Source of the DNA: Asterias rubens
Taxonomy: Eukaryota
Direction of reading: 5' to 3'
Length of the DNA: 64,000 nt
Assembly: GCF_902459465.1 (NCBI RefSeq)
Contig: NC_047080.1
Location: 11,842,001 to 11,906,000, forward strand
Translations under genes and position numbers: made by a program
Part shown: piece by piece, positions 1 to 64,000 of the stretch
Layout: every line of letters begins with the position of its first letter
Numbering within the stretch: position 1 is the first letter of the stretch
The notes under the pieces: generated by a model
Seen by the model: the letters and a program-made list of their open reading frames with translations, nothing else
Database searches by the model: none
What the model was told of the DNA's origin: nothing

Positions 1-1639
1 TTATCTAAAAGATACAAGCTCCTCACAGACTATTATATGGTAATGTTGCTATACAAAACAAGTTAAACATTAAATGATGTGTTTGTTAGTTTCACACGCG
101 TAGACAACATGTCCCGAGATTCAACTGAACTCGATCTATATCCGTCTGTATTGCATTGACTCAAAAGGTAAGACAGCTGTGCTGGAGACCAATGATGTTA
201 ACAGGTATAGACCTAGCTGACTGGGGTTACAGAAGGGGCACAAGCCCCTCCCCTCTCCCGGAATAGATGTGTAATCTGTTTAGTAGTAACTACTCTTACG
301 GATTGTTTATGTTTGTCTTTAGTACATTTCTGTATATTTGAGTTTTAACAATATAAAATATAAATATTGTAAACTCAGTTGTGATTGTGTTTTTTTAGAT
401 AGAATAACTAATACCATAGCCAAAAAACGGTGCACCAAATGGCTTGAAATACGCCTTTGGCTGCAATGTGTTTTTTTCCAATAAACCAATTTATAATAAA
501 AAACGGGTAAAAGTATTAATAGACATTAAATGTACATTTTTTGCTTCATCGTTGCCAACGAGTTAACAGTACAATAGACCATAATTATTGCATAGGCCTT
601 CATGTTCACACAGATGCAGGGGCATTCTGTATGTATTGGGCTTCAACTGAGAAAGTACTATTGTATTCCTGTAATGAGATGGAAAATCAGGACTTCTATG
701 CCATTTCTTTTCTTGCTTTAGAAAAAAAAAAAAAAAAAAAAACATGCCCACACAAATCCCATCTACTATTCTCTGTGGGTGGTTATAAGTCTGCAAATAA
801 CTGCACTGAGACAGGAAACATAAGGCATAGATCATTTTACAGCCAACTACCTTAATGCAGTACTTTGTGACCAAACCCATGATTCTGCAAGCAAAATAAC
901 AAGACTTGTCTTGACTCTTGAGGCATTATTAATATTTTTTTCTGATCTTTAACATGAAATTGAATTTTTGTCTGAGTTGCTTTATGGTCACATATCCCCA
1001 TGAAACCCTCTTCCTTTTTTCTGAATGTAATTTATTTTCTATTGCAAAATGGAGGAGAGAATTGTTTTCCAAAATCATGTGGAAACCTTGGAATGTTTTA
1101 TAACCATACCTATTGTTTTAAATATTTTTGGTTTTCATTATCCCTACGAAGTAAGTAAAACAGCAGTAATATCAACTTAAGAATGAATACAAATTACATT
1201 GCATTGCAAAATCTGTTAAAAAATTGGGTAATCTAACATGTTTCTGTTTTACAATTGGGTGAGGTAACTTCTCTAGTTATAAAAAGGCAACCTAAAGGGA
1301 GTCTATGAATAATGTGGTTATCATAAAGATGTCAAACAATGGGATAATAATCACTCTGTATAAATAGGTATGTGTACAATAACCATTGGGTTACCCTTGT
1401 TAGTCAACACGCCCATTGTTCAAGCCAAGGTCTAAACTTCTTTTATAATACTCCAAAGCTCAGGTTTTTGGTGTCTATTTTGAGCAGGAAAAGGTTGCCA
1501 ACAAAATGACAATTTTTTTTCTTTCTAGTTTTCTGCAGGATTATACTTTACAAAAAAGGTGTTACTAATTATTCCCTGCCTAACCTCTCTTTGCAAGGTG
1601 AGCACAGGACAAAGTTAATTTTTTTTTGTCCCGGCCTGA

Positions 1640-1688
1640 GGCCAGTGATTTAAGCGTCAGGCCAGTGATTTAAGCGTCGGCCCAGTAA
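1640..1688. repeat. Short tandem repeat, about 2.5 x 20 bp
   Basis: ggccagtgatttaagcgtc repeated. Confidence 0.75.
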
Positions 1689-3897
1689 ACTCATGAGCAA
1701 ACAAGTCCAGTGTCTTTTGTTTTTCAATTGAACAATAATACCTCACCTTGTAATATCTTGAACAAAAACAAAATTGTTCAAATGTTGACTTTTGAGTCTT
1801 ATAAATACCTTTCAATACTCAATGAGATAAATATTCTTATTTATGCGCCTGTTCAAACAAAAACAGTTTTAAAGTTTAAAATGTATACAACAGGGTTTTT
1901 CTGCTTTTCTGAAAACACTTCTGGTCATGTAGAAAGTTTGAGCGACACACATGGATTTCAACACAAATTCAAGCCTTGGACACTAATCATACGATAACTA
2001 AAGTAACCTTTTATGGCATTCAATTGTGTTGATTGTGTCCACTTATGGTGCACTAAAGAGTTAAAGTTTGGAGAGTGACTAGATGTTGAAATGATAAAAA
2101 GAATCAGCTGATCTTTGTTTACCCAAAGGCCAGTCTGGTAAACACTGAGCAGAAATCAAGATCAGGGTTTGACAATTGACATTAGGGGTTAACAACCACC
2201 GCACAATTCAAGCAGACAATTTCGCTTACAAATTTTCAGCTAATAAACATTTGCAAGATACCAGTCAATGAGTGACATGGTATATGATATGCATATAACA
2301 TGGTAACCGTATTGTGGTAAGCAGTTTTGTTGTGCTTAGTTACTTTTTTTATGGGGTTGAGCAGCTCTATCAGTTAGTCCCAGTGCCCATTTCAGAAAAT
2401 TTCACTTAAACGTGGTGCATATGACCTGGTATAAAATTGGCTGGTAAGTAATCTTGTTCTGGTAAGCACACTTTTAATGTGCTTAGTTACTTTTCGTGAC
2501 TAAGCAGCTCACTGAACTTTGGGGCCAGTTGCAAAGGTTATTAGTTCCTACCCACCAATGTCAGACTTTGGCTATTGGTCAGAACCTTTCCATACAATTA
2601 GGTCACGTTGATGTGGAGGCAGATGAACTTTTTCTAACTTTTTTCTGAACTTCTTCTGACTCGCCAAATTAACCTACATACGGCAGATCTTTTGTACATA
2701 ATTTTTACTTAAATACTGTGTACTTAATGTTGGTAAATTATAATACTACTTCTACCACATCATCAAGTAAATATCTTTTAATGAGAATATGGTGGGATGG
2801 TGCAACATTTGTGTTTGGAAAAGTAGTTTCATTAAACTAATTTTTTCATAACTGAAGGAGCTTAAGACGCTCCCTGAGGACACGAAGCAGTGGATAAAAA
2901 TAAAGACGGACTGATTGCAAATGTATGATGTTTCTAATACTTCAGTGGCAGAACACACACTACACAGTATAAATTTGAGAAATTAACATTATTTGCAAAC
3001 ATTTTCAGACAATCCCTAAACATTCTACTTAATCCTTTAATACTTAATGGGGTCATCCCTGAGGAAATTAGGCAAGTGTGTCAATATTTTAAATACTGAT
3101 TAGGGGGTGGTAACTCGGCAAAGTAAACAGAGCTGCCTCTTCAGAGCTGACGTAGGAAACACGTTTTAGGAAACACGTTTTGAGTGACGAACAATGCTTT
3201 TATATTACTGCTTGATAATGTGGGCGTATATGTCAGGAAAACAAAATCTGTTTTAGTCAAATTTTGAGGATTTTCGGTATGCAGGTAAAATTCTACATAA
3301 TTTCATTGTTTTTTTGTAATATTTAAATTGCTCTCGTACAAATCTTGTTTTTCTTGGGCCCCCAATTCCATTTTTTCTGTTCCGCTGCCTATGTATTGGT
3401 TCTTTACTTATTGGAGTGCTAGTGATTTGTTTTTTCTGTTTACATTTGATGTTAATTTCTGTAATGTATTTCAATGTTTTAAACTTGTACAAAACATTAA
3501 ATTCAGCCTAATGGCTATGAAAATTATTTCTCACATAACCATTTCAAATCAAATCAAATCAAAATCCTTCTTGTGTGAAAGGAGTGAGTTCCAACAGATA
3601 TTCAATGACCATTGGGCCATAGCCTCAATACAACGTGTGAGTTTGGCTGATTGCCAGCCTTGTAGTTCACAACTTCACAGTGACGTCAATTCTAAACAGT
3701 GCATTCAGATGAATTCTTGCATAAAATATAAATATTGGATCCTAAGAATAACAATAACCCAAACTACTCTTGTAAACTCTTGCATCAGTGAGTTCAAACC
3801 ATTTGGCCCCATTTGGGTGTGTTGCCACCCACAACTAAACACACAATTGTCTATGTGTTATGCATATGTATTCACCATAATGATATCATACTGCAGG

Positions 3898-6800
3898 CTA
3901 CTTTGGGCAGGCATAGCATATAAAGGGTGGACCTGAGAACAAAACAGGTCAACACAAGGCATGGTTTTGAAACACTATGTGGACTTAAGTCCACAGAGTA
4001 TTTTTTTAACATTTTTTTTCTTCTAAAAAGTGCACAGAACAAAAACAGTCCCACAAAGGGTATGCAATACAGTGGTTTGTGTGTATCTATCACTAAAAAA
4101 TGTGTATGACATTAAATGGTCACATAGTAGGAGGTTTAATGATAAACATTCCAGATTTTGACTCACCACTTGCAAGAACTTGGGGCATGATTCCATCCAC
4201 TAGGGTTAGAGCATGTTTGTGCATCTTCATCATTAGCTATAACAAAACAACAAACAGGATTATCAAACTAAATTCTTTATTTAGGAATGCAATTCACATC
4301 ATAATTTTTACAAACTAGAATCCATGCCTTCTTTAAAAACAAAAAACTTTTCATTTAAAACAAAATAAAATTGACAAGAAGATAATGTCCATTCTCCCCA
4401 GAGTTGACCTGTGTACAAATTATCAAACATTGATCGTTGTTGCAACTGCCATAATAGAGACATAAAATAAACTTTACCTGAACTTGTGCAAGACATGCCA
4501 TTGCCTTGGTATACAGTGATGAGAGATGGTGAGTCTTACATAGTGCCAAGGCCTGCAACAGGTGCGGGATTGCTTGAGTGTGATTGGAGGTGGATGAATG
4601 CAGCTCTGATAACTCAATTAGAGTCCTAAAGAGAATAGAAGACAAAGCTTAATCATTTACTTCTCAAATATTCCTCCCTACATCAAATTTATACACTAGT
4701 CTTGAGAACTTTATGATTTGGGTCCAATTTAAAAATTTAAATAATTTGTGTACAAATTTGCTTAGCATCAAACAAAGTCATGCTTAGCAAAACTAGGTTA
4801 CCAGACAAAATGTAATGTATGTTACTTGTGGGTATGGGAAGTCTGAGAGTAAGAGGTCTGAAACTAACGAAATCTCAAGATCCTAGACTATGGCAGTGCG
4901 TTGGCTGTGGCTATTGCTGAGGGTGTTGCTATGGGCAGCCTATACTTCAACGCATGTTACCATGGTGATCAAGCCATAGCCACTAATTTGGAAATGGCTT
5001 AAGTTTGAAGATATGAGACTGAGATGACTGTACCATACATGAAGCTCTGTGGTATACCCGTCTATTTTGTCTCTGCATTCACCGAGGATGTCATTGATGA
5101 TGTCAAAAGCAGCAGATGTCTGCCCTTGTTTCTTTAACAGAATTGCTCGTCTGAAACAAAAGGATTTAACCCTTAAAAGGTGCAACATAAATTGGTCTCA
5201 TAATTTCACACATAAAAGTTATATATCAAAATTTATATCATAATTTGTTGTTGATAATGGGAATAGAATTTAAGATAAAAGCTATCTTTGGACTTTCAAG
5301 AAAATGTATTGCCAAAACTTTCATTTTGTTAAATGAGCGCCAAGAACATGAAACATTATTTCAGAAAAGAGGGAAAATAGTTTGGCCATGGTTTGTTAGG
5401 CCTACTTGGTGAAGTAGTAAACCTCCAAGAGTAAACATTTGCCACCACAAGAGGGCGCTAATTCATTAATCCAATAATGCCAAATGAAATCATCTCCAGA
5501 ACTCACCTAAAGAGGGCGTCAGTCTCATTCAAAGGTGACAAGTTCAAAATGGCTTGTTCAGCTTGAGGCCATTTCCCTTGTAGTATGGCTTTGTCAAATA
5601 ACAACTTCTGTTCACATTCCATCCACAACTGGGCAGACAAAAAAAAAAACCAAGGAGGATTATAAAAAAAGAAACAATTCATAGAATCAAAGAAGAAAAC
5701 AAATAATAGAATCAGTTATAAAATAAATGAAACAAAATATGACAAATGAAGTAAAACATTTTATCTGAACACAGTTTATTTCCTTACCTTTGCATGTCTT
5801 GAGAGGAATGGAAATCTGTCTTTAGCCAGCTTCAGGATGTCTTGAGCAGCAGCATACATTCCTTGTTCAGCATGGAGACGAGCTTGGTTATACATAGCAA
5901 GACAAATAACTTCGCTGTCTTTAGTGATCAAGCAGTTATTAGACGCTCCACCGGGGAGATCTTGATGACTGAGATGAAGAAGTAGCTGGTCACAGTGGGA
6001 GGACATTGTCCTTCGTTAAAGAAAAAAAGAACGACAAATGAGGAATGGTTAGTTACAGATCGAGAGATCTCTTATAGAATGAATAGCTTCCCAACCAAGA
6101 AGCTGCCAGGCCTGATCTCACTGAGACAACAAAGGTGGTTGCCTCCATGCCCCCTGGCCGTTGCCTCAGTGTCCTTCAAATGCTCCAGTAGAAACTTATA
6201 ACTTCCTCACAGGGTGCCTTTTATCGAGGAGAAAATGCCTTGGTGCCCTTGCCCTTTCCAAAAACCTCGCATACAGGCCTGATCTGCAATTGCTTTTAAT
6301 GTTTTATTTTAATTTATTTTATAACACGTCCAACACTAATAACAGTATCACTAGGAAACAAAAAGAAAAATGTTCAGTTTCAGATGTGGGAGGAAAGCCC
6401 AAAGTAAAAAACACAAGCATTCAGGTAGGGACTGAAACCCAATCCAAAATGCAAGGCTCTGGTCTGAGGTGGGATTTGAACCAGGGGTCCACAGAGGTGA
6501 AAGGCAAGGAAAGAAAACACTGAGCCAACCTGGGGCCGATTTCACAAAGATCTAAGATTGATCGTAACTGCAAATCAATCGTAGTTGCTATGAAAATGGT
6601 GATGTCACAATACAAATTACTATGGTGATACTGAAAAATTGTCTTGCGATGAATTTTATTGCTTTGTGAAATCGGCCCCTGATCCTCTAGTTGATCTCTA
6701 TTAGCAAGACGCTTTATTTTCTCAAATGCAAAGCTTTTAATTAGCAGGAAAAGGGTTGGACCGTAGTCAGATTCCTGGTTTATGATGACACAGGCCTGGG

Positions 6801-9800
6801 ATTAGACAGCCTCTGTTACCCCTTGTCTCGACCTTGGAGCTCGTTCAAAAGTTTCCCATAGACTTCAACATTCTGCAACGAAACTGCCCTTTGCAAACTA
6901 AAAATGGCCTTGCCCTCGCTAAGATGAAATTCCTGGTTTATGTCATGAGTGCTCACTCACCTGTGTCCGTACATCTGCCAGAGGGCACTTTGCTGAGCCA
7001 GACTGGTTTGAACCAGTTGTGGCTGGTTGTGTTTGCAGTTCAGGACATCACTTTTAGTCAGGTATTCAAAGACACTAAAAGGAAAGAAGGGTGAAGAGGT
7101 TTATCTTTACTTTGTGATGTTTGTGGACAAAGGAAAGGTGTCATTCCAAACAGGGTCCAATTTCATGGCTCTGCAGAGTTCTGTGATTTAGGGCCCAACA
7201 AAATTTGATCAGGCAACTGGCACAAGTGCTGAAAAAGTCAGGTTGTGAAATGCAATAGAAAGGTGTATTATTACATGCTTTTAGGGTGCCTAAAGTGTAG
7301 AATTCTGTGGCACCATGATTTGGGGTCCGATATACTATACATGTAAATTACCTGGCAGGATCGACAGAGCTGAGACCTTTGTGTTGAGAAAAATGCTGAA
7401 TACCCAGAGATGTCAGATACTGTTGGAAATACAAACAAATTGAGATCATTCGCGATTAATTCATTGCTTAACACAAAAATATGTCTTGAGTTAGACTTGA
7501 TTTCAAGTCTGAGATCACAATTTTTCCTCATCATCAGCCAGGCAAAACACACCACCAGATTAGCTATCACACACCCCAACTAGCAATAAGTAAATGGCGG
7601 AATTTAATCTAGTCATGAATTTACAGGTGCCAAGCTAAAGTCAGAGGCCCCGGACCTGCAGTCCAGTGTGATTTTTCGAGCCTTACAAATCATCTCTCGT
7701 TTCCCTTTACTTACCGGCAGATTCAAAGCATCTGAACGTAAGATGGAGCGATCTAGAAGATGAGAAACATCCTCCCCTTTCATCTTTTGAAGTCTGTATA
7801 ACCAACTCTGCAAAGATAAGGTTTACATCATTAAGATTTACTCATGTTCAACCTGGTTTTTCTAAACAGACCTGTGCTTGCTAATTGAACAGAAACATAT
7901 ACAGGAAATGTACAGAGAAGACAAAAAAGAAACTTTCAGTTTTAGATGTTTGAGGAAAACCCGAGAAATTATTGCAAAGAAAACCCACACAATCGCCTAA
8001 GCTTGGATGCAAGTACATGTACTTACCAGTGCATGTTGAAGGCAGATATTGTCGTTACTCTCATGTGCAATCCGGATTGCTTCTTTCAGCGCTAACAACG
8101 CTTCCTCCCTTTAAGAAGAAAAACAATCTCAACATTTCCAAAACAAGTTTATGGAAATAACCAATCTTTCAAGATGACAACAGCTGAACCATTCGTATAA
8201 TTGGACAATACTGAAAGTAAAATCAACTCTAGCCTTAACATCTGCTGTTACACTTTGAGGCTCATGAATAACGCCAGATAGCTTTCAAACAGATGCTGCC
8301 AGATGTTCCTTTGGCCTTGCATTCATTTCAAAAGGAGATTTGCAGTCAATTCAGTGAATTCACTTGTACATGTACATATATATATGCAAGCTGAAAAACT
8401 ACATCACCTTGGACCAATCATAACACAGATATGGAAAGCTCACTGCCATTTCTGCAATGAAATAATTGTATCCAATGAAATCATTGGGCCTGTTAGACCA
8501 GTGCCTGTCACCAGACTAAATCCACTCTTACCTGTGACCAAAAGTGCAGTGTAGACCTGCCAGATTGAGGGCAGCATAGCGGAAGCTTCTACTAGTTCCT
8601 TCATCTCTATTGCTGTTTGTATCATTGGTTTTGGGCAACAGACGATCAAAGTAACTATGGAGACTGCGTGTAGCACCACAGAACTCACTCAACCGCAGAG
8701 AGTTTAAATAGGAGAGAAAATGCTGTGGATTTTGAAGAGAATTAGGCAGTAACTTAGTTTACACTTTTAAAAGTAGTACATTATAAGGTTCAGCTTTAAA
8801 AACAAGAAATGTGTAATGAATACATGTGTAGTGTCATTTCCGTGATTATATTTATCTTCAGAAACAAAACCCAAAAACAAAATTGAAATATAACACTCAA
8901 AAACATAATATAAGAACTAACTGTTTCCGGCAGATCAGGGTTAGTCTCTTTTAAAGCCGTTATCTCATATTGTAGCCTGCTTGGACTAAGAGCCCCTGGC
9001 TCTTCGTTTTGAAGTAGACGAGCCTGCTGTGCAATGAACACCTCTGCCTGCTGGTGTGTGAAGGTTTGTTCTGATGGCAGGTGCAATGTACCCACCCTGG
9101 AGAAAGAGACATGAAAATAAGAGTTAACTCTGTTTAAAATCTTTATTCCTTCTTCTGGCCATTGTAAAGTTCCAATACAAATTTATATTTTCCTCATACT
9201 TCTTCTTCTTCCTATATAAGTACAAGCCTCATAGATTACCCCTTACCAGAGGAAAATTCCTGTGCCCCTTCAAGGTCAAAGTTCAAGGTATGCTAGACTA
9301 TGTAAGTCTTACTGGTATTCAACCATTTGGACATTAAAGTTTGTGATTTTGTTTCCTTCAGATTTCCAGAAAATCATATTCTTTCTTTCATAGTTATCTC
9401 GCAACTCCGACGACCAATCGACCTCAAATTTTCACAGGTTTGTTATTTTATGCATATGTTGAGATACAGCAAATGAGAAGACTGGTCTTTGACAATTACC
9501 AATAGTGTCCATTGGCTTTAAGTCTTGCATAGTCTATACTCAACAATCAACATTAGTGTAATGAAGTGACTGCATACCTTTTTGTTTGTCGATTTGCAGG
9601 TCTGGTCCTTTCTAACTCCTCGGTAGTCATTGTTCCTCCATCGTCCACTACACTGATGTCCATCATGGCTTTGCTTCTCTCATCTTCGGTCAAGTGTCCA
9701 TCCAGACCACTAAGGTATACCTTGAGACTTTTAAACAAACTGGACACCTGGTCAAAGGAGAGTTTGTCATAGGAGAGCACCATACGCCGAATGAAAATAC

Positions 9801-11333
9801 CTGTCCAGAAAGCAACAACATTTTTATTAAATCATAAATCCTTACAATTTGTTAAATCAATGATGATAGTGGAATCTGAGATGCATAAAAAAACTTGCAG
9901 CAACAACTACTTATCATTAACGGTTGTTGGTACGAAAGTCATTGTCTTTTTGCCTTGTACACTGCCCCACTGTGATTTGTAATTGTGCGCCTGTAAAGAC
10001 GTGGTTACAGTGTTTAATTCTTATTCCTTGAATGTGTGTTGACATCTGTAACCCTGTTTCTTTTATAGACGAACGCATAATTAACTTCTGATTGGAATTG
10101 GTTGGAACGATTAAACAGAAGTCACTAAATAACGGTTTAGGAAAGTAAATGTAAGTTATGCACAACTCTAATTTTATTATTGATCTCATAATCCTTGTGG
10201 ACTATAACTACTCCTAGAACTATTTTCGGTTACGTCCGGCTATCGTCTCCGGTGGGAGAGTTCTAGGAGTAGCCTTTAACTAGATCTCATAATTATCCTT
10301 ACCAAGCACACTGTGTCGATGGACAGGTGATTGACCATTATTACTATCAAGTAGTTTATCCAGAGATTGGATAAAATCAGCCAGTGCAGAAAGTCCTGAA
10401 GTGTTGATAGAACTCAACCTGGTAGAGTAAAAAATGTAGATTAAGTTTTAAAATGTTGTTTCTTCACATACATGAAAATAGTGTGTTATTGATTTGGGGT
10501 TCAACTACTTCTATAAACTATACGGAGCCTTATATTTATAATATATAGTTTCTAGAAGTAGAGTTCAACAAAGAAATATTGACAAGAGTGGGATTTGAAT
10601 GAGGATTTGAATTATTTGTTTTTGCTGTTGAACAAATGCAAACTTACATTTCTATCAAATCTTTGCTCAGTTCTTCATCGATTTCCTTCACTCCCATCAG
10701 CAGATCTTGAAATTCCATATCAGAGCTCTGAAGTAAAATCAATGAAATATTAAGTGTAATTTAATAATAAACCTAATGTCGGTCAAAATTGTGAATCGAA
10801 ACACTCAACTCAATCACATTCAAAAACAAATTTCAAAATGGAAGTAATGCCTATTATTATTATTAAAAGTAAGATCCTGAAAATGAACAATATATAAAGT
10901 TTATATTATTATTAAAAGTATTAAACATGATAAAACATACCATGAATCATGATTAATTATTAATACATAATTGTGAAGAGAGGCTTACCTGGATCCATTT
11001 TAACATCGAGAGTGCGAAATTTCGGCTGACCATAACACTCCAGCCTGTTGCAGCAGTTGCACCCGGTCTTACACTACTTGCACTGAGCTCACCTCCACCC
11101 TCAACCGGTGATTCCTTCGCATCCGACCCACCAGTTGAAGCTGCCGGCCACGGTGCAAATGACTCCTCGTCCGTACCCGTATTTTGCCCCGATCCGGTCA
11201 CCAAGACCGGTGACATTGCAACAGGACATTTCTCGTTAAACTCCTTCTCAGCAAACACAGTAACTAAGACAGCAAGGGACACTTTATGAGGTGTGACCCA
11301 TTCTTTCCCTGAGCCAACATGAGACGGATTCAT
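3898..11333 (-). CDS. ANAPC5: Anaphase-promoting complex subunit 5; 15 clean coding exons plus a doubtful 16th with an early stop
   Basis: Exons with GT-AG junctions and consistent phases: 11333-10989, 10727-10648, 10418-10303, 9800-9578, 9096-8922, 8722-8532, 8108-8027, 7807-7715, 7419-7352, 7074-6961, 6010-5788, 5628-5507, 5150-5034, 4625-4478, 4236-4167 (2167 nt), then probably 3932-3898 (stop). Translated motifs match vertebrate APC5: KEWVTPHKV, RMVLSYDKLSF, QAEVFIAQQARLLQNEE, HFLSYLNSLR, SFRYAALNLAGLHCTFGH, ALKEAIRIAHESNDNICLQHAL, LHAEQGMYAAA, HLLQALAL. The ORF-track start at 11357 is GTG; the first ATG is 11333. The 3' end is uncertain (see findings). Confidence 0.93.
4895..4985. repeat. 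Dispersed repeat fragment, also at about 15820-15915
   Basis: Shared ttggctgtggct.ttgc..agggtgttg.ta.gggca.cct and catggtgatcaagcc. Confidence 0.55.
6345..6527 (-). mobile_element. tRNA-derived SINE
   Basis: Minus strand: A-box-like TGGCTCAGTG and B-box GGTTCAAATCC, followed by non-tRNA body; no complete cloverleaf. Confidence 0.55.
6532..6679. mobile_element. Short MITE with 18-bp perfect TIRs
   Basis: ggggccgatttcacaaag ... ctttgtgaaatcggcccc. Related interior sequence at about 22315-22440. Confidence 0.75.
10208..10272. repeat. 65-bp foldback element (ctcctagaact family)
   Basis: Perfect 14-bp inverted ends ctactcctagaact / agttctaggagtag, with internal gctatcgtctcc. Confidence 0.75.
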
Positions 11334-12237
11334 CGGGGAAATTAAGGTGAATTTCACGTAAAGAAATTCGCGCTGTTTCGTTTGTATTCCTTATATGCAT
11401 ATCATAGGGTGCAAAAATCCAGACTCTTACCGCATCAAACCAATAACTTATGGATAGGGAACCTGACTATACAATTGAAGGTCGACTCGTCCAACGAACG
11501 TCCTTCCGTGTGGCGCGTGCACCAATCCATCTCAGTTTGTTGTGAATATTTCACACAGGTCCCCCTTCCCCTTCCCCCCCCCCCCCCCAACCTCAATTTT
11601 CACCTGTCCTCTCATACAAATGGTCGAAAAGGACTTTTTATTGTTACACTATGAAACACCATTGTTTACAGAAGGGGTTGACAGGATAACGCGGAGTGTG
11701 ACACTCGTAAATTTTTAATTTGTATGAATTTTTGTTTATTGTTGTTTTTTTTGGTTTTTTGTTTTTTTTACTGAAAATCATAAATCACGTTCACACATTT
11801 CCCAAAAATGCTTGTTAGTTTTTATACACACAAATTATGCCTTGATTGACAGACAGCGCCCCATATTGCCCCACACAGTACCTGTGAATGTGATGTAAAA
11901 TAGCACTTTATCAATAGTGATTTTTCTCTTCTTACAGTAAATTAAAATAAACTGACATTTCAGTATCCGGCAAAATACAAAAAGGCACGAAAAAATCAGT
12001 CAAGCATCACACCCACGTATTTTGTTTTTCTCCAATAATTTTATTTTAACGATGACGACATCATCATCATCATACGTCGTCCGTCGACGACCTGTGTCTG
12101 GTCGAATTTACGCCCAAATGGGCTTATTACTGTAAAGCTGTCATTTCCCCTTTGATAAAGCGCACAGTTATATGCTTTTGAGAGCCAATTGTAAACAAAT
12201 AGCGCAATTTCTTCTGCAATGGAGTCCATACAGCAAG
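11334..12237. promoter_or_regulatory. Shared bidirectional promoter region of ANAPC5 and UCK
   Basis: Divergent start codons about 0.9 kb apart, CpG-richer patches near both ends, CCAAT motifs. No TSS data. Confidence 0.6.
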
Positions 12238-15200
12238 ATGGCGGGCAGGGGTTCGAATGTCTCAACGAAAAGCTCTACCTCAAACGGGCAGCATAAACGT
12301 CCATTTCTTATTGGCGTCGCTGGAGGGACGGCATCCGGAAAGGTAAGAATATCAAAAGAGCACTTGTGGATTTTCATCAAATATATCTGCTTTTATATTG
12401 AGAAAAAAAAGGGATTTTCGACTTGGTATTTTTTCGCGGTCATGACGTCGTGAACAAAGAATTACGGTCAACATGCGTTCCATGCATGATGCAACGTGAT
12501 GGCAACACGTGTTAGCTATATGTCTGGTTTCTGCCGCGCACACCACACACATTGGGTTTTTCAATAGGATTGACTGGAGAACGACCCAAACAACTTGTTT
12601 ACAAAACAGAAAGTGACCCGTGGCCATCAATTTTAGCATGTTTTCAAACAAGGGAAATGAGGCGCTCTCGCAACACAGTTTTTGGGGATTCCCTTGTAAA
12701 TAATTACGCCTTACTTTACAAACTGTTGACATTCCAATGGCCTTGCTCACAGTAAAATATTTTAATGTAGCCGAACAATATTGTCACTCCCCATCCATAC
12801 TACTGACAGTGACACTGTACTATTGTATTATAATATTAGTATTATTGCAAAAAAACTAATAATAAAGACCGTATTTTAAAAAGTGTTCCACTTTTGTTTT
12901 ATTTCTACCGCTCCGTTTAGATTTCTTCCTCCACTAGAGAGGAGTGAAAACAATTCTTCTTCTTTTTGGTGGGGGGGGGGGGGGGGGCTTGTTATAACTT
13001 TATTAAGGGGGTTCCCAGTCCCCACCAAAAACTGAGCTGAAAGTGTTGGGGGAGCTCAAGTTTTCTATTTTTGTAAAAATCCTAACTAAACCATCACCAT
13101 GCATGTGTGCCAATTAATTTTGATTTTATTTGAACCATGGAGAGATTCCTTCTTGAACATTTCTTATAATATACAAGTTATATTAGCAATGACAACATTT
13201 TAAATAGCTCTTTAAAATGTTAGTTTCTTTGCCAATAAAAAAAGCAGGTTGTTAAAATAAACCTAAGAATATTTATTCCCCCCCCAAAAAAAAAAAAAAA
13301 TGATAATAACAATAATAAAATGAATTACCATAACAATTTAATTTTAAGCTGTATCCTTTATTAATTTTGCTAATACATAATTGAATCAGTACATATAGTC
13401 CACCCAATTTAAAAGTTGTTCTGTTCTTTTATTTTCGTTTTACAAACTATCCAACCAACCCAACAGCAACACAGTTTTTATATATATTTGTCAATGTCAG
13501 AGACTTGATGAATGCTCATGAACATTTTGGTGCCTAAAACTAGTTGGAATGCAGCACTCACAGTATACTTCCAATGTTACTATGGCTAAGGGTTCGGGCT
13601 AGGGGGTTTGAGAGCTGTTGATGGCTAAGATCATTGGATGGGGGTTTGGGGGGCTAAGAAATTATGCCGACTTTGACAGAATTTCATCAGAGTGCTATTT
13701 CATTTATGTAGCATGGAAAGATTTTACAAATCAGTATTTTGTTTACTTTGATAGCATCAAAAATGCATTACAAAAGGAACATTCTCCCCCCCCCATACTT
13801 AAACCATGGAGGTAGAAGGAAGACAGCTTTATTAAAACTATTGGTACAATATGATCACAGAGTAAGGGTATGAGGTGTTTTTAACTTGACTTTCTAGCGA
13901 TTATAAGATGAGAGGGTTAATTAATTTGAACACTTCTCTTTCACAAGGTTGTGGGTTCGAATCCCCCAGCTAACCACCGATTTCACAATGACTCTAGAAT
14001 AAATATTGTTATCTAGTTACTGAATTACAATTTCTTGATTTGTGTAATTCACAATCTAAACCAATGTTTGTATGAGAAAGATTGGCTGTTGCCAGCTTGG
14101 TATTTATATATCCCTTTGTGGGAGTTTGCCAGTTCCCTTGATGGGAAGATCATTCAAACAAACAAACAAACAAACAACTCATCAACATTACATTGAGTAT
14201 GGCTAGGGCAATAGAGTTCATGGCATCCGTGGCCTTGGTGTGGTAATCTTCTAGTCTAGGCTAACTGTTCATTGTCACTTGTTATTGTTTGGATTTCTAT
14301 AAACATACACTTTTCTATAAACATACACTTGTATACATTGTTTATTTTTAAGTGGTTTCAAAATAATGTTTGTTGAAGGGACAGGATGCCTCAAAGGTGA
14401 AGTTTGTTTTGTACTTCAGTAGAAACACTTGGTGCCCTTTGGTCACTTGATGGGAGCGTCTTCCTTCCTACACATATTCTGTTGCTGAATTTAGAATAAA
14501 CCTGTTTCCTGCATGACCCCTTTTGGTAGTTGGCGACTTACGCCATGGTCTCTCTTTAAAGCTTTTCTCTTTTGTTATTGTTTTCGTTTGTTTAGATGAA
14601 GCCCTAGCCTTGTTTACTTTTTTTGTCTAGTAATATGTTAATAATTACCATGTTTTGTTAAATGTCTGAAGAAAACACATTTTTCTAGGTGCTTAAACAT
14701 TGTCCTATTGTCCATTTTGTTGTCTTTATTCTGTCATTTCTTGTTTGCATTATAAATTTATCATTAAAAATTGGTCTTGTTTATATTTTTTATATGATGA
14801 GAATTGCTCAAACAAACAAATATTACAAAACACTTCTCTGAAAATGTAAACAAAAACAAAAAAAACTCTTATCAATATCATTGTCTAATGTTCTTTTATT
14901 TAAGAAATATGTTTGTGTTGAGTGTTTGTTCTCCCTTGTACTTTGTTCCCTTTTATCGGTTCAGCAAATGTAGGTGCCAAAAATAAGATTTCAATTCGCT
15001 GATGTGGGGCTCGGCACACCATCATGCACAATATCTCCAAGGAGCCTTCAACCTTTTATTGGCACAATAGAGATGGAGCTTCAAGGGGTTCTGTTGCAGA
15101 CCTCAGAGACTTTACCGGATACTCAATCCATTTTCTAAAAGCTGTTTACTGAAATGAAATCGAAAAGTATCCAGTTGCATTTATTCAGAAATAAAGAAAT

Positions 15201-18200
15201 CTATGTACATTATTTGTGCAAAGACTTTTTGTACCTCGTCATCTTTGTATGACCAGGAATATTTTGTTAGTTAATTTTGTTATTGTGAATTTCTGGCTTG
15301 TCATTTGTCAGATTATGCTAGATCTTAAACAAAAATTCTTGCTCAATGCAAGAACTTGTTTGCATCAATTTTTTGTTAAGTTAAGTAGCCAAAGAAGGGA
15401 TAAAGAACTGTCTCATTTTGTCTGCTACTTCAACATTCTCACAGGAGTTTTATTTGCTATGAACAAGGTGAAGGGAGAGTCGAGAAATTCCTCTGAAAAT
15501 GAAATAGACACCCAATGGGGACAAAAGGCTCCTTAAAGAGTAGGCTGCATGAGCCATTTGGTCAAAACATACTTCTAGTTGGGGCATCAAGCCCCTTAAG
15601 ATAAATGTTAAATTTGTTACATTTTAGATGCAAGAAAATATTGTACAACCATTATGACCCTCAAGCAATGTTTTATCAAACGGGTGGTTTCACATCATCT
15701 GTAGGCCCCTATACAAAATACCACGATGGGTGCTTGACAAGTTAAGTGACTTTATCATCAGCAGTCGGCTTGTTTTTCTCCTATGAAAATGAAATGAAAC
15801 TGCAGCATGTCCAACTTGGCAGCTTTGGCTGTGGCTGTTGCCAAGGGTGTTGATAAGGGCAACCTGTGCTGTGCTTAAATGGTTGTAGGCCTAAACATGG
15901 TGATCAAGCCGCAGCATCAGATTCCAACACAGCCCAAGACTATAAGAAATTAGTCTGGCCCTTTTATTGCATACAGGGTACAAGACCAGGACATTAATGA
16001 AGCAGCCTAATGAAGGTTCGAAATCTCAGTAAATCTCCCTTAAGATTGAAATGAAACTCAACCTTTTTACTCAACCAATCAATTTTGGTTTTTCTTTTTA
16101 GTCATCAGTATGTAGCAAGATAGTTGAGCGTCTTGGTCAACGGAACCTGGACTGCAGGAAGCGACAGGTCACAGTCATTGGTCAGGACAGCTTCTATCGA
16201 GACTTAACTAATGGAGAACAGGCTCGAGCACTCAAGGGACAGTTTAATTTTGACCACCCAGGTAGACATTTAACTCTTGATAATAACTCTAGACACAAAA
16301 TAATTTTCCAAAATCCTTCCCAACTTTTTTTTTCAAATTTTGTTTTCTTCTTTTAAATTTGATTCTGACAAATCTTCTTCCCACAGACGCGTTTGATTTT
16401 GATCTGATCAAACAAACGCTAGAAGACATAATGGAAGGAAAGGTCGTCAAGATCCCCATGTATGACTTCACAACAAATTCAAGGTGAATTGACCTTACTG
16501 TAAATCTTGCCCAATTAGACTTGAACTTCCTTAGCAAAGCTGTTCTATATTTATTCCTAAGATGCCATTATTGCCTTTGTATGATTTAATGAACGTTTGA
16601 AGGTTGATGTATTTTACCCTGAATTTTAAAAGTTAATCACTCCCCAGTTTCAGTTGAGCTGTTTACATTCAATATGCATGTTCTGTTTGTTTTCTGTTAT
16701 TCTAGGGTTATGTACGTCCACTCAATTTGCTTGTTATGTAACGATATATGTATGTATTACTAATTTATGTGTGTTTCATAGTCTTGAATGATTGTAACTG
16801 ATGGATTTTGAAGTATTTGCGATAAAAGTTCTCAGAGGTTAAGGGGTAACTTAACCCTTACCAACCACACCCCATCAAAATCCAACCGCAGGTTTTTTTT
16901 TTCATTCTGTCGGAATGAGGTAAACTAGTAAACTAGTAAACATGGGATCTGGCATAACCACCATAATCAGAGCCCAGCTCATTCTGGTAAAGGTTTGCCT
17001 GTAACTAGTGTGGATGGGAGAGTAATAATATTCCTGGTTATTGGCCTGGGTACAAAGGGCTCCTGTTAGAGGGAAATTTCAATTTCTACAGGAACATTTC
17101 AAAGGACTAAGATGATGACAAAGGGAATGGAGGTGATTCCCTTCGTTGCCTCCATCAAGTTTTAGATGTGAGTAGGGAAGGATTCTAGTAAACCACGTAA
17201 GGAAGTTCAATTTGTCAAAATGTTCTGCTTTCAGGAAAGTGGACGAGTACACAGAGGTATATCCAGCCGACGTGGTGCTCTTTGAGGGAATCTTGGTGTT
17301 TTATATGAAAGAAGTCCGGGATATGTTTCACATGAAACTATTTGTAGACACTGATGCTGATACCAGACTATCCAGAAGAGGTAGGTGTAGTCTTTTTAAG
17401 GATTATTTGTCAGTTTGCTAAGCATAGGAATAGTTTACTTAGTTGAAATAGCTTACAGGCTCACTACACTATGTTTGTCATCACAGCTTATCATATAAAA
17501 ATTGCACAAAGATAAATAAAATCTTCTTAGCAAATTTTGAGTACCTGTCAAGTCAAGATCTCATGTTATAAACATCACTCGTGACAGAGTGCTACTGTTA
17601 CAACGTTCCACAGCTTAGCTTTAAAGTGTTTCTGGAGACGGAAACGATTCTTCTAAAAACCAGATGGTTTGTCTGAAGTCATCCTAATGAATGAACTTGG
17701 TTTGTTTATTTTCTTCAGTTGTTCGAGACACAAAAGATAGAGGACGTGAGTTGGAACAAGTCTTGGTTCAATATGTCAAGTTTGTCAAACCTGCCTTTGA
17801 AGAATTCTGTCTACCAACCAAGAAGTACGCTGATATCATCATTCCAAGAGGTTCTGAAAACACAGGTCAGTTGTGAGAAAGGATGCGGGTTCATCGATGC
17901 TTTTTATGAAGAGAGGAGAAAGGGAAATGTTTGCATATTTTGAAGATACTCAATATGAATGTTGATAAGTACATTTGTAGTGAATATTGTACTTAACAAG
18001 TACAAGGACTGACACAACTGGTATATTGTAGAAACAAGCTTTGTGTTCCTGGTTTATTTACCTGTGATGCAAGTTTTTTGTAAAATGTGTTTGTTCTTTG
18101 TTTCCATAGTTGCAATCGGTCTCATCGTCCAACACATCAAGGATATTCTCAATGGAGGTATTAAGAAACACTACACCAACGGCAATACATTTCCAGATGA

Positions 18201-18276
18201 GAGTCTTGGAGTTGTTGAGAAACCAACCAGACAACGAAACCCATCAGAGTCAGGTGCAGGTGGGAGACCTCATTGA
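12238..18276 (+). CDS. UCK2: Uridine-cytidine kinase (UCK1/UCK2 family), 6 coding exons, 273 aa
   Basis: Exons 12238-12342, 16102-16261, 16387-16483, 17235-17380, 17719-17865, 18110-18276 (822 nt, phases consistent). Motifs: P-loop [78 protein letters not shown]-terminal RPH. Probably co-orthologous to vertebrate UCK1 and UCK2. Confidence 0.95.
13940..14015 (+). mobile_element. SINE fragment with B-box; second copy at about 62668-62745
   Basis: Shared tcacaaggttgtgggttcgaatc...ctaacc.c.gatttcac.atgact.ta.aataaa.attg. Confidence 0.6.
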
Positions 18277-19720
18277 AATAAGTGGCTCGTCAATTAGGAC
18301 TTCAGGAGTAACAGGTGTTTCCATATGGATCCCAGATTGATCTTAAGTTGGATTTATTTTAATGATTCAGAAAGAGTTGCTTATTAGTTGCAGTTTTTAC
18401 TTTAACTCTGGACTTTCTGAATCCATTAGAATGCACAGCAGATGTTGTAGTCCACACCATGGGTGGAATTGCATCAGATGTATTGGTCTCGTTGCCATGG
18501 TCATGGTCTCCCTGAACCAAATATACCATGTTGTCTGAAGTGCACTTTACAGTCGGGTGATTTGTCACAATTTTTACTGATTGAAGGAACTTGTACAATC
18601 TCCCTCTTCATTCTTAGACAATAAATCAATTAAGAGAAGAAAGATGATAATTAATGGGAAGAGAGATGTAGCCCTAATGTGAAAGCCCTCCAAGTTTTCC
18701 AATTGTGGTGATAGAGAGTCCGTTATTGTCTCAAATGTGACACCCTAGGAAATCAGGGATTTTACCCCAACAGACTAAATGGTACAACCCCATTTCAAGA
18801 TTACAATAGCAGTTTTGAACCATCACACTCCTGGCTTTATGACTTTCTTTCTTGAATATCAAGTCCATCTAATGCTGGTTTGATAGTTTAGGATGGTTAG
18901 CTTTATTGAAAACAACGACCAATCATAGCTGTTCTAAAGATCCATAGGTTTTTCATGATTGACTGACCAATGATTGGAGGTGAGGCATCAGAGATTTAAT
19001 CTTTGGGGGACCTCATTGGATAGTTCAACATTATTTAAATAAAATCCTTGAAGGATTGAAAATGCTTTCAGTTATAGATGGCATTCCTGTTTCTGATTTT
19101 TTAATTATTTGTTTTAGTGAGAGTTGGTACATAAAACATTTATTGGACAAACCAACAAAATTTATTTTTGACAACTTCCATGTGTCAAGTGAATCGGGGT
19201 CTAGATTTTGACAGCAAATTCAGGTATCTCGGGGTGATTTCCTGTTTTTTCTTCTCTTTATTAAAAAAGTTTCTGGTGTGAGACTTTGCCCAGTCAAGGT
19301 TGCCGATCCAATTTTGTTATTGATTACTTTCGTTAAAAAACAAACATGGTGTGGGTTCATGTTGGTCTGACCTACATGTCAAAACAGCCTAACTTAAAAA
19401 AAATGGTTCTTATATAAGATCATTTCTGAGTAAATTTTTGGATTATTTTCCCATTTCAAAGCTTAAATATATACTACGTATGGATTTGAATGTAACATGT
19501 CCTATCTCGGGCTCTTATACACTTTAATCCTGTTTTATGGCGAAACAGCTATACATACTTGCTTTTCTCAAAATGTATTTTTTTTTAAGTTGGACTGTTT
19601 TGTCATGGAAGGGTCAAGTTGTCAAAAACATGTTTTTCATATTGTGTAATGAATTTGATTTATTTGTTGATTCTATAACTTTACTATTCAGTGGCTTCGG
19701 TGAACAATGAAGCCCCGTCA

Positions 19721-19852
19721 TTGGTGGCCTTCGACATTTGAAAGCGTGTTTTATAATTGCTGCTCAGGGACTTTTAGCGACGTATTGATTGTGTCACTAG
19801 GTAACAACTTCATTAGTTTGTGGCTTCCTGTCTTAAACGAAGGGCCACCAAA
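19721..19852. repeat. Short inverted-repeat element
   Basis: ttggtggccttcg ... cgaagggccaccaa. Confidence 0.5.
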
Positions 19853-20520
19853 TAAATGTCATTCTTTTTAGTGTAGCTTATCTTGTAAGTTCATTTCCAA
19901 ATGTGAACTGTAGATTGAAGAGATCTTTTTTGCACAAACATTGGTGCTAAGATGTGAAAGAGTGGCTCGTGTTTGGTTTGAGATAGTGTCGTGAAATACA
20001 TGTAGCGTAGAAAAAACAAAAATGTGTTTGTAATATAAACTCACTTTAAATTGGGGCTTCCAGGTATGGCTGATCTTAAATCCATACGGTTTATTCAAAT
20101 GAATTTTATGACGGTATAGGTAACGTTTTATGAGGGGACACAGTTCTTTTTGAATGAGAATATCAATATTGGATTGTGCAAATTGTATCGTGAAAATGTT
20201 ATGTAAACATTTTACACTTATTGTAACTTGACTTGAATGTACTCGGAATGAGTTTTCCGTTTTCATGAAGTAGTGTTTGATTACCACGACCATGTAGTTG
20301 AATGTTGTAGGTTCGATTCCTACTCAAGTCATTTCTGCTTGATAGCTTGATAATGAAAACAGCTGACTCATCAGTCCCAGATTAGGCTTTAGTCAAGGTG
20401 TACACAGCACCTTGAGATGTCGGGCGCGACCCATCACGCATGAAAAAAGACCAGCAAATTACTTATAAATGGCTTGAAGTTTCAACTGAGATGAAGCTCC
20501 ATGGTGTATCCACCTATTTT

Positions 20521-20940
20521 GAAATGGTTTGAAGATTAAACATATAAGACTGAGATGACTGTACCCCATAGAGTTATATGTAAGAACTAGAGGGCGCACG
20601 AGTGATGCTTCGTGCACAAACGCCACGGGACCGCAAGATGACAAGCGCGGCATTCTGCACGCGCGTTGAATATGAAATACACGTTTGAGGTTTTTTTATT
20701 GAACGCTCACGCGATGCTGTTTGTTCAACTTACAAAATGGCCGCACAAACACACACTGTGAGATGCCAGTTTTGTCAACTTAGAAAATAGCCGCCTGCGC
20801 GCATGCCGGAGCGCGTATATAGGCCAGTGCGCCCTCTAGTTCTTATATATAACTCTATGCTGCACCCAGTACATGGAGCTCCTTGGTGTACCCTTCTATT
20901 TTGTCTCTGCATTTACTGAGGATGTCATTGATGATATCAA
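20521..20940 (-). pseudogene. Duplicated fragment of ANAPC5 exon 13 plus adjacent intron, split by a MITE
   Basis: 20521-20566 and 20868-20940 align to 4991-5108, about 85% identity by eye in the exonic part. The copy translates FDIINDILSKCRDKIEGYTKELHV versus ANAPC5 FDIINDILGECRDKIDGYTTELHV. Confidence 0.85.
20567..20859. mobile_element. hAT-type MITE, 293 bp
   Basis: 33-bp TIRs (catagagttatatgtaagaactagagggcgcac; one mismatch) and an 8-bp TSD, ctgtaccc (20559-20566) / ctgcaccc (20860-20867). Confidence 0.85.
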
Positions 20941-23166
20941 ATACGGCAGTCGGCGCCGGTCTTTTCTCGTGCATGATATCTGGGGTGCCGTGTGCACCTT
21001 GACTAAAGACTGGTCCCAGATAAGCTCAGGGTCACAGTGGCTTATTAAACAAGAGAACAGTGGTTTTACTTCTGTCCAATTCAATTGTGGAGTTTTGATG
21101 GTGAAGGGGCAAGTTAAATTTAATTATGTTTTTCAAAAGCTGACAGTAGAACAAAGTTGTGCCATGTTTAATTATGTAACAAAATAATGAAACATCAAGT
21201 GAATCTGATGGGGGTAATTTTTAAATAATTTGTGGTTGAACAAAGAAATTTACGTTTATCTTATTTTCATGAGACATTTTGGGTTTTTAGGATGTGCCAA
21301 ACCATTTTTATGGATCAGAGTGTTTTATTTGTAAGCTTGGCAAAACTGTCAGCAGTGCAAACCATTTCCTGTTTGTAGATAATTTGTCAAACTTATTTAC
21401 TTTGTTTGTCCTTCCTAGGAGGCCTAGTAAAAAAACTGATTTGTTTTACCTTGCCACAAGCAACAGTCTTTGTTAGAAGACGTGCGTCAAAGAAAGCAAA
21501 AGTTGCAATGAAGTTTTGTTTGTTGAGACAAATTTATTTTTGTATGTTTATTACAACTATCCAATAACCGTTCTCAATTATTTTCTTAGTATACACAAAA
21601 TACTTGAATCAAGTCTTTTTTTGTCTTATGGCCCAAAGAAAACGTTGGCTTGGTTATTTGTTCAAATTCCTAGGGTAGAAAACCTCTAGACAATCTGGCT
21701 TTGTTATTAAAAATATTGTTTTTTATTTGATTGACAATCTGTAAAAACCCGAGTATGCTAGAAGTACTCTCGTGTAAAGTAAGTATTATTGTTAGTTGCA
21801 AAAAAAAGCTTCTAGTTTGCTTGTTTTTATTAATTGTGATTTAAGCCTAAGGCGATGTTTAAGAAGTTGTGTCAGAATTTTGTCAAAGTCTTGAGAGGAA
21901 AGTGTAAAATTACTTTTGTCTTGGTAATTAGTAAAATTCTTAAGAAATAAAAGTAAAAGCTCGGAAAGCTAGAGTATTTAAAGCATTTAGTAAAAAAAAC
22001 ACTTATTTAAACAGTACAAGCATGCTTGCATACATTTATGTCATTTCATTTATTTCTTTTTAATGTTCATTTGATTTAAAACTTTTGTACATGTATTCAA
22101 ATAATTACAGTAAACAATTTTCTTTTTTTTTTAAAGGAAAAAATAAACTGCCTTCCTTTTCTTAGCACAGCAAGTAGCACTGTGACGAGAGTTACGAGTA
22201 TAAGATTTACTTGTGTATGAGGGTATTGTAATAAATATTACCGGTATTTAAATACGGCAAGTCCCCAAAAACCTATAAGGATGCTTATCACATTGAGGAG
22301 ACGCAAGCCAGGGTTCGATCTTAAGATGTGAATCGATCTTGATTGCAAAGCAAAGTGATGTCACAATACAAATCACTATGGTAATACTGACAACACATCC
22401 TAAAATGAGTGATCTTAGCGTTTTGTTAAATCAAGTCCAGGATCTCCTGATGCACTAGGTAATGTTTTCATAAAGCCTGTAAGCACACAAACGTGCAAAG
22501 CACAGACGAATCTTGCTTAGCAGAAACTTGGATTTTAACAATTTTAATCTGTTCAAGATCTTATACTTGGGTAGCTAAACTGTCCACAATAATGAGCCAT
22601 TGCTCAAATTAATTTGTATGATACATATAGTCTCTACTGATGTAAAGACTGTATTATATTTTCATCAATTTCTCTCAGCTATTCTGTGTCAAGGGTTCAT
22701 AATCTACTTGAATAATAGCTTCTTGCTTTGCATTTTGCTGGTAAACTTCTGCAACACAAAAGGTGCTTGAAAATATGACCCTGTATGTGCACTTCAAATC
22801 CCTTTTGTAAAAATCTCTTTTAAAATCATTTATTTACCTCACTGTTTATGTTTTGTGTCTAGGAAAAACACTTTGAATAAGCATTCTAAATAACCGCTTA
22901 AATTCCATTAGTAGTAGCTGTGTACTGGCTCTAAGCATTTCAACAAAAAACTTGTCACTGAACTATTCAGTTTTTGTAAAAAAAAATATTAAAAAAATAG
23001 AACTATTAAAAAAATCATAAACATAACATGCATTGTTGCCATGTAAATACTGAATAAAACAGTGTTAAAAAAAAGCCTTTGATGTAGTTATGAAGTCTTG
23101 TGGTATTTTATTGTAGATTCCACTTCTAACTGAATGGCAGGGCTATGTTGGAATGGCAGGGGGTCG

Positions 23167-26100
23167 TCATGTTTGAACCACGCCAGGAATAGTTTTGCAT
23201 CTGTTGGATGCGATGTGTTCCTTAAGGTAGTCTCCTCCTTTCTCAAGATATTCCTCCCTCGTCACAAACCCATCATTGGCTAAAGAAGGAGAGGTGGACC
23301 ATTTCTTAGCTCCGTGCCACGCATCCAGAACTGGATCTCCTATAAATGTGAACATATTCAATAGTAAACTTTATTTCCACTCAACAAATGCTTTATAGTA
23401 GACATACATAAGGTGCATGAGGCATACAAATCTTACCTGCTCGAATGACTTGGAATGTTGATTGGAACGGCCGCACTGCCATCAGTTCAGTCTCTATCCT
23501 CTCCTTCATATTAGGATACATCATGTTACCTCCAGTCAGAAAAACCCTCTGGATCAAACAAAATATAATGCTCATTACACTTTAGAAGGTAACCGCTAGA
23601 ATCGACCTCACTTGACCTCGTCAATGAGCATCAATATTGATGAGGTCAAGCAAGGTCACAGCTCCTGGTTACCATTTAGAGTCCATCCATCTCACCAGTC
23701 TAAAGACCACAATGACATTCAACAGGCCTTGACCTTTTTTCTCTGGCAAGGGTACTGCTATGGGGAACGAGTTTGTATTGGGAACTTTGCACTTTGAACT
23801 TTACAGAAAAAGCAAACCACGGCGATTGCTGTTGATACCGTGGGTCACCTCACTTTTATACCATGCCTGATATGTGGCAGAGGTTACCCACCCCCCCCCC
23901 CCAAATGTTCCCATACTTTAACTCTTCATACTTTCCTCTTGTACAGTTGTACCCCCCCCCCTCAAAGAACACAATGAACACACAATAGGACACCAATATC
24001 TCACACCAAATGCTCACCTGTGCCAATCTATCTTGCGTCTTACTGTCATAACTCCTTAAGACTTGATCCAAGGTTTCAGCCAGTCCAGCCTGATCATGAC
24101 CAATGATGGACGGTTGGAACAAGACCTCTGGGATGCGAATTCTCTCTACTCCGAGTTGAAGCTGGTAGTATTCGGCAAGGTCAAAGGTCATCCTAGGAGT
24201 AGGTTGGGGACTGGTTTCTTTGCTGTTGTGAACAGGGAGAACGATTTTTAGTTCAGAACAGAGGACCCCTTTAATGTAGATAAGATGATCGAGGAAAGTT
24301 GTGGAGGAAACTTTACAAACGTAATAATCCACCTGTTACAATGTAATTGGAACTCAAACAAGAATCAGAAGGGACTTAGAGACCATGGGCGTAACACTCA
24401 GGAAACATGTTGGAGACTTCAAACCTGACTGGACAGGCTTAGTACTTAATATTTTTGTAAATTAGCCCAATGTGATAATTGACCAGGAACCCAGACACAA
24501 ATACTACACATGGAATTTCCTTTTGGTGACCTATTCTGATCAGCAAAATTGTTTTGTGCTTTTTGTCCTTTAAGAAGGCCGGTGGCTGTATGGAATTATG
24601 AACCCTTGCAAATTATGACACCATTTGAATGTTTTTACCTGTCATAGTCCTGATCAACTTCTCTCAGAAGCAGATCAAGATCACATAACTTCCCCTTCTC
24701 AGACTCGTTATCGCTTCCTTCACCGTCTGGGATCTGTGTGTAAAGTTACCATGGTAATACATAAATGTACGTAACCTTCACAATAATAATTCATAAAAGC
24801 CTTCAGTATTTTCTCTAGAAAGATTGTACTTCAAATTACCAATACTTCTGTTCCACTCTGCACCCACCTTTGTTCGAGTCTCCTGTGATTGGTCAATTTG
24901 GGAAAGCTCTTGCTGTGATTGGCTGCTCACCCCCGATATCTTGTCTTTGATCTTCTGAATGGTTGCTGTCAGCTTGTCAATCATAGACTGTAGCTCCGCC
25001 CCTGAGGAGTATCCCAGCTCCAGTAGAGCTCTCTGATGTCAAGACATTGAACAATTACAAGAATAATGAAAGTCATTTGACATTTAAAAATGTGAAAATA
25101 GAATTAGCTGTTCTACAACAACTTACCATTCAAAAGGACCTATGGTATAAATAAATTTAAAAAACGGTTAATGGCCAGGCGTTTCGACCCTAGCAAAGTC
25201 TTTCTAAGATACACACTCACCTGATAACCTTCTTCATCTTCGTCTTCAAGGAGTTCTTGAACACTCTTCAATTGCTGCATCCTATCCTCTTCAGCAGCAA
25301 GCTACATCAACAAAAACAATAAAGCTCTCCTTTAAACTCAGTTTCATCAAATACAAGTTTCAAGCAATAAACCATAAGGGAAACTGACAGTTGATTTCTT
25401 TATTTTTTTTATTTGGTGTTGACAAAGACAAATTTATTAGAGCATGACTTGAGCCTGCAACCTCCAGATTAACATGCTGGCGCTATAACAACTGAACCAT
25501 ATACAGATCTAGCCCTAAAGTTGGCAGTCTCCCACATACTGATTTATCAATTTCTTCAATTCAAGTAATCACCCTTTATCCCGCATGATGAGTAGCAATT
25601 TTTCACCTTTTTTCTAAGCATCTGAAAAGTTAAACTCTTGGATACATCATAGCTCTGTACTTTCTTCATTCTTTGTAAAAGTAAATAATTCACAAAAACT
25701 TAGACTTATGTTTCTTACTCTTTCTTCTCTCCTCTTAGCATTGATCTCCTGAAGGCGTTTTATCTGCTGTTGTTTCTTGTCTTGTTTCTTATCTTCGGAG
25801 GACCATCCAGGCAACTAAGAAAGAGAAGTAAAGTACGCTTGAAATCTCCTCCTTCAAGTTCTTCATGATACTCATTTCCTCTCAGAGTACAGATTGGTTT
25901 TTTTTGGTGAACATTATGAGCACGGAAACACTTCTAAAGACAACACATCATTGGCATTAATTGAACTACAACCTTATCAACAAGACATCTCTTGAGACGG
26001 TTTTTCTTTACAATTTATTTAAACTTACCGGTGTAAATGGTAGTTGTATTCTATGCATGTGTTTATCACAGTAGGGTAGCGACTGCCAGTCATTCACCTC

Positions 26101-28934
26101 TGCATTGTAATCCACTGATACGTATGTGTGCTCATTCACCAGCTCCTGCAACACAAATAAGTTTAAAAGACACTGGACACCTTTGGTAATTGTCAAAGAC
26201 CAGTCTTCTCACTTTGTGTTTCTCAACATATGCACAAAATAAAAACCTGTGAAAATTTTGAACTCAATTGGTTGTTGAAGTTGCGAGATAATAATGGAAT
26301 ACACACCCCTGTTAACCGTAGTTGTGTGCTTTCAGATGCTTGATTTCGGCCGACCTGATAATCTAATTCTGAGGTCTCGAAAATCAAATTTGTGGAAAAT
26401 CCCTTCTTTATCGTAAACTATTTTACTTCAGAGGGAGCCGTTTCTCACAATACTTTATACTATCAACAGCTCTCCATTGCTTGTTACCAAGTAAGTTTTT
26501 ATGCTAACAATTATTTCTAGTAATTACCAATAGTGTCCACTGCCTTTAAGGGTGTGACGTTATTGTGGAATGTGCTATATAAGACTTAGTTGTTATTATT
26601 ATTTTTATTTAGAAGCAATTCAATGACACGCCAATTTAAAATATGCTAACCTTTTTCTGCTAAGCAAAATGTCCTGTGCTAAGCAGATTTAGATTATGTT
26701 GAACAAATATTCCTTACCTCGGCTCTACTCAAATTAATAGCAGCAAAATGTGCTGGATATTTCAGTTGCAGCAACTTATGCATGAATGTTGCTGAATGCA
26801 GACCACCGATGTTGACTCGTCGACTATGTGTGACGTCTATTTTGCCTTGAATTATTGGAAGAATATGGGTAGTCTGGTAACCAGAGGAGAGTACCAGACC
26901 ATCAGAGGTTCCTGTAATCAAATGAGAGTTGTGGTAATAGTGGTCATCTTATTAAGCCTATAATTCTGTGACGCTCAACGCACTCAACAATATAAAAAAG
27001 TGAAAAGCAGAAATACTAACTTTGTATATAAAAAAGAGCAACACATAATTATACATTTTTTCAACATTACCTGAGCTCGGGAAGTTTTGATAGAAGCTGA
27101 ATAGACTAGCCACACCAAAAGCCAGTTTAGGAACATGGTAGCACTCAAACAAAAGCTCCGACATCACTGAAAAAGAAAATATTATCATAATTATGTCCTC
27201 AAATGATTCAACATTTTCATTTTCTTTGGATACCTGCTAAGAATAACTGAACATGGAATGTTTTTTGTTTTTGGCTGGTAACCTGTTTTTACTAAGCAAG
27301 ATGTTCATGTGCTTAACAAGTTTTTGTGCTTACAGGCTTTATGAAACTTGGCCCTGATTGACTTACACTGCCGGCAGTAACTCGGATTACAAACTGTCTC
27401 TGTCAGTACTAGAGGATGTGTGACAGCGCCCTCTGTGTCCAGACCAAGATGCGAAAAGATGTGATCAAATACAAGCTCTTGTGAGTCGTAATTTGTGACC
27501 ACATCACGGTCGAACTGTGTCTTCAGCAACCAGCGTATCGTCTCCACATTAGGAATGTCGTTTCCGATCTGAGACTCATAGTCTTTCTTGCCTCGTTGGC
27601 GAGCGATTAAGCTACGGAAGACAAGACGGGGGGAAGGATCACTGGCCCAGCCCACTCTGCAGTAACAAGATCCTTCAGGCAAATATAAAAAGAAGACCAC
27701 AATTCAATAATAAACAGCATACATAGGAAAACTTTAACTCTAATATTAAACATGGTGGTTCGTAATAGCTTTATAAAATTGGGCCCAGCACAGTGAAACG
27801 AAGACAGGGAGTCTAACTTTGGCTAAGCTGTGTACTGTTTGATTCAACAACCACGACAGCACTGTCTCCTCATCAGTCAGAGCCTCCTGTTTCATAATCC
27901 TAGAACTATGAGGTTCGTTTCCGCTACTCTAATAACTATGAGGTTCCTTCCTCTATTGTTGTCAATTACTCCTAGAAGTATGGGGTACCTTCTTGGAGAC
28001 GATAGCGAAACGAACCTCATAGTTCTAGGAGTAGCAGAACGAACCTCACAATTCTAAGAGTTTGGAGACGATAGCGGAGCGTACCTCATAGTTCTAGGAG
28101 GTACCTGTCTCATTAGTTGCGATAACGTAACCCTCCTCCTCCGGGAGGAGGGTTACGTTGGGAGGAGGGTTACGTTAGAGGAGGGTTACGTTATCGCAAC
28201 TACTGTTCATATAATACTTACCGTTATCAATAATGAGTGGAGTGTCACTCCCTCTAATAGCTTCCGGGTATTTATGATATTTATCAGGAGTGCGGTTAAG
28301 ATGACCATCTCGGAACCTGAAGGTATCACTTGATTCTGCAACATGATTTATCAAAATTAAATAACTATATAAGAACAAAGGACTGGTTCGTTATTCGGAA
28401 AAGTTTCCGTATAGCGCCACCACTTTTTCATTCGATATAAATAATATAATAGTATCTAATTTACCTCAATGAGATATCCCTTTTTGTAAAAATGAGTGAA
28501 AAAGTGGTGGCGACATACAGAAAGTTATCCCATTTCAGTTGTTCTTCCACCCAGTACTATGAGGCAGCCGTACTTATGATGATGATTAATTCAAGTTTTG
28601 GGATTGAGAAAACAGACTGGAAAGTGGAAGTTCTTTCGATTGATCTTCTTCAGTGCAAATTGTATGTTATTTAGTTAGGCCATGGTTAGGCCATGGAGCG
28701 GAGGTAGTAGTAGACTTCCCTCCGTGGTTAGGCCGAATAACATCAATATCATGCTTGGACCATGCTTGGGCTGGCTAGAGACACCGGGGGAGGAGGAGGG
28801 GGGGGGGGGAAGGGGGGACAGAATCTGGGATCTCCCGTGGTCACACAACACACAGGGTGGCAAACAAAAGACAAGGTCGAAAAGGGAAAAGAGTTCTTCC
28901 CCAAGTCAATACCTGAATATTCTTCAGCTGCCAT
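23167..28934 (-). CDS. ACTR5: Actin-related protein 5 (INO80 complex subunit), 13 coding exons, 591 aa
   Basis: Exons 28934-28913, 28335-28222, 27672-27367, 27166-27071, 26911-26718, 26145-26029, 25814-25719, 25301-25221, 25032-24868, 24733-24639, 24222-24018, 23548-23437, 23339-23167 (1776 nt, phases consistent). Motifs: [103 protein letters not shown]. The 22-nt first coding exon is inferred from phase and is less certain. Confidence 0.95.
25440..25500 (-). mobile_element. Degenerate tRNA-like SINE head in an ACTR5 intron
   Basis: Minus strand tggttcagttgttatagcgccagcatgttaatctggaggttgcaggctcaagtc, with decayed A and B boxes. Confidence 0.45.
26164..26549. mobile_element. MITE with TA-flanked TIRs (Tc1/mariner-like non-autonomous), copy 1
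   Basis: Ends taaaagacactggacac...gtgtccactgccttta. Near-full second copy at 61704-62085; partial copies near 9470-9520 and 63650-63782. Confidence 0.8.
27898..28100. repeat. Compound foldback array of the ctcctagaact family
   Basis: Several tagaactatgaggttc units facing gagacgatagc...gaacctcatagttctagga units. Confidence 0.75.
28114..28202. repeat. Palindromic element with three internal gaggagggttacgtt units
   Basis: tagttgcgataacgtaaccctcctc ... gaggagggttacgttatcgcaacta. Partial relative at 30041-30064. Confidence 0.75.
28397..28530. repeat. Inverted repeat with arms of about 34 bp (MITE-like)
   Basis: gtatagcgccaccactttttca (28409-28430) versus tgaaaaagtggtggcgacatac (28497-28518), extendable outward. 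Confidence 0.65.
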
Positions 28935-28943
28935 TCTACATTC

Positions 28944-29830
28944 CTGTAGAGCTACAATACTATTGAAAACATAAAAATCTCCACCAAAGTCGCTTTCAAT
29001 TATAAATATATAAAAAACTAAAGAAAAGAATCACTTTTGATCCTTTTGATTGAAGCAGTCGACATCAGACAGGGACGCTGACATACTGAAATAGCGCCAC
29101 CTCTCGGCGAGATATTCCTATGACGCATGCGTGAAAAGGAAAATATTGCTAGACTTGATCTCAAGCAAGCTAGTTGTAAAGAAACAAAATGGAACTTCTT
29201 CTGCGAAGCACTGCCTAATAAAAATGCACAAAATGTTGTAAATAAGGTGTGTCGTATAAGACAAGGTAAGAAGTCAACATGACAGCTTTATTAGCCAGTG
29301 TGTCGGATGAATATTAAGCAATTTTCAGTGTAGGTAACAGTCAAACAATGCAGTTATTTCGAGCATGTTAATAAGATAAGTGTTTCATTTTTTTCAATGT
29401 TAATTCAATGAATTGTTGTGATGATGGCGGTCTGTCAACAAAAAAGGTCCCAAGTCGTCCCATTTTCAACGTTGACTGTCATTCATAATGACATTAACGT
29501 AAGTCCTACACTCCAGTATCACTGCCACACATCTATAATAAGCATAGTACTGCGTGGGTAGCAGTGAAATTGGGCCCTGATTGCAAGTGAGACTGAGATT
29601 TAAAATAGAAAAAACAGTGTAGTTTTCATCCCCATTTTTGACATGTCCCAATGTGATTGCCTACTCGACCTGTGAATATGAGGTTCATTCCGCTACGCGC
29701 TAGCCAACATTACTCTTCTTAGAACTATGAGTCGTTACGCTATTGTCTCCATGAACGTGGAGACGATAGCGGAATGAACCTCTAGTTCTAGGAGTAAGCC
29801 AAGAATCAAGATGACCAGTGACTGAGTGAG
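28944..29830. promoter_or_regulatory. Shared bidirectional promoter region of ACTR5 and RABGAP1, including a putative non-coding RABGAP1 exon ending at 29829
   Basis: Divergent genes. Donor GA|GTAAGT at 29829/29830 and acceptor ttccttccAG| at 30303 lie upstream of the RABGAP1 ATG. An acceptor at 28944-28945 just upstream of the ACTR5 ATG implies a further non-coding exon in this interval. Confidence 0.5.
29661..29796. repeat. Foldback element of the ctcctagaact family, in the ACTR5/RABGAP1 promoter
   Basis: tatgaggttcattccgcta ... ggagacgatagcggaatgaacctctagttctaggagta. Confidence 0.7.
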
Positions 29831-30435
29831 TAAGTTTTTTTTTATTTCACTGGTCCATCAGCTTATTGTACTTGTTTGTAATTCATAATATTAAATTAAG
29901 GAAACCTTTTTTATAAACACCAAACTAGCCAGCCGTGACCACTTGAAGTTGGACCTCTGATGTTTTAACTGGCATTTGGGCAGGGGACTGAACTGTTAAA
30001 GGTTAAAGGGGTAACCCTGCTACTACACCCATCCCTAGTGTAGTTGCGATGTTCGTAACCCTCCATCCTTCCGACTGTCGATCCCGTTTTTACACGTTGT
30101 GAGCGCACATTAACACTGCAATACATAACATTGGTTTATTTTCGTCAAATTTTGTACTTTATTAGTGTTTTTTTTTACTTACTGGGATTGTGTTGAGTGT
30201 AAAAATCTCAAAGCTTTTGGAATCGGGCATGGTAAATATGGGGGAAAATCAGTTTTAAAAATACAGATTTTAAATTGTCTTCTCAATTTGTTTTTCCTTC
30301 CAGGATGTAACTGTTGCCTCTGCGGGATTGGTTAAAATTTGCCAATTACCTGCAAAGGGCTCACTCTGCACATTCTCCACCCCGTAAAAACAGGGGTAAC
30401 TTCATTTTAACGACATCGCTATTCAAAGAGCATCC

Positions 30436-33400
30436 ATGGAAGACAAGGTTAGTCGCAGTTCTGCTGACTCTTTGTCTGTCACAGAAGAGTTTGTAGTCGT
30501 CACGCCCAACTCGGAGAAAACACCGGAGCCTAGTCAGGACAATGTATCAACAACGTCAGCGGAGAGCACTGGACTGAAGATTGTTGGCAACGGAAATATG
30601 GAAGATCTTAAGCAACATCTGGATGAGGTCCTCGGAGGGGATCAACATGATGGTAAAGCGCCCTCGGATGGTCACGATGAAGGAGTAAGCGGTTGGGAGA
30701 CACCGACTAATAACGATAAATCACGCTTTAGGAGTGTCAGCGAGCCAGTCTACTCTGCCAATAATCCATCTCACCGTGTTGGCGGTGATAGTCCAACTTC
30801 ATTCCAGCAGATTTCATCACAAGATCTCGGTGAGCGAATTCTCTCGGGTCATGTGGAAAGTTGGAAGGTTAGGGATCAAGGGTCATCTAGGGATGAGGGT
30901 AGCCTTGACCCTTGGGAGCCGAGGTCAAGTCAAAATGATTCGGAAAGTAAGTAAATATTAAGTTTGTTGGGCACGGCATGTAGGAGAGGTTCCACTACTA
31001 CCACTCTCACTCCTGCACAACGGTCATGGTATGGTAATCATTTTAATTCTTAATTCATACCCAAAGGTTTTTAACTTGTTTTACTAAAAGGTCATGTAGG
31101 AATCGAGATTGATAGCTCGTAAAAAAATTAAATTGAAAAATGTCAATACTTTACAAACATTTCCAAACATTTCATAGCCAATATATTACTTTTTATAAGA
31201 AATAACCATCAACTTGTGACTATCCCGAATACTCTTTTTTTTTATCAACGTACGACAAAAACACTGAATTGTTGTTGATGTTGTTTGCAAACTTCAGAAA
31301 CTTGTTTTGAAGAATGAAAACAAAAATATATTTCTAATAAAATTGTTTGTGCCTTCGGGTATCTGAGCCAGAAAATGCAAGTATAAAGAATTGGTTTTTC
31401 ACTTTCAAAATTAATGAGAAACTTACTGCAATATTAAAACTAAAGAGTATAGACCTTATGCATTGACGTCTTCCACCCGCCATCTTAGAGGAAAAACAGT
31501 GACGATCGAAACGCACAGATTTGTATGCGCGGCGCACAGTTTTGGCCAATAAACAACCTCCTTTTGACCTCTAGGTGAGGGCGCCCTACTAAAATGACGT
31601 CATGTGCATAAGGTCTATACTTAAAAATGAAAATTATAAATTTGTGTATTTAACAGTTGTTTGTCTGTTAATGTTGCATGATGTAACTTAAATAAACGTT
31701 CGTAGATTTTTACACCATCATGGTATCATGAAAAGTAATACTTACTAAACCTTAATTTGTTTTAAACATTTTACCAAACACCATCTTCACATGGGTTTCA
31801 TTAATTTCTAACACCACAAATCAATATTGAGAGTTTAGAAATGGTGTGCACTTAACAAAACTCTAACTTTCTTAATCCAAATCTTGTTTAAATGACACAT
31901 AATAAGTAATCAGTGCTATATGAGCAAATGTTAACAACATTTTTAAGAAACAATGCAATATCAGAGAAATCTGGAGTGAGTGATTTTTTACAGATTTTGC
32001 TGATGCTTACTAGTTACCATGGAGGTAGAAATAGCTCTTTCTACATCCATGCTACTATAATACATACACATGTCCAGTACACTGGATGTAGGCCTAATTT
32101 ACCAAAATGTCCCATAGTTCACAAACGCCTGCACATTCCTATTGTTGAATCCCAGGCCATGTATTTCAAACTCTAAGGGAAATACCACATTCCTGGACTA
32201 ATGGGCAATTCAGTAAGAAAAACAACACTACAAGTACACTGAGGAGTCTGAGGCTACATGATACTCCTCTCATGGGACAGTGGAAGCTTGTCCCAAGTGA
32301 ACTCTAGGAATTTCAGGCCTGTAGTGTCTATTTTACAATATCCAAAATCAGAATTGAGCTGAAAATCATGCTAAAAGCAATTGCTTCCATTTCCTTGCCT
32401 TTACCTTGGGCATGCCTGGAATTTCATCTTTGAACATGTTGAAAAGGGCAAGGCCATTTTCATTTAGCAAAGGGCACTTCCATTGGAAAATCTTATAAAG
32501 TCAATGGGAACTTGTGAAGGGGCACCAAGGCAAAGACAAGGGGCAACGGAGGCCGTGCCCTCCCTGGCCTGCATGTAACTCCTGCGTGGCATGCCATGGT
32601 GCCCTAAAAATTATCCCAAGTGGAGCTGTTGGAGTGGGGTAAAGATCCATCCATTGGACTCCCATACACTGTGCTGCCCGGATGCTTTGTTTTTGAGAGG
32701 GCAAGGGCACCAAGGCATTTTCTCTGCAAACTTCTGTTGGAACATTTTGAAGAGTCAATTGCCTCCATTTAATAGTAGGCCTCACTGCATGTTTGAAATT
32801 GAATATACAAACTGCAAAGATTGGGACCTGACTACTTTTAATCATAAAGGTACATAAATAAACATGATAAATGCATTCACATTGAAAACAAAACATGGTT
32901 TATAATACCTTGTTATCAAGCAAGTAAATGTGGTGTATCGTGTAGCACTGAAGTGTCAGACAAAACAATCAAAAGTTGTACTTAATCATTGTGTAATATT
33001 GCGTCAGTCAAGAATGTCCCAGCCACAGCAGTCTGAATAATCTATTTATTGACATAAGTCATTTCCTTAAAAATTGTACACAATGAACTCTGTTGGGTAC
33101 TTCATTGGTCACACACGGCTAATTTAGAATCAGTTTCATTGTATGAACAAACCAGTGTATAAGGGAAGGAATGAAACCACGCGTAGTCATAAACCGCCTA
33201 TCATAAGTCATACTTCCATGTTCCAGCAAAAGACTGGATTCACTCCCCTACTCAACAACAAGAACAGTAGCCCCACTAAGTTTGGGCGTACACTCTTCAT
33301 AGGTGCACAACCTACATGAAGGAGCTCTCCCTCATGACCTGACCTCATTTGAGTGTTATTGCTAGAAAGGAGCTGTTCAATTATTACATCAAGATCAAGT

Positions 33401-36400
33401 CAACAGTCCTTGATGAACAAATGTAGCTGCTCTGGCTATGGCTCTGGCTGTGACTGATGGTTATTGCTAAGGACATCCTACAGTACATCATGATAACGCT
33501 GCGATCCAGCCGTAGCTGTAGTACAACTAGTCGTAGCCGCAAATTCGGTCGCTGCCTTAAATTTGCACATTTTTTACAAGACTTTACAAAATTTAATGTT
33601 TTTTGCGAAGAGTACATGTACTCGCTCAACCTACCTCAGCGGGTGTCAAACCAAATTCAACATTTTAATTGAAATAAATAGTTGTGAAAACATTGTGTAA
33701 ACTTTTTTAAATCTTAAATGTTAAAAATCTTAAGAATTCTTATAGGCAAGTTCCCTGTAAGATCATTATGTGCGCTTCAAATGTTATTTTCTTGAAGATT
33801 GAAGTAGGACAAATAGTTTTATACAATGTACCAAATAAGCTGTTGGACTAATGAACATAAGATGTCTTTAATTTAATGGGAGACTTCACTCAACCAATCT
33901 TGTGTCTCATTAACAATAATTCTTTATCTTATAGATCGGCTGAGCCCATCTCGAGTCGGCATGGTCCCTTTGGATAAGATCTGTACCCTGTTCTCCCGCA
34001 TCATCTATCTTGGAGCAGCTTCGGTCAATGCTCCTAAGAGCGAGATGGAGGCCACTAAGAAAATGACCATATTGAAGCAACAACAATCTCAGAATGCTAT
34101 TGAGATTGTTCTGTCAGTGCCGAGGACATCTGAAGGATCTGTGAGGTGAGTTAACATCTTTACCTCGCTTCGATCGTCTTGATTTTGTTCTTAAGAAATC
34201 ATGTGTTTTGTTTGTTGTGATGTACATATCCTACGAAGGATGATAGTACATGGCTAGAATTTGGGGGAAAATCCACAGAACTGAAGGGGGTTGTACTATG
34301 TAGCTTAAAATTTTGAACCAGAAGTTATTTTGCAAGACAAGAATCGTAAAGAGTTGAGCAAGCACGAAGAGAAGATCTACTTCAATTTGTGTGTGTTTAG
34401 TGTACTCCTTGAAAGAAAAATATCCCATTCACCGTCAACATTTTTTGACAAAGCTATTACACAATGAGTAGTTTGATTCAAAAAAATTACACAAGACCAC
34501 CGGGGATGTCCCAGTTTGAGTTTACTAGCCGGACACTAACATCACAGGCCCTGTTCTGCAAAAGTACCTTCAGATAAAAGACTTCAGGGATTTACAGGAA
34601 GTGTTTCTCAGTAATTATCCATGTATTGGTTATTTCCTCCCTTGGCACTGGAGTTGCTATGTCAAGGATAAAACCAAGAAAAACATTTTCGTTGATGAGA
34701 GAGTAGAATACTTTTATTTCTCCTGAAGAAAAGCAGAGTACACATTAACTGTTTAAAACATCAAGACCACCAAGCGGACGATGTTAATATTTGGTTATTT
34801 CCTCCCGTGGCACTGGAGTTGCTATGTCAAAGATAAAACCAAGGAAACATTTTCGTTGATAAGAGAGTATGATACATATTTCTCCTGAAGATGAGCAGAG
34901 TACTGTTCGAAACATCAAGACCACAACGGAAAATGTTAATATTTGTTCACATCAGTCTGTCCTTATCCACACGTACAGGGACTTACGTTTTTCGTGGTTT
35001 TTTAAAACAATATTTCACAAAATATTGTTTATTTCGTGTGCATTCTCAATTTTGTTGAGAGAAATATTGGTAATATTTTAAAGTAATAGTACACTGGTAA
35101 GCAGTAGTGCATACACTGTACAAGTACTTGATCCACATAATACTTCAGGTAAACATTGTATACATACCCAAGGTTACTTTGTGTACTTAATTTCATCCAT
35201 TACATTAAAGCAAGAGGAGTGCATACATGTAGATTGGAAACGCCAATGTTTCCCGAGGTCCTGAAATTTAATTCACAGGAAATTAGCAATATTGATGAAC
35301 AAAAGCAATGTGTGCTTTCATTAGATGCAGAAGAATTCATAAGTTTGTACAAGGATAAACTGAACATACATTTACCAGAGTGGATACTATGGTGGCCCTA
35401 CAGGGACATCTCATCTCAAATAATGTGCATATTGTACGCATGCGATGTTGTGATATTATTCACGAACATGTTCGCACGTGCACTCATATATTTCCAATGT
35501 CGGGAACACTATTGTATACTTTGTTTTCTACCTCCGTGGTTTCATAACGTACCTTTGAGATAATGTCATACATGTAGTTGTGGAAAATTTGTTAATAACA
35601 TTTTAGCAGGAAAGTAGTCAGGCCCTTGTAAGCATCACTATGCAATATGTGTACCCAGGAACTTGGTACCAGGCTAAGTCTCCCCATTTGGAAGACCACC
35701 TCAACTCGCTTGCCTCATAACATGACTACCACTAAAACTATTTCCACTTGATCCCAAAACGAGATGCAAGGAAACACTATTTCACTAAATGTACCATCTG
35801 TGACTGCAATCTTGCTTATTTTTGCATTTTTTTATAACAGAAAATTGGTGAGCAACATTTGCTACTTTTAAAAGTAGCTCTTAGAAATTATGTGCCCCAA
35901 TTTCATAGAGCTGCTTTAAAAACACAAGAAGTAGCTATAAGCACAAAACAATTTACGTACAAGATTAAGGTTACCAGCCAAACTACCATGTAACATGTAC
36001 AATTTGCGGCTGGTATCCTGTGCTGACGCAACTGTATGAAACTTGGCCTAGTGGTGTTCCCGGATGGTACTGTACTGTGCAGATTTATTATGCAGTCCAA
36101 CTCATCATTCGATGAGTCATTTATCTACAATTTCATTGTCATGTTATTCCTATGACTATCAGCTTTCATTCAGATGACTCTTTCTTCCTCAAATTGATTG
36201 TTTGAAGGACGAAGTTGGAGTGGAATTATATCTGAAAAAAATTATGTTTTATTTCTTGTTGAAATGGAGTGGATTTTAAATACTGTATAATAATAATAAT
36301 TATAATATTGTTTTGATTTATATTGCATCCATTCCATAAAATGTACACAAGCGCATAACAAAATAATTAGACAATGATTAAAAAGATACCTACTGGTAAC

Positions 36401-39400
36401 AGCAAGGAAATACCACAATCCCTCAAAAATTAAAACACAAGACCCTTACAAGATTTCCCAAACAGTAAAAATGCATTAACATAAAGACTGTATGCAAGGA
36501 TTATGCAAATATTTTCTTAATCTTTATTTAATCAGTTTAAACTATTGGAGATTATGGGATATTTCTGTCAGTTTTCAAATGCTTCTGTATGATTGCAGTT
36601 CACTGTAGATTGTTGGTATGAACAATAATAAAAAATAATTTATATTTATTGAGACCCTCCTGCTGATCCAAATCAGTCACGCTGCATTTTTTTTTTCCTT
36701 TAAATTTCCTCAATTAATCATAAGACTTCTATATAGCGCCAAAATCAACAAAAATTGTTCAAAGGCACTCAAGACATTTACAGGAAATTAATTACAATAC
36801 ACTTTTTGAAAAAGTTGAGCAGTTTCTTAAAAGTAAGAATATTGTGAGCATCCTTAGCGATCTGCAAATGGCAGAGCATGTGTTCTTGGCACAGAAGATG
36901 TCCTCTCCCTGTCAGTTTCAAATTACCAGTTCACAGTATTAAAAATTCATGCAGTTCGTCCTTTGAACGAAAACAAATGTCAGCATAATACAAGAAAGCA
37001 ATATGTAACTTTCCATTTATAAACAACGGAGGGTTTAGCCAGTATTCCCTGTCTCAATATTTTGCCACTCTAAATATGTCACATTTTGTAAATAGCTGTG
37101 GGCGCTACACGCGCTCGATCAGTATGAGCAAGACATGCCTCAGTGTCCCCTCTTCATTACCCCTTCCAGTCCAGCCCTAATCAGACTAGCTGTGAATCAC
37201 GCTGTACAAATAATTACCTCACAATCACCGCGTCTCCAAGGGGGTGTAGATGTGACGTCATCGGTCCCCTCTGACGACACCACAATTGACCTCTGACCCT
37301 GGTGTCTTATTTCATATCAGCTGAGCGCTGTCGGCAGCATCTTCTCTTCTCTGGCTCTCTGAGTTCATTTCTTTGTGGATTCTTGTCTCAAGTGTCTATG
37401 GACGATGTCTTGGATGGGAAAAATTGTCTCGGAAGATGATCTGGATTGATGTTAAACATCTGAAACAGGACAAGATGTTTTGCCAATTTTACTGACCTCT
37501 GGAGGCATGGGATCGTAATTTCATCACTTGGTATTGAACTTCTTCATTGTTTTAAGTGATGTTTGCTTTCGAAAGCCTTTTTGTATGTATTTGGTTTTGT
37601 CTCTTCCTTTTCAGTTTACTGCCATCTGAGAAGATTCTTGTAATTTTTTTGTGAGATATTTTGTCATGATTAGCCAAAGCTTCATTGAATATTCAAAGTA
37701 TGAAGTACCACAGAACTGTACTGTGTCCGTCTGGCAAACGGACACCAGACCTAAGAAATCTGAGAAATGATTCACGCATTTATTATTTCTTAGATTTTAA
37801 TGTTTTGGGGTGAAGGGTTTAAATCTAAACCATATAACTAATACTTCAGAATCCTTTCTCAAAATAGTTTATACTATCAACAGCTGCAGTGCTTCTCACA
37901 AAGCAAGTTTTTATGGTCAATAATTTACCGATCTCTGACCTTATCTTTAAGTTGAACACTATCTTGCATAAAGTTGTTTTTTGCTCTTTATAAATAATAG
38001 GGCATAAAGCACCACTGACAGAAAGCAACTTGAGCATATCATTTTGGAAACACTTATTGAATTGGTTTGTTGTCCATCATTGTGTTTGTAGTGCGTGTTT
38101 ACATGTGGGTGTCATTGATGCTTTGTATCAAGGCGAATATTATACATAATGTCAATATTTTATACTAGAGATTGCTTTTTGATAATTTAAACTGAAAGGT
38201 TCTGGCAAGGTTCGATGTTCAACCATAGTGAAACCACAAATCTTATTTTTAACACACAGTAGTATCATGGGGCTCCATGGAATTACTACAGAGAAATGTA
38301 CCCTGTGTTTGTGTATACAGAGAAATTGATAACTGGTCCTTTCGCTATATGCAGGATACTTATCAATTTATTTAATATTGTATCATAAAGCTTGGCAGGT
38401 AAAAGGGAGTTACAAGGTTCAACGCTCTCTGACCATAGCTCTATGCTCTCTAACCTCTTCAATATCAATCCTGGCTGTAGCTTGGTCCTTTTTATAGCTC
38501 CATGGTATAGTATCACCATGGATGTAACATGAGACATTTACATGTATGTGTATACATTAGCTTTTCTTTAAAGGGATGAGATGAATGCTTAGAGAAACAC
38601 CTGTATTACCAATTAATTATAACCTCATTAGTCTCTATCTAATATCCATCATTACACCTTAGATGTATTGACCTCTTTCACTGACGTCAAACATGTCTGC
38701 TGTCTGTCCACGATCGGCCATTTTGGCAGATATGGTGAGCAGGTTATTTTGCACATGATACAGTATTTCCCCCCAACAAAATTCTGCAGTCAGTTACACT
38801 TGAGAAATTTAACTCCCTTAATGGTAACCCAGATTTATTGTGATGATTATGTCAGGTGAGGTGAACTTAGTGCCTTTTGCAAAATAAAAATCACCTTGCC
38901 CTTTCAAAGATGAAATTCTAGTCCGGAACAGGGATAATGGTTTCCTTTAAACCAAACCCTGGGGCTGAATTTCCTTCTTCACATTATCGGTACACCATGA
39001 TGTAGCAAGGATACAACCATGTTACTCTACATGTACATTGTTTTTCCCGACGAGTTATCTACATCTGCCTTCTTACCGTTAGACACTTAACATGTAAGTT
39101 GCGAAAAAAATCAATTCGGTCAAAATTCAATTCAGCTGAATGAAGGTAACGATAAGGTCAAATAATTTAAAGCTTGTGTCGTCAGTAAGTGATAACGGTG
39201 CTCATTTATGCCGTTATTGTTTTAGGAGATTAACTCAATATTAGTTTAGTTTATTTCTTTTTGAATCCATCGGGGGTGCTACTTATTGTTGTTGTCTCTC
39301 CTATGTGTAGATATGTTTTTCTGTATCGTTCTTTTTTGTACAATTTGCTTTTTTTTCTCTGTGAAACTAACAAATGAATAAATGAATTTGCAGTGCAGAG

Positions 39401-42400
39401 TGTACTTGTGAACACTCCAAAGATGGCATTATGGGTATCAAATGTACATTATGCAGACAATTTAAAAGAGAATTTGTAACCTTTTGATCCAATCTCTAGA
39501 CTCATCCGGGGTTACATACAAGACATAAAAATGGATTGCAAACCATGGCGAGAGGAGACCCACTTGCCAATATGGGTCGCCATGATGAACCTGATTTGGG
39601 GGTGTATGAAAATTACAATGCATCGACTGCACTGAAAATGTTGATTAACTTTAAAGCAAGTGTCACGTAGAGTGTGTTTGTTCATTAATGTGCATACTAT
39701 AGACCGGTTTAATAACAGCCTGTTTAATTTTCTCAATCTATTGCGCAGAAATACTCATTGTACGTACAGTCCCGATGGATGGAGATAAACCATGGTTGGT
39801 TAGGCACTATGCATCCAGGGAAATATGTGTAACCCAAGCTGTTTGTCTAATTAACTCATGGGTGCTATATGATTGTATCTAACATGAACAAAACCTTTTG
39901 AATTTATATATCGTTGGTCATAATGAAAAACGTTTGCTTGTTGCTTTAATAAATAATACTAAGCATGTACATGTATGAGATAACCTTGTGGTTTAAAGGC
40001 AACGTACCAACTGGTTTAATTGTTTTAATCCTATACAATGAAACTAACCTACGAAAGTTCATTTCAAAAAGTCGAGACACATGCTTTTGAGATATGTCCA
40101 TGCAGGAAGAATAATTTGTAATTGAAGTTGAATACACACTCTGAGAAATGATTCATGCTTGAAATGTTTCTCAGAATGATTGTAAAATCTTTTAAGTCTT
40201 TAGGAAACTTTTGAAGAGACCTTACCAATTAAAGGGGTACCCTGGCCAAGACCAGGGCAACACAGGTCATGGCCTCTTTGGCATCCATGTCATTTCATGT
40301 TGGGTCCAGGAATTTCTTTCCATCACACTCAGGAACCCAAGGTTCTTACAATATTGCAGGCCTGATATTTCTGTGCCCCATGGTCATCTTGGCCATAGGG
40401 TAAAAATTCATTGCCACGCTCGGCAGTGAAAATTTAAAATTTCCTCACAGGGTGCTCTTTACCAAGGAAAAGGTGCCTTGGTGCCCTTGCTCTTCCATAA
40501 AACAAAACATACAGGCCTGATATTGAAGTAAATTCCAGAGTAAGACAGTCTACATGTATACATGTACGCTAATTCATTATTCAGGTAGTGTGCTACAGTG
40601 CAGCACACTGCAACCATCATATTTGTATACAGTACATGGTAGTGTGATTTGTCACACAGGGTCAATACAGAAACTGATCAGAATTGATTTTTCAGGAATT
40701 ACAGAGTGTGAGCCTTTGTTCTTCTCAATGTTTCAACTAGCCAGCTCTAGTCATAAAGGAGAACTGTCAGTTTAACTGTGTTGATTTCACACCCTGCCTG
40801 ATGCCAGGGATTGTGCCAGTAACAAAATCTGTCACCTCATCAATCCTTTATGAATAATGGTTTGAAAGCAAATTATGTAAACAACTTCACAAGTATTGCT
40901 ACATTGTGTATAACAATTATCCAGTTATTTCTGATACCTCTAAAGGGTCATTTCATTTTATTTTTGTCAACTTTCGTGGCCAACAGGCCAAATTGGATGT
41001 GATGCGTTTCAAGCAATAATTAGTCAAAACAAAACACTAAATCAAAGTAAAATTGCGTTGATAATCCTAGAACAAAAAATGTAATAAACGTAAAGTATGA
41101 AATTGTTAAGACTTGTCTCATGATAAACGGAATCTAAAGTCTAAGACTTCGCCTCCTTGGCCGTACCATCCTTCCTCCTTGGCCGTACATGTCCCGTCCC
41201 TCAAAGATTGACTCAACCAGGAAATTGGGATTACATAACGGTAATTAGGGAATCTTGTTATTTGTCAGGACTATCAGTCATAGGGAATTTAGTCTTGATG
41301 GGCAACGTTCGTGTTGTAAAGTGTTGCCGATGTCGTAATGCGAATTACTGGAGGAGAGATTCTCATCAAACCATAGAGCAAAGAAACGTCAGGATCAATA
41401 CCTGGTCCAGATTCATAGACATGCCCTCTGTACCTCTGTCCCATATTGGCTTATAAGTTTTACTGCACCAGGCGTTGAAATAACCCACGGCACCCACTGT
41501 GCTTTTGAGGTTGTACTACACTTACATGTATCATCTGCAAGGTTCCAATCAGAGGAACATTTCTGTGCCCCTTTAACATGTTTAAGAGCGAAGTTCAAGA
41601 CCTGCTGCATAATAAATCACAGGAGATTTTCCTGAGATTAAAGCATTTTTTCTCTCATTGTGACTTTTTCATTTTTTAGTCCACAAAATATTAATTGAAT
41701 GCACCCTGCTTGGTACCTTTACCCCAAGGTGTAATTACAATCCATGTACAGACTCAATGCTACTTAATTACTGTGTGTTATTGATTTTAAATACTGTTGA
41801 TATTGATCATTCCAAATTGAAGTGGACCTTGACACTATCTATTCGCTGTGACCTCTGACACAGCTTGTTTACATCAATATTTCCATTGCTTGGAAAATAG
41901 ACAAGTAATATTCTTTTTGATTTAAAAATTTTTAAAAATGAACATCCATTAAATAGTTGCTGAGACGCTGCTAAACATACAGGATTCCTACTGCCCTCTA
42001 GCCACCGGGCAAACTCTGTGATCTAGTGCTCTACCATGGCAAATGTCAGGGTTTGATTCCCATCTGAGTGATTTGCTTAGATTGATTTTTTTACAGGACT
42101 CGGAAAAAGTACCACAGCTGGATTTTGAAGGATCGGGATTGGGAGTTGAGGGACCCGTAGTTTCATCAAGAGTCTTCAAATAGATTCAAGCGTGATACTT
42201 CATTTTTGAAAGGGCAAGGGCACCAAGGCGCTTTCTCCTTGGTAAAGGGCACCTCCAAGCGGAAATTGTCGGTACATGTAGCAAGGCAATAACCAGGGGC
42301 AACAAAGACAATTGCCTCCTTGAAGTATCAGGCTTTTAGATTCAACTCCTAAGAAGAATCTTTTTGTTAAGTCAAGATGTGTAAGACACTCCACACTGAA

Positions 42401-45400
42401 GGTTAAACCCCCTCTAGCTGTTACAGTCGTAAACTCATTGCGTAGAACTTGCTTCAGATTTAGTAATTAAGCGTCCCTAGTTTCCCAAGACTTAAGGTTT
42501 TTTGGTCTTTGCCTGAAGTGATGATTTGATGATAATTTGGATTCATCCATACCTGAAGGGCTCATTCATTTCCAACATGGATGATGATATAATTAAAGTT
42601 CCAATTGAGCTAAGTTCCTGTATTAACTTACAGAAAGAATAACAAACTGAGATTCAGGAATACTATCTCCTTTAGGGATTGTGCACAATTTTAAAAACTA
42701 CCGTTACACTTACAGCTTTGACATTTTGTGTTCGTTTATGGTTTACATGTGAAATTGTGTGCGTATAGACGCATGCAACCTTACAATACAGTTGTACAAG
42801 TTTGGTTTGCGGGGTCCTCTTATTGTTATATTATTCCTTTTTAAAGGAATTCTTCTGTGGGTCCAAGTTGGAACAAGAAAGAATCTTGTGGAGGTCTTTA
42901 GTAAACCCCTTGCAGTGGTCGCCATCTTTGGTGAAACGTATGCAATCTATCATTGGTTGTAAGTCATGCGCAGCGCATACACAAGTGCACCGTTCCATTG
43001 ATGACCTCAGCGGTGGTGTCATATACACAAAGGGGTCTAAATCCGTAGGTTTTAATTGTAAATAAAAATAAAAATTTCAGGGGAAAAAATTCAGAAATAA
43101 ATTTTCTAATCATTGTGTCAAATTTTGATTGATCCAAAACAGTAATTAGTGCAAAGACGTAATCGACCAATCATACCTCGTTTCCTGGTCTCTGCTGCGG
43201 TTTTTGTTGTACAAACATAATACACAGTTTGCTACTTGTATGTATAATAACCACTGTTTGTTAGTCACTTAATTAGTGGACCAGTCTTGCGGCATTGGAA
43301 GATTGTTTGCCAAGCAGGGTCTGATTGCCTCCCCTGGAATTCAATGCAACCTCTGATTGTTCCGCTAGCGCTAAAAGCACATGCACAAGTTCCTTGCTTT
43401 TTCTGTGAATTACGCTTTTATTAAGCATTGAATGGTTTTCTACCGTTTAAGCACATCAAGCAGAGCCATTAAGTTTTTCCCAGGTACCAGCAGATGATGT
43501 ACAGTTTGATACATTTAGGCTGGCAACCGTTTTGGGTTTTGTAAATTCGTGTACATTTTTAGTGGGAGAGGGGAGGTAGAAAGTTTTGGATTTTTTTGGT
43601 CAACAAATTGACCTCTTCACCAACTGATTAACTGTAGACGTGAAACAAAACACAACCATATCCCATCAAATACCAATTGTGCTGGATGATAGTTCATGCT
43701 AAGCTTTTTTCTTCCTGCTCATCAACTTGTTGGCACAATTATCAGGATCATGATATCCAGCCCTAAGCTAAGGAAACCTGTGAGAGTAGGTAGAGGGCTT
43801 TAGGAAGCTAGATCCTGTAGTTAGTGCACTCAATCATGGTGCTCATTATTAGCACTTATCCAGACACCTGCAGCATCTATCCCCCTCTTGAGAAACCTAA
43901 AGTCTTCCATTTAATCCCTGCCTAATACATCAGCATCTTGACTCTACCGTCCTATTCAACATACTTAATTGAATCACACCGATTGCTTATATCATCTTGC
44001 CAGATTACTGGAGCCTGATGGGAAATCAGAGATTTCGGCCTATCGGATTACGACCATTCTCTTCTGTTGCCGAGGCCGAGAGGGTACGGGTATCAGTGAC
44101 TGCTTCGCATTCACCTGTGGCCATGGCAACCGTGACAGTCAGCTGTTCCAGTGTCACATCTTCAGATGTGAGGTTCCTGAAGCAGTAAGTTAAGATTCTT
44201 ATTTTCAAATATGGTTGATTTAAAATATTGTTTTAAAAGTTGTTGAAGCATAGTTTTCTATATAGAGCTTAAGGGCCTTGTCACACAAGGTAACTTTTAC
44301 AGGCAACTTGGAGGCAACCAACTAAAATGGTAAGTTTTTGAATTCAGTATTCACTGTGCTATTTTCTATTACAGGTGCAGCGAATCTTAACGTGTTTTGG
44401 CCAGGCATTCCATCGTGTACCCCGTAGCCCTGGTCTAGTGGACAGCATCCACGGTGCCATGCCAGCACCCAGGGAGACTCTAATGAGCTTCACCATCCCA
44501 GTCTTAGTTGACATCAGAGAGGAGGATGGTAAAGGAAACTTTGGAGCTGTGCCCAGAGATAAACGATGTTTCAAATTGAGACAAGGGGTGAAGAAAGAGG
44601 TGTTGGTGACGGTTCAGCAAACTCATCATCAAGTACTCAATATTGAAAGGTTGGTGTGGCAGGGTTCTCCTCATGCACAAGAGTAACGGGCCAATACCAG
44701 CAAATTTAAAGACAAATTTTGATTTCTTTTTTTTACAAAACCACTGAGAATGCTGCATATTGCGTTTGGGTTTTTAGAGACTTCAGACAGAAATTATTCT
44801 GAAAATCTCATTTCACTTCAGTGTCCTTTGGTCAAAATTAAAAAAACTGTGAAAGTTTAAATCGAGGTCGCAAGAAATTAGTTTAAATCATTTTTTTTAA
44901 TACTACTTTAAAACAAATTTTTGACTTTGGGATAAAACTAAGTATTTTATTAACTTTTGTTTAGGTGTTTTGGTCTTCTTATCAGCCCAGGAAGGGAGGT
45001 TCCAGACAGAGAGATGCACCTCTTAGATGTGGTAAGTCTTGTTTTACCTTTACGTGTTGGTATTACTCATTGCATCACATACATGCGTATCCGCTGCATG
45101 CCCAAAGTTTTTACTACTTTCAGCTCCAAAGATGGTCAACTTTTAATGAGTGACGTCAAATGCAAACAATCTAAACTTCATGGATGCGTCCTTGCAATAT
45201 AGACAGAGCAGAATAGTCAGTAACCTCTTTGCTTGTCACCTGCAAAAGAGGATTGTATTGTCGCATTAGTGCAAAAAAAGTTTATCTCCATTTTGCAAAA
45301 ACCCTGTATCTCGGCGCATACTTGCTTTGCGTGTGCAACCGGGCTATTTTAAGCGAGGTAGGACATTGCGGCAATTGCAAACTTGTGTGTATGTGCTATG

Positions 45401-48400
45401 TTTGGAGATGCAACACTTATGCTTTGACACAGCAATATTGTCCTTAAGTTTCAAAACTTACCTCTATGTTTTTAAGAATGATATCCTTTGAGGTAGAATA
45501 TTGTGATATTTTGTTTGCAGGTGAATCTTGAGACGAGTTCTGATTGTAAGAACTACACAGTCACTAGTATGTGGGATCCCAATAAGGCAGATCTTGAAGT
45601 ACTCAACACTGAATCTCCACCAGGATTAGGTAGGTCAACCACACCCACACTAACACCTTCTTCTCACACTGCCTATCTTTGATCTGTGTAATTGGAGACT
45701 TTTGTAAAAAGTCTGCTACATGGATTAAAACTAAATAAGAGATTCCTGTCACCCAACAATATCTAACCCAGAGAAAAGTTCAACCAGTTCCGTACTAACA
45801 CTGAAAATGGTGGGTTAACCCTAGCCCTGGGCAGGGTTAAATGTTACTCAGGCTAAGCCAGTTTTGAGTTTGTTAATCAGGATAATTTTTAGCCCTGACA
45901 AGTCTTGTGTGAGCGCTCCACTTATTCGGGAGAATCTCTGGGTTAAATTTTTCCTGTGAAAGGGGCTGTACAATTATGTCCTACGTTTCATGAGTTTTCA
46001 CCCATTTAAGCTTCTAAGATTTGATTCTTCATGTTTATGATTTTTGACCATGCCATTTTCAAAGATTGACTTCTGGAAATTGTTTGTGTTAACAAACCTC
46101 TTGCATTATTACATGCAATTATAGTGAAGTAGTTGGTGCTACACAACTCATGCAGTTTTGTATGTAATTAGTTAGTAACTGCTACTACTACCTACCTTGT
46201 TTCCGGCAACTATGTGTACGACTTACAAAATCTTCTCCAGCACAGTCTGTTGTTCCCAGTCAGCAATCGCATTCGCTAATTACAAAAGCAAACTCTGAAA
46301 GACAATGGAAGGACTTGCAACCAGTTTATTAAACTAAGTGCAAGCACCCAGTGATAACCGGTGCAAGCTGGATAGTGTAGTGAATTTCATTTGTTACTTT
46401 ACCTTTGAGGCATCTGTACAAACACTGTCCCTTTCTTGGAAGGACGTTCTGTTCATGGAGTTTATGACCTGAAAGCTCATATTCTACAAAATTAGAACTG
46501 TTGGCAACATTTCAAAATCTGACCTAGAAGAAAAAAACGTGAAATTTTCTTTTTGGATCACTATTGGCAATCCAGTTCCGGCAGGATTTGACAGTAGCTT
46601 TACCTGTGTACATGGTAAGTGATTTACCGCACGATGATTTACTTGGTGAAAAGTACGTTGTCTGAAATATGAATGTTAGGAGCTGATCACATCCCCCTCC
46701 CCTGCATCCCCCGCTCTCCTGCTTTACCCTTCCTGTTCCCCAGGGCATGGTGCTGGGCCCTTAATGGTCAATCCTCCATCCTCCAACCCACACCTTCATT
46801 GCTTCATTGTTCACCTTTTTCTCGTTCCTTAAGCATGTTCAATATCTTTGGGATTAGGTATGCAGATCTGTTAATCCCTCAATTGTCTTTAAACCACCTC
46901 CAGTTATAATATTTGAGTAAACACTCAAATAATTCTCGTCTGGTTCCCTTCGCAGATAAAGGCATGTTTATGACCATAGCTGTGGATCTTGTCATCACTG
47001 GTATCCAGGAGCCAGTTCGTTTTGTGGTTGAGACCAAAGTGCGTATTTTCCCATCCACGGAGAAATTCTGGTATTTCAACAAGAAACCTGTTCAGGAATT
47101 CTTCTATCTCATGCTGGAAGAGGTAGGTTGAGAAAGGAACGTTGTCGGCACTCATCAAGAAAATAAAAATTGACTAAAATGTTTCATTCCAGGCCTGAGA
47201 AGAAAACAAAATTGTATTTCAATCTCCCATATTTTGATTTGTTTTTAGCATTTAAGCATTCAAATAAAAAATTGATTGAAGTGAAAATTTCTAGCAAATA
47301 TTGACTTCTATATTTTCTTGTTAACATTTTCCTGAAGACGATCAGAACATCCTGATCAAAACAGTGAGTCGTTAACCACCGTTTTTTTTCAGAACCAACA
47401 CTACTCAAAAGAGATATTCACATGGTGTTACCGCAAACCTCTCTTAAACACCTTGTTTTTAAGCAGCTTGAAGTCACAGTAAGACCAAACTAACAAATCA
47501 CAAACATTTCACTCCAATGTGCGTTTATCTTGTACCAGATTGAAGCTGCTGTTGAGAATGAGCCAGCGTATGCCGTACTGACTCTAGAGAGTGAATCCCA
47601 ACGAGAGAGGAGAAGGATACCAACACGCTCACCAAGCACTAACCTTGTACAAACACCTGACAGTATGACATCAGTCGCAGAGGAAGAAAGTGGTAACTAA
47701 TTTATTCATTAAATATTATTACCAAAATAAATAGTAAGTCTGGGGCCCAATTTGATGGCTCTGCTAACCTCAGAATTCTGCACTTACAATCACTATTCGC
47801 TGCTTACCTGCAAGCGCCGACTTTCTGCGCTAGCCTTGTAAGCGTAGAATGCCTATAGTAACGTGTACGCATGTGCAGAAGCCAAAATTCGCCACTTACC
47901 CGTGAACTATGCTTGCCGTAAGCACAGAATTCCCTGCTTCCATAAGCGCCGATTCTGTGCTTACGGTAAGCAGAGCCATGAAACGGAACCCAGTTGTCTT
48001 TATTATAATAATACCAATATTCTTGCCAAAGTATTCCTTAACTCTTCTTTCACCAGAGGTTTTCTTTAACGATTTCCTTACAATACTGTTTCTCTTCCCT
48101 TACAAAAAATTTTTCTTTAACTCTTCCCTTACCAAAGTTTCAATAACTCTCTAATTTGCAAGGTATTCCCTTTCTCTATCCTTATTAAAGTACTAATTAC
48201 CTCTTTGTTTACCAAAGTTAATCCCAAATGCTGCCCTCACCAAACATTTTCTCTGGTAAGGGACTAAGGGGCACCTATATGATGAATAATTCAATTTGTT
48301 TTGGAACTTTGCAAAGGGCACCAGAGTAAAAGCACAGTACCACAGCAATTCTGGGGGTGCTATGTGTCATTTCCAGGCCTGGCTTTGTTTCTTGGGAATG

Positions 48401-48761
48401 TCTACCTGTAGACACTGAGGATTTTTACAAAATATTTTTGTCTTTTGAACAAAGAGAAGATGACCTGACATGCTAGAGCGGGATTTACGGTTGCTTTTTA
48501 TTTATTTTTACTCCAGATGATGATGAGCCTCTGCAGAGTGGATCCGGCAACGTTGACAAGGACTGTGAGGAAAGTATCCTATTGAATTGGGGAGACCTCC
48601 TGGCTAAATGGCGTTCCAATCTCAGTGTCCGCCCCAAACATCTCCGCTCGATGGTCCGCAAGGGTATTCCTGAAGCCCTACGGGGTGAGGTTTGGCAGCT
48701 CCTGGCTGGGGTTAAAGAGTGTGAGGACCTGATGGAAGAATACCGTGTTCTTATCACGAAG
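30436..48761 (+). CDS. RABGAP1: Rab GTPase-activating protein 1 / 1-like (PTB domain, kinesin-associated-type domain, start of TBC domain); 5' partial, continues beyond the window
   Basis: Coding exons 30436-30946, 33935-34145, 44004-44184, 44375-44649, 44965-45031, 45521-45629, 46956-47122, 47539-47692, 48517-48761 (640 codons, phases consistent). Motifs: IIYLGAASVNAPKSE, LFQCHIFRCE, CFKLRQG, ERCFGLLISPGR, FMTIAVDLVITGIQEPVRFVVETKVR, DEPLQSGSGNVDKDC, KGIPEALRGEVWQLLAG. I did not find the next expected exon (RDINRTFP-like) before 64000. Confidence 0.95.
32416..32735. repeat. Most abundant dispersed repeat family in the window (gggcac/ggtgccc-rich)
   Basis: cctggaatttcatctttga...gggcaaggccattttcattt.gcaaagggca recurs at about 60820-60925. 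Related pieces at about 6222-6280, 40232-40520, 42205-42320, 48300-48382 and 58130-58240. Confidence 0.7.
34626..34945. repeat. Tandem duplication, about 2 x 165 bp
   Basis: ttggttatttcctccc.tggcactggagttgctatgtcaa starts at both 34626 and 34791. Confidence 0.85.
35968..36048. repeat. Dispersed repeat fragment, also at about 48910-49032
   Basis: Shared aggttaccagccaaa.taccatgt.acatgtacaa...ctggtatcctg. Confidence 0.65.
47741..47985. mobile_element. MITE-like foldback element
   Basis: Imperfect inverted ends (ggcccaatttgatggctctgcta / aagcagagccatgaaacggaaccc) and internal gcttac/gtaagc repeats. Confidence 0.6.
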
Positions 48762-50890
48762 GTAAGTTCTTTCAAGTTATTTATGGACCCATTTTCACAG
48801 AGTTGCTCATGAACAAAAAGGTGCATAACACAAGTAAGGTTTGCGGTGACACCATATAAAATCTTTTAGTGAGTGGTGGTGGGTCTGAGAGAATTATGCT
48901 TACCAGAGTTAGGTTACCAGCCAAAATACCATGTCACATGTACAAATTGTGACTGGTATCCTGCTAAATTTCTGCTAAGCGGAAAATTTTTAGGTAGCAA
49001 TTTCTGATTCAGCAGCTTTGTGAAATTGGCCCTGGTCATGTTTTTCCCACATCAATTTTGAAATATATGCCATATGGTTTGTCAAAGTTATCTTGGCAAT
49101 AGGTGACACAACGCAGCAGGTGGAGTTGGCTTAAATTTACCCCTTCCCTGCTCCCTATCCCTCTTGCTGTTCCTGTTCCCCTTCTGTCCTCCTACCCCGC
49201 CCACCCATCATCTTGCCCCCTATACACTCCACTCCATCCCTTGTACAGATCAACAAGCACACCATTCAACTTTGACTCTAAACAATTTTTGAAATAAGTT
49301 CTCATAATATTAATGATCTACTTCTCAAAAATGTATAATTTCTAAAATTGAAATCCAAATACTTTCTGTCTTTTTGACCTAGTAAGATACTGTGTCATGG
49401 TTAGCCTCCATTGAACAATTCAATGTGTTGTACAACTCAAGTGAAAAGAGCCCTCTATTGATCATTGGTTCAAGATTTAATGAGAAGTGACAGTTAATTG
49501 AGTGTGGCGCCCTCTTTTGAATGAGACTGTTGTGAGAATTAATTTTCTATGGCTCTGTGTTTTGCTCTGAGGTTCTAGATTTTTGAACTCTGAATTGACA
49601 GTTTCAATACTGCATTTAAAATGTATGAACAGCGTTAGTGCAATGAAATACTTTCATTGAAGAAAGTCGCTGTCACACAAAATTCTGATGAAAAGAAAAT
49701 GTAGCGAACTTGAAGACAGATTCTTTGACCATCTCATCCACAGACAATTCATAAATCTATTTGGATATTTGCCATGATAATTTATTTTTTAAATAGACAG
49801 TGATTATGTACATTTATACATAATAATATAATTAAAAGTGTCCCACATAAAATCTTTACAATTACTTTCATTTTTAACAACATACTGTTTATGTAGTCAT
49901 CAATTTAATATTAAACAATCTTGGTTGCATAACATCAAACTCTCATCTTTGTAAAAACAAATTTAAGTGTGTCAAGTGATAATTTACAAGCCACCAGGTT
50001 TGGGTCGTCTCCAAGAAAAGAACAAATCCCATTTTAAATTTTAGTGTCAAAACAAAATCCCAATGGATAGTACGACACTTTCAGATAATTCTCTTATGCC
50101 ATCCAAGTGAAACAAATTTGTGTACTACACACCTTTTATAGACCACGTTACAGGATAGATAATGTCAAGTGTGACATGGCCCAAATAATACATTAATAAC
50201 ATTATATTCAGGTCAATAATCTCCAAGGTTTTTCTTCAATTCTTCCAATTCTCCATTTGCCTTAAAATTCCAGCATATAAGAAGTGAAGGAGCCATTAGG
50301 GAAAGCTGGGAGCTCTTGAAATATCTCGTGGCTGAGTCCAAGATTTAGTTTTCTTTATTTGTGATGATTCAGAGAGTTTGATAACCATGGAAATGTAACT
50401 TACAAGATGATCGTGAACCTTTTCCCATTAGTCCATGAGACTAAAGGGACACCTGTGTCAAGTTTATTTACTTTGTTAAGTTTGCATCTTTTTTGTACAA
50501 ACAACATTAATGGTGCCAGATTTACTTGTAAACAAGGGCCAAAGTTTTTTTTAGTTTTTTTTTATCCTTTTGTGGTCAATGACACTTGATATGAAAAAAA
50601 ACAGTTGTAATAAATGCAATCTGTCAATGCATTTTTCCTGCTAATTCCCTGACCGTGTCTTTTTGCCATCAAAATCCATTTTGACTTAAAAAAAAAAAAA
50701 AAAATCTTATTTTGTGAAAAAAATACATCTTTCAATAAACATGCCTGTAGTACTTAGTAAAATATTTTATCTCAGTACTTAATAAATTCATCTCTGTTAC
50801 AGTTTCATAACCAAGTTTGTTACATAAATTTGTTAAATTTCAAACCAAAAATACTTCAGAACCAGATCTCTTTTATTAGGTAGTCTAAGA

Positions 50891-51955
50891 TTAACAGTCC
50901 GTCACAGAAAGATCCTGTAGCTGCATCACCTGACTTTGTGAACGTTCCCTGCTCTTAGAGAAGCAAAGATCCTTACATGTTTTACATACTGAGGTTATGC
51001 CACGCCAACATGACCTTAGCATCAAGTAGAACCCCTCACGGAATGATCGATGTCCGATGATATAGATGATGCAGTTAAGAAAACTATTTAAGAATCCCAG
51101 CCATGCTGTCAAGAAGCTGACCACTGGATTCACCTGGACTTGACATGTGACTTCGATGATCTTCTGAATCACAAAGGGTATCCAGGAAAAGTAGAAAGCA
51201 CTGATTACGATAAGAAACATCTTAGCTAGCATCCGCTCGTAGATTCTTGTGGTTGTGTCTTGAGTGTCTGGCTCGTGAAACAGCGTCTCTAATCGCTCAA
51301 TGTGTCTAGTTTGTGCCAGGCAAGCATGTAGGATGTGATAGTAGCAGAAAATAGATATAATGAGTGAAGGAATAATGAGGATGCAAATCATGCAAAATGA
51401 CACTTGTAAACTTTTGTCGAAAGTTACCTTGCAGTCATTGCTTTGAGCAAATCCACCCCAACCAAACATGGCTGGTAGAAATATGAGTAAAACTAAAATC
51501 CATACAATCAAAGCGTAGATGCGAGCTCGGCGTTTAGTCACGATGGATTTATATTTCAGCGGTTTAATGATTGCGATGTAACGATCGATGCTTACACATG
51601 TTAAGCTCAATATAGATACAGCGACCATAACAGCTAGGAGGTACCCCATGAGCTTACAGGACCACATCTCATGGGGCCAATCGGTAGCCCACTGGGATTG
51701 TGTCGCGATCAAGACACAAACACCAACCCCCAGATCGGCCACGGCTAACGAGCGAACAAATACACCTGTCATGTTCTCCAATGTCTTCATATATTGGAAC
51801 ACTATCAAGACAATGATGTTTGCTGATATAGTTAAGATGGAGGTGAGAAGTAATGTTACCCTAGCCAACTCAGCATTCAAACCAACACTGTCTGTGACTT
51901 GCGTTACATTTGTAACATTATCATAGTACATGTATGAGTACAGTGTCTCGGCCAT
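50891..51955 (-). CDS. GPR21/GPR52: Intronless class A GPCR, GPR21/GPR52-like, 354 aa, nested antisense in a RABGAP1 intron
   Basis: ATG-initiated ORF with 7 hydrophobic segments and N-terminal NVT sequons. Blocks resembling GPR21/52: ISANIIVLIVF, ADLGVGV, SLTCVSIDRYIAIIKPLKY, FLPAMFGWG, SFLTAWL, and NSFLNCIIY (the NPxxY-to-NCxxY change typical of GPR21/52). Confidence 0.88.
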   Translation of the reverse strand: MAETLYSYMYYDNVTNVTQVTDSVGLNAELARVTLLLTSILTISANIIVLIVFQYMKTLENMTGVFVRSLAVADLGVGVCVLIATQSQWATDWPHEMWSCKLMGYLLAVMVAVSILSLTCVSIDRYIAIIKPLKYKSIVTKRRARIYALIVWILVLLIFLPAMFGWGGFAQSNDCKVTFDKSLQVSFCMICILIIPSLIISIFCYYHILHACLAQTRHIERLETLFHEPDTQDTTTRIYERMLAKMFLIVISAFYFSWIPFVIQKIIEVTCQVQVNPVVSFLTAWLGFLNSFLNCIIYIIGHRSFREGFYLMLRSCWRGITSVCKTCKDLCFSKSRERSQSQVMQLQDLSVTDC

Positions 51956-54900
51956 TGTTAAAAGTTTTTAAATTAATTCTTAGGACAATTTCACTTGATT
52001 TTCCTTTTTGAGATATGCCGGTTCTCAGCTGTTATGTTGTACTTCATTGATGTCAAAATGAGAATAAGTCGAGTTGTTTTCATGGGAGTGACCAAACCAG
52101 TATATTGTTGTGTATCCCTTACAGTTTAATTCACCACACCAGAGTTCAAATATTGGTTAAAGTTCTCTGCATTATGTAGTGTTCATAAATTAGCTCTGAT
52201 TCCAGCCAAAAGCTGGTGGCGCTATACCGTTTTTACGCCAACAGCATCAAGAGATCCTAGCAGTTTACAATTATTTGGGAATGTAGAGTTTTGTGAGTTT
52301 TGTTTTACTGATTGTTGTCCTTCACATGAATTAATTGTTACTCAATACACTGTTCATCTCTAGCGGGACGTCAAACACAAGATCTAAATGCTCATTTGTT
52401 TCATGTAGATGAAGTCCAACTGATGAGTGGTTCTATCAGAGTCAATACACTTGTCATCTCATCGATTGATAGATGACTAGAGTTATTTGAACGGATGCTC
52501 CCCGTAGGGAAGGCTGCTGTGATGTCAGCCTGCCACACTCATCCAGGATATGTAGTTCCACAGATCAAACAAAAATTAATTTAGTTTCTGAAACATGCAA
52601 AGGGGAGGGAGTTTGTTCATATAAAGAGGTTAGTGTGAATGAAGGCGTAACATGGTTCGCTGGTAATAATAGCTTGTGATGGATGACTTGTTTGCACTGA
52701 CAATTTGCCTTCCATCTGTTTTCATCAGGAACAATTTATAAGTGTCTCTTCATTCTGGCTTGATCATTATGTGAAACAAAATACTATAGTTTCGGAGGTT
52801 TGTTAATAGTTCAACATTCAATGGACGGCAAAAGATTTTCAGATTGGCTGCCTCAGAGCTGTAATTGACAAGTGAATTGCTCAGCGGTGATTTGATTGAA
52901 CAATAATCATATTTGTTTGATGATTTTCATTTCAAGAGGTTCAAATAAAAGCAAGAAATTGTCAAAATGATTTCCTAGACACAAAATGGTTCAGGGTATC
53001 AAATATATTCCTTCTGTTCAAAAACTGCTTCAAGTGTTGCTTATTTAGCGTTATTCCACTGTGCTAGTCCACGCTCCTTATAATAGCATTTCATCCAATT
53101 ATTACATTTGCTTGGTGATTTTCATTTTAAAAAGTTCCAATGATAACAAGAAATCCTCGTAATGATTTCTGAGACACGGAGCTGTTCATGATTTTCCTTC
53201 TGCCTCTACTGCTTCCACTGTTGCTTATTTAGCGATATATTTCATCCTATATAATCATGACTACATCAATAGAGCTGTTATGCGATCCAGAAAGGAGGTT
53301 TCCTCCTATAGTTTCCCTATTATCTCCTCTGTATTTACATTCCTTGTTTTCTTTACCTTGTGCTGATTTCCCGAGTGTTTTTGTTGTTGGTAAATTAGAT
53401 TACTGTACATCCAGAGATGAGGAGTTGAGTTATTGCCCTTCGTCCTCCTCTCTCCTCCTCTTTGTGGTAAACAACACTCATCCTACACTACTTTAATTCT
53501 AACTTTATATCTGTTTGTTCCCCGGGACGTGACTTTCTAACAAGAACTGCGCAATAATGATAGAATCTTCAAATCTACCCGATGGTCATCTTTGACCTAT
53601 CCTCAGTACCTGTAAGATAACGTTTCACAGTGGTCAGCCCTGGAGTGAAAAACACTACAGGCTCCGAGGCTGTACTGTATTCCTCTGTTATTAAATTAAG
53701 TTTTCTGGATGTAGATGGTTGTATTTAAACAGTATGTGCATCTTACTCATTGGTCTTGACTTGTTGTCCCATTTGTCCTGTCCTCAGATATCTTCAATGC
53801 TTGGCGTTTCTGATTATTTCTAGTCAAGCATGGTTCAACAGCTTTCCATTAGTGTTCTTTCTATTGGTTTACCGTGATTTCACCCACTTCCGTTGAAAGA
53901 CTGAGTCTAAAAGTAGGAACAATGTTTGATCACTTAATTGTTTGCAACTCCAAGGCGAATCATTCACACCTCATTATCAAAGTTCAATTGTCACCCGATG
54001 GGCTTTGCTGAAGTCGGCCATGCGGTGAGATCTTGTATCTACTGCAGTCAGTGTGGATTTCACACAGAAGTATTGACGTATTTCCTGTTGTGCTGGTAAT
54101 TGAGTTTGTTATTCAGGTTTATTCTTTCAGGTTGCATCGTTTAGGTCATGTTTGCCGAGTTGATTTGTTCTGTAACTGCTCTGTATGAAGACGAATTGGG
54201 AATCCCATTCCGAGAGTCGTAGCTGATTATTCTGATAAAACAGCGACTTGCAAAAGTAGAAGTCTTTAAGATTTGCAGCATTTTTTCCCAAATGATTTAT
54301 TGTTTCATGTGTCACATTCACTCTGTTTGTTTCTTCACCTATGTATATCGCTTCCTTGTTGCCATTTAGTATTTGGGTGAACAAGTCATCTTTCAATATG
54401 ATAGAGTAGACTAGTAATCCTTTTGACATCCAGTTCCAAAAATTGTTGAAGAAATGAGGTTCTCTTCAAAAATGAGGTTCTCTTCAAAAATGTTGCACAT
54501 TTTCCTTTTAGCGGTTGAAATTTTCACACTTGTCCCAATTCTTATACGTCACAGTTGTTGCCAGCAATCTGATCGTTCAGATGGAAAAATAATCTACGTT
54601 CCACATGAGTGTTTGTTTTATTGCCGTGTCCGAGCTACTTTACAAGCAGTCGTCTGTCGCGCATAAATCAACCGAAAGTCAAAGCGTAGCAGGGCTGGTT
54701 TGTCCGGTGATCCTCACGATTCTTGCAATTAGCACTCCCTCTCTCTTGTAATACTTAGCAATCACTCCGCAACGTGGTGTAACCATGGTAACTCATCAGG
54801 GAGTTCTTGGCAACGTAACGGTGCAACTTCTCCAATTGAAGTATGGTGAGACTGGTTCCCTGTGTTGTTGTGATAGATGCAGTGCCGTACATGTGATATT

Positions 54901-55324
54901 CAGTCTCATCAGGGATTGGCACCAGTCTGATCAGTCATCACTCCTGCATTATGGTAGAAATCAACCAAGATATGGAATAATTAGGATTTCATGTGAAATA
55001 AATCAATATTACATTTGTAATGACTCAGACGGCTACTAGAATCAAAAGTTGTTAAAATCTTATTGACATATTGATTTTAAAACCACAGCTGAACTGATTT
55101 TTTTCCAAAATGTCATGCATAATCTCTGTATTTTAAACTCAATTCAGCTTGTAGCTATGATGTTTGAATGTTTTTTAATAAACCAAACCGATAATAATTA
55201 TAAGTTCCAAATAAAGCGCTCAGACAGAAAGTCCTTGGCTAATCTGTACTAAAAAAAATAATAATGGTGATTTATTTAGCAAGGTTAATGCATAGAATTA
55301 TACTGGTCATAATAGTTTCTGGGG

Positions 55325-55485
55325 TTGACTTGCGAGCAAGGATAATTCATGAATTAATTTAAACAATTTTTTTTATCTTGGATTGACTTGAGAGCAAGGA
55401 TAATTCATGAATTAATTTAAACAATTTTTTTTTATCTTGGATTGACTTGCGAGCAACGATAATTAATTCATGGATTAATTCAACA
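55325..55485. repeat. Minisatellite, about 2.8 x 58-59 bp
   Basis: ttgacttg.gagcaa.gataattcatgaattaatttaaacaatttttttt.atcttgga at 55325, 55383 and 55442. Confidence 0.85.
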
Positions 55486-58400
55486 CTATTATTTTTATGT
55501 ATCATTTAACCAGCATACTGAAGTTTCTGCTTGCGGGATTAGCCAAACAACTGTTTTCTGCTGTTGGAATAAGAATCTGAATAGTTTTGCTTAAACACAG
55601 TCAAATAAGCGTTTTAACCGCCAGAAAACAAGGAATGCACACTTTTAAATGAAAATAAATTTATTTAGTTTTTACCTACAGGAAACAAGGAATGTACACT
55701 TTTTTATGAAAATATTTTTTTTTTTACATGTATTGTCCAAAAAGCTGTTGGATATTTTTATTTAGAAAAAAATACATATATTTGGTACTGCCACAGTGTC
55801 ACTTTAGGATAGACTCAACTTCAAATGTCCGCTTTATTACGTATTCACCTCGTTCCATGCAATTCGATACATCACTATGTTCATGAACATTTCCATTTCC
55901 ACTTATCCATCAATCAGAAACAAAAAGAACGACATGAATTCATAGAAAAACAAAATAACTGATCATGGCCTGAATCTTACTTTGCTTTTACTTAGAGCAG
56001 TGAAATAAAACCATTCAGTTCATGTTCACCTGTCATCTTTAATTGATAGTAATTCCACAAACCCCACCCCTTCAGTCAATGCTTTTGAAGCAGGTTGTTT
56101 ATTTCCATAGCTTTTTCAGGTGGGGACAGAGATACATAATAGATCCTGCTGGCTACGTGTAAACTCTCTACTGATAATGACTAGGGTAGATGGCCTTAGC
56201 TTTCGATCCAAACCGGACCTTCTGTATGTAAACCGCAGGGGAAACTGACTCTGTACATTTAATATTATTTGGGACGTAACCCTAAGTGATTGTATGATTA
56301 AATTTGAACAATTATACTTAAGGCGGTTCTTTATAAAAGCACATCGCCAAGAGGCCCCTATGCATAAGAGAAAAGAAATCAATTAATGAAAACTATAGTT
56401 AAAATATATATTTTTAGTTGGTTAGTAGTTTCAGCCAGTTCAACTTGTGTAGGTTAGTCATTGCAGAACTTCATAGCAGAACCTTGAAAGAGCTCCCCTT
56501 GAAAAGAGCAAGACCCATTCAATGAAGTTGCCCTAAACAACTGATTCTACTACCAGTATTTATTTTTACACCTTATTAATTAACCATTTTATCGTATAAT
56601 TTATTGAGCATGAATTTTCATCTGTCACGATCCCAGATGTTCTTATGGTGAACTTCTTCCGAAGTTATTTGCAACATCTTTGTTTGTGTTTCACAAGAGG
56701 CAGGTTTACAATGCAATAAATATGTCATTGGTAATTGAATAAGGAAATAGATGCTCTGGTTTTTCTTGTAAGTGGGTCCCTTGAGAATGGGTTGGTTGAG
56801 AGACACTTAAGAATTCCTAACTCAATATTATAATTGAGGACTTTCTTTGAAATTCTTGAATGGTCCTTCAGCCAAATATGACCGCTTATTATTTGCGATG
56901 AAAACAGATCAGTAGACTGAGCAAAAACAAGATTTAATTGAGAACCTCAGGATGGGATGGAGTCCCATTATCTGTGAGAATGCTGAAGATGAATTAGATA
57001 AGGGGTAGGGAGAGTTTATCAAATTCTTGTTGTTACATTTTGAAGATTGATCTGAAAAGGAGATGTACATTTACCTTAAGAGAATGGCCTGCGTGTATCG
57101 TAGTTTTCATATTGATGGCTTTTTAAAGGATTTTGATACCTTTTGTAGATCAAGTTGTTGGCCATGACATGAATCCCTACTCACAGTGAATGAAGATATA
57201 TGTAAATTACTACAAAAAATGTCATTGTCTCAATTACTTTAATAATTAAATCACTACAGTAACCTGTTAGTAATATTTTGCAGTTTTAAACTAAATCAGT
57301 TATTAAAGAAATGAGTACAAAATTAAGAACTTTTTGTTAATATCCCCCCTCCCTCCCCCAACAAGGGAAAAAAAATGAATAAATAAAAAATTACTTAGTT
57401 TATAATCAGTTTTGTTATTTCACCATGGTCTTGGCAAGTAATTTATTTCAAAGTGAATGAAATTTCTATTCACCTGTGAAGGCAGTGTCGTTTAGTATTA
57501 GTGTGTCATAATTGTGGTTGGCGTTTGAGTGATGGCCACGCTAAATTAATTTGAAATAATGGTCGACAAAGGGCGGCAGGAAACCCTGTTCACCAAGCTG
57601 TGTCCATAATTCATCTTAATTGTCAGTCCTTATTGTGGACTTGACTGCTTCTATTGAAGATCTTGAAGAAACAGTTCCCTTCTGAGGTCATTTTATTTGA
57701 TTGAATAAGAACATTTTACCAACTGAACATCTCCAGGTCTAGAAATAATGATCAGCATCTGGAGTTATGAGTATTATATCAATATTTTATATGCACAATA
57801 ATATATGCACAATATACTATAAAACTGCCTTTTATGAGATACTTACAATGTAAATTTGCATGTTATGTTTATGTAATTCAGAATCCAGCACAGGGTAATG
57901 CCAGCATGACTTTACGATTTTCCCAGAGATGCCTCAATCTTAGAATGACCTGATCTTATCAGACGCAGCGTGATTCAAAAAGATTTGAGCATCAACAAGA
58001 CACTAAAGAGAAAGGCTGCACCATCTTAATTATCATCTTACTCAGACTGTATTTATTGATGACCTTATCAGACGTACTTTTTGGAGGATTGTTAATGCAA
58101 GAAGTTTGTTGGGAGGTGCTGTAAAAATTTGTTGTCCAGGCCTCAAATTAACCCACAGCACCCACAGCAATTGCTGCCAAGGTGCCCTGTGCTTTTGCTG
58201 GGGTGCCCTTTGCAAATTTTCCTCATGGAAGTGCTCCTTGCCAGAGGAAAATCTACTTCAAGAGCAAACTCTAAAGCCTTATTGTGTTTTGTGTACAGAC
58301 GGTGATGACGACATCTTAGATGTTTTTCTCAGGATGATGTTATTGAAGTTTATAGAGTTGTCTGTTGGCTATAAACTGATAAAGAGACTTCTATTCCCAT

Positions 58401-59859
58401 GGTGTCATCAATAAGTTCCATGCCAAGGGAGCAATAAACGCCTTTCCTATCAACACATGGTCGTCTCACTTCGGTTGACATATGACTGCAAGCAATCATC
58501 ATTGCATATGTTGTCATTTATCGCTGCTTTTCACTTTGGAGTTCCTGTGATGGGAATTCACTTGGATTATTGCTCTATGAACCGTAGTGATCTGTTAATG
58601 CACAATTGTTGAGAGAAATCTTACTTGTCTGAAATGGACGGTATGAGATGCTGTTTCTGTAAGACATCTAAGTGATATATTTAATTTTTTGTTTCTTAAT
58701 TTCTCAATTACTTTAAGGGCTTTAACAATAAAACATACAAATATTACCTCAGATATTCCAGATGAGATAGCCCAAGACTAAATTCCTAACAATTATTAAG
58801 GAATTTCATGTATTAACATATTCGGACATCTCTGAAACAAAAATTGTTCAAAACAAAAATTGAAAAGAATAAATCTTGTAAGAAGTGTGGTTGATATTTG
58901 AAGTAGAGTTCAAGAATCCTCCAGGGTGTTATCCAGCTTAGTGGTAGTGTGAAGGGTTGTTTCAAGACGTCATCTCGGGAGCCTCCAATGGGTCGCTTTC
59001 CAGCTTTGAGGAATCTAGTCTGAAAAATAGTTTACCTCCTAGGGACAAACATCTGCCTAGTAGTGTCAGCTTGGAATTATTGGTGCTTTTTCTGACATGT
59101 TTCAGTAAACAGCTTTTTTCACTTAGTTGATTGGAAAGGTGAATTATGATGGGGGGGGGGGGTCCCCCAAGCTACACTCAAGTAAATATAACAGTCTATT
59201 TTAGTTGTTTACAAAGTGAACACTTTGCAGCATGAAAAAGAACTAATCAGATAGAAGAAATAAATCAGGTTTTTTTCCTGGAGCAGAATTTAAAAACTCA
59301 CAAAAGTTGTCAAAGCCTGTTTGTCATGAAGTAAACTTTTTTAAATCTTCGAAAATCAGATTTCTTTATATTCCCTGCTTCATCTGTGAATGTAACATTG
59401 TATATGTCCTTCCACCATCTGCATATCAAATGTTAACATATGTTAAGATATGTTAAGGTTGTAGCCACTGTTATAGTTCACGATCCTAATCATCCGGTCG
59501 CAGTCTTTCATTTAAGTGTTTTCTGCCAGCTAACATTTTAACGAGGAGTCATTGGACGTTGCTTCGGTATGGACGGACGCTATGCTGATGTATAAAATGA
59601 TTTATGTTTAGTCTGCTGTTATATAATTGGGAGGTGGCAGTGCCTGGCTTGTGGTAAAACCTTCCTAAGTTGCTATGCACAGTTGTCAGGAAAGCAATCA
59701 AACCTAAGATTCTTTGTTTTTATCGTCCGAGAGTGTATGTGTAGGGACAATTACACCCAAAGAGAATGGGATAGACGGAAAACCACAGAACTTCTACGAA
59801 AGATATGTATGGAAAGGTTTGGGGTAACACCATGTACTAAAGACTTATGAGTGTAACAT

Positions 59860-59980
59860 CTTGTGGTCAAGCGGTCTTGATCATGGAACTAAAGGTCTGA
59901 TGGTTTAGTCATTAGAGTGGTGGTTTGAATTGAATGCTCTCTTGGCACTTCCGTTCTTTGGCAAGACACTTAACCATATT
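59860..59980 (+). mobile_element. Degenerate tRNA-derived SINE
   Basis: tgtggtcaagcgg...gtggtttgaatt head followed by a ttggcaagacacttaacc core. Confidence 0.45.
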
Positions 59981-61703
59981 CACTTCCCATCACCCAGGAT
60001 TAATTTATCGGGTACCTGTTAGGGTAGAGATTGTTGAATGATTAGCAACCTGTGCGCCATTTTGGCTTCCGGTGCTGCATACTCCGAAGGAGTTGAGATG
60101 GTTTCAGGAAAGCATAAGACCCAATGAACAGTGCAAATAATAAGGTAAAGCACTTTTAATACAAAATTAAAAAGCACATAATAAACACTTTGCCACAAAA
60201 TAATTGCTAAAGGCCTCACATTTTGAACATCGGAGTCTTTCTTATTTTTATGTAAGATTCTTTTCTCTGTGATAACCCAGATATTTTTTACCAAAATGCC
60301 TTTGTAGCCACCAGCCTCTACTTACACTTAATTTGGGTAGTGAGAAAAGGTTATTAAGAGTTGAAGATACCAATCTCTAGTTGTGTGCCTAGAAACTGAG
60401 AAATGTGACTTGAAGCACAGGAATCTCAGTAGGGTAAGGTCTTTGTTTGAATAAAGAAACTGCTTGCATTAATCATTCCTTAAGATCAGAGGCAAAGATA
60501 TAATGGTTCTCTCAATCAGTGTAGCTGGAGGAAAAGCCTAGTGACCTACAAACATGAAATATCAAATATAATACTTCAACGTTACGCAGAGTACAGAAAA
60601 CCAACAACTGCTCAGTGACAATCTTTTAATTATTAGCTGCACGTCATCGCTTAATGAGGAGGTACGTACAGGTGACAATACTGCTGCAACTGACAATCTT
60701 ACTTTCCCTGAATCAGGAGCAGCTTGGTTTTGTTTTCTCTGAGGTATGCAAATATCCTCTTTGAATCCAAATATGGTGAAGGTTGCATAATATTGTTTGC
60801 TGCTCCCAGTATTTTTGAGGCCTGGAATTTCATCTTTGAGAGGGCAAGGCCATTTTCATTTTGCAAAGGGCAGTTCCACTGACCAGGGCAACAGATGCCT
60901 TTGCCTCCATGGCCTCTGTATTAATTCAAGGCATGATGTTGACTCACTTTGAATCAAGGTACTTGACTCACTTAGAGTCTAGGTACAGCATTGGTAATAG
61001 TAACCTTGTCCAAACCTGCTTCGTTTGTACGAGGTTGAAAAACCTCAAAAAACCATGCTTCGACCCCATGGTATCAAGTACTGTTATGTACCGTGTGCAG
61101 TACATGACTGTATCTATGCAGTTCGTCTTCCCAACGCGCTATACAGGGTGAATTCAGAGTGGGCCGTGCTATGCGTAAACAAGGCTGGACAAGGCTATGG
61201 TAATAGCAGTGGCAGTAGGTTTGAACACCGACCAGGCATGTTTACGATATGTTTTTACGATGTCCCCCTTATAAGCTCAACTACTCATGCAAGCATGTCG
61301 TGTGCATTCACGTGTTAACACCAATCAACCTCTCATTGACTACCTCATATTATATTCATTATTTCAAGCAACCGTACCGTACTGTACAGGAAATTAAATA
61401 GTACCACAAACACACACGCACTGTAAATGAACCCATGCCTTAAGCCAACATTTCCACACTACATACCAATATCGGTCGATTCAACCAATCGTCTTAATTC
61501 AGAGGTGGAATTAAACCAAGTCAAGATTGTACAGGAATTTGTTGTGAGTTTGGAAACTTTTAAAGCTCCTATTATTCCAATGTCTATTCGAAGGCTCTCA
61601 AAGTTGTCTTTAGTAGTTGCTTATTATTGCATGGAATATTGGCAGCTGACTCCACACCTCCAAGCGCCTACTATTTTAAACACAACTGGAAACATCCAGC
61701 CTT

Positions 61704-62085
61704 TAAGCCAGTGGACACTTGGTAATTGTCAAAGACCAGTCTTCTCACTTGGTGTATCTCAACATATGCATAAAATAACAAACCTGTGAAAATTTGAGCT
61801 TGATTGGTCGTCGGAGTTGCGAGATAACTAAGAAAGAAAAAAACACCCTTGTCACACGAAGTTGTGTGCTTTCAGATGCTTGATTTCGAGACTTCAAATT
61901 TTACACTTGAGGTCTCAAAATCAAATTCGTGGAAAAATACTTCTTTCTCGAAAACTACTCCACTTCAGAGGGAGCCGTTTCTCACAATGTTTTATACTAC
62001 CAACCTATCCCCATTACTCGTTACCAGATAAGGTTTTATGCTAATAATTAGTTACGTAATTACCGATAGTGTCCACTGCCTTTAA
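61704..62085. mobile_element. MITE, same family as 26164-26549, copy 2
   Basis: Colinear similarity along the whole length (ggtaattgtcaaagaccagtcttctcact...cagagggagccgtttctcacaat...gtgtccactgcctttaa). Confidence 0.8.
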
Positions 62086-62487
62086 CCAACCCGTAGAATT
62101 AAAACAACTTCAAAATAGCTGTTGCTCTGGAAAACACTTCTCCCTGAACCAACAACTGTTTTTATTGATTCTGTTGGTTATTCATTGAAGTGGTGCATGC
62201 TGTACTTGGACTTTAAAATATTGTAGCACATTGATCGCAGTGTGTTCCACTTTAATTTCATGTGTCACTCTGAAATTGTAGACGGCAACAGAATGCTAGG
62301 ATCTTCGATTATAGACTAATAATTGGTTTGGAAAGGTATCACTTTTCAAAAATTGGGGGAAATTATTCATGCACTGTGGTATTGAAGTTAGACTTTTCCA
62401 GCCAGCAATATGATATCATGTGGTGCATCTGTACAGCACACATGTAGTTAGTTCTTTTTACAATGGTCAAGTGGTTAGAATTCAGCC

Positions 62488-62662
62488 ATCGATTTCACAA
62501 AACTCTTCCTAACTTAGGATTAATCTTATGACTTAATCTTATGACTAGTCCCAACCCTGCACTGTAGCATGTAAACCTTAAGATTAATCCTAAGTTAGGA
62601 CGAGTTACTCGTCCTAATTCGAGATAAGACGAGTCCTAACTCTTTGTTAAATCGATGGCTGG
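62488..62662. mobile_element. Short MITE with TIRs
   Basis: cagccatcgatttcacaaaa ... ctttgttaaatcgatggctg. Confidence 0.7.
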
Positions 62663-62847
62663 ACTTGCAATCACAAGGTTGTGGGTTCGAATCTGACCAT
62701 CCTAACCGCTGATTTCACCATGACTATAATAAACATTGCTTCTCTCTGCTTATCCCACATTGAACCCACATCAAAGTATGTTATTTGTATTCACAACTTT
62801 TCCCAAGAAATTCTCCAGTAGTGTACAAATGTAATTTTAACAACCCT

Positions 62848-62918
62848 GAGGAAATAAGTACAGTTATTTTGTAAGAAGGCCCAGAGGAAATAAGTACAGT
62901 TATTTTGTAAGAAGGCAT
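62848..62918. repeat. Direct tandem duplication, about 2 x 36 bp
   Basis: gaggaaataagtacagttattttgtaagaaggc occurs twice. Confidence 0.8.
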
Positions 62919-64000
62919 TTTTTTTCCCATCAAACTCTTTCAGTCAGAAAATTTTAAGAAATAAATTTATACTTTACCCTGTAAATGTTCACGTCTCATC
63001 AGATGTCTAACCAGTCAGAACAAATTTGTCCGCAATTATTGTTGAGTATAAGCTTCTGATTAATGGTGTGCGGCCGGTCAGAGCAATTTATATTTACAAC
63101 AAACTGTCAGTTGAAATAAATAGAGTAGCTGTGCAGTAGAGACATGTCTCTTGACTCAAAGGCTGCTCGCAAAATGTCAATATCTCTCTCGCCTCACAGC
63201 TGATAGTCCAGAATAGGAGAAATCCAGCCTCTAACTGAAAATGGAATAACCCGGCTGAAACTTATCGGTTGAAAAGTGCCATATAGCAGATTGTTCCATT
63301 TCTAAATAGGGATGTGTTGTCTGGAGGGGAATTTTGTTATGTCAGAAGTGGATAAGCCAAATTCATATTTCCCGTTAATGCAAATGTTAAGCAATATTTG
63401 TTATCGCAAACAATCAACTTCTAACCAACTGTGATATTTACCTATTATATTAACCCATATCCTTATAATCTGTTTGGCTGTAGGACTCTGATTTTAAAAT
63501 AGCAGTTAAATCCATCAAACTGTTTGTCTGAAACGAGTAAACATATTGACACAGTTGTTGAAAATGAAATTGAATTTGAAGTTTTACGTTAAAAGGAAGG
63601 TTCTTGTTTGGTAATTACTCAAAACAAATATTAACTTAAAAACTGACTTGGTAACGAGCATTGGACAGCTGTTGATAGTATAAAACATTGTGGGAAACGA
63701 CTCCCTCTGAAGTAATGTAGTTTCTCACGAAAATAATAAAAGACTGGTCTTTGACAATTGCCAAACATGTACCTTCCCTTTAAGTACACTGCACATGGAG
63801 CGTGTTTTGTCTCTTTCGGACTATGTGTGTTTGTTTTGATGTAAACATATTGGACTATTTACATTTTATTTTCCTCGCCTATGACGTATATGTTAATCTG
63901 TCTACGGTCCACAATTGAGACCACATTAGCATTTTAAAGGATTATTAATAATATACATGTTTGGTACCTTATTTGATACCTCATTGTAAGAGGGTTGATA

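What the first reader, a model, noticed from the sequence alone, without database searches (positions are those of the whole stretch)
20387..21008. Pack-type transposon: inverted repeats enclosing a captured piece of the neighbouring ANAPC5 gene
Seen: inverted arms (20387-20455 and 20955-21008; 23/25 and 19/23 identity; TA at both termini) enclose sequence homologous to ANAPC5 4991-5110, 15.5 kb away. The copy includes most of exon 13, its donor and about 45 nt of intron, so capture was from DNA rather than mRNA. The exonic part still reads FDIINDILSKCRDKIEGYTKELHV versus FDIINDILGECRDKIDGYTTELHV. Known: Pack-MULE/Pack-CACTA elements capture host gene fragments in plants, often from nearby loci, and can generate small RNAs against the parent gene; such elements are much less documented in animals. 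Inference: local gap-repair capture by a TA-targeting TIR element. Read-through from UCK (+) would be antisense to ANAPC5 mRNA, and the arms would fold into a hairpin.
Basis: partly seen in the sequence, partly recalled or inferred. Interest (0 to 1): 0.75.

Follow-up and report, generated by a model that had tools for sequence, protein, structure and literature searches.

The report
Old transposon holding ANAPC5 gene fragment
A 630-base relic of a cut-and-paste jumping gene in a sea-star genome has had its interior replaced by a DNA copy of part of the ANAPC5 gene 15.8 kb away; this kind of capture is already catalogued in animals, and this copy looks old, unique and inert.

Summary
An element at 20383-21012 has inverted arms (28 nt at 25/28, plus 23 nt at 19/23). 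It is flanked by a perfect 9-bp target-site duplication, GTCCCAGAT, not by TA. Its interior is filled by a copy of ANAPC5 4977-5115: 62 nt of intron, the splice donor and 77 of the 112 exon bases, at 83-86% identity. The cargo is 1.6 tandem copies joined at a microhomology patch. It is also split by a nested 293-bp MITE (20567-20859) of a very high-copy family.

A relative about 3% diverged has the outer element and cargo but an empty site for the MITE. In whole-genome contigs the cargo has one other match, the parent. The arms have almost none at 80% identity or more.

This matches the single-copy "Pack-TIR" class of Tan et al. 2021: 370 cases in 100 animal genomes, mostly made by gap filling from nearby DNA without transposition. 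The TA-targeting reading is refuted.

The element changes as fast as its flanks. The cargo would sit in the loop of the predicted hairpin, not the stem, so a small-RNA role is unsupported.

Earlier scan notes describe TAG...CTA elements with 9-bp duplications elsewhere in this genome; this element fits that pattern. It is a new member of a known kind, of modest interest.

The parts
20374..20382 (.). Left copy of the 9-bp target-site duplication GTCCCAGAT of the outer element
   Evidence: Perfect 9/9 direct repeat abutting both termini. A 9-bp repeat plus a 12/16 or better TIR is found twice in the window, against 0.1 per shuffled window.
20383..20455 (+). Left arm of the outer element: terminus TAGGC..., TIR 20383-20411, 21-nt spacer, inner inverted repeat 20433-20455
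   Evidence: Depth is flat at single-copy level in DNA run X2.
20456..20466 (.). 11-nt filler between the left arm and the cargo, with no clear homology
   Evidence: Alignment (5/11 to parent, not significant).
20467..20521 (+). Cargo copy A: partial copy of parent 4993-5028 joined to 5043-5069, lacking the donor region. Its last 15 nt (20507-20521) also align to the start of copy B (11/15 and 12/15 to two parent sites), marking a template-switch junction.
   Evidence: (D1).
20507..20566 (+). Cargo copy B, intron part, matching parent 4977-5034 at 83%
20567..20859 (.). Nested 293-bp MITE with 33-nt TIRs (97%), CAT...ATG ends and an 8-bp duplication CTGTACCC/CTGCACCC at 20559-20566 and 20860-20867
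   Evidence: I1. Thousands of contigs pile up, with loose ends exactly at 20566 and 20859. The organism D contig joins 20563 to 20866 with one letter between, which is an empty site.
20868..20952 (+). Cargo copy B, donor (20871-20872) plus exon part (20873-20949/52), matching parent 5036-5115 at 86%. On the minus strand it reads AVFDIINDILSKCRDKIEGYTKELH.
20955..21012 (-). Right arm of the outer element: inner repeat 20955-20977, 6-nt spacer, TIR 20984-21012, terminus ...GACTG (...GACTA in organism D)
   Evidence: 21012 G>A in X17.
21013..21021 (.). Right copy of the 9-bp target-site duplication GTCCCAGAT
4977..5118 (-). Parental segment in ANAPC5: 62 nt of intron start, the donor, and the 3' 77 nt of the exon
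5039..5150 (-). Parental ANAPC5 exon, 112 nt, encoding RAILLKKQGQTSAAFDIINDILGECRDKIDGYTTELH
   Evidence: AG/GT boundaries and frame. Neighbouring exons match human ANAPC5 442-505 and 580-631.

Best explanation
A non-autonomous cut-and-paste transposon inserted about 2.1 kb downstream of the uridine-cytidine kinase stop codon, between two convergent genes. It has TAG...CT(A/G) termini, short inverted arms and a 9-bp target-site duplication. Its interior was later lost to a double-strand break or an abortive excision. The gap was refilled by repair synthesis that copied an ectopic template in cis, the exon/intron junction of ANAPC5 15.8 kb away. The polymerase slipped back once at a short microhomology, which gave 1.6 tandem copies.

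The result is a single-copy 'Pack-TIR'. It has drifted neutrally since, predates the split from a sister species, and was later hit by a high-copy MITE.

Shown: the anatomy, the DNA-level origin, single-copy status, the order of events and neutral drift. Inferred: that filling happened in place rather than before a transposition, and the transposon superfamily.
For: - **TIRs and TSD.** The TIRs plus a perfect 9-bp TSD are far beyond chance.
- **Extent of the cargo.** It fills the interior to within 11 nt of the left arm and 2-5 nt of the right arm, and homology to the parent stops there.
- **DNA-level origin.** The cargo holds intron plus donor, so it was copied from DNA or unspliced RNA.
- **Timing of the duplication.** Copies A, B and the parent are about equally distant (5-6 differences in 31), and the A-to-B junction lies in a 15-nt patch matching both parent sites. 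The duplication therefore arose at or near capture.
- **Copy number.** In whole-genome contigs only one other contig matches the cargo, and its joint reproduces the parent sequence.
- **Age.** Organism D, about 3% diverged, carries the element and cargo but lacks the nested MITE. Cargo-parent divergence (15%) is similar to arm-arm divergence (7/51, 14%).
- **Substitution pattern.** Exonic differences are 6 synonymous and 5 non-synonymous, as expected for a neutral copy and a constrained parent.
- **Literature.** Single-copy animal Pack-TIRs arise mostly by transposition-independent gap filling, 57% lie under 15 kb from the parent, and 68% have microhomology at a breakpoint (PMC8277862).
- **Element class.** A second element with TAG...CTA-type ends and a 9-bp TSD lies in this window, and earlier scan notes report the class elsewhere in the genome.
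Against: - No relative of the arms was demonstrated. The left arm has no other contig at 80% identity or more, and the right arm has only an unresolved excess of 1-2 contigs. A metagenome scan for the TIR found nothing. The element's family and superfamily are therefore unproven.
- No species was found with the element but without cargo, or with an empty site for the outer element. In-place filling cannot be separated from short-range transposition of a loaded element.
- Junction microhomology at the arm boundaries is blurred by 15% divergence.
Confidence: 0.65

Rival explanations
1. True mobile Pack-type element. The transposon acquired the ANAPC5 fragment while sitting in or beside ANAPC5, or elsewhere, and then transposed with its cargo to the present site by local hopping.
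For: The intact TIR-TSD structure brackets the loaded element. Arm-arm divergence (14%) and cargo-parent divergence (15%) are alike, so insertion and capture could be one episode. Cut-and-paste elements often reinsert nearby (established knowledge). Multicopy Pack-TIRs exist in frogs, alligators and flies.
Against: Only one copy of the cargo exists besides the parent. No trace of the arms lies near the parent. In the 2021 survey multicopy, transposed Pack-TIRs were always distal to the parent, while single-copy ones clustered in cis.
Confidence: 0.2
2. Not a transposon. A break-repair event, with templated insertion and snap-back synthesis, created both the inverted arms and the ANAPC5 filler, and the flanking 9-bp repeat is a repair microduplication.
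For: No family members of the arms were found. The cargo shows template switching.
Against: The arms have a bipartite TIR structure with TAG...CT(A/G) termini directly abutting a perfect 9-bp duplication. That signature is shared with another element in this window and with a class noted elsewhere in the genome. Snap-back products are normally adjacent and short (established knowledge).
Confidence: 0.07
3. Functional regulator. Carried in the 3' region of the kinase transcript, the cargo acts as a natural antisense or small-RNA source against ANAPC5. This concerns function and is compatible with any origin above.
For: The geometry is right: the cargo is collinear with the parent on the plus strand, ANAPC5 is on minus and the kinase on plus. 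The region is held in many probable RNA runs and in one declared metatranscriptome, at 0.46 of words. The predicted fold is strong, z = -12.
Against: The element diverges from organism D at 3.3%, against 2.9% for its flank, so there is no constraint. The ANAPC5-derived part is in the loop and is a direct duplication, not an inverted one, so the hairpin makes no double-stranded ANAPC5 RNA. Identity is 86% with at most 19 perfect exon bases. A MITE has since split it. Transcript strand and small RNAs were not tested.
Confidence: 0.05

Closest known systems
Single-copy Pack-TIRs of animals (Tan et al. 2021, Nat Commun 12:4280, PMC8277862)
   Same: Two terminal pieces of one TIR element with a TSD enclose a short non-transposon fragment. 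The fragment's unique parent lies close by on the same chromosome, the copy holds intron sequence, there are signs of template switching, the copy number is one, and it sits in a transcribed gene-flanking region.
   Different: It is older than their detection cut-off (83-86% identity against 90% or more). The arms have no known consensus family. The TSD is 9 bp, whereas 87% of their cases were hAT or Tc1/mariner. The text names no echinoderm. The cargo is itself partly duplicated and carries a nested MITE.
Pack-MULEs of plants (recalled from the literature; summarised in PMC8277862)
   Same: Gene-fragment cargo between TIRs, a 9-11-bp TSD, and possible antisense transcripts against the parent.
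   Different: No Mutator-like long TIRs or family relation were shown. It is a single copy with no evidence of mobilisation. Plant Pack-MULEs are often multicopy (36% in rice).
Internally deleted P, Ac/Ds-type elements with filler DNA from abortive gap repair (established knowledge; cited as the model in PMC8277862)
   Same: Only the termini are retained and the interior is replaced by ectopic sequence copied with template switches at microhomology, preferentially from cis-linked templates.
   Different: Here the transposase family is unknown and the event is ancient, so the break that started repair (excision or a fragile site) cannot be told.
Ssk-FB4 of Drosophila (Foldback-type Pack-TIR, PMC8277862)
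   Same: Foldback/Mutator-type elements make 9-bp TSDs. This is my recollection and an earlier scan note, not checked in the paper. On that basis a host gene piece is captured by an element of the same TSD type.
   Different: Ssk-FB4 is a young, multicopy, coding family under positive selection. This one is a single, old, non-coding relic.

Membership tests
Pack-TIR (animal TIR transposon with captured host fragment) | Both ends are terminal pieces of the same TIR transposon | tested here: inconclusive
   The ends form a bipartite inverted repeat (25/28 and 19/23) far beyond chance. No family consensus or second copy was available to confirm transposon identity.
Pack-TIR (animal TIR transposon with captured host fragment) | Target-site duplication flanking the whole unit | tested here: met
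   Perfect 9-bp GTCCCAGAT on both sides.
Pack-TIR (animal TIR transposon with captured host fragment) | Internal non-transposon sequence (100-5000 bp) with one unambiguous parental locus | tested here: met
   About 195 bp once the nested MITE is removed. There is one other matching contig in whole-genome contigs, and it equals the ANAPC5 locus.
Pack-TIR (animal TIR transposon with captured host fragment) | Not part of a larger segmental duplication, and no copy of this element's arms beside the parent | tested here: met
   No homology outside 4977-5115 / 20507-20952, and no arm-like sequence near the parent at E of 1 or less. Other repeats next to the parent were not examined.
Pack-TIR (animal TIR transposon with captured host fragment) | Copied from DNA, not a retrocopy (intron retained) | tested here: met
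   62 nt of intron and the GT donor are present.
Pack-TIR (animal TIR transposon with captured host fragment) | Survey cut-off only, not a defining feature: 90% or more identity to the parent | tested here: not met
   Identity is 83-86%, so the 2021 pipeline would have skipped it as too old.
Pack-MULE (Mutator-like) | 9-11-bp TSD | tested here: met
   9 bp. An 8-bp TSD plus one chance base cannot be excluded.
Pack-MULE (Mutator-like) | TIRs related to a Mutator-like family or autonomous partner | not testable with these tools
   No repeat library or genome-wide search of this animal was available.
Pack-MULE (Mutator-like) | Mobilised copies with the same cargo | tested here: not met
   No further copy at 80% identity or more in whole-genome contigs of run X2.
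   The flanks repeat 9 bp. A TA reading would need a pre-existing tandem repeat at the target.
MITE (the nested element 20567-20859) | Short, TIR-bounded, TSD, high copy number, orthologous empty site | tested here: met
   33-nt TIRs at 97%, an 8-bp TSD with one mismatch, thousands of contigs with sharp boundaries, and an empty site in organism D.

The most novel reading that the evidence does not exclude
The element belongs to the sea-star class of TAG...CTA transposons with 9-bp duplications (Mutator/Foldback-like). That would make it a Pack-MULE-type capture in a deuterostome, a type the 2021 survey did not find in animal reference genomes. Its plus-strand copy inside the kinase 3' region would act as a natural antisense to ANAPC5.
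Probability: 0.05. Interest if true: 0.6.

Novelty: new member of a known kind. Interest (0 to 1): 0.3.

Why it matters
It adds an echinoderm example, with a dated order of events, to the recently described animal Pack-TIR phenomenon. The order is transposon insertion, then gap filling from a cis template with one template switch, then a later MITE hit. It also shows that a 9-bp-duplication element class can be involved. It does not change the current picture: the copy is single, old, neutral and non-coding, so its value is as a worked case of repair-driven exon-fragment duplication.

Tried and rejected
- The parental exon alone against solved structures gave no ANAPC5 hit because it is too short. 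I bracketed it with the neighbouring exons instead.
- A Pfam scan of the element's two open frames found nothing.
- A scan of metagenome contigs for the 25-nt TIR found 0 hits.
- Rfam gave only sub-threshold matches and ARAGORN found no tRNA.
- An earlier-findings search for gene-capture notes was blank.
- Two independent repeat insertions facing each other: rejected, because one 9-bp duplication brackets both arms and the arms are not a repeat at 80% identity or more.
- A larger segmental duplication: rejected, because homology ends inside the arms.
- Helitron capture: rejected, because TIRs and a TSD are present.
- Retrocopy: rejected, because intron sequence is present.
- Selection on the copy's reading frame: pN/pS is 0.21, but this is what a neutral copy and a constrained parent give, and only 11 sites differ.
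- Fetching orthologous loci of more distant sea stars through the flanking genes was left out.
- Poly(A)-signal scanning was uninformative because there are too many hexamers.

Full report
**Setting.** The window comes from a sea star (earlier scan notes).
- ANAPC5 lies on the minus strand from about 4.3 to 11.1 kb. Pfam ANAPC5 hits 8531-8758 and Apc5_N hits 9556-9831. Exons at 5779-6015 and 4358-4648 match human ANAPC5 residues 442-505 and 580-631.
- A uridine-cytidine kinase gene lies on the plus strand, with PRK-family hits. Its last coding exon ends at about 18273.
- An actin-related protein gene lies on the minus strand from about 23.2 kb.
- The finding therefore sits about 2.1 kb beyond the kinase stop codon, between two convergent genes.

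**Check of the observation.**
- The arms are 20384-20411 / 20984-21011 (28 nt, 25/28) and 20433-20455 / 20955-20977 (23 nt, 19/23). The spacers between them are 21 nt on the left and 6 nt on the right.
- Inverted repeats this strong within 1.5 kb number 7 in the window and 0 in 20 dinucleotide shuffles.
- The unit is directly flanked by a perfect 9-bp direct repeat, GTCCCAGAT, at 20374-20382 and 21013-21021. Its termini are TAGGC... and ...GACTG.
- A scan for a 9-bp duplication plus a 12/16 or better TIR finds two elements in the window, against 0.1 per shuffle. The element is therefore 20383-21012 with a 9-bp target-site duplication, not a TA one.
- In a sister species the last base is A (21012 G>A), which makes the termini TAG...CTA.

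**Cargo.**
- BLAST of the region against the window gives 20870-20949 against 5036-5115 (86%, E 1e-21) and 20507-20565 against 4977-5034 (83%, E 9e-11). Both are on the same strand, and nothing else matches outside the arms.
- The parental exon is 5039-5150 on the minus strand (112 nt, AG/GT bounded, 37 codons plus one base). Together with the exon in 5506-5715 it fills the 75-residue gap between the two human-matched exons.
- The copy holds 62 nt of intron, the GT donor and 77 exon bases, so it was copied from DNA or unspliced RNA.
- A second, partial copy (A, 20467-20521) precedes the main one (B). It matches parent 4993-5028 joined to 5043-5069.
- The A-to-B junction is a 15-nt patch (20507-20521) that aligns to both parent sites, at 11/15 and 12/15.
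- Over the 31 nt that A, B and the parent share, they differ pairwise by 5-6 sites. This star-like pattern places the internal duplication at or near capture, as a template switch would.
- Filler of 11 nt on the left and 2-5 nt on the right separates the cargo from the arms.
- Exonic differences are 6 synonymous and 5 non-synonymous (pS 0.39, pN 0.084). That is what a neutral copy and a constrained parent should give.

**Nested MITE.**
- 20567-20859 has 33-nt TIRs (97%) and an 8-bp duplication, CTGTACCC/CTGCACCC.
- Laying the contigs of four public runs at 80% likeness piles thousands of contigs on exactly this interval, with loose ends at 20566 and 20859.
- A 3.2-kb contig of organism D (3-4% diverged) runs from 19900 to 21168 and joins 20563 to 20866 with one letter between. 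That is an orthologous empty site.
- The same contig carries the outer element and the cargo. The order is therefore outer element and capture first, then the species split, then the MITE.

**Copy number.**
- In the whole-genome contigs of run X2 the left arm is flat at single-copy depth (147).
- The cargo has exactly one extra contig. Its joint (20565 to 20870 with an A between) reproduces the parent sequence.
- Over 20926-21033 there is an excess equal to one or two further contigs. I could not identify them because the table was truncated.
- A 37-bp repeat at 21212-21248 was laid in the same run, so short matches are detectable. The arms are therefore not a repeat at 80% identity or more.
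- That does not exclude an old family. Cargo-parent divergence is 15% and arm-arm divergence is 14% (7/51), so sister copies would now be 15-30% apart.
- A metagenome scan for the TIR was blank.

**Age and constraint.**
- Cargo-parent divergence (about 15-17%) is roughly five times the divergence between the window and organism D (about 3-4%).
- Within the left part of the element, organism D differs at 6 of 181 sites (3.3%), against 13-14 of 483 in the flank (2.7-2.9%). There is no sign of constraint.

**Transcription.**
- The stretch is held at 0.7-0.8 of sampled words in many runs whose small contig sets suggest RNA. A declared metatranscriptome holds 0.46 of the words of 20330-20565.
- Contigs of two probable RNA runs are continuous from the kinase gene region into the element.
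- Contigs have no strand, and DNA carry-over cannot be excluded. Transcription is likely but the direction is not shown.
- The predicted fold pairs the arms and the MITE arms (z = -12). The ANAPC5-derived bases lie in the loop and are directly, not invertedly, repeated.
- The longest perfect exon match is 19 nt. The small-RNA idea therefore has no support beyond geometry.

**Comparison with what is known.**
- Tan et al. 2021 (PMC8277862) found 370 Pack-TIRs in 100 animal genomes.
- They showed that single-copy ones arise mainly by gap filling without transposition. 57% lie within 15 kb of the parent and microhomology occurs at 68% of cases. Some are transcribed with host genes, occasionally antisense to the parent.
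- They found no Pack-MULE in animal reference genomes, and the text names no echinoderm.
- The present case fits that class in every feature I could test, except that the arms' family is unknown and the copy is older than their 90% cut-off.
- Its 9-bp duplication and TAG...CTA ends match a pattern that earlier first-reader notes report repeatedly in this genome (unchecked notes). I found the same pattern once more in this window, at 61001-61197 with TSD TGGTAATAG. This supports transposon identity and hints at a Mutator/Foldback- or Merlin-type enzyme, but it does not prove it.

**Verdict.** This is a real, old, single-copy Pack-TIR-like relic, most likely made by in-place gap repair from a cis template. 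The TA-targeting and regulatory readings are not supported. It is a new member of a known kind, of modest interest.

Noticed in passing
window 20567-20859: A 293-bp MITE with CATAGAG... ends, an 8-bp TSD and an internal 26-nt direct repeat (20719-20744 and 20769-20794). It belongs to an extremely abundant family, with thousands of contigs in each of four runs, including probable RNA runs. It is absent at this site in a sister species about 3% diverged, so the family was active recently.
   Followed up: partly
window 21212-21248: A 37-bp very high-copy repeat. Summed depth is 20160 against 153 in the DNA run, with sharp loose ends on both sides. Its nature is unknown.
   Followed up: no
window 61001-61197: A 197-bp element with ends TAACCTTGTCC... 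and ...GGACAAGGCTA and a perfect 9-bp TSD, TGGTAATAG. It is a second member of the TAG...CTA / 9-bp class in this window.
   Followed up: partly
window 19375-19607: A 233-bp element-like inverted repeat with 29-nt arms at 90% and CATG ends, about 0.8 kb upstream of the finding.
   Followed up: no
window 20230-20331: A weak tRNA-like match (20.9 bits, below the Rfam threshold, with a GGTTCGATTCC T-arm motif). ARAGORN was negative. It may be a SINE relic just left of the element.
   Followed up: partly
window 20926-21033: An unexplained excess of about one or two single-copy-depth contigs over the right arm in whole-genome contigs. The left arm shows none.
   Followed up: no
other pieces of this genome (notes s1-175582, s1-150363, s1-151312): Earlier first-reader notes list tandem copies of exon 3' ends with intact donors. 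The cargo here is also an exon 3' end, donor and intron start in 1.6 tandem copies, so a common template-switch process at exon-intron junctions is conceivable.
   Followed up: no
window 27890-28210: A dense cluster of short inverted repeats (27-41 nt, 80-96%) near the 5' part of the actin-related protein gene.
   Followed up: no

What the first reader, a model, noticed from the sequence alone, without database searches (positions are those of the whole stretch)
48762..64000. GPR21/GPR52-like receptor nested in the same RABGAP1 intron as in vertebrates, but apparently on the opposite strand
Seen: the only long ORF in the over-15-kb intron after '...EEYRVLITK' is an intronless GPCR (50891-51955, -) with GPR21/52 signatures (SLTCVSIDRYIAIIKPLKY, FLPAMFGWG, NCIIY). 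Known: human GPR21 and GPR52 are intronless genes nested in large introns of RABGAP1 and RABGAP1L. From memory, they sit after the equivalent '...YRILITK' exon and on the same strand as the host. Inference: the nesting predates vertebrate genome duplication and is probably at least deuterostome-ancestral, and one lineage inverted the receptor without moving it. That suggests a retained regulatory dependence on this intron, and here creates a sense-antisense pair.
Basis: partly seen in the sequence, partly recalled or inferred. Interest (0 to 1): 0.85.

Follow-up and report, generated by a model that had tools for sequence, protein, structure and literature searches.

The report
Antisense GPR21/52 receptor inside RABGAP1 intron
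A sea-star gene for an orphan brain-type receptor (the counterpart of human GPR21/GPR52) sits in the same intron of the RABGAP1 gene as in fish and amphioxus but flipped onto the opposite strand, so this gene-within-a-gene arrangement dates back to the deuterostome ancestor and survived one inversion.

Summary
An intact, intronless 354-aa class-A GPCR (50891-51955, minus strand) lies 2.1 kb downstream of a plus-strand RABGAP1 exon that ends '...EEYRVLITK|gt' at 48761. No further host exon follows before the window ends, so the intron is at least 15.2 kb.

The receptor is a true GPR21/GPR52 orthologue. Its best solved relatives are GPR52 and GPR21. In a tree rooted on amine receptors, echinoderm and chordate sequences form one clade with 100/99 support. 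dN/dS against A. amurensis is 0.12.

Annotated loci show the same antisense nesting in five other echinoderms spanning four classes. In amphioxus and two teleosts the receptor is nested on the host's own strand. In a pipefish it lies between the '...LITK' exon and the arginine-finger exon, which are adjacent in the protein (residues 63|64 of PDB 4nc6), so it is the same phase-0 intron.

The nesting is therefore deuterostome-ancestral, with one inversion. Which lineage flipped is unresolved: the hemichordate and nemertean 'GPR52-like' genes are paralogues and are not nested in RABGAP1.

A regulatory dependence on the intron is not shown. I found no conserved non-coding sequence and no receptor-specific RNA signal.

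The parts
50891..51955 (-). Intronless ORF (354 aa plus stop) for a GPR21/GPR52-orthologous class-A GPCR
   Evidence: dN/dS is 0.12 against A. amurensis, and the ORF is 97% identical versus 91-94% for the flanking intron.
48516..48761 (+). RABGAP1 exon A (start of the TBC domain), ending ...EEYRVLITK with a phase-0 donor AAG|gtaagt
   Evidence: sequence. (PDB 4nc6 residues 2-63, E 9.7e-22). (spliced RNA contigs cover exactly 48516-48761).
48762..64000 (+). 5' part of the RABGAP1 intron that hosts the receptor. It is at least 15,239 bp and the next exon (arginine-finger exon) lies beyond the window.
   Evidence: No TBC finger motifs or TBC tblastn hits. No Rfam family. No Ns.
46955..47125 (+). 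RABGAP1 exon segment (C-terminal end of DUF3694)
   Evidence: Colinear tblastx with pipefish RABGAP1. Pfam DUF3694 at E 1.1e-06.
44489..44650 (+). RABGAP1 exon segment (start of DUF3694)
   Evidence: Pfam DUF3694 at E 7.6e-06.
44002..44136 (+). RABGAP1 exon segment supported by homology
   Evidence: tblastx against pipefish and other echinoderm loci.
44963..45043 (+). RABGAP1 exon segment supported by homology
45536..45625 (+). RABGAP1 exon segment supported by homology
33988..34083 (+). Upstream RABGAP1 exon segment (PID region), supported by homology
   Evidence: tblastx against pipefish L011:662-757.

Best explanation
The ORF at 50891-51955 (-) is the sea-star orthologue of vertebrate GPR21/GPR52, an intronless orphan class-A GPCR kept under purifying selection. 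It lies in the phase-0 intron of RABGAP1 that separates the '...LITK' exon from the arginine-finger exon of the TBC domain. This is the same intron that holds GPR21 in teleosts and the single GPR21/52 gene in amphioxus.

The receptor entered this intron once, in or before the last common ancestor of echinoderms and chordates, and has stayed there since. One inversion confined to the intron happened either on the chordate stem or on the echinoderm/ambulacrarian stem. As a result chordates carry the receptor on the host's strand and all echinoderms carry it antisense, with its 3' end facing the upstream exon.

Shown here: orthology, the same intron, the opposite orientations, coding constraint, and splicing of the host exon.

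Inferred: a single origin plus an inversion; that the echinoderm receptor uses its own promoter, because it cannot be processed from the host pre-mRNA; and that retention reflects entrapment inside a host gene that cannot be broken, shared regulation, or both. By analogy with its solved relatives the protein would be a Gs-coupled, largely self-activating receptor, but that was not tested.
For: Identity:
- Pfam 7tm_1 at E 5.6e-45.
- PDB best hits GPR52 at 1.7e-49 and GPR21 at 1.1e-43, with the next family at 1e-29.
- Only 12 proteins at E<1e-30 among 1.84 billion representatives.
- In the careful ML tree rooted on amine receptors, the echinoderm clade has 99/97 support, the chordate clade 100/99, and the two together 100/99 (the quick tree agrees).
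- Shared motifs FGWG, the ECL2 Cys, DRY..KPLxY and NSFxNCxIY.

Constraint: dN/dS 0.12; the ORF is 97% identical versus 91-94% for intron. 15 of the 16 listed differences fall on third codon positions.

Antisense nesting in a PID+DUF3694+RabGAP-TBC gene: A. amurensis, Patiria, Diadema, Amphiura and Antedon. The same exon A lies 2.1-4.8 kb from the receptor's 3' end in four of them and in the window.

Sense nesting: Sardina, Syngnathus, B. floridae, and the literature for Gpr52 and Gpr21.

Same intron:
- Pipefish exon A ends at L011:5571, GPR21 is at 10001-11218 and exon B starts at about 16571.
- Exons A and B are adjacent at residues 63|64 of 4nc6.
- The amphioxus chimeric model reads from the receptor C-terminus into 'ESPCEQVIQRDINRTFP'.
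Against: - The host's next exon is not in the window. Nesting in this genome is therefore inferred from the incomplete TBC domain, the spliced donor, and the annotation of the 98%-identical A. amurensis locus.
- No run showed receptor RNA above intron background, and no stranded data were available.
- The direction of the inversion is unknown. The hemichordate genes named GPR52-like are paralogues and are not nested.
- The GPR52/RABGAP1L intron was not mapped here.
- In amphioxus the intron assignment rests on an old chimeric gene model plus the RefSeq nesting. Exon coordinates were not seen within 10 kb either side.
Confidence: 0.85

Rival explanations
1. Independent insertions. Intronless copies of the receptor (for example retrocopies) landed separately in the same large RABGAP1 intron in the chordate and echinoderm lineages, in opposite orientations. 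On this reading no inversion occurred and the nesting is not ancestral.
For: The gene is intronless in every lineage. The intron is a large target, at least 15 kb. Echinoderms did produce a dispersed second copy on another chromosome (P0285, P0014), so the gene can duplicate to new sites.
Against: It would need two hits in one specific phase-0 intron out of a whole genome. From the sizes alone, a target of roughly 20-30 kb in a genome of hundreds of Mb gives a chance of about 1e-4 for the second hit. The nested copies, not the dispersed ones, are the ones shared by all echinoderm classes, including the crinoid. No un-nested orthologue was found in amphioxus or fish.
Confidence: 0.07
2. The ORF is a GPR21/52-like paralogue or amine-type receptor that merely happens to lie in RABGAP1. 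On this reading the resemblance to the vertebrate nesting is coincidental.
For: A paralogous sister family exists, many of whose members are also auto-named 'GPR52-like' or 'GPR21' (hemichordates, nemerteans, amphioxus, a crinoid, a scallop). Asterias ECL2 is shortened and lacks the vertebrate KPGYHGD stretch.
Against: The tree separates the nested echinoderm genes plus chordate GPR21/52 from that sister family with 100/99 support. Crinoids and amphioxus have one member in each family, which proves paralogy between the families rather than within the nested set. Synteny agrees with the tree.
Confidence: 0.04
3. Assembly or annotation artefact. On this reading the orientation in the window is a local mis-assembly, or the ORF is an unexpressed relic inside the intron.
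For: RNA contig depth over the ORF (about 7-10) is no higher than over the surrounding intron (about 6-10) in the runs examined.
Against: Six independent echinoderm assemblies give the same orientation and the same neighbouring exon. dN/dS of 0.12 and an intact ORF across four echinoderm classes (asteroids, an echinoid, an ophiuroid and a crinoid) rule out a relic. A marine metatranscriptome holds a piece of the ORF but not the host exon (X3 record 20).
Confidence: 0.02

Closest known systems
Vertebrate GPR52 nested in RABGAP1L (Yao et al. 2015, eLife, PMC4372774)
   Same: An intronless orphan GPCR of the same orthology group, inside an intron of the GAP-domain part of a RABGAP1-family gene. 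The two genes are reported to be functionally linked (Rab39B/huntingtin).
   Different: In vertebrates the receptor is in the same orientation as the host, from human to zebrafish. Here it is antisense. The authors' idea that the receptor mRNA might be processed out of the host intron cannot apply to the echinoderm arrangement. The exact RABGAP1L intron was not mapped here.
Vertebrate GPR21 nested in RABGAP1 (mouse exons 13-14, PMC4813635; teleost loci L010 and L011)
   Same: The same host gene and the same phase-0 intron between the '...LITK' exon and the arginine-finger exon. Intronless receptor.
   Different: Sense orientation in vertebrates. In teleosts exon A is additionally split by a small extra intron. 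The sea-star receptor has a shorter ECL2 without the vertebrate KPGYHGD stretch.
Amphioxus GPR21/52 in RABGAP1 (XP model P0284; chimeric model C3Y2J7, P0319)
   Same: A single pre-duplication orthologue, intronless (403 aa), nested in RABGAP1 upstream of the arginine-finger exon.
   Different: Same strand as the host, as in vertebrates. As far as my literature searches reach, this has not been described.
Other deeply conserved nested gene pairs, e.g. TIMP inside synapsin (my own knowledge; PMC2825198 surfaced but was not read)
   Same: A small gene held inside an intron of a larger host over hundreds of millions of years. An antisense orientation is common for such pairs.
   Different: In the present pair the orientation differs between phyla while the intron is the same. 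That separates 'staying in the intron' from 'keeping the orientation'.

Membership tests
GPR21/GPR52 subfamily of class-A GPCRs | Rhodopsin-type 7TM domain | tested here: met
   Pfam 7tm_1 at E 5.6e-45, residues 46-298.
GPR21/GPR52 subfamily of class-A GPCRs | Groups with vertebrate GPR21/GPR52 to the exclusion of amine and other receptors | tested here: met
   Echinoderm plus chordate clade at 100/99, rooted on 14 amine-type receptors. The PDB ranking puts GPR52 and GPR21 about 20 orders of magnitude ahead of H2/beta-adrenergic receptors. Labelled insect DopEcR was not included.
GPR21/GPR52 subfamily of class-A GPCRs | Single-exon coding sequence | tested here: met
   Uninterrupted 354-codon ORF. 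The same holds in amphioxus and in the other echinoderm loci.
GPR21/GPR52 subfamily of class-A GPCRs | Nested in the RABGAP1-family intron between the '...LITK' exon and the arginine-finger exon | tested here: met
   Window. Pipefish. Amphioxus. Five echinoderms.
GPR21/GPR52 subfamily of class-A GPCRs | Same transcriptional orientation as the host (the vertebrate state) | tested here: not met
   The receptor is on the minus strand and the host on the plus strand in the window. It is antisense in all echinoderms. This is a feature of the chordate arrangement, not of the protein family.
GPR21/GPR52 subfamily of class-A GPCRs | ECL2 that fills the orthosteric pocket as a built-in agonist (known from the GPR52 structures; my own knowledge) | tested here: inconclusive
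   The TM4-end FGWG and the ECL2 Cys are invariant. The Asterias loop is 3-4 residues shorter and lacks the vertebrate KPGYHGD stretch. No structure was predicted.
GPR21/GPR52 subfamily of class-A GPCRs | Gs coupling with high constitutive activity | not testable with these tools
   Needs a cAMP assay of the expressed receptor.
RABGAP1 (host gene) | PID/PTB + DUF3694 + RabGAP-TBC architecture | tested here: met
   The window holds DUF3694 exon pieces and the TBC N-terminal exon. The annotated host in the 98%-identical A. amurensis locus and in four other echinoderms has PID+DUF3694+RabGAP-TBC at 1006-1127 aa. The TBC catalytic exons lie outside the window.

The most novel reading that the evidence does not exclude
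The receptor and the RabGAP are held together by an orientation-independent functional coupling, for example shared enhancers or one chromatin domain that balances cAMP-driven Rab activation against its GAP, as proposed for Gpr52/Rabgap1l. On this reading the echinoderm inversion is a natural experiment showing that the coupling needs co-location in this intron but not co-transcription.
Probability: 0.2. Interest if true: 0.7.

Novelty: new variant of a known kind. Interest (0 to 1): 0.55.

Why it matters
The nesting of GPR52 in RABGAP1L and of GPR21 in RABGAP1 has so far been treated as a vertebrate feature. It has practical consequences: Gpr21 knockouts disturbed Rabgap1 (PMC4813635), and Gpr52 and Rabgap1l show epistasis in huntingtin control (PMC4372774).

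Showing that the same intron has housed this receptor since before echinoderms and chordates split, and that orientation flipped once without the gene leaving, adds three things. It dates the pair to the deuterostome ancestor. It rules out host-intron processing or read-through as a universal requirement. It also offers echinoderms as a comparison system for asking whether co-location reflects shared regulation or mere entrapment.

Separately, it sorts invertebrate genes auto-named 'GPR52-like' into true orthologues (echinoderms, amphioxus) and a paralogous family (hemichordates, nemerteans, molluscs).

Tried and rejected
- **Saccoglossus and Glandiceps 'GPR52-like' genes as hemichordate outgroups.** Neither is nested in an annotated gene, and the trees put them in a paralogous sister family. 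They cannot polarise the inversion.
- **Lineus 'GPR21'.** It is one of four intronless GPCRs inside a proline-rich repeat gene and also belongs to the sister family.
- **P0020 (693 aa) as a possible host-receptor fusion.** It is only a tandem GPCR fusion.
- **Cross-locus tblastx and tblastn for RABGAP1 exons within 10 kb either side of the receptor in Sardina, Diadema, amphioxus, Saccoglossus, Glandiceps and Lineus.** No hits. Absence is uninformative, because the annotated hosts in Sardina, Diadema and amphioxus span the whole locus anyway.
- **Conserved non-coding elements in the intron.** blastn of Asterias against Patiria, Diadema, Amphiura, Antedon, amphioxus and pipefish found only the ORF itself.
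- **RNA evidence for the receptor.** Contig depth over the ORF equals intron background. Contigs carry no strand information. The one 'joint' near the ORF (52122/52351, ends AG..AC) is not a canonical intron and looks like an indel between species.
- **Rfam on the intron.** Nothing.
- **Literature searches for a prior report of invertebrate nesting.** None found. The library lacks most subscription journals.
- **** failed because of my own coordinate slip and was corrected.
Full report
**Observation.** Between 48000 and 64000 the only ORF longer than 120 aa is 50891-51955 on the minus strand, at 354 aa. It carries the quoted motifs and is a rhodopsin-type 7TM protein: Pfam 7tm_1 at E 5.6e-45, residues 46-298. 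On the plus strand an exon ends ...EEYRVLITK at 48761 and is followed by gtaagt. The exon is 83 codons in frame, so the intron is phase 0. RNA contigs from two sea-star data sets cover exactly 48516-48761 inside much longer contigs at depth about 155-166, so this exon is spliced at that donor (records 7 and 21). The exon matches the first 63 residues of the solved human RABGAP1 TBC domain (4nc6, E 9.7e-22) and RABGAP1L (3hzj, E 4.1e-20). Upstream plus-strand segments are colinear with pipefish RABGAP1 exons, and two of them hit DUF3694. Downstream of 48761 there is no arginine-finger or glutamine-finger TBC exon on either strand and no tblastn match to an amphioxus RABGAP1 TBC region. There are no Ns. 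The TBC domain is therefore unfinished at 48761, and the intron extends at least 15,239 bp to the window's end with the receptor 2,130 bp into it.

**What the receptor is.** Against all PDB chains the best matches are GPR52 (1.7e-49) and GPR21 (1.1e-43). The next family (histamine H2, beta-adrenergic) starts at 1.6e-29. The nearest database protein is 'GPR52-like' of Asterias amurensis at 98% identity. Orthologues follow in Patiria, Acanthaster, Diadema, Amphiura and Antedon. An exhaustive HMMER search of 1.84 billion cluster representatives gave only 12 proteins at E<1e-30. By name these are echinoderms, a teleost GPR21, hagfish GPR52-like, amphioxus, Saccoglossus and a nemertean, plus one teleost tandem-GPCR model that is irrelevant here.

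**Phylogeny.** A quick 84-row tree and a careful 48-row tree (IQ-TREE, LG+C20, rooted on 14 amine-type receptors) agree. The echinoderm sequences form a clade (99/97). Amphioxus plus vertebrate GPR21/52 form a clade (100/99). The two together form a clade at 100/99. The Saccoglossus, Glandiceps and nemertean 'GPR52-like/GPR21' proteins fall in a separate sister group (94/93). That group also contains a crinoid, an amphioxus and a scallop protein. Because crinoids and amphioxus have one member in each group, the sister group is a paralogous family. Family motifs are invariant from crinoid to hagfish: FGWG at the end of TM4, the ECL2 cysteine, DRY..KPLxY and NSFxNCxIY.

**Coding constraint.** The gene is under purifying selection. 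dN/dS is 0.12 against A. amurensis (dS 0.074). The ORF is 97% identical against 91-94% for the surrounding intron. Of the 16 listed differences to a related species' contig, 15 are on third codon positions of the minus-strand frame.

**Nesting and orientation in other genomes.** Loci fetched around the exact annotated proteins give the following.

- **Echinoderms.** The receptor lies inside, and antisense to, a gene whose product has PID + DUF3694 + RabGAP-TBC domains and is 1006-1127 aa. This holds in A. amurensis, Patiria miniata, Diadema antillarum (two near-identical contigs), Amphiura filiformis and Antedon mediterranea, covering asteroids, an echinoid, an ophiuroid and a crinoid. In four of them the same exon A (…YRVLITK, or …YRRLIVK in the crinoid) lies 2.4-4.8 kb beyond the receptor's stop codon, as in the window. 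In Diadema it is more than 10 kb away.
- **Chordates.** Teleost GPR21 is nested on the same strand as RABGAP1 in Sardina and Syngnathus. Branchiostoma floridae P0284 (403 aa, intronless) is nested on the same strand in a 1078-aa DUF3694 + RabGAP-TBC gene.
- **Literature.** Gpr52 lies in a Rabgap1l intron 'in the same orientation' from human to zebrafish (PMC4372774). Mouse Gpr21 lies between Rabgap1 exons 13 and 14 on the same positive strand (PMC4813635).

**Same intron.** In the compact pipefish locus the RABGAP1 exons are colinear with the sea-star exons, up to an exon ending …EEYRTLITK at L011:5571. GPR21 is at 10001-11218. The next TBC exon, ESPQDSAITRDINRTFP…, begins at about 16571. On human RABGAP1 (4nc6) exon A ends at residue 63 and exon B aligns from residue 65, with one more codon (E) in front of the stretch I submitted. 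So the exons abut, and no coding exon can lie between them. The sea-star donor is at the identical codon. In amphioxus an old chimeric model (C3Y2J7) runs from the receptor's C-terminus through spurious filler into ESPCEQVIQRDINRTFP…. This places the receptor immediately upstream of the same exon B on the same strand. The GPR52/RABGAP1L intron was not mapped here.

**Interpretation.** The simplest history is one entry of the receptor into this intron before echinoderms and chordates diverged, retention ever since, and a single inversion within the intron. That inversion happened either on the chordate stem or on the echinoderm (or ambulacrarian) stem. The direction cannot be told. No true orthologue was found in hemichordates or protostomes, and the hemichordate paralogues are not nested in any annotated gene. 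Independent insertion into the same intron is the main rival and is improbable on target size alone. The finding that the copy shared by all echinoderm classes is the nested one, while the second echinoderm paralogue (P0014, P0285, on another chromosome) branches inside the echinoderm clade after crinoids, also favours an ancestral nested state.

**What is not supported.** blastn between Asterias and Patiria or more distant loci finds only the ORF conserved, and entrapment inside a host gene that cannot be broken is an equally good explanation. Because the receptor lies wholly in an intron, the 'sense-antisense pair' concerns the host pre-mRNA only. In the RNA data sets examined, contig depth over the ORF (7-10) equals that over the intron (6-10). 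The contigs are unstranded, so receptor transcription is not demonstrated there. The only hint is a marine metatranscriptome that holds a 246-nt piece of the ORF (one mismatch) but nothing of exon A.

**What does follow.** In echinoderms the receptor must have its own promoter. The idea that Gpr52 mRNA could be cut from the host intron (PMC4372774) cannot be a conserved requirement.

**Novelty.** The receptors are already auto-annotated as GPR52-like or GPR21 in several invertebrate genomes, and the vertebrate nesting is published. I found no paper describing invertebrate orthologues, the amphioxus or echinoderm nesting, or the orientation flip. The searchable library is incomplete, however. 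I rate this a new variant of a known arrangement. It is of moderate interest, chiefly for people studying nested genes, ancient microsynteny or GPR21/52 biology.

Noticed in passing
window 48892-48967: A very high-copy repeat sits about 130 bp downstream of the exon A donor. RNA-contig word depth jumps to 16,000-24,000 there, with many loose ends and back-joints. It is probably a short interspersed or foldback element.
   Followed up: no
P0285 (A. amurensis, different chromosome), P0014 (Diadema), P0015, P0017: Echinoderms carry a second, dispersed GPR21/52 paralogue that branches inside the echinoderm clade after the crinoid split (96/91). The asteroid copy is on a very long branch.
   Followed up: partly
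L009 (Lineus longissimus) 618-1835 +, 7331-8368 +, 10553-11578 +, 17479-18483 -: Four intronless GPCRs of the paralogous 'GPR52-like' sister family are nested, in both orientations, in an intron of a 1369-aa proline-rich-repeat gene that has no Pfam domain on record.
   Followed up: partly
L008:10810-12021 (B. belcheri); P0019; P0319: The B. belcheri protein KAI8518634, named 'Rab GTPase-activating protein 1', is really a mis-spliced GPR21/52 receptor. The intact 403-aa ORF is intronless. B. floridae C3Y2J7 is a chimera of the receptor's C-terminus and the RABGAP1 TBC domain.
   Followed up: yes
window about 51407-51466 (ECL2 of the receptor): Asterias ECL2 is 3-4 residues shorter than in Patiria, other echinoderms and chordates, and lacks the vertebrate KPGYHGD stretch. 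FGWG and the ECL2 cysteine are kept. This agrees with the scan's separate note on that motif.
   Followed up: partly
L011:5298-5428 (Syngnathus acus): In the teleost the exon homologous to sea-star exon A is split by an extra short intron after '...WGDLLSKW'. This is an intron gain or loss difference between the lineages.
   Followed up: no
window 52122-52351 and 53721-53828: Contigs of a related Asterias species skip 228 bp and replace 106 bp here. These are indel differences between species in the intron upstream of the receptor, not canonical splice junctions.
   Followed up: no
L003 and L004 (Diadema antillarum): Two contigs carry near-identical copies of the whole 21-kb locus, with one 3.1-kb insertion difference. 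They are most likely unmerged haplotypes rather than a duplication.
   Followed up: no
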